Source: Sumerlaeia bacterium
Lineage (GTDB): Bacteria > Sumerlaeota > Sumerlaeia > SLMS01 > JAHLLQ01
Length of the DNA: 48,248 bases
NCBI GenBank assembly: GCA_040219255.1
Contig: JAVJSW010000075.1
Location: 1-48,248, forward strand
Direction of reading: 5' to 3'
Notes under the pieces: generated by a model
Database searches by the model: none
Seen by the model: only the letters and a program-made list of their open reading frames with translations
What the model was told of the DNA's origin: nothing
Shown here: positions 1 to 48,248 of the stretch, in pieces
How the letters are laid out: each line of letters begins with the position of its first letter
How positions within the stretch are numbered: the first letter of the stretch is position 1
Translations under genes and position numbers: made by a program

Positions 1-55
1 CCTGCCAGTGCATTCGCTTCGCGCCGGATGTGAAGCCGGGGGTCTTGTGTTCCAT
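1..55 (-). CDS. N-terminus of a putative IS66 accessory protein (TnpA-like), partial
   Basis: ATG at 55 with RBS; translates MEHKTPGFTSGAKRMHWQ…. Its position right inside the left IR is where IS66 orfA lies. Only 18 codons are visible. Confidence 0.45.
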   Translation of the reverse strand, partial: MEHKTPGFTSGAKRMHWQ

Positions 56-139
56 GACCTGCTCTCCGTGTATAAAATGAGGAGGCAGAATCGCACAGGA
101 CCCCGGCGATGGTCAAGATGGGGCTCGTAGGACGTTTAC
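1..139 (-). mobile_element. Left end of a probable IS66-family insertion sequence; continues beyond the window edge
   Basis: On the minus strand the element begins GTAAACGTCCTACGAGCCCC at 139, matching the GTAA(G/A)CG termini of IS66. The host protein's domain-like sequence stops exactly there (…LATLDTTLLLNG|). Inside are a TTGACC -35-like box (111-116) and a GGAGAG RBS (62-67) before an ATG at 55. Confidence 0.65.
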
Positions 140-1229
140 CGCCGTTGAGGAGCAGCGTCGTATCGAGCGTCGCGAGCAGGCCTCCGGCAGCTTCGCTGTC
201 GCCCGTCGCCAGGAGCGTCCAATCGCTGTCGCCGGGGCAGCCCTCAAAGCGGAACTCGAGGTGCCAGCGGTCGAGAATCGGGCTCTCCACAACGCCCAGA
301 ATGTCCGTCGGTTCGGTGATCGAGGCGCCTTCCGTGGGCGAGACGATTTCCACGCGCGGAGCTTCTCCGTCGTCGAGCCCGACGACGAGGCGCGCGACGG
401 CGCTGGCCCCAGTGAAGCCTTCGTTGTCCTCGGCGATGGCGCTGATTCGGTAAACGCCCTCGTCCAGGTTCCGCATGTCCACGCGGTAGGGGAACGTTTC
501 GTCGACGCCCACCAGCTCGCCATTCGCGTAGAACGAAACGCGGGCGATGAAACCATCGGCGTCGAGGGCGAGAGCCCGCACGTCGGCGGTCTCGCCGGGA
601 TTGAGGAACGTGCCGTCGGCCGGTGTTTTCAGCGTCACCGTGGGCGCCACGCGCACCGTGACGAGCACCACGTCGCTCGCCGCCAAATCGCCGTCGCTGG
701 CCATCAAACGCAGGGCGTAAATGCCGGGGGCGCTGAACTGGGCCTGGGTTTGCGGCGCGCTGGCGTCGGCGAACGTCACCGCGCCGGGGCCGGAAAGTTT
801 CTGCCACTCAAAGGTCAATGCCGCGCCCAGCGGCAGGCCGTCGTCGCTGGCTGAACCGTCGAGCGATGCGCTCGCCGGCATGGCCACGATGGCGTCCGGC
901 CCGGCGTCGACCACCGGCCCGACGTTGGGCCGGTGGTCGACCGTAAGCCTCATCGTCCCAGTTGTCCAGAGTTCGCCGTCGCTCGCCGCCAGGGCGACGC
1001 GATACTCGCCCGCGCCGGTCACCAGGGCGGGCGTTTCCAGATCCGCCGGTGCCTCGATGGCGAGGCTGCCCGGGCCGTCGAGAAGGCTCCAGCGCGTCGT
1101 CAGCGTCCCCGTCGCGGGCAGGCCATCGTCCGCCACCAAACCCGATAGCGTCAGCGATCCCGTCGTCTCCGTCGTCAGTTCCATCGTCCGCGACGCCGCG
1201 ACGCGCACCCGCGGCGCCCGGTTCCCGGC

Positions 1230-4200
1230 GGCGAGAGGGCAGCGCCCGTACTCGCCCGCGCCGTGGATGGCGGCGATTTCCGCCGGCTCCAGCGCCCGCC
1301 CGTGGAACCCGATTTCATCCAGCGTTCCCTCCAGCGAGCTGCCCCAAAGGAAGTCCTCGCCCGTTGGGAACACATGACTTTGCAGACCGGTGATCTGCGC
1401 GTCCGGAACGCCGTCGATAAAGACGGCCGCCACACCGCTGGCGCGGTCGAAGGTCATCGCCACGTGGCTCCAGACGTTCTGGGGCTTCGCATAGCTCGTC
1501 AGGATCGTGCGCGAACTACCGGTTTCGGAAACGAGCGTCGCCTGCAACCGCCCGAATCCGCTCCGTCCCCCGAAAAGGTCGATCCGCGTCCCGCCGCCCC
1601 AGCTCACGTACGTTGAAACCTGCCGGTTCAGAACCCAGAACTCGACGGTGAACGCGTCGCGCAAACCGAGGTCGATGGCCGGCGCCGAGGCCACGCGGAA
1701 CTTGCTTTCCACCGCCTGGTCAAAGGGCAAACCGAGCCCCACCTTGCCGGGCCCATAGGTTGTCAGACCCGAGGTCTGCTCGGCCACCAGCCCACCCACG
1801 GCGTCCACCAGCGTCCCATTGCCGGACCACCAGGCCAGCAGGCTGTCGCCGCCCGCCACGACACAGGGCGAATCGACACGGACTTCCGCGATGTCGCTCG
1901 CCCGGGCCAGTCCATCGCTCGCCGTCAATTCCAGCAGGTACAGGCCCGGCGCGGTGAAATTGGCGGTCGTCTCGAAATCGGCGGCATTGGCGAAGGCCAC
2001 GACGCCGGGGCCGGCGAGCAGCCTCCAGGCGGCCGTCAGGCCGCTCTCGCCCGGCAGCCCATCGTCGAGCGCCGAGCCCGAAAGCACGGCGCCCTCGCCC
2101 ACCGAAACGGCGATGTCCGGCCCCGCATCGACGAGCGGCGCCAGGTTGTCCCCGCCGGCGCACTTGCCCGACGCGCCAGCCAGATAGATCGCCACGAGGG
2201 CGGGCGATGACAGAGGCCGCGAGTAGAAACCGACCTCGTCCAACGCCCCCTGGAATTCGCTCGCCGTGCTGGAGTTGAGCCGCGACGCGCGGCCAAAGAA
2301 CAGATCGCCAGCCGTCTTCACCCGGCCACCCGTGGTCAGCGACGTCGCCGCAACCAAAACACCATCGGCGAAAAGCTGAGCCACTGAATCCCCATAATCC
2401 ACCCGCAACGCCACATGGGTCCAGGCGTCACCCGACAGCACATCGTTGCCCGTCATCGTCCTAACCGTAGTCGATCCAGCCAACGGCAGCCGAACCTCCA
2501 CGTCCTTGCTATCGTAGCGGTACACATTGATCTCCAGACCACCGCTCCAACGCACAATCGGCCGGCTGCTGCCCCCCGCGGCAGCGGCGTCGGGCTTCAT
2601 CCAGAACTCGACCGTGAACCCATCGGCCCCGGCGCCCAGGTCCAGATCGCCATCATGCTCAATCAGCGCGCCGTCGCCGTCGCCGTCGAAAGCGAACGCC
2701 GCGGCCACCGTTCCCGTCGTGTAAGACGAGTCGCCGTAGAGAAGCGCCTCGCGCCCGGCGACCGCGTCGCGGTGCGTGCCGTCGCCCGTCCACCAGGCCA
2801 CGACGGAGGCATCCGCCTCCGCCAAGCACGGTGTATTGACGCGAACGGTCATCAGGTCACTGCTCGCCGCCAGGCCATCGCTGGCCGTCAGGCGCAGCAC
2901 ATACTGCCCATCCGCGTCGAAGGCCGCGGTCGTGCGCGCGTCCGCCGGGTTCGCGAACAACGCCATCCCCGGGCCGAAGAACTGCTCCCACTCCGCCGTC
3001 AGTTCGCCGCCAGCGGGCAAACCGTCGTCGCTGACCGCGCCTTGAAGCGCGAGCGCTTCGCCCCCTTGCCAGACCAAGTCCGGCCCGGCGCCGGCCACCG
3101 GCGGCGCGTTGCCATCGGGCGGACAGCGATCCACCGCGCCCGTCGCGACGATGGTCGCCAAATCCTGTTGGCTCAATGGCCGGCGATGAACCGCCAAGTC
3201 GTCCAAAGCGCCCTGGAAAAACTCCGCGAGCCCAATCGAAGCGCCAAACTCCAGCCGGCTGTCCGTCGACAACGGCGCCGTCGAAACCAGCGCCCGGGTG
3301 GCCACCGGCACGCCGTCGATCGCCATCGTGAACACCCCGGCCCCGCGATCCACCACCAAAGCCAGGTGCTGCCAAACGCCCGGCGCCAAGGGGCTGATCG
3401 AAGCCGACCATGTTTGCTCGGCCCCATCGGCGAACTTCAAATCCACGCGCGGCGTGTAGCCGATGAGGGTCAGCCCCATCTTGTTCGTCAGCATACCCGG
3501 CACGTCGCTCGACGGCCATTCCACCAGGCGCTGGCGCGCGCTGCCCCGCCCCGCCGACGGATAAATCCAGAACTCGACCGTGAACCCGCCCGCCGATTCG
3601 CCCAGCGTCCGCAAGTCCCCCCCATCGGCCACCGCGCTGTCATCGATCCCATCGAAAACGAGCCCCGTCAGCGCCCGACCCGGCCCAAAGTCAAGGCCTC
3701 CGCGCCGGGCCAGATCCGCTCCGCCCACCACATCGGCGCCGTCACCGTTTGCCGGCCACCACGCCACCAGCGGCGATTGCTCCGACGCGAAACAGGCCGG
3801 ATCGATGCGCACCACGATGCGGTCGCGCTCCACCGCCAACCCATCGTGCGCCTCGAGTTGCAAGAGGTATTGCCCCGGCGCGTCGAACGCTGCACTGCTG
3901 CGCGACGAATAAGGCTCGGCGATGACGCCCTGACCCGGACCCTCGAGCACCGACCACGTCGCGATCAACAACTCGCTCGGCAAGCCATCGTCGAACACCG
4001 CGCCAAACAACTCCACTGGCTCGCCCACAATCCCCACTGCGTCCGCGCCAGCCGAAACCCGCGGCGCCGAGTTGCCATCGGCCGGGCAGCGCCCCAATCC
4101 CCCGGCGGAGAAGATCCCGTAAACTTCCTCGCCATCGAGCGCCCGCGCCGTCATCGCGATCTCGTCCAGCATCCCCTCGAAGTGATTCACGTTACTGATT

Positions 4201-6000
4201 TGACTTCGGTTGCCAAAGTACACATCGCCCGTCGTGTCGAACGCCGCGCGTTCCAGATCGTCCATCAAATCGACCGGCACGCCGTCCAGATAGAGCCACG
4301 CCTCCTCCAGCGCCGCATCGTACGTCAGCGCCACATGATGCCATTGCCCAGCGATCAGTAAGTTGTCCGTCCTCAGCCTCGCGCCATCCTCCAGCCGGAC
4401 CTGCACGCCCACTGTTTGCCCCGCCGATTCATTCGTCTCGAAGCTTAACCCATAATCCAGGCCGACGTTGTCCTGACCCGCGTTCCATTCGAGCAAAACC
4501 TGGCCATCGCCCACCGTTGGCCGGACCCAGAAATCGACCGTGAAACCACGCGCCGCCTCCGCCAGATTCAGCTCCGGCGCCGCCGTCACCCGCGCGGCCG
4601 CCGACTCGCCATCGAAGGCGAACCCGCTCAGGACCACGCCCGACTCGAACGCGGCGCCGCCCACCAAAACCGCGTCGTGCCCCCCGGCCACATCCACCCC
4701 GGTGCCGTTCCCCGGCCACCACGCCACCAACGCCTCGTCGCGTGCGGCCTCGCACAGCGCATCCACCCGCATCTCGACCAGGTCGCTCGCGTAGGCCAAC
4801 CCGTCATTGGCTTCCAACTTCAGCAAATACAATCCCGGAGCATCGAACGTGGCCGATGTTTCCACCGCCTCCGCGTCGCCGAAAACAACGCTTCCCGGGC
4901 CGGAAACTTTCTCCCACCGCGCGCGAATCCCGCCCCCGTCAAAGGGCAGCCCATCGTCCGTCACTTCGCCGCGCAGAGCCAGCGGCTGGCCCGCCGAACC
5001 GCTGCAGTCCATGCCCGCGAACACCACCGGCGACCGGTTGTCCGGCGGGCATTTGCCGACGTCGCCGGAGCCATATATCGCGGCGACTTTCTCGGCGCTC
5101 AGCGCTTCGTTGTAGAAGCACACCTCATCGAGCATCCCCGGCAGAAAATACTGCGTCCCGAGGCGGCTGCCAAAATACAAATCCGAATCCGTCAGCGTCG
5201 CGACATTCTGTAAACCGGCCTTGAAATCCACCGGTGCTCCATCGGCGTACAGCCACGCCTCGCCCGTGCGCCGATCCAGCGTCACCGCGTGATGCGTCCA
5301 CATTCCCGGCGCCGCGCCGTTCGCCGTGCGCAGCTCGATTCCGCTGGCCAGCCGCACCCGGATTTCATTGCTGCCGCCTTCGCGCCGGATCGAAAGCCCC
5401 TCGCCGCCGGCCACCGTCGATTGGGCATCGTGCCATTCGATCACCACCGGATCGCTCGCGCTCGGCCCATCGTAACGCAGCCAGAACTCGATCGTGAATC
5501 CGTCCTCCGCCACGTCCAGATTGAACGCCCCGTGCTGATCCACCCGGGCGAAATCATCGATCCCGTCAAAGCGCAACCCGCGCGAAATCAGCCCCCGCTC
5601 GATCACCGCCCCGTTCGTCAAGTACGCGATCGTATTGCGGACGATGTCCTCGCCGCTGCCCTCGAAATCCCACCACGTGGCGATGCTCGCGGGCGTTTCC
5701 ACATAGCACGGCAGCGCCACCCGAACCGCCATTTCATCCTCGAACGTTTCCTCCGAATCGTCCGCCACCAGCCGCAGCCGGTAAATCCCCGGCTCGGCGA
5801 AGATCACCGTCGGCTCGGTCGAAGCCGCGTCGCTGAACTGCACCGCCTCCGGCATCGTCATCTCGTCCCACGCCACCGTCACGCCCGTTCCAAAGGGCAA
5901 CCCATCATCGGAAACCAGCGCCCGGAATGGGTATCCGGTCCCCGCTTGCGTCAGGTACGGATTCCCCTCGATCGTCGCCACCGGCCCCCGGTTCACCGGC
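1230..6000 (-). repeat. Five ~960-bp PKD-like + LamG (concanavalin A-like) module repeats
   Basis: xDDGLP recurs at ~5905, 4955, 3990, 3025 and 2065. WWxG(N/D)G-type starts, FDG, FT(V/I)(E/D)FW, W.HVA and GxLDE motifs recur. Each LamG is bracketed by Cys residues. Confidence 0.85.
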
Positions 6001-7779
6001 TCCAACTGCAGCACGATGTCGTCGCTTCGCACATCGCCGTCCCGGTCCGCCGTCAACCGCAGCACCCACCGCCCCCAATCCGAAAACCGCACCTCCGAAT
6101 GCAGCGCCTGCGGGTCGTCGAAAACCGCCTCCGCCTCCCCGTTCGGCCGCTCCACCACGGACCACTGTACCGGCAGGTCGTTCGTCTCGTAACCCGTATT
6201 GTGATAGAGCTTTCCGTACAACTGATGGGGCAGCGGCCACTCGTGCTCGCCGTCCGCCCCCGCATCCACCCGCCATTGCGGCGCCGCGCCGGGCGCCGCG
6301 TAGCCCTCCGTCCCCACCGTCACATCGTAAACCACCGGTGAAATCGCCCGGCTCGACGATTCGAAAACCGCCTTCATGAACAGATAACGCCCGGTCCCAT
6401 CTAGCCCCACGTTGCCGAAATCCACCTCGCGCAGGTCGTCCTCGACAAAGGCCTCCGGGTCATCGGTCGCCGCCGCATAGAAAGTCACATCGCCATCGTT
6501 GCAGACCTCCGCCGTCCAGCGCATCGGCCCCCAGGACGCCCCCTCGATCTCGCCATCGTACATCACCGACCAGAACGCATCGTAATTCCCCGTCGCGTCA
6601 CCCGACGACTGAAACAGAATATTCATTCCTGTCATGTCGCCAAAGTGATAAGCTCCAGCCCCATAACTCGTCGTCACCAGTTCAATCTCGCCCAGCGCCG
6701 TCTTACCATCGGCGCCGATGGGCCCCGCGTCCGGATCGATGCGAACCGCCCTCCCATCATATCCCGCCACCCAAACCTTGCCGTTCTTGTCCGTCGATAC
6801 CCCGCTCGACGAAACCGGCACAGGCAAGAAGCCCAGCAGTTCACCCTGCGAATCCAGTTTCATCACCTGATCTCTTGGCGGATAAGGCGCGATATAAACA
6901 TTGCCATGGAAATCGCAGGCCAAGACCTGAGGACCGTACTGGGTATAGTCCTTCTCCACCAAGACCTCGCCGTTGAGATCGTACTTATGAACGACTCTAC
7001 CGCTTCGCCAAACGCCACCTCGATTGTCGAGGGCCAGACAATACCCAAAATACAATTCGTCCCAATAAACGCCTTGCGGAGAATTTAGAGGGAAATCCGT
7101 GTTCCAGCGAAGCAACCCCCGCGTCGACCAAAGATAGCCATTGAACGTCATCAGTGCATGATATCCCGATGACGTGCCGACCGTGCCAGGACGAGCCACT
7201 TCCGTTCGAAGAATTTCCCCCGTCTCTCCATCCACCAACTTCCAGGTCCCCCGGTTGAATCCCCAACCGCTTGCCCAAACGTTGTTTTCCGGCGTCACCG
7301 CCAAAGCACGCGCCTTGCCTACCCCTATATCCACGTGATGAACGATCAACTCATCCTCCGCATCCATCGCCGTCTCGCCAACCCACGGCAACAGAACGCC
7401 AGCGCGAGGCGATGTATCCAAGACCCCGTTTCCATTCTTATCGATCCACCGGCCCGATTCCGGAGTTACAATATGTGTAATCGTATTTGTTTCCCGGTTG
7501 GCCACCCACACGCCACCGAAGCGATCGACTGCCGTACGGGACGGCCCCAGAGAAGCGCTCCGGCCCTGAGGTCCCGTATAATAACTTCCCCTCCCGCGCC
7601 CATCGTGAATGTCGTAGCGATGTATCGTGCCCCGCCTGGAGTTCGCCAGCCATACATTGTTGAAGTTCGAGTCGGATGCCGTTCCATCCAACATCAGTTG
7701 ATTCGGCTCGATCGGAGGCAAGCGATACCTCTGACCCTCATCGAAATCGCCCGACGTCGTAAAGACCCGGTTCCGCACA

Positions 7780-9480
7780 TAAGGGTTGATGACAAGGCGG
7801 AACGTTTGACTCTCCGACAAATCCACACCGCCATTCTCCATCCCATCATCGTCCCGCACCGCCACCGAGAACGTCACTTCTCCATAACGCTTCGCTTCCA
7901 GCACAAACGTCAGCGTCCCAGACGTATCGATCATTGGCTCATGCACAAAAAAGGACGTGTCGCTGACATCCGCGACAATATACGAATGAACCCGCTGACC
8001 CGCTTCATTTTCAACTCCGGGATCGAACGCAGCCCAGGCCTCAAACGTATGCGTCCGCGTCGTCGCGCCCTCGTCCACTTCCACCTCCGAAGCCATGAAA
8101 GAAGGCGCGTCATTCACCGCCAGTACCTCAAACATTACAACCGCGGGAGGTGAATCGGCCAATCCGTCGTTGGCCACGTAAATCACCTGATCGAAACCAT
8201 TGAAGTCCGCGTCTGGAATATATTCATAGTCCGCCCTACTTCCCACCAGTCGACCGTTCGCCGGTCCCTCGATAACATCAAATGTCAGTTCCGCTCCCTC
8301 GACGTCAAAACCCGAAAGTCGGAACGGGGCGGAATCATCTTCCAGCAGCGTAACCATGACATCATCAGCCACCGGAGGATCGTTGACCGCCATGATCTCG
8401 AACCAGACCGTACCGATATCACTCAAACCCTCCGGGTCGGTCACGCGATATGTCAACGAATCGGTTCCAAAAGCATCGCTGTAAGGCCAATAGATCAGCT
8501 CCGGCAATTCGCCCGACAGAACACCCAGGCTCGGAGAAGTCACAATTTCATAAAACAAGGAATCGCCATCGACATCTTCCCCGCGAAGCAGAAATGACGT
8601 CGATGTGTCCTCGTCCAGAGTGACGTATAAATCCTGGCTAACGGGACTGTCATTCACCGCGGTCACAAGAATTCGAATCTCAGCCTCCGGCGAAGTCAGA
8701 CCAGACGGATCCCGCGCCACGAATGAAAGGGAATCCTCTCCGAAAGAGTTCGCGTTCGGAACATAAGTGGACCCAACGCCGTCGCTCGCAAGCATACCGA
8801 ACCGCGGAGACTCCGTTATCAAAAAGTGGATCGAGTCCCCGTCCGGATCTTCTCCCGTCAGCGACAAAGAAAGAGACGTATCCTCCTCGGTCGACACCAC
8901 TTGCGGATACGCCACAGGCGGATCGTTGACCGGCAGTACAGTGATCAGGACCACCGCCTCCTCGCTATCGGTCGTACTGTCGGAAACCAATAACACAAAC
9001 GAATCCGGTCCGAAATAGTCCGGAAAAGGCGTGTACACATACACACCGGCCGAACCGCCAACTTCAGTTAATGTACCAAAGCCAGGAAATTCGATGATCG
9101 TGTAGCTCAGCACGTCCCCATCGATATCGTCAGCCAGCAGTTCCAGCAAATACGACTCGTCCTCCAATACCGTAATCTCCGCATCGTAGGCCCTGGGAGG
9201 ATCGTTGACGGGAATGACCGTAATCGATACGGTCCCGGTGTTACTACTCAGCTGTCCATCATTCGCCCGGAATGTGAACGCGTCGGTACCAAAAAAATCG
9301 GGAAAACCACGATACTCATAGAACGGCGCGTCTCCCGAAAGAGTACCGCTCGTCGGCTCGGAAACCACCTCGAAAGTCAACGGATCATCGTCCGGATCGT
9401 CCGCCAGCACTTGCAGCGAAATCGTCGTGTCCTCATCTCCCGAAGCGGACCAATCATAGGCCACTGGCGGCCGATTCGGA
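7780..9480 (-). repeat. Five tandem-95/Big_9 (cadherin-like Ig) repeats plus one related Ig module
   Basis: NRPPVA/VNDPPxA/VNDSP/VNDAP starts recur every ~270-280 bp, with ED, DxDGD and FGxDxF motifs. Confidence 0.8.
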
Positions 9481-9562
9481 ACCGGCGTCGGTGTCGGTGT
9501 CGGCGTTGGACTGTCCGTCGGTGTCGCCGTCGGAGTTGAAGTAGGCGTCGGAGTCGCCGTAC
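9481..9562 (-). repeat. Pro-Thr low-complexity linker (TATPTPTSTPTATPTDSPTPTPTPTPVP)
   Basis: Degenerate 6-bp tandem repeats (gtcggt/gtcggc). A second shorter PT linker lies at ~10400-10446. Confidence 0.85.
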
Positions 9563-9599
9563 CATCGCCCCCGTTCAAACTCGGGACGCAGGCCATCGT

Positions 9600-10340
9600 C
9601 GGGTGATGATTGAATTGCCCATAGCCCGTGACAGAAACCGCCACCATGGTGCCGTAGATCACCCCATTGTCGAAGGTCACATCGGCGCGCGGAGAAAACA
9701 CCGATCCCGGCACGCCCACCCCGTTGAGTTGTAGTTCCGTCGCGTCGGCAAAGTGAAAATCACCCGTTCGGCCACCACACCATTCGCCAGAGCAAAACCA
9801 AATTGCCGCATGCGCGCGCTAGCTTCGCCGGCGATGTTGACCAGGGCGCTCGAACCACTCGGAATGTTAATGCTAAACGTGTTCGCGTTCCACAAATCGC
9901 CACTCTGAACCACAAAAACATTCGTCTCCGCCTCCGTCCCCGCCAGTGTTATCTGACAAGTCGAACCGCCCCAGTAATGAACCGTCGTCGAACCGGTCGG
10001 CGCCAGGTCCCGCCAGGCATCCGACAGCGCCAGCAACCGGCTCTCCGCAGCCCAGAAATCGATTGGGCTCCCCTGTTCCACGGTCCCGCCAACATGGGTG
10101 TTCTGAGCGATCTGCACCGACTTGCTATAAACGATCGACCCGTTGTTCACGGAACCGTTCGAAAAATCCAGATGCCCCCCAACGATCAAATCGACCCGCT
10201 CCACACCCTCAAACGGAAGACTCGAACCCACCGAATAGCTCGCCAGCGCCGCGTCCCCGCCCACCGCCATCCGCCCCTCCGTATCCGTCCCGGTTTGCGA
10301 GATATCACCGAACAAGAACACGTTAAACCCGCTTGCCACA
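9600..10340 (-). other. Choice-of-anchor A domain spanning the frameshift
   Basis: FNVFLFGD…DTEGRMAVGG, LIVGG, SPIDF, ALVNIAG, then VIF[N/H]FADAT, GSVFSPRA and GQFNHHP: the typical motif order of this domain. Confidence 0.75.
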
Positions 10341-10459
10341 TCCAGCCCCTGCCCCACAACACACGGACCCAAATCCCCATCCCCCGGAAGCGGCGCCGCT
10401 GTCGGAGACGCCGTGGGTGAGGGCGTCGGAGTCGGCGTCGCCGTCACCTCGCCCGAAAA

Positions 10460-10900
10460 TGGCTCGCTGCCAAAAACTAATTGAGACCCCGCATAAACAG
10501 GTATATTGGATGTTGTCTGAAACGAAGTACTAAGTCCTTGGTACGCCGGATCGTTCGACCCATTCCACGCCTGCTGCCAACCCGATAGCCGCGGCCGCAA
10601 TTGCAGTTCACAACTCTGCCCCGGACTCAGCGACTGAATCCACTCGACTTGAATATAATAAACATCATCGTGCCAATGCGCCGGCGGCCCGATCGAAACC
10701 TGGCCGCACTGACTCCAAAACACATCCGTCACCACATTCTGCGCACCCAACCCAGCCGCAAACACCTCGGATAAATCAAAGAACAACCTTGCCGAAAACG
10801 GACCCGCCGTCGGGTAAGGCGAACCGTTGACAAGACGCAGTTTATACTGCGTTTCCTGCGGGCTTTGGAGCCAACCCTGCACAGCTGCCTCCAGCCGCAC
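10460..10900 (-). other. CBM3-like (CBM3c type) carbohydrate-binding module in the giant protein
   Basis: Motifs RLFFDLSE, VYYIQVEW, ELQLR, WNGSNDPAYQGL and NIPVYAGSQLVFGSEP resemble the CBM3 modules of GH9 cellulases; a Pro-Thr linker follows. Confidence 0.7.
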
Positions 10901-11331
10901 TCCCTGGGCGAAACACCGGTCGCTCAGGCCGACGAATACAGCGGCCGCGATCAAAACGAACAACGCCGCCACCCACCCGCGAAATGTTCCATTGATAGGA
11001 GATAAGCATCCCCCGGCGTTCGGCTGATTGAACATGGGATCGGTCGTCCAGGAATACCGCGAATCCCCTTCATCGGTCTCGTGAAGGACTTCGCGACGTG
11101 TAATAGCGAGCCGCGCAATACTGCACGCCCCAAACCCCAAGAACTCAGACCTTTGCCGAACCCTATAGAGTCATTGATTGTGTGTCACAAAAGTCTTCTC
11201 TCAACGACCCGCACCCCAACACAAGGGGAATTTACTTGAACCTGGGAAAATGTGAGCCACCTGCCCCGGTGTCGCTCCACCCTGCACTCGGGAATCCCTC
11301 CAATGACGGGAGACTGGCAAGTTGGAGGCAC

Positions 11332-11363
11332 AAAAAATCGGGCCGAGGAAATCCTCGGCCCGA
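11332..11363 (-). terminator. Rho-independent terminator downstream of tRNA-Leu
   Basis: Perfect 12-bp inverted repeat TCGGGCCGAGGA/TCCTCGGCCCGA followed by T6 on the minus strand. Confidence 0.85.
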
Positions 11364-11388
11364 AAGCTGATCTTTGGGATCGAATGGG

Positions 11389-11475
11389 TGGTGCCGTCGA
11401 ATGGAGTCGAACCATCACTCCCTTGCGGGAACACGGACCTGAACCGTGCGCGTCTGCCAATTCCGCCACGACGGC
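11389..11475 (-). tRNA. tRNA-Leu (anticodon CAG)
   Basis: GCCGTCG acceptor stem, D arm TGGCGGAATTGGCAGACGC, anticodon arm CACGG-TTCAGGT-CCGTG, long variable arm, GGTTCGACTCC T loop, encoded CCA; 87 nt. Confidence 0.97.
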
Positions 11476-11590
11476 ACAACGTCTGCGGCATCCACTCTCG
11501 CGAGCGGGACGAAATGCTGCCGAAATCCGGCGTCCCTTGGCAAGGGGATTCGTCAGCCCTCCACGCATTTTTTCCGCCCACGCTACACCC

Positions 11591-12802
11591 TCAGAACGGC
11601 GTGATCGGCAAGACGCTGACCGTCTCGCCCGCCGCGATGGCATCGGGGCCCGGTTCGGCGACGATCAGGGCGTTGGCGCTGGCAGGGTTCGCCAAGTTTC
11701 CCGAACTCTGATGCGCAAGGGCCTCGACAATCTCCCGCCCGTCGCGCACGGCGCTTCGGGCGAAGACGAAGAACAGCCGAGCTTTGTCGCGCGGGCACTC
11801 GCTCACCAACGTCATCGCGCGCCGCGGCGTCTCGATGGGCTGGATCGCTAGGGCCTGTCGAAGGAACGGCTTGAGAAAAATCTCCGTGTTGGCGCACACG
11901 CTGACCGGGTTGCCGGGCAGTCCGAAGAACGGTTTGCCTCCAACCTCCGCGACGAGCATTGGCTTCCCTGGCCGAACGTTCGCTTTCCAGAAACGCACGC
12001 GCCCCCCCAGGTCGCGGATACACCCGCCGACGACGTCGTGCTCGCCCATGGAGACACCCGCCGTGGTCACCACCGCGTCGCCCCACCCCAGGGCGTCCTC
12101 GAACATCGCCCGCCACGCAGCCGGTTCATCCGGCGCGATGCCGAAAAATCGCACGTCGCACCCGAAAGCCCTCAACTCGTGCTCGAGATAGTAGACGTTC
12201 ACGCCGACGATATCCGTCTCGCGCAGAGCCTCGCCAAAGGCTTTGATTTCGTCTCCGCTGGTAAAAACAGCGACACGAGGCCGCCGGAAAACTTCAATCT
12301 CCGGCACGTTGTACATCGCCAGGAACGCGAGCGCCGCGGGCGAGAGACGCTTGCCGGGGCCGAAAAGCCACGCGCCATCAGCCACATCCTCGCCCTGGCG
12401 CCGAATAAACCGGCCAGCGGTAGGTTGCTGGGCGATGGTCACTCGTGCGCCGTCCGCCGATGGCGTGGTCCATTCCACGGGCACGATCGCGTCCGCCCCA
12501 GCAGGCAACTTCGCTCCCGTACTGATGCCCATCGCGGTGCCTGGGGCGAGGGCATCCGCCGAGGGCCGCCCCGCGGCGCTTTCCCCCACGACCGGCAGCG
12601 TGATCGGCAACGCCCCCTGGAAATCGCTGGCGCGAACGCAATAACCGTCCATGGCGGACTGATCGAAGCGCGGCAACGCAAAGGCCGCCTGGAACGGAGC
12701 GGCCATAATCCTCTCGCAGGCGTCCAATAATGGGACTCGCTCCGTCTCGATTCGAAACGGCAACGACAGGATTGTCTCAAGGGCGTCAGAGTAGGAAAGC
12801 AA
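11591..12802 (-). CDS. moeA: Molybdopterin molybdotransferase MoeA (gephyrin-like)
   Basis: Motifs P.FD.SAMDGY, ISTGAKLPAGADAIVPVE, IRRQGED, SGDE, GVSMG, RPGKP, GLPGNPVS; GAGG RBS before TTG. Confidence 0.95.
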   Translation of the reverse strand: MLSYSDALETILSLPFRIETERVPLLDACERIMAAPFQAAFALPRFDQSAMDGYCVRASDFQGALPITLPVVGESAAGRPSADALAPGTAMGISTGAKLPAGADAIVPVEWTTPSADGARVTIAQQPTAGRFIRRQGEDVADGAWLFGPGKRLSPAALAFLAMYNVPEIEVFRRPRVAVFTSGDEIKAFGEALRETDIVGVNVYYLEHELRAFGCDVRFFGIAPDEPAAWRAMFEDALGWGDAVVTTAGVSMGEHDVVGGCIRDLGGRVRFWKANVRPGKPMLVAEVGGKPFFGLPGNPVSVCANTEIFLKPFLRQALAIQPIETPRRAMTLVSECPRDKARLFFVFARSAVRDGREIVEALAHQSSGNLANPASANALIVAEPGPDAIAAGETVSVLPITPF

Positions 12803-12894
12803 GAAGCGATGTCACCTCGGGGAACCAGAATGCTGGTAAGTTATTACACGCCGGGCCGAAGGACGGGAAACGAAAAACCCGTATTTTTTTGGGG

Positions 12895-12922
12895 TTGCCA
12901 TGCAACGGAAGAAACGTACAGT
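12895..12922 (+). promoter_or_regulatory. Candidate sigma-70 promoter divergent from moeA
   Basis: TTGCCA-16 nt-TACAGT preceded by an A/T tract (UP-like); points into the structured intergenic element. Confidence 0.4.
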
Positions 12923-12924
12923 AA

Positions 12925-13340
12925 ATGATCGAAAAGATAACGAACGTTGATTCGCAAGTTCCTCAAGCGGCTCGCCTTGCGAGGCGCCAACGCAATACGT
13001 TGAGAATCGTGCAATCGCAAGCGGCGGACTGAAAACATGCCAAGACATTGCCCACCCGCACGCAATAGACGACACTGATGCATCTCTGATTTTCATCGCT
13101 TTAGAGCACAAAGGAGGGGGACGGGAAGGGATTTGGAGCGACTTTTCCCTTGGAAGCGATAAAATGCTTGCGGCGTTACATTCGCAGTCTGTAACTAGTC
13201 AACGCCGTTTCCAATTGTCCGGCACGCCCGCTCCCGAAACTGCTCTCGCTCCAAACCGTTCCCGCTCCCCCCTTCTTTGTGACTGTAGCCCGGCTTGATC
13301 AGGATTACCCCACCCTGATTCACGCCGGGCGATTTCTTTT
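12925..13340 (+). ncRNA. Candidate large structured non-coding RNA of unrecognised family
   Basis: A ~35-bp imperfect helix pairs 13107-13141 with 13246-13281 and encloses inner stems. Several 5' hairpins, and a terminal hairpin 13288-13330 followed by TTTCTTTT. No credible ORF. Confidence 0.5.
13288..13340 (+). terminator. Terminator-like hairpin ending the candidate ncRNA
   Basis: Stems GCCCGGC/GCCGGGC and ATCAGG/CCTGAT followed by GATTTCTTTT. Confidence 0.5.
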
Positions 13341-13368
13341 ACTCTCGCAGCATCATCTGTACCAATTC

Positions 13369-13417
13369 AAAAGGCCCACCCGGCGCTCATGGCTGCGGGT
13401 GGGCCTTTCGATTTTTT
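13369..13417. terminator. Bidirectional rho-independent terminator downstream of groEL
   Basis: Perfect 13-bp stem AAAGGCCCACCCG/CGGGTGGGCCTTT with T-rich tails on both strands. Confidence 0.8.
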
Positions 13418-13479
13418 GGGGCGGCCTCGGCCGGATTGGCTTCGCCGCCCCCCTCAACTCATTGGCCGCGCGGCTGGAA

Positions 13480-15156
<1,677 letters not shown>

Positions 15157-15216
15157 TTACGTACGAAACTTGCGTTGAAAGAGAGGAGATGGGGGGAACA
15201 GCGGGGGACGCGGCGA

Positions 15217-15522
15217 TTAGCCGACCACGGCGAGGATTTCGTTCTCGCGCATGATCAGGTACTCGCTGCCTTCGAGCTTCACTTCGTTGCCGGCGTACTT
15301 GCCGAACAGAACCTCGTCGCCGACCTTCACGTCGAGCTTGTTGCGGTCGCCCCGGTCGTTGAAGGTGCCTTCGCCAACGGCGACGACGCGGCCGCGCTGC
15401 GGCTTCTCCTTCGCCGTGTCGGGAATGATGATCCCGCCAGAGGACTTGCTCTCCTCGGCGTCGAGGCGCTCGATGACCACGCGGTCATGCAGAGGCTTGA
15501 GCTTAATGGCTGTCGTGGACAT
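15217..15522 (-). CDS. groS: Co-chaperonin GroES (Cpn10)
   Basis: [36 protein letters not shown]; start moved to ATG 15522, which follows an AAGGAG RBS. Confidence 0.99.
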
Positions 15523-15618
15523 AGCTGTGTGTCTCCTTGGTTTTCTTGCGTAACGTTCAGATGCGGCCCACGGCCCAAATGGGGAGGGACGCCTTTCGTT
15601 TTGTCGAAGCAGCAAGAA

Positions 15619-15635
15619 GGCAAAGCTGGTGCCAG
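15619..15635 (-). promoter_or_regulatory. Sigma-54 (-24/-12) promoter upstream of groES
   Basis: CTGGCAC-CAGCT-TTGCC matches TGGCAC-N5-TTGC with exact spacing. An AT-rich TGTAA…TTACA segment lies at 15660-15678 and a palindromic TGTCGC-CTT-GATACA at 15711-15725 (possible activator site). Confidence 0.65.
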
Positions 15636-16112
15636 CGCCCGAACCGATGCTTACGCCACTGTAAAAACTCGACTTACACCAATCTCCAATGGCCGCCTCC
15701 AGGCGTGGCGTGTCGCCTTGATACAAACCGGGACCCGCCCGGTTGGGATTGTGTCATGGCGAACGCGGTGGCGTCGCGCAGCGATGCAGAGGCTGATTCC
15801 CCCGGAGGCGCAAAGCGTCGTGAATACCGATCATCAGGAAAGATCGTGGGCGGAACGACTCAGCCGGCCCGCTCTCTTGTGAATCCAACTCGAAAAACAC
15901 CTCAGCTTTCTCCGGCCATCCATCAAAAGTTCTAACGGCTGCCACCCATTAGTTCAGGCTTCCACGCGCTCCCGACCCTCGAGTTTTAATAGCTTCCATG
16001 CAAAACCCTTCGTTCTCTTTGCCTGAGTAACGTAGAATCGAGGGCCCGCCGCTTTTCTTGGGTTCGTCCTTGCGGTGGGACGCTTTTTGCGCCACCGTAT
16101 TCCGACGATACT

Positions 16113-19100
16113 GTGGACGTGGCCAGGGACGCCTCCATGACCCCCTTGCACTCCGTCACTCCCCCGGCTTCGGGATGCCATCGAACTTTGTCTTCACAAG
16201 ACTTGGCCCCAACCAATCACGGGAATGAACTCGCCCTGCGAATTAACGCCGAACTCGACCCCTGCGCCGTGATCGAGCGCATCGGCTATCGCGTGGACCG
16301 CATGCGTGTCCTGGGCACCATGATCCGCACCCCCTGCCCCATCCACCACGACGATACCCCCGGCACTCTCATCATCACGCCGGGCCGCAACATCTTCAAG
16401 TGTATGGCCAAGACCTGCCCGGCCCATCGCGGCGGCAACCTGGTTGACCTCTGGGGCCTTCACGTCGCCAAGAGCGGCGTGGACGCCGCCATGGACCTGG
16501 CCCGCAACCTCAAGCTCCCCTTCGCCAGCGCGGATATCAACACCCTGCCCCGCGAGGTCGAGCAGGCCCTGGCCCAGCGCAGCGTCACCGCCGCCGAGGA
16601 ACTCGTGGATCACGCCCGCGTCCTGCTCCCCCAGGCCTGGCAGGTCGCCTTCTCCGAAGGCCGGGTCGCCGAAGCTCGCCAGAAACCCCTCGAAGCGGCC
16701 GCCTCCTACCGCGAAGCGGCGCGCCGGGCCGCCGAACTGCCCGACCGGCCCCAGGCCGAAAAGCTCTTGCGAGAGGAAGTTCTTCGGCTTCTGCCTGAAG
16801 ACGAGGACGCGATGCTCGCCCTGGCGGACTTGCTGGCCCTTCGCGATGACCGCCAGGGCGAAACGGAAGTCCTCGACCGCCTCGTCGCCCGCAAGGCCGA
16901 GCAGGAGGAGTTCGGCACCGATCTGCTGATGCTGCTCGACCGCCTGACCGAATCCCGCCATGGCGAGGAAACGCTGCTGATGTACCGGGCCCGGGCGTTG
17001 GCGGCGTCGGGACAGACATCAAAGGCGGGCGAGTGCTTCCTCCAACTGGCGGAAATGCGCCGCGCCCACGGCGCCTATCGCGACGCCCTGGACGCCGTCG
17101 AGCAGGCCCGCGCGGTCCGCGATCAGTTTCTCGACGCCTGGCGCGCCGCCGCCGACCTCCATGAACTCATGGGGCTCGACGAGGACGCCGTGTCCGATTG
17201 GGAAATGATTGCGGAAATGGCCCGCAACCGCCAGGATCGGGAAACCCGCGAAGAAGCCCTCAAAGAATTGATTCGCCGCCAGCCCGCCCGCTGGAGCCAC
17301 CATCTGGAACTGGGCGAGTTCCACGCCGAAGGCGCCAATCCTTCGCGCGCCCGCGAGGTCCTCTGCGACGCCTGGCGTTCGGCCATCGGCAAGAAAGCCC
17401 GCGACGACGCCCGCCGTCTTCTCGCCGCCCTCTGCCGCGTCGAGGGTGGACCCGCCGCCGCTCATGGCCTCATGGAAGAAGGCGATCACTCCCGCGCGGC
17501 CTTCAACGCCCTCCTCGACGTCGCCGAGGAAGCCTTCGCCGAAGGCCATGGCGCCACCGGCCTGGCGGTCTGCGAGGAAGCCTCCAAGACCCTCGATGCG
17601 CAAGCCTCGGCCCACGAACGCATCGGCACCCTGCTCCTGGAAAACGACCATGGCGCCATCGGGAAACCCCAGATGCTGCGGGCGGCGGTGCTCTATCTCG
17701 AGCACTCCCAACCGGGCGACGCCCGCCGCTGCGCCCAGGCCGTCATCGATAAGGAACCAGCCCATCGCGAAGCCCTCCGCCTGAAAATCCGCGCCCTCCT
17801 GGGTCTGGGCGAAACCGCCGACGCCATCAGTGTCCTCGAGGACCTGACCGCCACTTACCCCGCCTGGGACAAGAGCACGGCCTCCGAACGCGAAGAGCTG
17901 GAGGGCATCTGGCGCGAACTGCTCGAACTGGTGCCCGATCACCTGGAAGCGATGCGCGGCCTCGCGCGCGCCGCGGCCAAAGACCCCCAGCGAATCTCCG
18001 AAGCTCTGAGCCGATGGCGCATCGTCGCCGGCAAGCTCAGCCACCGCGAGCGGCGCGAGGAAAAAGTGCAAGCTCTCGAAGCCATCCTCCAACTCGCCCC
18101 GGACTCCAAAGACACCCTCCAGGACATGGCCCGCCTGCTGATGGAACTCGACCGCCCCATCGAGGCCGCGGCCCATTACAGCGCCCTCGGCGCTATCGCC
18201 CTGCGCGACGAGCGCCTGCGCGCCGCCCTTACCTATTACGAGGAAGCGTCGCGCCTGAACCCCGCCAACATCAAGGCGGTCCGGGCCGCCATGGGTGCCG
18301 CCACTGTCATCGGCGACCCGGATTGCATCTCGCGCCTCGCACGCCGTCTCGCCACCCTTCACCTCGAACGCGGCGAAGGCGATCGCGCGGAGATTGTCTT
18401 ACGCAACGCCATCGAAGCCTGCGAGGACGACCTCAGCCTCCCCCTGCGCCTCTCCGAACTGCTCGCCAAACGGGGAGAACGCCCCGAAGCGGAGGCTCTC
18501 CGCTGGCGCCTCGCACGCAAAAAACTCGCCCTCGACCGCCCCAACGAAGCCGCCGACGACGCCCTGGCCGCTCTCGAACTGAGCGTCATGGACGGCCGCA
18601 TCGATGACGGCCGCGCCGAATTCCGCCGCCTCCTCAGCGATTTCCCCGACCCCCTCGCCCTCCGCCGCCAGGCCGCCGCCCTCTTCAGCGAACAGAACCT
18701 CCCCGAACTCGCCCATCGCGAACTGATGTCCGCCACCAAAGGCTCCCTCGAATCCAACCGCCTCGACGAAGCCCTCGAATGCGCCCGCGAACTGATCGAC
18801 GCTGCCCCCGGCCTCCCCGAATCCCACGGCCTCTGCGCCGAAGTCCTGCAAGCCCGCGGCGAACTGGAAGACGCCTCCGCCGAATGGATGAAGAAGGCCG
18901 ACCTCATTGAGGAAATCGATTCCCTCGAGGCCGCCCGCGCCCTCGAAAACGCCATCAAGTGTCAGCCCGACGACATCTTCCTCCACGAGCGCCTCATCGC
19001 CATCCACGAAGCCGCCGGCCGCACCTCCGACATGGTCGCCGGCCTGCGCGGCCTCGCCGAAATGCAGCGCAACCGCGGCGAATTCTCCGCCGCCGCCCTC

Positions 19101-20756
19101 ACCCTCAACCGCATCCTCTCCCTCTCTCCCGACGATACCGGCACCCGCGCCGACTACATCGCCCTGCGCCTTCAAGCCCACGAGGAAGATGTCTTGCAGG
19201 AAGACTACCTCTTCATGGCCCGCCTGCGATCCAACCAGGGCCGCCACGATGAAGCCATGAAGTTCCTGCGCAAGACCCTCGCCCTGGACCACGCCAACGA
19301 AGAAGCCCGCCGTCAGTTGGTCGGTTGCCTGACCCAACTCAACCGCCTCGAGGAAGCCCGCCGCTTCGCCTACGGCTGCGCCCGCGAAGACCTCCGCGAA
19401 GAACGCCCCAGCAGCGCCCTCAACATCCTCACCTCGGTCGCCGCCCACGCCGCCGAGGAAGCCGACTACCACCGGCTCCGCGCCCGCGCCCATGAACGCC
19501 TCAATGAAATGCACGAAGCCGCATGGCATCTGCGTGAGGGCGCCGCCCTCTGCGCCCGGTCCGGCGACGCCAAGGGCCAGGCCGACCTCCTCCTCTACGC
19601 CCTGCGCCTCGATCCCTCTCAGACCATGCTGCACCGCGAAGCCATCGACCTCCTGAGCACCCTCGAACGCTCCGACGACGCCATCCAGCAGCAAATCCAG
19701 CTCGCCTTCGCCTTTGCCGACAAAGGCCAAGTCGAACGCGCCGAGCAGGAACTTCGGGCCATGGTGGAGAAAACCCCACAGAACTTCGCCGCCTGGGAAG
19801 CCCTCTTCGACATCCACATGCGCCGCGGCACAGAGAAAGACTTGATCGCCGACTACCGCACTGTGGCCCGGCTGCGGGATCGCTCGGGCAACAAGGACAA
19901 AGCCCGCCACTACTACGGCCGCGTCCGCGACCTCGCGCCCTACGACATGGAATCCCGCCGCCGTTTCGTGGACCTGCACCTGGAAATGGGCGGCGAGGAA
20001 GTCGAACTCGTCGACGATTATCTCGCCCTCGCCGACGCCCTCATCGCCGCCGGACGCGTCGACGACGGCGTCGCTCTCTACGGCAAAGTCATGTCTCTGG
20101 ACCCGCAGAACAGCCGGGCTCGCTATGGCCTCACCGAAACCAGCAGCCCCCTCTCCCCGCCCCGGAAACTTATCGCCGACGACGAAGTGGACCCCGAAGC
20201 CGCCGAAACCGACGTCCGGCCTGCCCATCGCCCCACCGCCCTCTTCGACAGCACCCAATCGGTCCCCCGTCTCTTGCCGCCTCCCGCGCCCACACCCGCA
20301 CGATCGTCCCCTCCCCAATCATCCCCTCCCCCGCCGCCCCCGGGCTTTGGCGCATCCGACTTCCTGGCCAATGAGGTGGAAAGCATGGAACGCGACGAAC
20401 AGTCCGATACCCTCAGAAGCGTCATCCGCAACTATCGCGACATCATCGCCATCAATCCCCAAAACGCCCAGGCCCGCGTCAAGCTCGCCGATCTCTTGGT
20501 CCAAACCGGCCAGCAGGACGACGCCAACGAGGAACTGACCTTCGCCGCCGACGCCTTCTTTCGCAAAGGCGACATGAACCAGTGCGTCGACATCTGCGAG
20601 CGCGTCCTCGACGCTTCGCCCGCCAACCAGAAGGTCCGCCTCCTCCTCAAACAAGCCCTCAACAAACGCGACGCCATGAAAGCTCTGGAATCCGCCATCC
20701 TTTTCTCCGATAAGCTCGAACACCGCGACGAAGGCGGCCCCCGTCCTCACCGCTGA
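16113..20756 (+). CDS. Large TPR-repeat protein with N-terminal DnaG-type CHC2 zinc finger
   Basis: N-terminal CPIH…FKCMAKTC…GGNLVDL…AAMDLARNLKL, followed by many TPR-like helical repeats and a Pro-rich linker before a final TPR block. True start uncertain (16113/16138/16203). Confidence 0.85.
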   Translation: MDVARDASMTPLHSVTPPASGCHRTLSSQDLAPTNHGNELALRINAELDPCAVIERIGYRVDRMRVLGTMIRTPCPIHHDDTPGTLIITPGRNIFKCMAKTCPAHRGGNLVDLWGLHVAKSGVDAAMDLARNLKLPFASADINTLPREVEQALAQRSVTAAEELVDHARVLLPQAWQVAFSEGRVAEARQKPLEAAASYREAARRAAELPDRPQAEKLLREEVLRLLPEDEDAMLALADLLALRDDRQGETEVLDRLVARKAEQEEFGTDLLMLLDRLTESRHGEETLLMYRARALAASGQTSKAGECFLQLAEMRRAHGAYRDALDAVEQARAVRDQFLDAWRAAADLHELMGLDEDAVSDWEMIAEMARNRQDRETREEALKELIRRQPARWSHHLELGEFHAEGANPSRAREVLCDAWRSAIGKKARDDARRLLAALCRVEGGPAAAHGLMEEGDHSRAAFNALLDVAEEAFAEGHGATGLAVCEEASKTLDAQASAHERIGTLLLENDHGAIGKPQMLRAAVLYLEHSQPGDARRCAQAVIDKEPAHREALRLKIRALLGLGETADAISVLEDLTATYPAWDKSTASEREELEGIWRELLELVPDHLEAMRGLARAAAKDPQRISEALSRWRIVAGKLSHRERREEKVQALEAILQLAPDSKDTLQDMARLLMELDRPIEAAAHYSALGAIALRDERLRAALTYYEEASRLNPANIKAVRAAMGAATVIGDPDCISRLARRLATLHLERGEGDRAEIVLRNAIEACEDDLSLPLRLSELLAKRGERPEAEALRWRLARKKLALDRPNEAADDALAALELSVMDGRIDDGRAEFRRLLSDFPDPLALRRQAAALFSEQNLPELAHRELMSATKGSLESNRLDEALECARELIDAAPGLPESHGLCAEVLQARGELEDASAEWMKKADLIEEIDSLEAARALENAIKCQPDDIFLHERLIAIHEAAGRTSDMVAGLRGLAEMQRNRGEFSAAALTLNRILSLSPDDTGTRADYIALRLQAHEEDVLQEDYLFMARLRSNQGRHDEAMKFLRKTLALDHANEEARRQLVGCLTQLNRLEEARRFAYGCAREDLREERPSSALNILTSVAAHAAEEADYHRLRARAHERLNEMHEAAWHLREGAALCARSGDAKGQADLLLYALRLDPSQTMLHREAIDLLSTLERSDDAIQQQIQLAFAFADKGQVERAEQELRAMVEKTPQNFAAWEALFDIHMRRGTEKDLIADYRTVARLRDRSGNKDKARHYYGRVRDLAPYDMESRRRFVDLHLEMGGEEVELVDDYLALADALIAAGRVDDGVALYGKVMSLDPQNSRARYGLTETSSPLSPPRKLIADDEVDPEAAETDVRPAHRPTALFDSTQSVPRLLPPPAPTPARSSPPQSSPPPPPPGFGASDFLANEVESMERDEQSDTLRSVIRNYRDIIAINPQNAQARVKLADLLVQTGQQDDANEELTFAADAFFRKGDMNQCVDICERVLDASPANQKVRLLLKQALNKRDAMKALESAILFSDKLEHRDEGGPRPHR

Positions 20757-20788
20757 GGACCCTCTCTTCCCCCTCGTGAGGTGCCCCC

Positions 20789-22462
20789 ATGTTGGAAGCC
20801 AACACGCGCGTGTTGCTCGACCGCTCCGTTCTGCGGGTCGATGGGCATCCGTTCTTCACCCTCGCCGCCCGACTGTACCTCACACCCCTCGACGCCATCG
20901 CCTCCGCCGTCGCGGACCTCGCGCAAGCCGGCTTTACCGCCGTCATGTCGCCCCCCGCCAGCCCCGGAAACCTTCCCGTCCTCGAAACACTCTTCGACGA
21001 GGCGGAGAGCCGCGGCCTCATGGTGATCCTCGCCGGCGAAGCCCGCCTGCCCGATGCCGGGCACTTCCTCGCCGAGAACTTTCGTCATCGCCCCGGCCTT
21101 CACTCCTATTGTCTCCCCGTCACGGAAATGCCCCCCGCCGGCTCCGCCGACGAAGCCTTCGCCCGATTCCAACACGAGCGCGACCGCATCCGACGCCTCG
21201 ACCTGCACCATCCCGTCTGGACTCCCTTCCGCACCGATATGGCGGCCGAGCGATGGATGGGCACCAACGACTTCCTCAGCATCCCCCACCCCGTTGGCGG
21301 CCCTATCCTCCCCGAACTCAAACCCCTCGAACTGCTCGCCCGCCTCAGAGAGACCGCCGCCTCCTCCCACGCCCCCCGGCCCCTTTTCTGCCATGCTCTC
21401 GAATGCGGCGCCTCCAACGCCGCCCGCCTCGCCGGCATCTTCAACGACGACATGGGCGTCTCCCTCGCCCCCGCCCGCGCCGAAAGCTGGTTCCCCTACA
21501 TGGCCCGCCTCGGTTCCATGGCTCGCCGCGACTTCTTCCTCCCCGATCCCGATCTCCTCCTCCTCAAAGCCACCGACCTGCTCGGCGCCGGAGCCCGCGG
21601 CATCGTCCTCCACTTCTACGAATACCTCCTCGGCCAGCCACCCATCACCGGCCGCGACCGCTTCTGCGCCATGGCGGTCCTGGCCCAGAAAATCGCCGCA
21701 CTGGATCGCTTTTTCTCCGAAGGCCGTCCCCCCGCCCCGGAACTCCAATTCGCCGTCGACCCCGGCCATCCCCGCGTCACCGCACAGGCCCTCCAACACG
21801 GCCAGGACATCCTCATCATCCTTCGCCGCACCGGTCCCGGCGAAGACTACTGGATCGACTCCAGCCCCCTCCCACCGCTCCATCTCCGCGTCGAGATCGC
21901 CCTGCCCCACGAAGACCTCCGGGCCTGGCGCGCCGATTTTCCCTCGGGCCGCGAATTGCAGGTCAGCAAGGCCCTCCGCGGCGCCATTGAAATCCTCCTG
22001 CCCGAGTTCCCCCTCACCGCCATGGTACTCCTCTCCTCCTCCCGCGAGCGCCCCCGCGAAACCATCCGGGCCCTCGGCGAACGCCTCCCCGCCGCCGCCC
22101 GCTACGCCGTCGAAGGAAGCCGCGTCCGCCTCGAAAAAGCTCAAGTCATTGAAAGAGAACTCGAAGAATACTTGGGCATGCTCAACACCCCGTCGGGCTT
22201 GCTCGAGCAAGCCTGGCAGGCCCAGCGCCAGGCCGAAAGCGCCCTCGAAGCCGATCGCCCCGCCGTCGCTTTCGCCTGCGCGGAAGAAGCCGCCACCGCC
22301 CTGCGACGCCTGATCGACGCCCAGATGACCACCGCACTCGGCGTCTCCGGGTCCTGGGGCGACACCTTACTCGATCTGCTCAAACGCAGCTATTGCACCC
22401 TTCCGCGCTTCTACCGCGAACTTCGCAAAGGCGCCATGGAAGCCTCGGAAGAGTACACCTAA
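20789..22462 (+). CDS. Hypothetical protein with degenerate glycoside-hydrolase-like (TIM barrel) N-terminal domain
   Basis: LRVDGHPFF…LAQAGFTAV, RIRRLDLHHPVW and GARGIVLHFY resemble clan GH-A-like barrels; GAGG RBS; 32 bp after the TPR gene. Confidence 0.6.
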   Translation: MLEANTRVLLDRSVLRVDGHPFFTLAARLYLTPLDAIASAVADLAQAGFTAVMSPPASPGNLPVLETLFDEAESRGLMVILAGEARLPDAGHFLAENFRHRPGLHSYCLPVTEMPPAGSADEAFARFQHERDRIRRLDLHHPVWTPFRTDMAAERWMGTNDFLSIPHPVGGPILPELKPLELLARLRETAASSHAPRPLFCHALECGASNAARLAGIFNDDMGVSLAPARAESWFPYMARLGSMARRDFFLPDPDLLLLKATDLLGAGARGIVLHFYEYLLGQPPITGRDRFCAMAVLAQKIAALDRFFSEGRPPAPELQFAVDPGHPRVTAQALQHGQDILIILRRTGPGEDYWIDSSPLPPLHLRVEIALPHEDLRAWRADFPSGRELQVSKALRGAIEILLPEFPLTAMVLLSSSRERPRETIRALGERLPAAARYAVEGSRVRLEKAQVIERELEEYLGMLNTPSGLLEQAWQAQRQAESALEADRPAVAFACAEEAATALRRLIDAQMTTALGVSGSWGDTLLDLLKRSYCTLPRFYRELRKGAMEASEEYT

Positions 22463-22531
22463 ATCCCGATTTTCGCGACGCCGCGCCCGCCCGTTCCCCA
22501 CTCCGGCGGAACAGGCGGTCACGCCAACGCC

Positions 22532-23647
22532 CTACATGCTCCCGCCAAGGTAGCCCGATTGCTCCTTGCGCGTTCCCGTGGTGATGCCCTCCACCATCAG
22601 CCGCAGTTCCTCCGGGCTCGACGCGTAGGCCAGCGCCGTCTCGTAATCCACATACTCCTCGCGAATGAGCTGATAGAGCGACTGGTTGAAACTCTGCATC
22701 CCCCAGTGCCCGCCCTCCTCGATCACCGGGAACAGTTCGAGCGTTTTGCCTTCGTTCAGAAGCTTCTTCACCAGCGGCGTGCTGATCAGAATCTCCACCG
22801 CCGGAATGCGGCCCGTACCCTTCTTGAGCGGCAACAGCCGCTGGCTGATGACGCCCTTCAGGCCCAAGGACAACTCCATGCGGATCTGATTGTGCAGATA
22901 CGCCGGGAAGAAGTTGATGATCCGCTCCACCGTCTGCACCGCGTCCGTGGTGTGCAGAGTCGACAGCACCAGGTGACCCGTTTCCGCGGCGGCCACGGCC
23001 GTGTTCACCGTTTCCACGTCGCGCATTTCACCGATCAGGATCACGTCCGGGGCCTGACGCAGGACATGCTTCAGAGCGTCGGCGAAACTGTTCGTGTCGA
23101 AGCCCACCTCGCGCTGACTGACGATGGCGTTCTTGTCGTCGTGCAGGAATTCGATCGGATCCTCCACGGTCACGATGTGGCATTTGCGCGTGTCGTTGAT
23201 CTGATTGATCATGGCGGCCAGAGTCGTGCTCTTGCCGGAACCCGTCATGCCAGTGACCAGCACCAGACCCCGCCGGGCCTGGCACAGTTTCGGCACCGCT
23301 TCGGGCAAATGCAGGTCTTTGAAGCTGAAGTTGGGCCGCGTGATGTGGCGGAACACCATCGCCACCGAACCGCGCTGGCGGAAGAGATTGACGCGAAAGC
23401 GCCCCACACCGGGCAAACCGATGGCGAGGTCCATTTCCGGGATCTTCTCGAACGCCTCGATCTGCTCCTCGGTCATCATGCTGTAAGCGATCACCTGCAC
23501 GTCGTCGACGGTCAGGTCGCTGTAATCGAGGTCGCGAATCTCGCCGTCCACCCGGACATGCGGGGAAACCCCCGCCTTCACGAAAAGGTCCGATGCGCCA
23601 CGCTCCACCATCTCTTGGAGCATGTCATCGAGTTGAATCATCGCCAT
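22532..23647 (-). CDS. pilT: Type IV pilus retraction ATPase, PilT/PilU family
   Basis: ASDL, GRFRVN, Walker A GMTGSGKST, EDPIE, LRQAPDVILIGEMRD, His box GHLVLSTLHT, GMQSFNQSL. The AIRNLIRE box is diverged (LVKKLLNE), so it may be a PilU-like paralogue. Confidence 0.9.
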   Translation of the reverse strand: MAMIQLDDMLQEMVERGASDLFVKAGVSPHVRVDGEIRDLDYSDLTVDDVQVIAYSMMTEEQIEAFEKIPEMDLAIGLPGVGRFRVNLFRQRGSVAMVFRHITRPNFSFKDLHLPEAVPKLCQARRGLVLVTGMTGSGKSTTLAAMINQINDTRKCHIVTVEDPIEFLHDDKNAIVSQREVGFDTNSFADALKHVLRQAPDVILIGEMRDVETVNTAVAAAETGHLVLSTLHTTDAVQTVERIINFFPAYLHNQIRMELSLGLKGVISQRLLPLKKGTGRIPAVEILISTPLVKKLLNEGKTLELFPVIEEGGHWGMQSFNQSLYQLIREEYVDYETALAYASSPEELRLMVEGITTGTRKEQSGYLGGSM

Positions 23648-23784
23648 TTGGAAAAAGGCTCCTTGGTTTTCTATCGGAGAACAGGCTTATCCCCATGGTG
23701 GAGAAGGGCGGCGTGATGTCACTAGAAAAAAACGCCCTCCGCAAAGGAGAGCGTCAAATTCCCGTCCTCGCATCCCGTTCCTCC

Positions 23785-24714
23785 TCAACCCTCCGCGGTT
23801 CGAGCCTCTGAAGCGGGCGAAGCCGCCACCGCGTCTCCGCTGTCGTACTGGGCCGAATCGCCGCTCTCGCTCTGACGATCGTGCGAGACGTTCTCTTCCG
23901 TCCCGTCCTCGTTGAGCTTCATCACCTCCGCCCGCGAGATGTCGTCTCGGCTGCCGCCCTCGCGGCGCCACAGGTAAATATAGCCTCGAATCTTGTAACC
24001 CTTCGCGTCGGTGTGAGGCGACTGGTAAGTGTTCGGCTTCACGAATCCCTGATAATGCGAGTTGATAACCGCGTCGTAGCCCTCCAGCACCTGCTTGGCG
24101 TAGAGCTTCGGGAAGGTGTACTCGTGATACCGGCGCGTCACCGTCGAAACGAAATCGGCCACCTGCAGCCCGCAGGAATTCACCGGGCTCTGGACCATCG
24201 GCGTGGCAACCAGGGGACTGTGCCGGCCTTGGGCGCCAAACAGATTCTCCACCTGCAGGCTCGCCAGGATCGCCGCCTCGTCGCTGCGCCCCGGAGGAAT
24301 GATCAACGATCCCACCTCGTCGCGCTCGCGCAGGTACTGAACCACCGGCCGCATCAGATAGTTGTACGAAAGCGGCAGCAGCCACCGCGGATGAGCCGGT
24401 TTGTCGGTCGTTTCCTTGTCGATGACGACCAGGAAAAACTTCGCCTCCAGCCCCGCCACGATACGCTCCAGACCCTTGCAGAAGGCCATCGTCCAACTTT
24501 TCTCCGCGTTGCGCGGATGAAGCAGATCGTTCGCGTCCAAAATCGTCTTATCAGGCGTATAGTTGTTTTTATGGAAGGACTTCAGCAAGCCGTTGACGCG
24601 CAACTGCATCGGCTTCCACTTGGTGTCCGGAATCGCCACGCCCGCCAGAGTCCAGAAACGGCCCGAGACGCCCGCGACGGGTTTGCCAGATTGTTGAAAA
24701 TAAATAAAATGCAT
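23785..24714 (-). CDS. DUF3800-like (RNase H-fold) protein with altered acidic motif
   Basis: N-terminal MHFIYFQQSG…FWTLAGVAI and C-terminal SCGLQVADFVS match the DUF3800 pattern (hhYhDESG … LQhAD); acidic tail. Start set at ATG 24714. Confidence 0.7.
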   Translation of the reverse strand: MHFIYFQQSGKPVAGVSGRFWTLAGVAIPDTKWKPMQLRVNGLLKSFHKNNYTPDKTILDANDLLHPRNAEKSWTMAFCKGLERIVAGLEAKFFLVVIDKETTDKPAHPRWLLPLSYNYLMRPVVQYLRERDEVGSLIIPPGRSDEAAILASLQVENLFGAQGRHSPLVATPMVQSPVNSCGLQVADFVSTVTRRYHEYTFPKLYAKQVLEGYDAVINSHYQGFVKPNTYQSPHTDAKGYKIRGYIYLWRREGGSRDDISRAEVMKLNEDGTEENVSHDRQSESGDSAQYDSGDAVAASPASEARTAEG

Positions 24715-24926
24715 CGGTACACAATTGCCTCGCGAGTGGTATCCCACCTGATGGTGCATCGCGGCAAGGGTCTGGGTTTTTCACGTCTATCAAGCAAAAA
24801 CTGCCTTTTAGGACAGCCACAGCTTGAATTGATGGTCTTGCCACGATAAAACCGCCCACGCAAGAGTCATTTCCGCATGGCGTTCCCTTTTCCAGCGGAA
24901 CGCCTCCAAACCCGGAAAGTTTTTCC

Positions 24927-26705
24927 ATGGAACACGGTCTCAACCCCCTCGACCGATCGCCCGGATACCCCCGCCGCCATCGCGTCACCCTCGTCCTCCT
25001 TGCCCTCGGCGCCCTCCTCCTGGCCTCCCGCCTGACCTGGTTGACCGCCATCGACGGACCAGAGTACCGCCGCGCCGCCCAGGACAACATCGCCTCCGCC
25101 CGCCGACTCCAGGCCCCCCGTGGCAACATCTTCGACCATCGCGGCCAGTCCCTCGCCCGGTCCCGCAAGGCCTACACCCTCACCTATTCCCGCTACGGCC
25201 GGTCAAAAACAGAGGTCAAAGCCACCCTCAACCGCCTCGACGCCCTCCTCGCCCAAGGCATCGCCGACCGCTACGACGAAATCATCGCCACACGTCCCTC
25301 ATGGACCCGCCACGACCTCGTCGAAAACGCTCCCCAGGAATCCGTCACCGCCATCCTCGAGCGCCCCAACGACTTCCGCGGCGTCCGCATCCATGAAACC
25401 TTTCGCCGCGAATACCCCCACGGCACCGCCTTCGCCACCGTCCTCGGCCACGTCGGCCGCATTCCCGCCGAACGCGCCGAAACCTATCGGCGCCCAACTT
25501 ACCTGCCCGACGCCACTGTCGGCCGCTCCGGTCTCGAAAGCCGCTGGGAGGATCGCCTCGTCGGCAAACCGGGCCGCGAAGCTCTCCAGCGCGACGCCCG
25601 CGGCCGCCTCCTCCAGCAACCCCTTGTCGAACGCCCCGCCCTCCCCGGCGACGACCTCGTCCTCACCCTCGACGCCGCCATCCAGAAAGCCGCCTACGAC
25701 GCTCTCCTCGGTTTTCATGGGGCCGCCGTCATGATCGACGTCGAAACCGGCGCCCTGCGGGCCCTCGCCTCCGCACCCTCCTACGATCCCGCCGCGCCCT
25801 GGCGCCAGGAAGCGGACGGTCAGCCCGTCTCCTTCCTCAACCGCGCCTTCCAAGGCCGATACCCCCCCGCCTCGCCCTTCAAAGCGATCACCGGCGCCGC
25901 CGTCCTCAAGGACGGCCACAGCCCCGCCGAAACCCTCTATTGCTCCGGTTCCTATACCCTTCGCGGCTGGGACCGGCCTTTCCGTTGCGACGGCTTCCAC
26001 GGGCCCACCGCCCTCCCCCGCGCCCTCCAGGTCTCCTGCAATTCCTACTTCTATCAGATGGCCGAAGCGATCGGCGGCGAACGCATCCAACGCGAAGCCG
26101 CCGCCTTCGGCCTCGGCCGCGCCTCCGGGCTCGACCTGCCGGGCGAACGCACAGGCTCTCTCGGCTCCGCCTCACCCAACACCGGCGAAACCCTCAACAT
26201 CGCCATCGGCCAGGGCGCCCTCCTGGTCACACCTCTCCAGATGGCCCGGGCTTATTGTGCCCTCGCCAACGGAGGGCGCCTGCCCGTGCCCCACGTGGTG
26301 CAGGCCATCCGCCGCGCCGACGGCACCGTGGAGGACAAAACCCCCACCGGCGAAGAACGCGTTCTCCTGCCCGACTCGGTCCGCCGCCCCATCGTCGAAG
26401 GCCTCAGCCGCGTCGTCGAAACGGGCGGTACCGCCGCCCGGGCAGACTTCCCCCCCGAATGGGACGTCTGCGGCAAGACCGGAACCGGCGAAAACGGCCG
26501 CGGCGGAGTCGATGCCTGGTTCGCCTGCTTCTACCCCCGCTCCGCCCCCCGCTACGCCGTCGTCGTCGTCGTCGAGGACGCCCCCGGCCACGGCGGCGAC
26601 ATCGCCGCCCCCATCGTCCGCGCCATCATTGCGGCGGAGCGCGCCCAAACGGAACGCGCTCAAACAGAAGAGGCGGCCTTGGCGGCCGCCCCGTCTCTAC
26701 CTTAA
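24927..26705 (+). CDS. mrdA: Class B penicillin-binding protein (PBP2-like transpeptidase)
   Basis: N-terminal TM, APRGNIFD, REYP, GRSGLE, LTLD, catalytic SPFK, SCN and KTG motifs, IGQG, TPLQMA. Confidence 0.88.
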   Translation: MEHGLNPLDRSPGYPRRHRVTLVLLALGALLLASRLTWLTAIDGPEYRRAAQDNIASARRLQAPRGNIFDHRGQSLARSRKAYTLTYSRYGRSKTEVKATLNRLDALLAQGIADRYDEIIATRPSWTRHDLVENAPQESVTAILERPNDFRGVRIHETFRREYPHGTAFATVLGHVGRIPAERAETYRRPTYLPDATVGRSGLESRWEDRLVGKPGREALQRDARGRLLQQPLVERPALPGDDLVLTLDAAIQKAAYDALLGFHGAAVMIDVETGALRALASAPSYDPAAPWRQEADGQPVSFLNRAFQGRYPPASPFKAITGAAVLKDGHSPAETLYCSGSYTLRGWDRPFRCDGFHGPTALPRALQVSCNSYFYQMAEAIGGERIQREAAAFGLGRASGLDLPGERTGSLGSASPNTGETLNIAIGQGALLVTPLQMARAYCALANGGRLPVPHVVQAIRRADGTVEDKTPTGEERVLLPDSVRRPIVEGLSRVVETGGTAARADFPPEWDVCGKTGTGENGRGGVDAWFACFYPRSAPRYAVVVVVEDAPGHGGDIAAPIVRAIIAAERAQTERAQTEEAALAAAPSLP

Positions 26706-26731
26706 CTGTCCTTGTGCACTGAGCGGCGCCG

Positions 26732-28798
26732 CTACTTGCGCAGCTTCTTCGCTTCCGCCAGCTTCTGCGCCACCTGGTTGTCCTGAGGCCGCAGACTCGC
26801 CGCCACGGAGAGCGACTTCACCGCCTTGCCGTAGTCCCCCGCCTTGAGAGCCGACAGGCCCTGGGACTTCGAAGACTCGAACAAATCCAGACCGCCATCG
26901 GGGATGGTTTCATCCAGCGACACGTCGTCCAGGTTGATCGTCGGCTCGTCCTCGTGGGCCTCCGCCCCGCCATAACCCACGTCCAGGCGGATCGTGTCCT
27001 CGATGGCGTTCTCCGCGGCCGCGTTCCGAGGGCTCTTGGCCGGCGGCGCTGGCTTCGAATCCTTCGCCGAAGACAACGCCACCGTGTCGTCGTCGCCGCC
27101 TCCGAACATCATCTTCTCGTAGTCGTCCACCAGTTCCGTCGGCTCGTCCGGCTGCACGCTCGAGAGGGTCTCCTCGTTGTTACCGAACATCAGCGAGTTG
27201 TAGGAGAGTTCCTCGGGGGCGTCTTCGTTCTTTTTCTTCTTCTTCTGGTCTGGCAGCGGCTTCGTTTCACCGCTGGCCAGCGAGTCCGCCATCACGTCCT
27301 GCGGCGGCTTCGAAGGCCCGCCCGTTCCCGGAGGCGCCATCGTTTCTTCGTTTCCGCCGAACATCAGCGAATTGTAAGACATCGCGTTCGCATCGTCTTC
27401 CTCCGCCGCCGGGGGCTCCTCCGCCGCCGACTTCTTGCCGCCCATCCCCGGAGGCGCCACCGTCTCCTCGTTCGAGAACATCAGTGAATTGATCGACAAA
27501 GCGTTCGGGTCGTCCTCTTCCGGCTCCGGGGCCTTCGCCTTCGGTTCCGCTTTCGGCTTCGGTTCCTCCTTCGCCGGCTCCGGACTGAACATCATCGTGT
27601 CAAAGGAAACCGGATCCGGTTCCGGCTTCTTCTCCTTCGCCGGCGCCGGTTTCGGCGCCAACCCCGGAGGCGGCAACGTTTCCTCGTTCCCGAAGAGAAG
27701 CGTGTTCACCGACTGCTCGTTCGGATCCGGCCGGTCGTCCTCGTAACCACCCATCGGCTCGGACAGTTCGATCCCATCGAAGGTCTGGCCGCCGGTTTCC
27801 TCGATGTCTTCGACCTGGCTTTCTCCCTGCCGGCGGTTCTCCATTTCTGTGGGGACATCGCGCAGAATCCCCGCCGTCTGCTCGGGAGACTGAAACGCCG
27901 TGTCGCGGTCCAGCATCGACATCACGTCGGTGAACTCCTGCTGCGTCTTCTCGTCGTACTCCGCGATCTGACCCGTCGGCAAATCTGGCATCGGCTCGGC
28001 GTTCGTGGGCATGTCCGCGATTCCCGAAGCACCCGCGAAATGCGTCTGCTCCTGAGACCGCGTCACCGCGTCGGGCCTGCCCAGCGAACCCTTCTTCGAC
28101 CGCCGCGACATGAACCAGATCACCACCGTACCGAGAATCAGCAGAACGGCTACCACGGCCACCACGATGATCACGATCAGCAGCAGATTGCTCGACCGCG
28201 AGGGCTTGTAGTCATACTTCTTCGTGGGCTGTGCGGGAGCCGGCGTTGCCGCCGGAGCCGGTGTCGAAGACACTCCCGCGCCCGGTCCGTCCTCGCCGAA
28301 GGGATCGTCCTCCACGCCCGAGCCAAACGGGTCGTTCACCGCGCCCGGCTCATCGAACGGCGAATCGCCAACCCCGCCCGTATCGAAGGGACCGCTCGGG
28401 GCCGCGCGAGGCGTCGGCGTCGGATCGGAAATCCGAGGCCGCGAACCCAGATCGGGCAACGCCTGCCGCGTCTTGATGCGGTCGGCGGCCAACTCGCGCC
28501 AGAACTGAGCCGTGCTGTTTCCCGGATCGAGTTCCAACAGAAGGTCCGCGATCGCCACCACCTCGGCGTAATCGCCTTCGTTGTATAGACGCCGGATCTC
28601 CGACTTGTACTGCTCGACCTCGCGCGCGCGGGCAAAGCGTTCCGCTTCGGACTGCTGGGCCGCCGCCGGAGCCGGAGACCAGACCGCCAGCAGGACCCAA
28701 AGGCCCAACGCCAAAATCGGGAAAAAGAAACGTCCCCCGCCTTCGTCCAAACGGGGCGTCAGGGAATCGGTTGCCATCGGGTGGGTGCTTTTGGTCAT
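26732..28798 (-). CDS. Membrane protein: periplasmic TPR, single TM, long acidic/Pro-rich cytoplasmic region, C-terminal TPR (FimV-like architecture)
   Basis: Signal-like segment ending PAPAAA|QQ, TPR (LYNEGDYAEV…LELDPGNSTA), TM LLLIVIIVVAVVAVLLILGTVVIWF, acidic repeats, terminal TPR (ALKAGDYGKAV…LRPQDNQV). Start uncertain. Confidence 0.7.
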   Translation of the reverse strand: MTKSTHPMATDSLTPRLDEGGGRFFFPILALGLWVLLAVWSPAPAAAQQSEAERFARAREVEQYKSEIRRLYNEGDYAEVVAIADLLLELDPGNSTAQFWRELAADRIKTRQALPDLGSRPRISDPTPTPRAAPSGPFDTGGVGDSPFDEPGAVNDPFGSGVEDDPFGEDGPGAGVSSTPAPAATPAPAQPTKKYDYKPSRSSNLLLIVIIVVAVVAVLLILGTVVIWFMSRRSKKGSLGRPDAVTRSQEQTHFAGASGIADMPTNAEPMPDLPTGQIAEYDEKTQQEFTDVMSMLDRDTAFQSPEQTAGILRDVPTEMENRRQGESQVEDIEETGGQTFDGIELSEPMGGYEDDRPDPNEQSVNTLLFGNEETLPPPGLAPKPAPAKEKKPEPDPVSFDTMMFSPEPAKEEPKPKAEPKAKAPEPEEDDPNALSINSLMFSNEETVAPPGMGGKKSAAEEPPAAEEDDANAMSYNSLMFGGNEETMAPPGTGGPSKPPQDVMADSLASGETKPLPDQKKKKKNEDAPEELSYNSLMFGNNEETLSSVQPDEPTELVDDYEKMMFGGGDDDTVALSSAKDSKPAPPAKSPRNAAAENAIEDTIRLDVGYGGAEAHEDEPTINLDDVSLDETIPDGGLDLFESSKSQGLSALKAGDYGKAVKSLSVAASLRPQDNQVAQKLAEAKKLRK
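27075..27725 (-). repeat. Internal peptide repeats S(Y/I/V)N(S/T)L(M/L)F(G/S)..EET
   Basis: SVNTLLFGNEETLPPPG, SFDTMMFS, SINSLMFSNEETVAPPG, SYNSLMFGGNEETMAPPG, SYNSLMFGNNEETL, YEKMMFGGGDDDTV. Confidence 0.85.
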
Positions 28799-28957
28799 GG
28801 TCTCTCGGTTGCGATCGTGTCGGGGGTATTCAAAGTCATGCTTTAGGAGGGAGGAAAAGCCGTCCCCGGTCTTTTCCGCAACGAGTTTGTGGCCTCTTTT
28901 TCGCCCTCTCCCCCTCAATCTTCCCCGCTCCAATCGTTTTGGCAAGGGTGATGCTCT

Positions 28958-30097
28958 ATGAATTCACTTCGAAATCCACTTCTTTTAATCCTGATCTGGA
29001 GTCTCCTTCCTCCGCCCCTCACCGCGCAAGAGGAACCCGCCCCCCAGACCGTCCGCCTCGCCCTGTCCTCCGCCCAGGACGCCATCCGAACCCGCCTCGT
29101 TCTGGTGGACCCGGATGAGGATATCGTCCTCCGGGCCGAAGCCCTCGAACCCTCCGGCGCCGACCCCATCGCCGATCAGGTCCCCGTCGCAGGCCCCGCG
29201 AAAATCTTCGTCCGCAGCCAAACCGACCTCGCCTGGAACGTCAGCGCCGGCCGCGCCGCCCCCATCTCCTCCCAGGAAATCCTCTGGCGCTCCACCAAAC
29301 CCGGCCAGTACGCCCTCGTTCAAGCCGAATCGCGCCGCGCCCTGCGCCTCGCCACCGAAGGCTCCAACGATTTGCTCGACGCCACCGGAGAATCCGAATC
29401 CACCCAGCGCGCTCGCGTCGCCCTCCTCGCCGGAATCCCCTTCGACCGCGACGGCCCCGGCACCATCGGCGCCTACGTCGTCGGCTTCTACCCCAACGAA
29501 GACGGCCCCCAGGCACCCGCCCCGGTCCAGCGCATGCCCGAAATCTACCGACCGCCCTCCGTATTCTACCCGGCCCACGGCGAACCCGCCGAACTCCCCC
29601 TCGCCGTCACCCCGACCGGCCAGGCCCTCACCCTCGCCTTCTTCAATCCCCCGGTCTTTCCCGCGGAAGGCGAACGCTACGTCGCCTTCGACCAGCGCCT
29701 CGTGGACTTCTGGCTCGCCCTGCGAGGCATCGCTTTCCAAAACGACAAAGACCCCGACGCCCTCCGCGTCCTGCGCGGCTACGTCTCCCCCGCCGAACGC
29801 CAACGCCTCGGCCGCCAGGACGTTCGCCTCGCCACCTTCACCCGGTACCAGTACGGCGACGCCCTGGCGGTGATCCTGGACGAAAACGGCGACTTCATTC
29901 TCGACGACCTGGACGGCGACGGCGAAACGGCCGCGGCGGACGCGGAACTGCTGGGCGACTGGGCGGAGCGCGCGCTCGGCGAAATCGGCGTCCGCGGCGG
30001 CATCGGCATCGCCGCCGCCTACGAAGGCCCCGATCACACCGCAACCCCCTATGTCCACGTGGACCTCAGAGGCGTCCGCCAGCGCTGGCGCGAATAA
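28958..30097 (+). CDS. Exported protein with C-terminal peptidase M15-like domain (probably inactive)
   Basis: Signal peptide; VLRGYVSP…TRYQYGDALAV, DxxGD Ca-loop-like insert, GGIGI…PYVHVDLRG..RW. Confidence 0.7.
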   Translation: MNSLRNPLLLILIWSLLPPPLTAQEEPAPQTVRLALSSAQDAIRTRLVLVDPDEDIVLRAEALEPSGADPIADQVPVAGPAKIFVRSQTDLAWNVSAGRAAPISSQEILWRSTKPGQYALVQAESRRALRLATEGSNDLLDATGESESTQRARVALLAGIPFDRDGPGTIGAYVVGFYPNEDGPQAPAPVQRMPEIYRPPSVFYPAHGEPAELPLAVTPTGQALTLAFFNPPVFPAEGERYVAFDQRLVDFWLALRGIAFQNDKDPDALRVLRGYVSPAERQRLGRQDVRLATFTRYQYGDALAVILDENGDFILDDLDGDGETAAADAELLGDWAERALGEIGVRGGIGIAAAYEGPDHTATPYVHVDLRGVRQRWRE

Positions 30098-30137
30098 GGG
30101 TCACTCCCGGCGCCCCCTGTGCCAAAATCCGCAGACG

Positions 30138-30155
30138 CGGGTAAATATTTACCCG
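30138..30155. promoter_or_regulatory. Perfect 18-bp palindrome, candidate regulator binding site
   Basis: CGGGTAAATATTTACCCG equals its own reverse complement; intergenic, upstream of the PAS gene. Confidence 0.5.
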
Positions 30156-30485
30156 GAATTCACCTCCGGCATCAGAAAAAATATCATCCAACGCCAACGA
30201 AATCAACAGCCCGGCACCACGCGCTCTGTGCACGAGGGTTGCTAAATGGAAGACTAGGGGAACCTGGCGGCTGAATAAACCGTCTCATTGAACGGCTGAA
30301 GATTGGCGATCTCGTGCAACCATTTTCAGCTTGCGGGGGTAGAACACCCCGGCCATTCTCGCGCGTGAACGCTTTCTCGATGATCGGCCTGGAGACCGCC
30401 AATCGCTTGGTCACAATCCGTATGATGCGAAACCACGGGGCTGGCGCGGCCATTGCGGCAGGATGGCTCCTAGGGAGAAGTCCTC

Positions 30486-32033
30486 ATGGCAGGCGTAAAA
30501 TCCATCCCCCACGCTCTCCGCAACGGTCTTGATACCGTGGACGACCCCGATGTCCTGCGCGAGCGCATACGCGAACTCGAAGCGGAAAACCGCCGCCTTC
30601 GTCAACAGCAGGAACGCCTGCGCTACGCCTTCGACAACATGAACTACGGTGTCGTCTTCTGCGAAGCCGTTCCCAACCCCAAAACCAAAACCACCGACTT
30701 CATCATCCGCCAGGTCAACCAGGGCGCCGAACGCATCGAGCACCTCGACCGCGGCGATTTCATCGGCCGCAACCTCCTCCAGGCCCTCCCCTACCTCGTC
30801 GGCTCCGGACTCATCGAACGCATGGAAAAAGTCGTCCAGGACGGCGAACCGGCCCTCCACCAGACTCGTCTCCACGACAAGGTCGGAAACCTGATCCATT
30901 GTCACAACGACACACTCTTCCGCATGCCCAACGGCGAGGTCGCCATCGTCTATTATGACAGCACCGAGCGGGCCCAGACCGAGGAGAAACTGCGCCGCTT
31001 CGCCGAAGCCATCGAGCAATCCATCGACGGCATCGCCCTCGTCGATACCGACGGCAACCTGATGTTCGCCAACCGCGCCTTCGCCAAAATGCACGGCTGC
31101 ACCGTCGATGAAATCAAAGGCAAAACCCTGCGCGATTTCCACACCCCCGAGCAAATGGCCCGCGAGGTCGAACCCTTCCTCGAACGGGCCCTGCGCGACG
31201 GCGGCTGCACCGGCGAACTCACCGAACTTCGCAAAGACGGCTCCCCCTTCCCCGTTTATATGTCGGCCACCACGCTCCTGGACAACGACGGCCACGCCAT
31301 CGGGGAAATCCTTATCGCCCGCGACGTCTCGAAATCCAAGCGCACCGAACAGCAGCTACGCATCCTGCAGGCCGCCGTCAAAGACGCCATCGAAGGCATT
31401 ATGATCACCGACGCCCGCCTCGAAGGCTCCGGGCCCCGCGTCGTCTTCGTCAACGAAGGCTTCACCCGCATGACCGGCTACAAGCTCGAAGAGATGATCG
31501 GCCAGTCCCCGGGCGTTCTCCTGGGAGCGAAGAGCGACCGCGAAGTCATCGGCCGGCTGCGCAGCCAGCTCCAGGGCGGCGGCTCCTTCCTCGACGAAGT
31601 CATCGTCTACCGCGCCGACGGCTCCGACTTCCTCATGGAATGGCACATCAGCCCCGTCCACGACGATGGCGGCGAAGTCAGCCATTTTGTCGCCATCCAG
31701 CGCGACATCACGCAAAAGCGCGCCGCCGAAAAAGCCCAGATCGTCAGCGAACAAATGACCGCCATCGCCAAGATGGCCTGCACCCTGAACCACGAAATCA
31801 ACAACCCGCTGCAAGCCATGACCGGCTACGCCGAGTTCCTCCTCCGCGACGAGTTCGAAACCGACAAGCGCGACTCCCTCATGGCCATCGTCCGCAACGG
31901 CGAGCGAATCGCCACCGTCATCGAGAAAATCGAATCGGTCTCTCGCCCGGTCTTCAAGAAGTACATCGGCGAGCAATTCATGCTGGACCTGGAAAAAGCC
32001 AGCCAGCCCGACACGAGCCCGTCCGACGACTGA
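30486..32033 (+). CDS. Multi-PAS sensor protein with HisKA dimerisation domain but no HATPase domain
   Basis: Three PAS/PAC repeats (VNQGAERI, ANRAFAKMHG…RKDGS, VNEGFTRMTGY…RADGS…RDITQ), H-box LNHEINNPL; ends ~80 aa later without N/G1/G2 boxes; GGAG RBS. Confidence 0.9.
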   Translation: MAGVKSIPHALRNGLDTVDDPDVLRERIRELEAENRRLRQQQERLRYAFDNMNYGVVFCEAVPNPKTKTTDFIIRQVNQGAERIEHLDRGDFIGRNLLQALPYLVGSGLIERMEKVVQDGEPALHQTRLHDKVGNLIHCHNDTLFRMPNGEVAIVYYDSTERAQTEEKLRRFAEAIEQSIDGIALVDTDGNLMFANRAFAKMHGCTVDEIKGKTLRDFHTPEQMAREVEPFLERALRDGGCTGELTELRKDGSPFPVYMSATTLLDNDGHAIGEILIARDVSKSKRTEQQLRILQAAVKDAIEGIMITDARLEGSGPRVVFVNEGFTRMTGYKLEEMIGQSPGVLLGAKSDREVIGRLRSQLQGGGSFLDEVIVYRADGSDFLMEWHISPVHDDGGEVSHFVAIQRDITQKRAAEKAQIVSEQMTAIAKMACTLNHEINNPLQAMTGYAEFLLRDEFETDKRDSLMAIVRNGERIATVIEKIESVSRPVFKKYIGEQFMLDLEKASQPDTSPSDD

Positions 32034-32130
32034 GCCCTCCCGCTGCGGCGGCGGTTCTCCTCAAATCGAATTGACGCTTCCGGGCCGCCGATGGTGGTGT
32101 TCTCACACGAAATCCCGTGAGAAGAACTTC

Positions 32131-33366
32131 ATGCCCTTTTCCCGATCCACCGCTCTTTTTCTGGCGTTGACCGCCCTCACGCTCGCCGCCCGCGGCGCCA
32201 CCGCTCAATCCTTTGATCCGGTCACCTTCGATTTCTCGCGCGGGACTCAGGACTGGCTCCCGTTTTACGTCATCGGCGAACAGGAAGATACCAGCCATTA
32301 CGTGATCGAAGACCTGGGAATCGGAATTGGACCAAACAGCTCGGGCGTGTTCGGCTTCTGGGGCACCGACGATCCCATCGATGGGGGTCGCTTCATCGGC
32401 GGAACCATCGTCGATGTCGAATGGGTCGTCACCTCCTCTGCCGAATCCCCCGAAGACGTCCCGGATTTCCGCCTCCGCCTCACCGCCAACGATGGCTCCT
32501 CCACTCAGGACTACCTGATCCAGGACGCCTTCTTCATGGACAGCCATCCTTCCGGAACCGTGCCCACAGGCCTGATGAGCAAGACCTTCCGCACCCTCCA
32601 CTGGGTCCCCAATTCGGTGGTGAACAACCTGCCGCCGCTCTCGCGCCCCGGGTACTTCGCCGCCTTCGACGTTCTCGAATTCAAGGGCAACAACCCTGCC
32701 CGCTTCGCCAACGCCACGATCCTGGAATCGGTCAATTTCAGCAGCTTCGAACCCAACCCGGCGGGCGGCACGGAAACGGTTCTGGAAAACTTTCTCAACA
32801 GCTCCAGTGGCCGCGCCGGCTGGGATCAATCCGAACGCGACATCGCCGGTATTCCCGTCCGTCATCGCACCTCGGACGAATTCGGCATCGGCATCCAGAC
32901 CATGGGCGTCGCCACCTCCAGCGAAATCTCTTTCGGCTGGTGGTTCCTCAACCGCGCGGTCCTCGTCGAACCCGACAGCATCTATCGCATCGAGTGGACC
33001 GTGCAGACCATCGCCGAGGACGGCCTCTCCGAATCCGCCGACGCCGTCAACACCCGCCTGCGCGTCCAGGATAGCCACCTCGATTTCGTCGCCTCGGCCA
33101 TCACCGGCGCCCTCCCCGATTCGGAGGACATCACCAACAACCCCTCGCCCAACGGAACATCCTTCGTCGCCTACATGGCGTTCCCGGAAGCCCTCGTCGG
33201 CGAGCGCATGAACGTCTTCTTCGACGTCTGGCAGGATAACCGCCAGGACCGCCGCTCCGACATCACCATGTACCTGCGCGAGTTCCGCGTCATCCGCGAG
33301 AACGCGCCCGATCGCGACACCAAAACCCAATTGTCGTCCTGGACGGTGGAGGAGACAGCGCCCTGA
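32131..33366 (+). CDS. Secreted hypothetical protein (beta-rich, apparently two related halves)
   Basis: Signal peptide ending ATA|QS; strong C-ending codon bias; VPDFRLRL and VNTRLRV motifs in the two halves. Confidence 0.75.
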   Translation: MPFSRSTALFLALTALTLAARGATAQSFDPVTFDFSRGTQDWLPFYVIGEQEDTSHYVIEDLGIGIGPNSSGVFGFWGTDDPIDGGRFIGGTIVDVEWVVTSSAESPEDVPDFRLRLTANDGSSTQDYLIQDAFFMDSHPSGTVPTGLMSKTFRTLHWVPNSVVNNLPPLSRPGYFAAFDVLEFKGNNPARFANATILESVNFSSFEPNPAGGTETVLENFLNSSSGRAGWDQSERDIAGIPVRHRTSDEFGIGIQTMGVATSSEISFGWWFLNRAVLVEPDSIYRIEWTVQTIAEDGLSESADAVNTRLRVQDSHLDFVASAITGALPDSEDITNNPSPNGTSFVAYMAFPEALVGERMNVFFDVWQDNRQDRRSDITMYLREFRVIRENAPDRDTKTQLSSWTVEETAP

Positions 33367-34436
33367 CTTTAGAGATCATCGATCTGCCCATCGAACCCGG
33401 CGAAGCCTCCGCCCTGCTCCTTTGCCGAAACGCCTCGGTCAAGGAAGCCCACGGGTGGGACAAGGCCTTCTGGGTCATCATGGACGAAGGCCCCGTCCAG
33501 CGCTGCCTCGGCCTGCTGGGCCACAAAGCCGGCAAGAAGCCCCACAAAGGCTGGAAAGTCAAGCGGCTCAAAACCGCCGGCAATGACCTGCCCAAGACCG
33601 AAGACGGCGAAGTCCTCACCCGTGACGGCGACGCCATCGTGGTCCTCGGATCGCACTACGGCAGCAAGAACGGCCCCCTCGAACCGGTTCGCCATTACGC
33701 CGCCCGCCTGCGCGAGGACGAACTCGAAGGAAAAATCCACAGCAACCGTCCGGCCATCCAGGCCGCCCGCAACGACTTCGCCTTCCATCGCGCCTTCAAC
33801 GACGCCATCCGCCGCACCGATTTGGCTCTCCTCAAACCCGGCTACTGGATGGTGAAAAAGCTTCTGGCCAAAACCCAGAAGCAAGCCGTCGACAACGAAG
33901 AGCCCTGGATGAACCGGCTCCGGTCGGGCGATTATCCCCTCAACATCGAAGGCGCCGCGATCCTGCCCGGGGGCGAACTGCTGCTGGGTTTGCGCTATCC
34001 CATCACCCGCGATGGCCACCCGGTGATCGTCCGATGCCGGAGCGTCGAGGACTTCTTCTCGCCCACGCCACCCAACTTCCATATCGAGGGCTTCCATGTC
34101 CTCCCCCACGTCGGCGGCCCGCAAGCCCCCGCCGGCATCCGCGCCATGCAATGGCGGGAGGATGGCACACTCCATGTCCTCACCGGCAACCTGGACAGTA
34201 AGCAGGAGAAGAGCGTCCTGCTGCGCGATCATCCGCACGGGGGCGAAGCCCCCTGCGAGCACTGGGTCGTCGCGGCCTCGGATTTCGATCACAAGACCCG
34301 CGAATGGCCCTCGCACCGCCTCCGCGTCTTCCACGACGACGATTATGTCGAAGGCCTCGCCCCCGACGACGAGGGACGCTGGCACTACGTGTCAGACCGT
34401 GACGACCATGTGCGTTTGATTGTGGTGACCGAATAA
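33363..34436 (+). CDS. Hypothetical beta-propeller-like protein (DUF3616-like); likely CTG start
   Basis: EASA, EDGE…VLGSH, NIEGAA, LLGLRYP and VEGLA motifs. The frame is open 39 codons upstream of the track's ATG, up to a CTG overlapping the previous stop. Confidence 0.65.
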   Translation: MTLEIIDLPIEPGEASALLLCRNASVKEAHGWDKAFWVIMDEGPVQRCLGLLGHKAGKKPHKGWKVKRLKTAGNDLPKTEDGEVLTRDGDAIVVLGSHYGSKNGPLEPVRHYAARLREDELEGKIHSNRPAIQAARNDFAFHRAFNDAIRRTDLALLKPGYWMVKKLLAKTQKQAVDNEEPWMNRLRSGDYPLNIEGAAILPGGELLLGLRYPITRDGHPVIVRCRSVEDFFSPTPPNFHIEGFHVLPHVGGPQAPAGIRAMQWREDGTLHVLTGNLDSKQEKSVLLRDHPHGGEAPCEHWVVAASDFDHKTREWPSHRLRVFHDDDYVEGLAPDDEGRWHYVSDRDDHVRLIVVTE

Positions 34437-34454
34437 GACGGGGGACCGCTGCCG

Positions 34455-35426
34455 CTACTCTTCGGCGGCGTTTCGCTCCACCATCGCCTTGCGGGCGCTC
34501 GGCACCAGGCGCAGGTACTCGTCGAGGGTTTGCTCTTCCCGCTCGGTCATGAACTTGTAGATCTTGCCGACCGGGTAGTAGGTGATTTCCGGCCAGACCA
34601 GTTCGGCCTTCAGCGGATTGTTGCCATCGGCCACGTTGTCCATGTGCCAGGCGCCCTCGTAGAGCCCGCGGCCCACTTCGCCGAGGAAAAACCCGGCCTG
34701 GATCAGCGTTTCCTCGTGCAGCGCGTAGAGGAAAAAGTGGCTGCGAAGAAAGCGGTCCACCTCGCGGACGCCTTGGAGCGACACGGGCAGATCGGCCTTG
34801 AAGCGCGATTTCCAGAACTTCTGAAACTCCTGCGTCAGCTCCACACCGGGAGCGTTCGGGTCCTGGAGGCCTGTCATCAGGATCTCCTTGCCCATCTCCT
34901 TCGGATCCAGCGCTGGCGTCTGGTGGTAATCGAGCGACTGGCTTTCCAGGTCGATGCGCTCCGGCAGGGTGGCGTAGAAACGGGAGAGCGACAGCTCCGG
35001 CCCCAGCTCCCATTTTTTCTGCACCATCGCCAGCGGCACCAGGTGGCCATTGTAGATCGAGCCGAATTCCCCGAGCACCAGCCCCATGAGGCCGTGCTCG
35101 ATCCAGAGGCCGCCGTGAGCGAGGCAGGCGGCCTCGCCGAAAAAGGCGGCGGCGTCGCTGGCGAGGTTCTCCGGCAGGGCGCCGCGGAGCGCCTCCGGGT
35201 CCGGGGTTTCCAGCTTGCCTTTCGCTTCCTCGCGGGCCTGCTCCAGGGCTTTTTCCGCCAGGGCGACGCTTTCGGCGCCGACGGTGACGTTGGCTTCGCC
35301 GGTGCGCTCGGAGACCCAGGCGGCGAAGCGCTGGGCGTCGCGCGCCATCAGCGACGGCAAATCGGCCGGTTCGGCGTCCGGGCTGGGGCTTTTTCCGAAG
35401 AGGTTTTTCAGGAACTTCAGGGGCAT
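34455..35426 (-). CDS. Hypothetical protein with internally duplicated helical domain
   Basis: Two copies of the pattern A(A/G)FF(L)GE…G.W…P(L/V)…K; codon usage typical of real genes. Confidence 0.75.
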   Translation of the reverse strand: MPLKFLKNLFGKSPSPDAEPADLPSLMARDAQRFAAWVSERTGEANVTVGAESVALAEKALEQAREEAKGKLETPDPEALRGALPENLASDAAAFFGEAACLAHGGLWIEHGLMGLVLGEFGSIYNGHLVPLAMVQKKWELGPELSLSRFYATLPERIDLESQSLDYHQTPALDPKEMGKEILMTGLQDPNAPGVELTQEFQKFWKSRFKADLPVSLQGVREVDRFLRSHFFLYALHEETLIQAGFFLGEVGRGLYEGAWHMDNVADGNNPLKAELVWPEITYYPVGKIYKFMTEREEQTLDEYLRLVPSARKAMVERNAAEE

Positions 35427-35514
35427 GGGCGGGGCCTGTCCGGGGCGGAATTCGGTAGGGATCGAACCAAGCGGCCGGGGGCCGATGGCGCAAGGAGGAA
35501 GGGTGCGGGAACCG

Positions 35515-36093
35515 TCAGGCGGCGGCGGGAGCTTCCCGGGGAACTTGACGGCGGAGGCCTCGCCAAGCGGCGCGGACGCCCACCAGGGCGGCCCACGCCA
35601 CGAAGTACAACAGCAGCCCCGCCGCCACGCCGAGATAGGTCACGGTCAGGTCCGCCAGGTTGGAGCTGCGCTGGTCGGCGAAGCGCTGGGCCCATTCGTC
35701 GAAGGCCGCCCAGAGCAGCACCGCGGCGAGCAGGCCGAGGAAGGCTTTCTTCCAGGCGTGACGGCCAAACCACCAGCGGGCCATATGGGCGCCGAGTCCG
35801 ACCGCGAAGCCAAAGGGCAGGTAGAAAACGAAGTGCCCGATGCGGTCGAATTGGCTGGGGTCGCGAAGGACCCGGCGAACCGACGGAGGCATGAGTTTGT
35901 ACGCCACCGGATTGTTCATCAGGCGGACTTTCAGATCGCTGACATCCTTTTTCGAGGCCTGCATCAGGTGCGTCGTCAGCGTGGCCCAGAACGCCACCGT
36001 CATCAGGAATAGGCCCGTGACGGCCCATTTCGTCCAGCGGCGGCGCGGGGTCGATGGCGGGGCGGGGGGGGAGTTCTCGTCGGTCATGGGCAT
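35515..36093 (-). CDS. VanZ-like membrane protein
   Basis: DRIGHFVFY…DEWAQ…R…D motif with several TM helices; start reset to ATG 36093. Confidence 0.75.
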   Translation of the reverse strand: MPMTDENSPPAPPSTPRRRWTKWAVTGLFLMTVAFWATLTTHLMQASKKDVSDLKVRLMNNPVAYKLMPPSVRRVLRDPSQFDRIGHFVFYLPFGFAVGLGAHMARWWFGRHAWKKAFLGLLAAVLLWAAFDEWAQRFADQRSSNLADLTVTYLGVAAGLLLYFVAWAALVGVRAAWRGLRRQVPREAPAAA

Positions 36094-36100
36094 CACGTTC

Positions 36101-36832
36101 TCAACCGGGCGTTTCCGGAGGTTGCGGTCCGGGCGGCGGTTGACTGGCTTCCTGAGCTTCCTCCTGATTCTTCGCCAACGTCTTCTTGAGACGCTTGAGG
36201 AGCGAGGGCTTCCAGGGAGCGCAGGCTTCATCGAGGATCATCGCCCGGACATCGGCGAGCGAGCTTGGGATCGCGGGAAAGAGGGTCGCTCCGCCGCCGA
36301 TGTCCGGCTCGCGATGGGTGTCGCTGCCGCCGACCTCGGTCAGGGAATAGCGCTGGGCCAGTTCGCGGGAGATCTTCGCGATGCGATCGCCATAGCGGCC
36401 GTTCCAGGTTTCCGCCGCGAGGATGGGATAATGCCCGGCCCGTCCTCCCAAGCCGACGACCGGAGCGCCCAGATGGGCCCCGATGCAAAAGCCACCGGTT
36501 TCTTTGACCCTTGCGAGAATCTCGCCAACGGGCGTGCCGTCGGGCATCGGTTCGGTGGGTCCGTACACCAGGAAATCGCCCAGTACGGTCTCGGTCTCGG
36601 GGTCGAAGGCGCGCACTTCCTGGCCGGAAGCGAGGAAGAAATCGCCGGGCGCGCTGGCGGCGCGGCGTAGCTCCTCCAGCTCACCGGCGCTCCAACAGTA
36701 GCAGTGATCCGTGAAGATCACGCCGGAGAAGCCGAGTTCCATCAGGCGCGCCACGATCTCGACGGCGGGAACGGCGCCGTCGTAACTGTGATCGAGCGTG
36801 TGGCAGTGCAAGTCGATGCGGTAGGTTTTCAT
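36101..36832 (-). CDS. PHP-domain metal-dependent phosphoesterase
   Basis: IDLHCHT..SYDG, FTDH, GQEV, AH, GGSDTH metal-binding motifs. Confidence 0.9.
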   Translation of the reverse strand: MKTYRIDLHCHTLDHSYDGAVPAVEIVARLMELGFSGVIFTDHCYCWSAGELEELRRAASAPGDFFLASGQEVRAFDPETETVLGDFLVYGPTEPMPDGTPVGEILARVKETGGFCIGAHLGAPVVGLGGRAGHYPILAAETWNGRYGDRIAKISRELAQRYSLTEVGGSDTHREPDIGGGATLFPAIPSSLADVRAMILDEACAPWKPSLLKRLKKTLAKNQEEAQEASQPPPGPQPPETPG

Positions 36833-37244
36833 GGGGAGAACGCTATCCGGGAGGGAAGGTCAGGCCAAAAGGAAAAGGCGGGGCTGGCGCGGATTATGAC
36901 AGGTGCGGCCCGCGTCCGGCCGCTCGCCAGAGAGTGCGGGCGGCGGCGCGAAGGGCCATGGGAGCGGTCTGTCCAGAGAGTCGACCGTTTCGGGACGGGG
37001 AAGTTTGCCGGGTCGAGGATCGGGTTCATGGGGGGATTGGCTCCATCGGGTTTGGGATCGGTTCGTCTAAAAGGAGCCTCTCACAGCCCCCTCCGTTTGT
37101 CCCCTCATGTGGAGACTCGGGGACAAGAAAGACAAAATACACTTATCAGACAAGAGGAGCTTAGCGTGGATGACTGGTGGGCGGGGAGTTGGATGAAATG
37201 GAAGCGTTGGCGGATTCTTGAAGGGCGCCATGAATCTCCCGGGG

Positions 37245-37294
37245 AATCACCACAGCATCAGAAATCACCACAGAGTCACAGAGAGCACAGAGAA
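37245..37294 (+). repeat. Short direct-repeat cluster (AATCACCACAG x2; CACAGAG x3)
   Basis: Directly visible: aatcaccacag at 37245 and 37263; cacagag at 37269, 37277 and 37286. Confidence 0.7.
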
Positions 37295-37681
37295 AACTGG
37301 GATTATTGGAGTTGAGTGGAGGAAACTCGAAGAGCGAACCCTTCTTTGGATGCCTCATGAAGCCTCAGTTCGTCGTTCCGGGAACTGGCCGAGGGTCGAT
37401 GGGAAGACTCGGCAAGTGGCAAGTTTTTCGGTCTTGATTGAAAGAGAAGACGGCGAAACAATAAGCGAAATAAGACTTACTCCATTGAATTCCTTTGATT
37501 TAGAAATGCCCCCCGCGCCAGAGGTTTGAGGACCGCCGTGAAGACCTCGTCCTGCGGGTTCTTTTGTGGTGGAGGATGGGGGCGATGGCGCCGGGGGCTG
37601 GCTAAAGCAGTTGCGAACCCGGCGGGAATGGGCCAAACAGATGTCAGATTCCCACGCTCGCCCCGCACCGGCCGAGATGAA

Positions 37682-39883
37682 ATGACCAGGTCCCCCGAAC
37701 CTTTCAGCGAAACGGTGGTGATTGCGGCCCATGGCAATGGAGCCGTTCCGACCTGCATGGAGACCGTCCTGGTGCTGCCCGGGGCCGCGCCGCCCCCGTC
37801 CGGCGTGGCGCCGCCAGGGGAGAAGGCGGATGACACCGTTCCGGAAGACGATGAAGCCGGGGCCACCGTCATCCAGGACAAGCCGTTCGAAAAGCCGCCT
37901 CGGAGTTCGGTCCTGTACGACGCGTTGGGCGACCGCACGACGGAGATTTTCCTGCTGAGCAAGATCGCCCAGGGTGGCCAGGGCGAGATTTGGGAAGCGT
38001 ATCAAAAGAATCTGGATCGTCTGATCGCGGTGAAGCGCGCCCACGGTCACATTGGCAGCCAGGACGACTTCTTCAAGGAAGCCTTCGCCTCGGCTCGGCT
38101 GGACCATCCCAACATCGTTCCGATCTACGACCTGGGGCTGTGCTATCACGAGAACGAGAAGGTTCCGCTTCTGGTGATGAAGCGCATCGTGGGCACCAAC
38201 TGGGCGGAAATGATGCGGACCGAGCGCTCGTCGCCCCATTTTTCCCTGTCGATCTTCCTGGCCAAGCACCTGCCGATTCTGGTCAGCGTCATCAACGCGG
38301 TGAGCTATGCGCACGCCAAAGGCGTGATCCATCGCGATCTGAAACCGAGCCAGGTGATGGTCGGCGACTACGGCGAAGTGTTCCTCCTGGACTGGGGCCT
38401 GGCGATTTTCCTGGGCCAGGAGGAGGACGAAGTCAGCGAAACCTCCTATCCGGTCGATCTGGACAAGGTCTGGACGCTGGACACGGCGACGAATCCGGCG
38501 GGGACCCCGGCCTACATGGCGCCCGAGCAGGCGCGCTTCTTCAAGGACCAACTCGGGTTCCACACGGACGTCTATTTGCTGGGCGCGATTCTCTACGAAA
38601 TGGTCACGGGCCGGCCTCCGCACCACAGTGAGAAGGTCCAGAAGTCGCTGAGGCGGGCCATCGAGAATGAGTACGAACCGCCCGGCCCCGGTTGTCCCGC
38701 CGAGCTGACGGACCTCATCGCCTTCTGCCTGCGAACCGATCCGGCGGAGCGGCCCGCCTCGGCGCTGGCGGTGCGGGAAACGATCACGGCCTATCTGACC
38801 GGTGCCGGCCGCAAGCAGCAGTCGATCAGTCTCTGCAATCAACTCCGCAAGCGCGGCTTTGCAAACCTCGGCTACGAGGAGCTTTCGCAGGCGGCGCGCC
38901 AACTCTCGGAAATCACCCATCTGTGGCCGGACAATCCAGACATCGATGCCTGCCGCCACGACTTGCTGGTGGCCTACGCGGAGGCGGCCATCGCAAACCG
39001 GGACTTCATGCTGGCGCGCCTGCAGGCGGACCGACTGGAGGACGACGGGCAGTCGGCGGCCCTGCGCCGCAAGATCGAGGAGGAGCAGCAACGGGCTCTG
39101 AAGGAATTGCCGCGCCCGCCCCTGTTCACCGCGGCGCGCTTGGCGGTGGTGGGCCTGTGCTGCCTGGCGGTGGCGTTCACGGTTTTCGGCATCGTGCGCA
39201 CGGCCGAAAAGACCCTGCTCGACGAAGTGATGAACAAGGTGCGCTCCATCGCCTCGGTGGCGGCGAGCGACGTGCGGGCCGAGGACCTGCGGGCCGTGGA
39301 CGCGGAGCAGGAGATCTACGCCCCGGCTTTTCAACGCGTCTTCAACCAATTGAGCTTCTACCGCCGGGCGAACGACGATATCCGCTACATCTATAGCCAT
39401 CGGCCTGAATTTTCTCAGGGCGAAGATCATTGGCGCACGCTGGTGGACATCGACCCGGTGGATTTGGACCTGAACGGCAACGGGGTAATCGAGTCTTCGG
39501 AGCGCGGCAATCCGCCGGGCCTTCTCTATCCCGACGGGACCGCCGAGATGCTCCTCGCGTTTGAGGAGAAGCGTCCCACCGCGGGGATCCTGAAGGACGA
39601 CTGGGGTTCCTTCATCAGCGGATTCGCCCCCGTGACGGATCAGAAAACCGGTGAAGTCGTCGCCATCGTCGGTGTGGACGTCCTCGCCACCGACGTGGAG
39701 CGGAAGGCGCGCTTCATCCGGCGGGCGGGCGTGGTGGGCGGCGGTTTGCTGGTGCTGCTGACGGCCGCGGCATTCCTGGCTTACTTCCGCAGCCTGCAGG
39801 CTGTGAGACGTGTCGAGCTGCTGCGCCAACTGATCGAAAAGCAAAACGCCGAGGGCACGGGGCGGCAGCTCTTCCTGGGTTAA
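37682..39883 (+). CDS. Membrane Hanks-type Ser/Thr protein kinase with two TMs and a Cache-like extracytoplasmic domain
   Basis: IAQGGQGEIW, IAVK, LDHPNIVPIYD, HRDLKPSQV, LDWGLA, GTPAYMAPEQ, TDVYLLG, ERP. TM1, then a sensor with IRYIY…D.WG.FISGFAPV…VAIVGVDV, then TM2. Start uncertain (37526-37757). Confidence 0.92.
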   Translation: MTRSPEPFSETVVIAAHGNGAVPTCMETVLVLPGAAPPPSGVAPPGEKADDTVPEDDEAGATVIQDKPFEKPPRSSVLYDALGDRTTEIFLLSKIAQGGQGEIWEAYQKNLDRLIAVKRAHGHIGSQDDFFKEAFASARLDHPNIVPIYDLGLCYHENEKVPLLVMKRIVGTNWAEMMRTERSSPHFSLSIFLAKHLPILVSVINAVSYAHAKGVIHRDLKPSQVMVGDYGEVFLLDWGLAIFLGQEEDEVSETSYPVDLDKVWTLDTATNPAGTPAYMAPEQARFFKDQLGFHTDVYLLGAILYEMVTGRPPHHSEKVQKSLRRAIENEYEPPGPGCPAELTDLIAFCLRTDPAERPASALAVRETITAYLTGAGRKQQSISLCNQLRKRGFANLGYEELSQAARQLSEITHLWPDNPDIDACRHDLLVAYAEAAIANRDFMLARLQADRLEDDGQSAALRRKIEEEQQRALKELPRPPLFTAARLAVVGLCCLAVAFTVFGIVRTAEKTLLDEVMNKVRSIASVAASDVRAEDLRAVDAEQEIYAPAFQRVFNQLSFYRRANDDIRYIYSHRPEFSQGEDHWRTLVDIDPVDLDLNGNGVIESSERGNPPGLLYPDGTAEMLLAFEEKRPTAGILKDDWGSFISGFAPVTDQKTGEVVAIVGVDVLATDVERKARFIRRAGVVGGGLLVLLTAAAFLAYFRSLQAVRRVELLRQLIEKQNAEGTGRQLFLG

Positions 39884-41181
39884 GGTGCGCCGCCGGAGGA
39901 CCGGACCGCCTTGAGCGACTCGAGGATTTCCGCTTCAACGGATTGAACGGCCGACTCGGCGGACACTTCCCCCCGCAGGGCGCGATGGACTCCGGTGGCG
40001 AAGGCGGCGGAGACTTCATTGTAGCGGCTGCCCGCCACGCTCGAGGGGCGGGCCGTGGCGGAGAGGAAGGCGTCTCGGGCGACCGCCATCCAGGGCGCCC
40101 GTGCCATCAGCTCCGGCGCGTCGTAAGCGCTGATCCGGGTCGGCAGGAAGCCGCCTTTGATGGCGCGGCGGACCTGGATGTCGCGGCTCGTCATCCATCG
40201 CACCAGGGCCTTGGCTTCCTCCGGCTTCAGGGAGTGGCGCGACACCCCAAGCTGCCACCCGCCGAGCGTGCCGGCCGAACCGCCCTCGCCACCGGGCAAT
40301 GGAGCCAGCGCGGTCCGGCCCGCCAAGGGGGATTTCTCCGACGCGAAGGGCGCGTAGAAGCTTGTCCAGTTGCGCATGAAGGCGGCTTTTCCCGAGGCGA
40401 AGACCTGCTGCGAGTCGGGTTCGGCCATCGCCAGGACTTCCGGTGGCGAGATGTCGCCGATCCAGCCGGCGGCCATTTCGATGGCCGCGATGGCCTGGGG
40501 GTTGTCGATGGAGACGGTGCCGTCGTCCTCAACGATGTGACCGCCATTCATGGAGACGAGCCACTCGAGCGCGTTGCAGGTGAGGGCTTCGCGGGCGACG
40601 CCCTGCCAGACGTAACCCCAGAACTTCTCGTTCCCGGCGGCCCGCTCGCCTTCCTGGATGGTGCGCGCCATGACCTCGAGTTCATCCCAGGTTTCGGGCG
40701 GCCCTCCGTAGCCGTACTTCTCCAGCAGATCGGTCCGGTAAAACAGCACACCCACGCCGCCGTACCACGGAACCGCCACCAGCTTGCCGCCGACGGTGTT
40801 GTTCTCGATCAGCGCGGGGAAGAAATCGTCGCGGTCCTGGCCGAGTTCCGCCCCCAAGTCCACGAAGGACTCCGACAGCGTGCCCGGCCAGATGATGTCG
40901 ATTTGATACACATCGAAGGTCGTCGCGCCCGCGCTGAGGAACATCCGGTACTGTGTCAGGCGCTCCGTGACATCGTAGGGGCCGTGCACCGCGGCGGCGG
41001 GGATCCCTTGCGAGGCTTCGAATTCCGAGACCAGCGTTCGGATGAGCTGACCGTCCTCGCCGGTGGCGACGCTGTTGAAGCGGACCGGATCGCGTTCGCC
41101 GTCAACACCGCCTTCCCCATCCCCCGAGCAGGCGCTCAGGAGACTCAAGCACAGGAGTGCCGGGATTAATCGCCAAACCAT
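39880..41181 (-). CDS. ABC transporter sugar-binding lipoprotein (trehalose/maltose-binding-like)
   Basis: Lipobox LLSAC, DVYQIDIIWPG, LFYRTDLLEKYG..PPETWDEL, AAFMRNW, TLGGWQLGVS; start reset to ATG 41181. Confidence 0.9.
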   Translation of the reverse strand: MVWRLIPALLCLSLLSACSGDGEGGVDGERDPVRFNSVATGEDGQLIRTLVSEFEASQGIPAAAVHGPYDVTERLTQYRMFLSAGATTFDVYQIDIIWPGTLSESFVDLGAELGQDRDDFFPALIENNTVGGKLVAVPWYGGVGVLFYRTDLLEKYGYGGPPETWDELEVMARTIQEGERAAGNEKFWGYVWQGVAREALTCNALEWLVSMNGGHIVEDDGTVSIDNPQAIAAIEMAAGWIGDISPPEVLAMAEPDSQQVFASGKAAFMRNWTSFYAPFASEKSPLAGRTALAPLPGGEGGSAGTLGGWQLGVSRHSLKPEEAKALVRWMTSRDIQVRRAIKGGFLPTRISAYDAPELMARAPWMAVARDAFLSATARPSSVAGSRYNEVSAAFATGVHRALRGEVSAESAVQSVEAEILESLKAVRSSGGAP

Positions 41182-41305
41182 TCGAACGCCTCGATTTGAA
41201 CAGAATTCCGAGTGCAGAAAAGGCGATTTCACGTCGTGCCTCAAGCTTTTAAGGTGGCGGGTTGTTCACGAACCGTGGATTTCCCATGACCGCTAGCGGA
41301 ACTTG

Positions 41306-41354
41306 GGCGAGGATTGGCCTGTCTCTTGTTCCACAACCCTGGCGAGGATTGGCC
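41306..41354. repeat. Perfect 14-bp direct repeat GGCGAGGATTGGCC x2
   Basis: Copies at 41306-41319 and 41341-41354 (35-bp period) in a divergent promoter region. Confidence 0.8.
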
Positions 41355-41356
41355 CT

Positions 41357-42667
41357 ATGCTTCGTATTTGTGCGGTTCTGCTCTTCACGTTGTTCAGCCT
41401 GCCCCTCTGGGCGGCGGAGGCCACGGTGAAGCTGAGCCCAAGCCTGGAGATCGAGATGGCCGGGCGGACGCTGCGCTCGACGCTCAACGCCTGGAAAGAC
41501 GCCGGCGCGTCGGCCCTCCCGGTCGAGTGGGAGCCGGTGGCGCTGCGCCAGGGCCAGAACCTGCAACTCGCCACCGGGGCCTTTCTCGTGATGCTGGAAG
41601 GCACCGCTGAGCAAGCCCGCGTCCTGGCGGTGGACGCGGACGGCGGCGACACGGTGGAGCTGAAGCTGGGCGAGGAAGCCTCCGCCGGGCCGTTACGGAT
41701 GATTTACACGGGTGCGCCGTCGGCCGTGCGGCCCTACGGCGAGTTCCTGATCCGGGCCAAGGAAGAGCCGAAGCGCTTCGCCGACAACAAGAAGCGCCCC
41801 GGCGAGACGACCCGCATTGTGCCGCTGCCGGAAGAACACGGGTTCACGATCAGCGGCTCCGACCCGGACGCGGTGGCGTTCGCGGAAAATTTCCTCTGGC
41901 AACTGAACGCGGGAAAGAGCGCCCAGGACGCGGCGGAAGCCGCCTGGGCCGAGTTTCCGCCGAAGCGCGCGGCGTCGCTGGCGCGGACCGCCGGCGCGCC
42001 TCAAGCCCCGGCCCATCGCGAACCCAGCCTTTACCGCGACCCGGTGAACGCCTTCGGCACGGAAGGCCTGCCGGACGATCTGCCGTTCGCGGCGAAGGTG
42101 ACGCTGACCCTCGTGCGCGGCGAAGAGCAGGCCCTCAAAGAACTGAGCAGCGCCGTGGCCTACGACAGCGCGGGCCGCGCCACCGATCGCCCCCGCGTCC
42201 GCGCCAGCGGCGGCGGCGAAGGCGCGGAAGTGGAAATCGGCGAACCGGGCGACCGGTTCCGGGGCAAGCTGCGGGCCCTGGAAGCCAACAAGCAGGTGGA
42301 AATCAACGGCGAAACCTTTGTCCACGTGCCGCTCGGCGGGGAAGCGAGCTTCCGCTTCAACGGCCCCAACGGCGGCGTGGACGGCATCCTCTTCGCCAAG
42401 CGATCCGGCGCCGAGAGCGTCGTGCTGGAGGTGGATCAGGAAGGCGGCGACTGGAGTTTCCTCGGCGCGGTTCGGACCCAGGCACGCCTGCGACAGGGTC
42501 AGACCATCCAACTGGCTAAGAATACCTCGACCCGCACCGAGCGCCAGGAAAGCCAGGCGCCGATCCTCGGGGGCATTCCCTATGTGGGGCCGCTCTTCGG
42601 CAACGAGCGCACCACCACCGACAACCGCAGTTACGTGCTCTTTGCCACCATGGAGTTCGATTCCTGA
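41357..42667 (+). CDS. Exported protein with degenerate secretin-like C-terminal domain
   Basis: Signal peptide (LWA|AE); C-terminal TQARLRQGQTI…APILGGIPYVGPLF…YVLFAT matches the secretin signature (vPhLgdIPhhGxLF). Confidence 0.65.
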   Translation: MLRICAVLLFTLFSLPLWAAEATVKLSPSLEIEMAGRTLRSTLNAWKDAGASALPVEWEPVALRQGQNLQLATGAFLVMLEGTAEQARVLAVDADGGDTVELKLGEEASAGPLRMIYTGAPSAVRPYGEFLIRAKEEPKRFADNKKRPGETTRIVPLPEEHGFTISGSDPDAVAFAENFLWQLNAGKSAQDAAEAAWAEFPPKRAASLARTAGAPQAPAHREPSLYRDPVNAFGTEGLPDDLPFAAKVTLTLVRGEEQALKELSSAVAYDSAGRATDRPRVRASGGGEGAEVEIGEPGDRFRGKLRALEANKQVEINGETFVHVPLGGEASFRFNGPNGGVDGILFAKRSGAESVVLEVDQEGGDWSFLGAVRTQARLRQGQTIQLAKNTSTRTERQESQAPILGGIPYVGPLFGNERTTTDNRSYVLFATMEFDS

Positions 42668-42669
42668 CC

Positions 42670-43857
42670 GTGAAGCCGCCGCGCCGCCCGATCTATCTCG
42701 ATTCCCACGCCACCACGCCGATGGACCCGCGGGTGCTCGAGGCGATGCTCCCCTGCTTCACCGAGCATTTCGGCAACGCCAGCAGCGACAGCCATCCCTA
42801 TGGCGAAGACGCCGCCGAAGCGGTGGAGCGTGCCCGCGAGACGGTGGCGGGGGCGCTGGGCGCGCAGCCGCGGGAAATCGTCTTCACCAGCGGCGCCACG
42901 GAAGCCAACGCCCTCGCCATTCTGGGCGCCACGGCGGCCCAGCGGGACAAATCGCGCCGCAAGGTCATCACCGCCGCCACCGAGCACAAGGCGGTGCTGG
43001 ACCCCGTGCGGCGGCTCGAGCGCGAGGGCTGGGACGTGGTGATCCTGCCAGTGGGCGCGGACGGGTTGCTGGATTTGGATGCTCTGGCTAAGGAACTCGA
43101 CGAGCGCACCGCCCTCGTCAGCGTCATGCATGGCAACAACGAAACCGGCGTCCTCCAGGATATCGCGGCCATCGGCGCGCTCTGCGAGGCCGCAGGGGCA
43201 GTTTTCCACACCGACGCGACCCAGACGGCGGGAAAGCTGCCGCTCGACTTGGGGGCGATGCCGGTGGGTTTGCTGTCCTGCTCGGCCCACAAGGTTTATG
43301 GCCCGAAAGGGGTGGGCGCGCTGTACGTGCGCAAGTCGCGGCCCCGCGTCAGGCTGGAACCCCTCGTCACTGGCGGTGGCCAGGAGCGAGGCCTGCGCGG
43401 CGGAACGCTGAACACGCCTGGGATTGTTGGCTTTGCGAAGGCGCTGGAGTTGGCCGTGAGGGGACGAGAGGCGGAGCGGGTGCGTGTCGCGGCGCTCCGC
43501 GATCAGCTCCGGGACCGGCTCTTTGCCGAACTCGACGAGTTGCGCGAGAACGGCGCGGGGGCGCCGCGTATGGCCCATTCCCTATCGGTGACATTCCGCT
43601 ATGTGGACGCCACGGCGCTGATGAATCACTTGCGCGAGGTCATCGCCGTGTCCAGCGGCAGCGCGTGCAGCAGCCGCGACCCAGAGCCGAGCCATGTGCT
43701 GCTGGCGATGGGGCTGACCGCAGAGGAGGCACGGTCGACGCTTCGGTTCGGATTGAGCCGATTCACGACGGATGACGATGTGGAAACAGCCGCCGGGGCG
43801 CTGATCGCGGCGGCGCGGGAGCTGAGAGCCCACTCGCCGCTGTACTCGATGCGGTGA
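42670..43857 (+). CDS. iscS: Cysteine desulfurase, IscS/NifS class I
   Basis: IYLDSHATTP, FGNASS, FTSGATEAN, EHKAV, NNETG, HTDATQ, SAHKVYGPKG, GGGQERGLRGGT, catalytic SSGSACSS. Confidence 0.93.
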   Translation: MKPPRRPIYLDSHATTPMDPRVLEAMLPCFTEHFGNASSDSHPYGEDAAEAVERARETVAGALGAQPREIVFTSGATEANALAILGATAAQRDKSRRKVITAATEHKAVLDPVRRLEREGWDVVILPVGADGLLDLDALAKELDERTALVSVMHGNNETGVLQDIAAIGALCEAAGAVFHTDATQTAGKLPLDLGAMPVGLLSCSAHKVYGPKGVGALYVRKSRPRVRLEPLVTGGGQERGLRGGTLNTPGIVGFAKALELAVRGREAERVRVAALRDQLRDRLFAELDELRENGAGAPRMAHSLSVTFRYVDATALMNHLREVIAVSSGSACSSRDPEPSHVLLAMGLTAEEARSTLRFGLSRFTTDDDVETAAGALIAAARELRAHSPLYSMR

Positions 43858-43875
43858 GGTGCGCGGGCGCGGCCG

Positions 43876-44682
43876 TTACCGCGGCGATTGCACCTCGACC
43901 TCGTAAATCCAAAGCTCGCCCGATTCCATGACGCTCTGCGAGAAAAGCCGGCCCACGTCGTTGAGCTTCACGACAGTGGAATTCAAGTCCTGAAGGTCGG
44001 GCCGCGAGCGGTTGGGAAAGAGTCCGTAGGTCAGCATCACGTTCATGTCTTCGCTGGAGGAGTCGCGCCGGTCCTGATCGAAGACCTGGCCCACCTCGCC
44101 GGAGAGCTTGCCCGGCCGGGCGTCCACGAGGCCGAAGAAAATCGCCTGGCGCTTGCCGACACTGAGGGTCTTGCCGCGGCGCGAACCGTGCAACTCCGTG
44201 AACTCCACCAGTCCCACCACGGCGATCGTTTCGCCATCGCCATGGGCGGCGGCGGCTTCCATCAAGGCGTCGCTCAAGAGCACCGGCCCGTTGACGCGAT
44301 AGCGGGCCGTCGGGTTCGAACGGGGCGTCAGGCCGACAATGAAGTTAGCCAGGATGGTCTGATTGACGATCTTCGCCTTGCCGATGCCATCGCCCGAGAG
44401 GGCGTAGTAATCGCCCAGGGCGAGGATCTCCGAGTTCTGCGAGTCGAAGGGCTGATCGACTTCGCCGATGCCCTGGGCGAACTGGTAATACCCCGCGGGG
44501 ACCTTGGCCTGGTCACCGCCGGCGAACAAGCCGCCCTCGATTCGGTTGATATCGCCGGCCACAATGGCACGCGACACGCTGTCCGATTCTTCCGTCAGTA
44601 CAATGCCCCGCCGGCTGCAACCCGCGGCGCAAACGGCCAGGGCCAACAAAATCCACGAAGCTCGAAATATCCTGTTCGACAT
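43876..44682 (-). CDS. Hypothetical lipoprotein
   Basis: MSNRIFRASWILLALAVCAAGC lipobox. The real gene is the 3' part of track ORF 43876..45393. Faint, unverified resemblance to an acetolactate-decarboxylase-like fold. Confidence 0.65.
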   Translation of the reverse strand: MSNRIFRASWILLALAVCAAGCSRRGIVLTEESDSVSRAIVAGDINRIEGGLFAGGDQAKVPAGYYQFAQGIGEVDQPFDSQNSEILALGDYYALSGDGIGKAKIVNQTILANFIVGLTPRSNPTARYRVNGPVLLSDALMEAAAAHGDGETIAVVGLVEFTELHGSRRGKTLSVGKRQAIFFGLVDARPGKLSGEVGQVFDQDRRDSSSEDMNVMLTYGLFPNRSRPDLQDLNSTVVKLNDVGRLFSQSVMESGELWIYEVEVQSPR

Positions 44683-44838
44683 ATCCATTCCCTGCACTCT
44701 AGGGTATCTCTTCGAGGCCGAAGGATGGGAGCAGCCGCGCCCGGACCGCAACGTTTTCTTCGCGGCGAGCAGCGTTCCATCGCCCCGCCCCCGGCACGAC
44801 CGACCCTTCACCGATGCCCCTTTGGAGGCACAACCGCG

Positions 44839-45438
44839 ATGACCACGACCCTGAGAATCGAAGTGGACCGTGCGCTCCACGAACCCGTCCAACTGACCTT
44901 CGACGTCCCACCCGCCGATTTCGAGCTGACCGATGACCCCGAGTTCGAATTCCACGACCCCGTCGTCGGCGACATCACTGCCAAGAAAGTCGGCGCCGAC
45001 AGTCTTCTCGTCTCCGGCACCGTTCGCACCGTCGCCTCCGCCGGATGCGTGCGATGCCTCCATGCCCTGCGCCTCCCCGTCAACCTCTCGGTGAATCTGA
45101 TCTTTACCCGCGAACCGGCCGATCCCCGGGAAATGGAAGGGGACGACGAAACCAATTTCTTCACCGGTGAATATATCTATCCCGCGGAACGCCTCCGCGA
45201 GGAGCTGATCCTTGCCCTTCCCCACCTGCCAGCCTGCGAACTCGAAGACAGCAACTTCTGCCCCATCCGCCAGGAACGCATCCCGCCCATGAGCTTTGGC
45301 GCCGAGGAAGCACCCGCCCCCGAGCCCGAACCGGCCAACGCGCCCCAAGATGCAGCCAAGAGCGCGACCAAGAACGCCAGTTGGCAATCGCAACTGGCCA
45401 ACGTGCGCAAGCGCCTGGAGGACGGCCAGGGCGCGTGA
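44839..45438 (+). CDS. yceD: YceD/DUF177 family metal-binding protein
   Basis: GGAGG RBS + ATG 44839; V.G.V…CVRCL, LREELILALP..P.C….CP and terminal W..L motifs. Confidence 0.85.
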   Translation: MTTTLRIEVDRALHEPVQLTFDVPPADFELTDDPEFEFHDPVVGDITAKKVGADSLLVSGTVRTVASAGCVRCLHALRLPVNLSVNLIFTREPADPREMEGDDETNFFTGEYIYPAERLREELILALPHLPACELEDSNFCPIRQERIPPMSFGAEEAPAPEPEPANAPQDAAKSATKNASWQSQLANVRKRLEDGQGA

Positions 45439-47195
45439 TCGAACTCGAAGGCGTCAGCAAACGGTTCCGCCTCTACCGCAAGCCCCTCGACCGCATCAGC
45501 GACTGGATGGGCTGGCGGGCGCGGTATCAGGACTTCTGGGCGCTGAGCGGCATCGATCTGCGCGTGCCCAGCGGCCGCGCCTTTGGCATCGTCGGCCCGA
45601 ACGGCGCCGGCAAATCGACATTGCTGAAAATCATCACAGGAACCCTGATCCCCACCGCCGGCGACGTCCGTGTCGAGGGCCGCGTGGCCGCCCTGCTGGA
45701 GCTGGGCACGGGCTTTCACGGCGAGTTCACGGGCCGCCAGAACATCTGGATCAACGGCCAGTTGCTCGGCCTCTCGCACGATGAAATCGCCGAGCAGGAG
45801 CGCGACATCATCGCCTTCAGCGAACTCGGCCGCTTCATCGATCAACCACTTCGCACCTACTCCAGCGGCATGGTCGTGCGGCTGGGATTCAGCGTGGCCG
45901 CCGCGACGAACCCGGACGTCCTGATTATCGACGAAGCGCTTTCCGTGGGCGATGCGCGCTTCGCCCAGAAGTGTATCCGCCGCATCCGCCAATTCCGCGA
46001 GAACGGCGCCACGATCCTTTTCGTCAGCCACGACCCCAACGCCGTGCTGGCGCTGTGCGACGAGGCGGTGCTGCTGGACCAGGGCCAGATCGCCAACCGC
46101 GGCACCCCGAGCGACGTGCTGGAGCACTACAACGCGCTGCTCGCCACCCGGGGCGCGGGCAACGTGGAGATGTCGGTACGCTGGGCCAGCTCCAGCGACG
46201 CGGACCGCTCGGCCCCGAGGCGCTCCGGCACCTTTCAGGCGCTCATCACCGGCCTTGATGTGCTCGACGACCACGGCGATCCCGCCGAGGTCTTCGCCGT
46301 CGGCGCCACGATGCGGCTGCGAATCCGAGCCGTCAGCCTGGCGCCGATCTCGAACCCGACCATCGGCTTCCTGATCCGAGACCGCCTGGGAATGGACGTT
46401 TTTGGAACCAACACGGCCCGCATGGGGCTGGAGTTGGGGGATTTTTCGCCGGGCGAGGCGGTGACGCTGACCTGCCGTGTGCCGCTCGATATCGGCGATG
46501 GCGACTATTCGATCACTGTGGCGATTCACAGTGAGGACACGCACCTGGAGGATTGCTACGACTGGACCGACAACGGTGCGGCCTTTCGCGTGGTGCCGGT
46601 GGAAGAAAAGGACTGGCACGGCGTCGCCCACCTGAAGCCTATCCTGCAAGCTATCCGTGACCCGCAGACGCCCGGCGCGCTCTCCGCCGCCCTCGCCCAG
46701 GTTTTCCCCTCCGCCCCCGACCCCCTCTCGGCGCAGCCCGAACCCGGCGCCCCGAACCCGTTTCTCAGCGGCTTCTTCTCCATCGAGGGTCACGACCCGC
46801 CCCTGCGCTGGACCGGCCCCCGCGCGACCTTTGTGATGGCGCCCCGGGCGCCCCGGCTCGCCCTCGCCCTTGGCATTCATGGCCGGGAAGCGGGAGCCGC
46901 GCTCACCGTCCGCCTCGCCGTGGCGGTCACCGGCTGGGAGCAAGAGTGGACCGCCACCGAGGAGCTAAGCGTCCTGACCGCCGAACTGCCCCCTGATTCC
47001 GTGGGGGCGCCGGTCCTGTTCGAACTCTCCATTGATCCGCCCTTCGTTCCGGGGGATGAAGGGGACGCAGGCAATCCGCCGCGAACCCTGGGCGCCGCGT
47101 TCTATGGCGCCCGGACCCTGGACGAATGGGAGACCGCCCCCGAATGGCCCGCTATGATTCAGAGCTGTTGCTCCAGAACATCGAACGCCACTTGA
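45435..47195 (+). CDS. wzt: Polysaccharide ABC exporter ATP-binding protein with Wzt C-terminal domain plus an extra domain
   Basis: VSKRF, FWAL, GIVGPNGAGKSTLL, LLELGTGF, YSSGMVVRLGFS, DEALSVGD, VSHD; Wzt_C (IGFLIRDRLGMDVFGTNT, GDYSI). GTG start overlaps the yceD stop. Confidence 0.9.
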   Translation: MIELEGVSKRFRLYRKPLDRISDWMGWRARYQDFWALSGIDLRVPSGRAFGIVGPNGAGKSTLLKIITGTLIPTAGDVRVEGRVAALLELGTGFHGEFTGRQNIWINGQLLGLSHDEIAEQERDIIAFSELGRFIDQPLRTYSSGMVVRLGFSVAAATNPDVLIIDEALSVGDARFAQKCIRRIRQFRENGATILFVSHDPNAVLALCDEAVLLDQGQIANRGTPSDVLEHYNALLATRGAGNVEMSVRWASSSDADRSAPRRSGTFQALITGLDVLDDHGDPAEVFAVGATMRLRIRAVSLAPISNPTIGFLIRDRLGMDVFGTNTARMGLELGDFSPGEAVTLTCRVPLDIGDGDYSITVAIHSEDTHLEDCYDWTDNGAAFRVVPVEEKDWHGVAHLKPILQAIRDPQTPGALSAALAQVFPSAPDPLSAQPEPGAPNPFLSGFFSIEGHDPPLRWTGPRATFVMAPRAPRLALALGIHGREAGAALTVRLAVAVTGWEQEWTATEELSVLTAELPPDSVGAPVLFELSIDPPFVPGDEGDAGNPPRTLGAAFYGARTLDEWETAPEWPAMIQSCCSRTSNAT

Positions 47196-48248
47196 GCAAT
47201 CGCGACGACTCCTCACCGCCGCTCGATCCGGCCACCGGCGAGCCCACGCGCGATGCCCACGCGCCATCGCCCGGTGGCGCGGGCGGCGCTTCCCCGGCCA
47301 CCGATGCCAGTGCCAATCCCATGGCCCGCTCCGCCGACCCGATGCGCATGTCCGTGCTCCAGACGTTGAACGTCTCCGTGCTGCCGGATATGCGCCGCCA
47401 CTTCAGCGTCTCCAAATCCCCCAAAGGTTCGCGCCTCGGTTGGTTCAAGAACCTGCTGCTGGCCATCATGCGCCCCTTCGCCGGGCGCCAGGAAAGCTAC
47501 AATTATCAGGCGATTTGCGCCCTGGAAGTCATCGGCCAGCACCTCGACATGGTCCAGCGCCGCCTCCTCAACATTGAGAACCTGGTCGATCAGCGCCACG
47601 ACGAGCTGGGCATCCAGCTCTCCGGCCTTTCCAGCAATGTCCAACTGGTCAACGAAATCGTCGAGAAGGGCGGCACACCGTCGGGCGGCACACCCTTCGG
47701 ACCCTTGCACTCGCGCGTCGATACGATGCAGCAGCAGCTCGCCGAACTGAGCAACCGCACCCATTCGGTCCGCGAAGAAGCGATGACGCAGATCAAGTCG
47801 ATCTGGGAATCGGTGGAAAAGCTCGATATCCGGTTCGATACCCTGCCCGCCGAGAGTGTGGGCGCGAAGACGCCGGAGGATGGCGGCAAGAAAGCCAAAC
47901 TCACGGAAGCCCAGGCCCTTCAGCAAGCCATCGCCAATCTCGGCGAACGCATCCGCCAGGTCCGCGCCGAGTCCATGGATTCCATCAAAGCCATCTGGGA
48001 AGCCATGCCCGAGCGCGACAAGCAGCTCGCCGCCAACGTCGAAGCGGTGCAGGCGCTGCATACCAAAGCGGGTGGCCTGGAAGCGGAACTGCGCGAGGCC
48101 AAGGCCCGGCTCCTGGTCGCCATCGAGCAGCAGACCATGATGCTCGACGAAATGGAAAACGCCCCCGCCGCGCCCCGCCGTGCCGCCGCGCCCGCGCCCG
48201 CCGCCACGGCCCCTCTGGTGGTGGACATGCCCGCCGAAGAACCCCCCG
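47192..48248 (+). CDS. Coiled-coil protein, partial (possibly the N-terminus of a polysaccharide chain-terminating methyltransferase)
   Basis: Open frame from a TTG overlapping the wzt stop to the window end: …GWFKNLLLAIMRPFAGRQESYN… followed by heptad-rich helices. Function inferred from its position after wzt. Confidence 0.65.
   Translation, partial: MSNRDDSSPPLDPATGEPTRDAHAPSPGGAGGASPATDASANPMARSADPMRMSVLQTLNVSVLPDMRRHFSVSKSPKGSRLGWFKNLLLAIMRPFAGRQESYNYQAICALEVIGQHLDMVQRRLLNIENLVDQRHDELGIQLSGLSSNVQLVNEIVEKGGTPSGGTPFGPLHSRVDTMQQQLAELSNRTHSVREEAMTQIKSIWESVEKLDIRFDTLPAESVGAKTPEDGGKKAKLTEAQALQQAIANLGERIRQVRAESMDSIKAIWEAMPERDKQLAANVEAVQALHTKAGGLEAELREAKARLLVAIEQQTMMLDEMENAPAAPRRAAAPAPAATAPLVVDMPAEEPP

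Follow-up and report, generated by a model that had tools for sequence, protein, structure and literature searches.

The open reading frame at 16113..20756 encodes a large non-enzymatic repeat scaffold that is tipped by a catalytically orphaned primase zinc finger. Its family, for which no description exists so far, extends across the uncultured phylum Sumerlaeota and may link the cell envelope with DNA or the replication machinery. Judged by sequence, this ZBD-TPR protein is the local, shortened orthologue of a Sumerlaeota giant of 1.8-3.1 kaa. We see about an even chance that it acts as a cytoplasmic two-headed scaffold without enzymatic activity, likely joining a cytoplasmic target, which the zinc finger would mark, to the wall or division site of the cell. 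The window analysed is a stretch of 48,248 nucleotides from a Sumerlaeia bacterium (contig JAVJSW010000075.1). The public gene call starts the frame at TTG 16203 and gives 1517 aa; the zinc domain is contained in the product from either this start or the GTG at 16113.

Table 1. Coordinates of the ZBD-TPR gene, its parts and its neighbours in the window.
Feature	Positions	Strand	Remarks
Whole ORF	16113..20756	+	1547 aa, GTG start, frame open
DnaG-type CHC2 zinc-binding domain (ZBD)	16227..16517	+	aa ~39-135
Zinc ligand codons	C75 16335-16337, H78 16344-16346, C97 16401-16403, C102 16416-16418	+	
TPR solenoid	16560..20141	+	aa ~150-1343
Pro/Ser-rich linker	20142..20357	+	aa ~1344-1415; poorly conserved
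C-terminal head	20358..20753	+	acidic stretch, 3-4 TPRs, terminal motif NKRDA[FM]KALESAILF
Downstream gene	20789..22462	+	557 aa; starts 33 bp past the ZBD-TPR stop
PilT/PilU-family type IVa pilus ATPase	22532..23647	-	TIGR01420 457 bits; convergent with the operon
groES (Cpn10)	15217..15726	-	divergent from the ZBD-TPR gene
groEL	13480-15138	-	

The architecture described in the earlier note, a primase-type ZBD that lacks TOPRIM and leads into a TPR solenoid, with a Pro linker before the last TPR block, proved correct. TPR matches in Pfam and NCBIfam were spread over aa ~196-1520, including TPR_19 (133.6 bits, E 3e-39), TPR_14 (96.5 bits, E 1.9e-28), TPR_16 (61.4 bits), TPR_2 (56.1 bits) and further TPR families above cut-off. 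In the translation and the alignment the Pro-rich stretch was followed by a final TPR block at aa ~1432-1520. The same two databases gave no match to TOPRIM, DNAG_N, dnaG (TIGR01391) or a primase catalytic family and no NTPase or effector domain, Pfam gave no LysM or SPOR domain, and no transmembrane or hydrophobic segment was predicted in the 1547-aa protein. A scaffold role is reasonable, because no enzymatic domain is present and the middle, whose length varies, lies between two conserved ends. No published description of the ZBD plus TPR architecture was found in the literature searched, in agreement with the earlier statement that no characterised protein has it.

Sequence comparison and structural modelling together confirmed the reading of the zinc domain as a genuine DnaG-type ZBD, despite a Pfam score below the cut-off. 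The proposed zf-CHC2 profile check did return PF01807 (Zn_ribbon_DnaG), but the full-length protein scored 12.7 bits (E 0.11) and its zinc domain by itself 18.3 bits (E 0.0021), both below the curated cut-off of 24.9 bits. The profile matched 8/11 orthologues at E<=1, with a best E of 6.5e-5. A phmmer search of PDB sequences with aa 1-156 found Aquifex DnaG (2au3, E 9.5e-6), and a profile of the 11 orthologues matched solved DnaG structures at E 4.3e-6. The AF2 model of the domain (pLDDT 90.0, pTM 0.82) showed a zinc ribbon of four strands, preceded by two helices on the N-terminal side and followed by a helical part on the C-terminal side, and its clear structural matches were primase zinc domains only. 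Foldseek returned 2au3 (E 3.5e-4) and 1d0q (E 1.3e-2), both with probability 1.00, and no other match below E ~1. VIA-align against 48,161 chains ranked 2au3 (Z 9.6) and 1d0q (Z 9.2) first, then the T4 primase in 8dvf (Z 6.2) and Twinkle 7t8b (Z 6.0); the next match had Z 4.1. Neither an absence of zf-CHC2 matches nor homologues without the N-terminal domain, the two outcomes named beforehand as counting against the domain, was found, since all 10 orthologous giants fetched keep it and the other evidence for the ZBD agrees.

The domain has the fold of the DnaG ZBD (PF01807; 2au3, 1d0q) and is recognisably homologous to it in sequence (E ~5e-6). Both have their ligands in the order Cys-His-Cys-Cys, with a conserved K/R at the third position ahead of the first Cys and a GG...L motif past the last. 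The four ligands were invariant in 35/35 aligned family members. The second pair is spaced Cx4C, whereas DnaG has a CxxC knuckle; a strict pattern found Cx4C in 132/149 sequences, and by eye it was also present in 13 of the 17 exceptions. DnaG moreover has a less basic core, and its ZBD is followed by TOPRIM/RNA polymerase and helicase-binding domains, where the present protein has a TPR solenoid. The Pfam assignments precomputed for five family members do not include PF01807, so that standard annotation misses the domain. The primase ZBD is known almost only from primases and primase-helicases; here it heads phylum-wide non-catalytic scaffolds, and the family offers a naturally isolated ZBD for testing what the domain does alone.

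The family was present in 72/75 Sumerlaeota genomes and in 41/41 class relatives, and only 190 proteins were found at E<=1e-3 among 1.84 billion representatives. Its sister classes are ZBD-TPR-DnaA ATPase proteins, ~500-aa ZBD-TPR proteins beside PilT genes, and the ZBD alone. In the present genome a DnaA fusion lies on contig C44, adjoining polA, under the public name 'DnaA/Hda family protein'. It shares with the ZBD-TPR protein an N-terminal Cx4C ZBD followed by TPRs and a phylum-wide distribution, but it ends in a DnaA domain III ATPase (Bac_DnaA, 197 bits) and is without the Pro linker and the C-terminal TPR head. Its ZBD, unlike that of the ZBD-TPR protein, passes the PF01807 cut-off (33.3-37.6 bits); the ZBDs of the DnaA fusions (33-38 bits) are nearest to those of DnaG in the tree. 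Since this sister class carries a DnaA ATPase and adjoins polA, the ZBD-TPR module is tied to DNA replication.

The idea of a nucleic-acid-sensing scaffold survived in its scaffold half, whereas the sensing half had presumed that the CHC2 ZBD binds ssDNA on its own. In a published study of B. subtilis DnaG, the ZBD by itself failed to bind ssDNA; for DNA binding, ZBD and RNA polymerase domain (RPD) were needed together, the ZBD docking on its partner by way of salt bridges and hydrophobic contacts (PMC5429622). Because of this result the ZBD alone is not a proven DNA binder, and DNA binding by the zinc head of the ZBD-TPR protein, plausible from its sequence, is something we infer. Only two features speak for it, the DnaA-fused paralogue and the basic zinc-ribbon core, whose charge is +4 here and on average +4.9 in 53 giants, as against +1 and -3 in the two DnaGs of the same genome.

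Alternatively, the zinc ribbon would dock on a protein and not on DNA. The partner could be primase or another replisome protein, bound as the DnaG ZBD binds its RNA polymerase domain, also in trans, and ZBD-TPR proteins would tether or regulate the replisome. We consider this possible but fairly unlikely. It is consistent with the docking behaviour and lack of ssDNA binding of the isolated ZBD in that study (PMC5429622), with the presence of two canonical DnaG genes (contigs C77 and C78), each with a strong ZBD of its own, and with the polA-adjoining DnaA class, whose ZBDs resemble those of DnaG most closely. However, no replisome gene stood beside the giant in the 11 loci examined, and a core more basic than that of DnaG would fit a nucleic-acid or acidic ligand. 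Should the replisome or DNA indeed be what the head binds, this family would reveal the way in which replication is linked to envelope and pili in an uncultured phylum. A bolder extension, which we regard as unlikely, is that in Sumerlaeota the primase zinc finger has become an all-purpose address label that directs TPR scaffolds to the chromosome or the replication fork, the outputs of these scaffolds being a DnaA ATPase, pilus ATPase partners or a wall-anchored SPOR protein. The giant would then physically tie DNA that is being replicated to the division site or the peptidoglycan wall, a chromosome-envelope coupling system without counterpart in model bacteria.

Both ends of the protein, ~300 aa on the N-terminal and ~950 aa on the C-terminal side, aligned colinearly to the ends of giants of 1845-3123 aa in 8 of the 10 fetched loci, the solenoid middle being ~900-1600 aa shorter here. 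The other two are giants of family f7 (~2600 aa), which end before the Pro linker and are without the C-terminal head. Identity to the 10 orthologues was highest in the C-terminal head (0.39-0.55, aa 1441-1530), with further peaks at the ZBD (0.41-0.45) and aa 1291-1350 (0.38-0.45), and fell to 0.10-0.12 in the linker. The shortened copy thereby marks the minimal conserved parts, namely the ZBD, the last ~250 aa of the solenoid and the C-terminal head. In the ZBD tree the giants formed one clade (66 rows, SH-aLRT 85), and the present protein fell within a 95%-supported clade of 13, with a branch length of 0.61 compared with 0.2-0.4 for its sisters. Because of the long branch and the much shorter solenoid, the role of this copy may have drifted. 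That the giant scaffold is decaying here and has kept little of its function is in our view very unlikely. This copy is the shortest complete giant among the relatives examined from its own family (f1), has the longest branch in its clade and has lost both upstream partners found elsewhere; on the other hand, its 1547-codon frame is uninterrupted, none of the four zinc ligands is missing, nor is either conserved head, and forms of 1.8-2.1 kaa exist in other lineages too.

Upstream of the gene, groES and groEL hold the place that is taken in relatives by a SPOR-protein gene or a CarboxypepD_reg/Big_5 gene. By coordinate comparison the SPOR-protein gene lay directly upstream in 17/30 genomes outside f1, from nine family-level groups, a count that overstates the evidence since related genomes are non-independent samples. 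When 10 upstream ORFs were scanned with Pfam, 3 of them matched SPOR, and in loci L014-L016 the gene was co-oriented with that of the giant across gaps of 34-80 bp. The SPOR protein comprises a signal/TM segment, two SPOR domains, a second TM segment, a tail and a C-terminal domain that is 41-69% identical across the class. In f1 the linkage was found in 0/11 genomes (the present one and 10 others), and the local context therefore gives the partnership no support here; the SPOR-protein gene of this genome is on another contig, C60.

The analysis establishes domain identities, conservation pattern, distribution and synteny; all binding activities, the localisation and the cellular process proposed here for the two-headed scaffold are what we infer. 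Head 1 is a primase-derived zinc ribbon held by C75/H78/C97/C102, which lost its link to the polymerase, turned basic and would now target the protein to single-stranded or structured DNA or to a replisome component. The TPR superhelix of variable length would offer a platform for client proteins, and the Pro-rich flexible tether would lead on to head 2, the conserved short TPR block ending KRDAxKALESAILF, probably a second docking site. This head cannot be a universal docking site for the SPOR protein, because the f7 giants keep the SPOR neighbour without the head and the Pro linker. The putative partner in most other Sumerlaeota lineages is a bitopic membrane protein with periplasmic, peptidoglycan-binding SPOR domains, a disordered cytoplasmic tail and the conserved C-terminal domain. 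Since its gene lies upstream in most of those lineages, its most likely function with the giant is to connect a cytoplasmic target with the wall or division site of the cell, in the fashion of a FimV/HubP-type landmark hub.

The polar landmarks FimV/HubP have a peptidoglycan-binding periplasmic domain, a TM segment, a long disordered cytoplasmic region and TPR hub modules. A similar hub logic would here be split over the SPOR-anchored protein and the ZBD-TPR giant, and PilT genes are nearby. FimV/HubP, however, combine wall binder and TM anchor in one protein, whereas the ZBD-TPR protein has neither; their wall binder is LysM and that of the Sumerlaeota partner SPOR. They are not known to have a zinc finger, the likeness rests on layout and not on sequence, and the two genes are unlinked in this genome.

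The PilT/PilU gene 1.8 kb downstream raises another reading, that the ZBD-TPR protein regulates type IV pilus ATPases or serves as their adaptor, much like SgmX, the Myxococcus TPR protein that activates type IV pili and was cited as an analogy in the earlier note. The two share a large cytoplasmic all-TPR build and pilus ATPase genes in the neighbourhood. The PilT linkage was retained in 3/10 loci; downstream of the ~500-aa ZBD-TPR paralogue there are two PilT/PilU genes in genome G000 and a PilT-family gene in 4/9 relatives' loci, and this paralogue weakly matches SgmX (E 1e-8, 34 bits vs a cut-off of 1800). The SgmX model (NF052243, cut-off 1800 bits) was nevertheless not among the 14 NCBIfam families matching the ZBD-TPR protein at E<=1, so the analogy does not amount to membership; SgmX is not known to have a zinc finger. 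The PilT link of the giant is weak and limited to f1, with no PilT near giants of other families in the loci fetched. PilT is not co-transcribed with the ZBD-TPR gene, as the two are convergent, and its proximity is less surprising in a genome with 18 T2SSE-family genes. We therefore think a pilus adaptor improbable.

A sensor of phages or other foreign DNA, in which the TPRs form a sensor array as in STAND/Avs and the zinc finger detects phage DNA, seems to us extremely improbable. TPR arrays are common as sensors, and a very weak GapS6b match was seen (E 0.024, 12.4 bits vs a cut-off of 850). Against this, no PADLOC family was matched at E<=1e-3 by the ZBD-TPR protein, three paralogues, the downstream gene or the SPOR protein, NTPase and effector domains are lacking, and nearly the whole phylum has the gene, which stands among housekeeping neighbours (groESL, PBP2, moeA). 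The absence of PADLOC matches and the phylum-wide spread thus disfavoured the phage-DNA link suggested earlier.

The 557-aa downstream gene matched no Pfam, NCBIfam or PADLOC family, and it adjoins the giant in every f1 genome that has it. A GH42-like TIM barrel was noted for its product as a mere lead.

The gene of the ZBD-TPR protein, named here for its DnaG-type zinc-binding domain (ZBD) and its TPR solenoid, was found to be an open reading frame of 1547 uninterrupted codons with a GTG start, and in a public gene call for this sequence the start is the TTG at 16203, giving 1517 aa. Similarity to relatives started at aa ~37-43, and the N-terminal domain is therefore included with either start. 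Pfam placed TPR families from aa ~196 to ~1520 (TPR_19, E 3e-39; TPR_14, 1.9e-28; TPR_16, 1.1e-16; and others), and NCBIfam matched TPR models only, all sub-threshold. Neither database gave TOPRIM, DNAG_N or any other catalytic family in the protein, and no membrane segment was detected in a hydropathy scan. In the translation a Pro/Ser-rich stretch at aa ~1344-1415 was followed by an acidic patch and the final TPR block. The layout that had been read from the DNA alone, a primase-type ZBD with no TOPRIM domain, TPR repeats, a Pro-rich linker and a last TPR block, was thus confirmed by Pfam, structure matches and translation.

Pfam by itself leaves the zinc finger doubtful, as PF01807 reached 12.7 bits (E 0.11) on the full protein and 18.3 bits (E 0.0021) on the ZBD alone, both under its cut-off of 24.9 bits. 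Four other lines of evidence settled its identity. With aa 1-156 as query, phmmer against solved structures found Aquifex DnaG (2au3, E 9.5e-6) with the whole ribbon aligned, and a profile of 11 orthologous ZBDs found 2au3 (E 4.3e-6), 1d0q (0.14) and nothing else related. PF01807 was the sole family consistently matched by the 11 orthologues (8/11 at E<=1, best 6.5e-5). The AlphaFold2 model of the ZBD, based on a 35-sequence alignment, had a mean pLDDT of 90.0 and a pTM of 0.82; Foldseek against the PDB returned 2au3 (E 3.5e-4) and 1d0q (E 1.3e-2), both with prob 1.00, and nothing further under E ~1. When the model was compared with 48,161 representative chains by VIA-align, the top four were all primase-type zinc domains, namely 2au3 (Z 9.6, 105 aligned), 1d0q (Z 9.2, 100/102 aligned, rmsd 3.1), T4 primase in 8dvf (Z 6.2) and human Twinkle 7t8b (Z 6.0), and the next match fell to Z 4.1.

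The residues C75, H78, C97 and C102 were invariant in 35/35 aligned family members from several architectural classes. Together with the phmmer match and the agreement of AlphaFold2, Foldseek and VIA-align, these ligands uphold the claim of the earlier note that the whole DnaG zinc-binding domain pattern is present at the N-terminus. By strict pattern the second knuckle was Cx4C in 132/149 proteins; 13 of the 17 exceptions were judged by eye to be Cx4C with an extra Cys, and the remaining 4, including the two DnaGs of the source genome, were CxxC. This spacing separates the family from DnaG, in which the second knuckle of the ZBD is CxxC. We concluded that the head is a divergent DnaG ZBD fold, which agrees in fold and ligands but stays below the Pfam score cut-off and lacks the CxxC spacing. 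The protein is not a primase.

BLASTP of the protein against ten orthologous giants, Sumerlaeota proteins of 1.8-3.1 kaa fetched with their loci, gave two aligned regions. The first ~300 aa aligned to the N-termini of the giants, and in 8/10 the last ~750-1100 aa ran colinear with the C-terminal end of the giant (E 1e-43 to 1e-113); two giants of ~2600 aa from the family-level clade f7 stop short of the Pro linker, the C-terminal block being absent. In place of ~1900 aa of a 3109-aa orthologue the window copy has ~300 aa, so that its solenoid is far shorter, and it was the shortest complete form seen in the clade. That this short copy is a decaying remnant we consider very unlikely. Per-position identity against the ten orthologues was 0.41-0.45 in the ZBD (aa 61-120), 0.38-0.45 at aa 1291-1350 and 0.39-0.55 at aa 1441-1530, with values of 0.12-0.34, mainly ~0.2, over most of the solenoid and 0.10-0.12 in the Pro-rich linker. 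The terminal motif NKRDA[FM]KALESAILF was almost invariant in the C-terminal alignment. With conservation peaks at the ends and a variable middle, the protein can be described as two conserved heads connected by a length-variable rod and a flexible tether. It is a primase-type zinc ribbon without a catalytic partner on a cytoplasmic, all-repeat body.

The lineage of the protein is Candidatus Sumerlaeota (formerly BRC1). Among 47 related loci from species-representative genomes 35 were labelled Sumerlaeota, 7 were unlabelled ('bacterium' or metagenome) and 5 had other labels. Conservation was phylum-wide: a query of aa 1-196 had matches in 41/41 relatives of the class (1-5 each), and the ZBD profile matched 72/75 genomes of the phylum at E<=1e-10. 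When 1.84 billion representative proteins were searched exhaustively with HMMER, just 190 reached E<=1e-3. Word-indexed searches, queried with aa 1-400 and with aa 35-150, returned the ZBD-TPR protein itself alone, and one with the ZBD profile at longer lengths returned 5 proteins; the distribution figures were taken from the exhaustive and genome searches in their place.

By length and C-terminal module we set four classes: giants of ~1.75-3.3 kaa, many of which share the C-terminal block of the window protein; ZBD-TPR-DnaA ATPase fusions of ~1.35-2.15 kaa; ZBD-TPR proteins of ~430-570 aa; and ZBD-only proteins of ~100-220 aa, found across the phylum, some of them possibly fragments. A quick maximum-likelihood tree was built from 149 ZBDs over 100 columns; many of its forks are unresolved and its root is arbitrary. 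In it the ZBDs of the giants formed a single clade (66 rows, SH-aLRT 85), those of the ~500-aa class formed their own (SH-aLRT 98), and those of the DnaA fusions were nearest to the canonical DnaG ZBDs of the source genome. The window protein fell among 13 giants in a clade with 95% support, and its branch is long (0.61).

The source genome holds one member per class, the window gene and its paralogues on contigs C44, C8 and C68, of which C44 has a tie to DnaA and C8 to PilT. With 1162 aa, the C44 paralogue adjoins polA and joins a CHC2 ZBD (33.3 bits, over the Pfam cut-off) through TPRs to a DnaA domain III ATPase (Bac_DnaA 197 bits; TIGR00362 301.8 bits, under the 343.9 cut-off); the DnaA C-terminal DNA-binding domain was not among the families listed for it. 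A canonical DnaA is present on contig C37, as are two canonical, complete-looking DnaG genes elsewhere, and thus the family does not replace missing replication parts. Supply of a ZBD in trans to a ZBD-less DnaG was rejected as a role, since both DnaGs own a ZBD of ~120 bits, next to a DNAG_N domain. The C68 paralogue is small and ZBD only, with no recognisable second domain.

The C8 paralogue, of ~500 aa, was kept in 9/9 fetched loci at 31-63% identity. Two PilT/PilU genes follow it in the source genome, and the first ATPase was kept adjacent in 4/9 relatives; one of the ATPases beside it has a ~145-aa N-terminal extension. In the window a convergent gene for a PilT/PilU ATPase (TIGR01420, 457 bits) comes after that of the 557-aa protein. 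PilT/PilU genes near both the window gene and the C8 paralogue would fit a pilus regulator, but the 5.3-Mb source genome has 18 matches to T2SSE-family (PilB/PilT/GspE-like) ATPases, an unusually large set, which makes the proximity less telling, and we find such a regulator improbable.

The ORF directly 5' of each of the ten giants was surveyed. It encoded a SPOR domain protein at 3/10 loci (families f3 and f7), a CarboxypepD_reg/Big_5 repeat protein at 5/10, all in f1, the family-level clade of the source genome, an ABC-2 permease at 1/10, and nothing recognisable at 1/10. The SPOR protein of the source genome, on contig C60, has 984 aa (SPOR 27.1 bits as whole protein). It opens with a signal/TM segment, followed by a LamG-like region and SPOR repeats; past a second TM, at ~aa 614-644 of the frame, come a tail rich in Pro and Ala and a ~190-aa C-terminal domain. 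This cytoplasmic domain is the most conserved part; it was present in 39/41 relatives, and a 24-sequence alignment showed 41-69% identity and 32 invariant columns.

Coordinates of this C-terminal domain, set against those of the ZBD, placed the SPOR-protein gene directly upstream of a ZBD-TPR gene and in the same orientation in 17/30 non-f1 genomes from nine family-level groups (G011, 12, 13, 17, 18, 19, 21, 22, 24, 25, 26, 27, 29, 32, 36, 38, 40). Of the other 13, 2 had no match to the domain, 1 was cut by a contig end, and 10 had the genes far apart or on different contigs. In f1 the adjacency was seen in 0/11 genomes, the source genome included. The pairing is thus conserved in much of the phylum, many lineages having the ZBD-TPR gene linked to that of a membrane protein anchored in the wall, and broken up in f1; its absence throughout one family-level clade is a new finding from the window. 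Gaps of 34-80 bp were found in three loci, and the gene pair is probably operonic in much of the phylum. Where the SPOR neighbour persists, the C-terminal head proved dispensable in some lineages. Complex prediction for a giant's N-terminus and C-terminus with the C-terminal domain of the SPOR protein, run without controls, scored 0.00 in both runs, which counts neither for nor against an interaction.

We propose, as the most likely reading, that the ZBD-TPR protein serves as a scaffold or tether. The zinc head would direct it to DNA or a replisome component, the TPR body and C-terminal head would hold partners, and the scaffold, jointly with the SPOR protein, would join the wall or division site to the target of the zinc head; addressing, partner holding and wall coupling are what we infer. 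The 57-residue ribbon core has a charge of +4 in the window protein and of +4.9 on average in 53 giants, with +1 and -3 in the DnaGs of the genome, and this basic core counts for a predicted binding of DNA by the zinc head. According to PMC5429622, the isolated ZBD of B. subtilis DnaG showed no ssDNA binding at all, and the DnaG ZBD docks on the polymerase domain. We therefore retained the explanation that the zinc head is a protein-docking module, which we rate as possible and rather unlikely.

The scaffold reading has a likeness to FimV/HubP in logic alone; the ZBD-TPR protein is not a member of that family, nor of the SgmX family. For a role in defence no PADLOC match was found, the gene stands in a housekeeping context, and we give this explanation hardly any credence. 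The earlier interpretation was supported in part, for the architecture and a scaffold role.

In the literature searched (subscription journals outside coverage) we found neither a CHC2-TPR architecture nor these Sumerlaeota proteins described. The Pfam annotation precomputed for five family members, the window protein included, lacks PF01807, and the public name of one DnaA fusion was just 'DnaA/Hda family protein'. The ZBD-TPR protein is an undescribed scaffold-protein variant, to which the window contributes the shortest complete form seen in the clade, the f1-wide absence of SPOR linkage and the dispensability of the C-terminal head in lineages with a SPOR neighbour.

Location of the genes and sites discussed, in the window and in other loci of the source genome
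Feature	Position	Strand	Remark
Adhesin-like giant ORF	3-9719	-	>3239 aa, continues past window edge
Adhesive-domain ORF	9677-11140	-	487 aa, precedes adhesin-like ORF
ORF tried as upstream partner	13279-15882	+	867 aa, rejected
groEL	13480-15138	-	upstream of ZBD-TPR gene, opposite strand
groES	15217-15726	-	upstream of ZBD-TPR gene, opposite strand
GC-rich hairpin	16065-16082	+	then CTTTTTG, ~30 bp ahead of GTG
ZBD-TPR gene	16113-20756	+	GTG start
557-aa protein gene	20789-22462	+	33 bp past ZBD-TPR stop
324-aa conserved protein gene	23785-24759	-	beside PilT gene; PBP2 next
C44 paralogue	L075:5742-9230	-	DnaA fusion
C8 paralogue and following PilT/PilU genes	L076:5251-9447	+	ZBD-TPR of ~500 aa, then two ATPases
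C68 paralogue	L077:5426-6082	-	ZBD only
SPOR protein gene (C60)	L090:6385-9339	+
DnaG gene	C77:165357-166115		canonical
DnaG gene	C78:29005-29742		canonical

The 867-aa ORF is not a gene and was dismissed as an antisense shadow of groEL/groES. No CIRCE operator was found within 3 mismatches of its consensus, no Rfam family in the window and, from 15600 to 23800, no promoter of sigma-70-like type. The hairpin may be part of a leader or resemble a terminator, but such sites are no more numerous in the region than in shuffles. For the 557-aa protein no Pfam, NCBIfam or PADLOC family was found. Its homologues were present in 21/41 relatives and confined to the order (f1 8/10, f2 10/11, f4 2/2); the coordinates showed the gene adjoining the giant in 8/8 f1 genomes having it, and not in f2 or f4. 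Its AF2 model was poor (pLDDT 55.6). Atlas neighbours of the protein scored 0.86-0.87, under 0.9, and the GH42-like barrel they point to is only a lead. Its features include a beta/alpha pattern and a beta-sandwich, with a helical bundle at the C-terminus. For the 324-aa protein Pfam, NCBIfam and PADLOC gave no match; it was 60-66% identical in the loci of four relatives. At the window edge the adhesin-like ORF carries Laminin_G_3, Big_9, cadherin-like and PKD repeats, and the ORF preceding it an ice-binding-like adhesive domain (pAdhesive_15).
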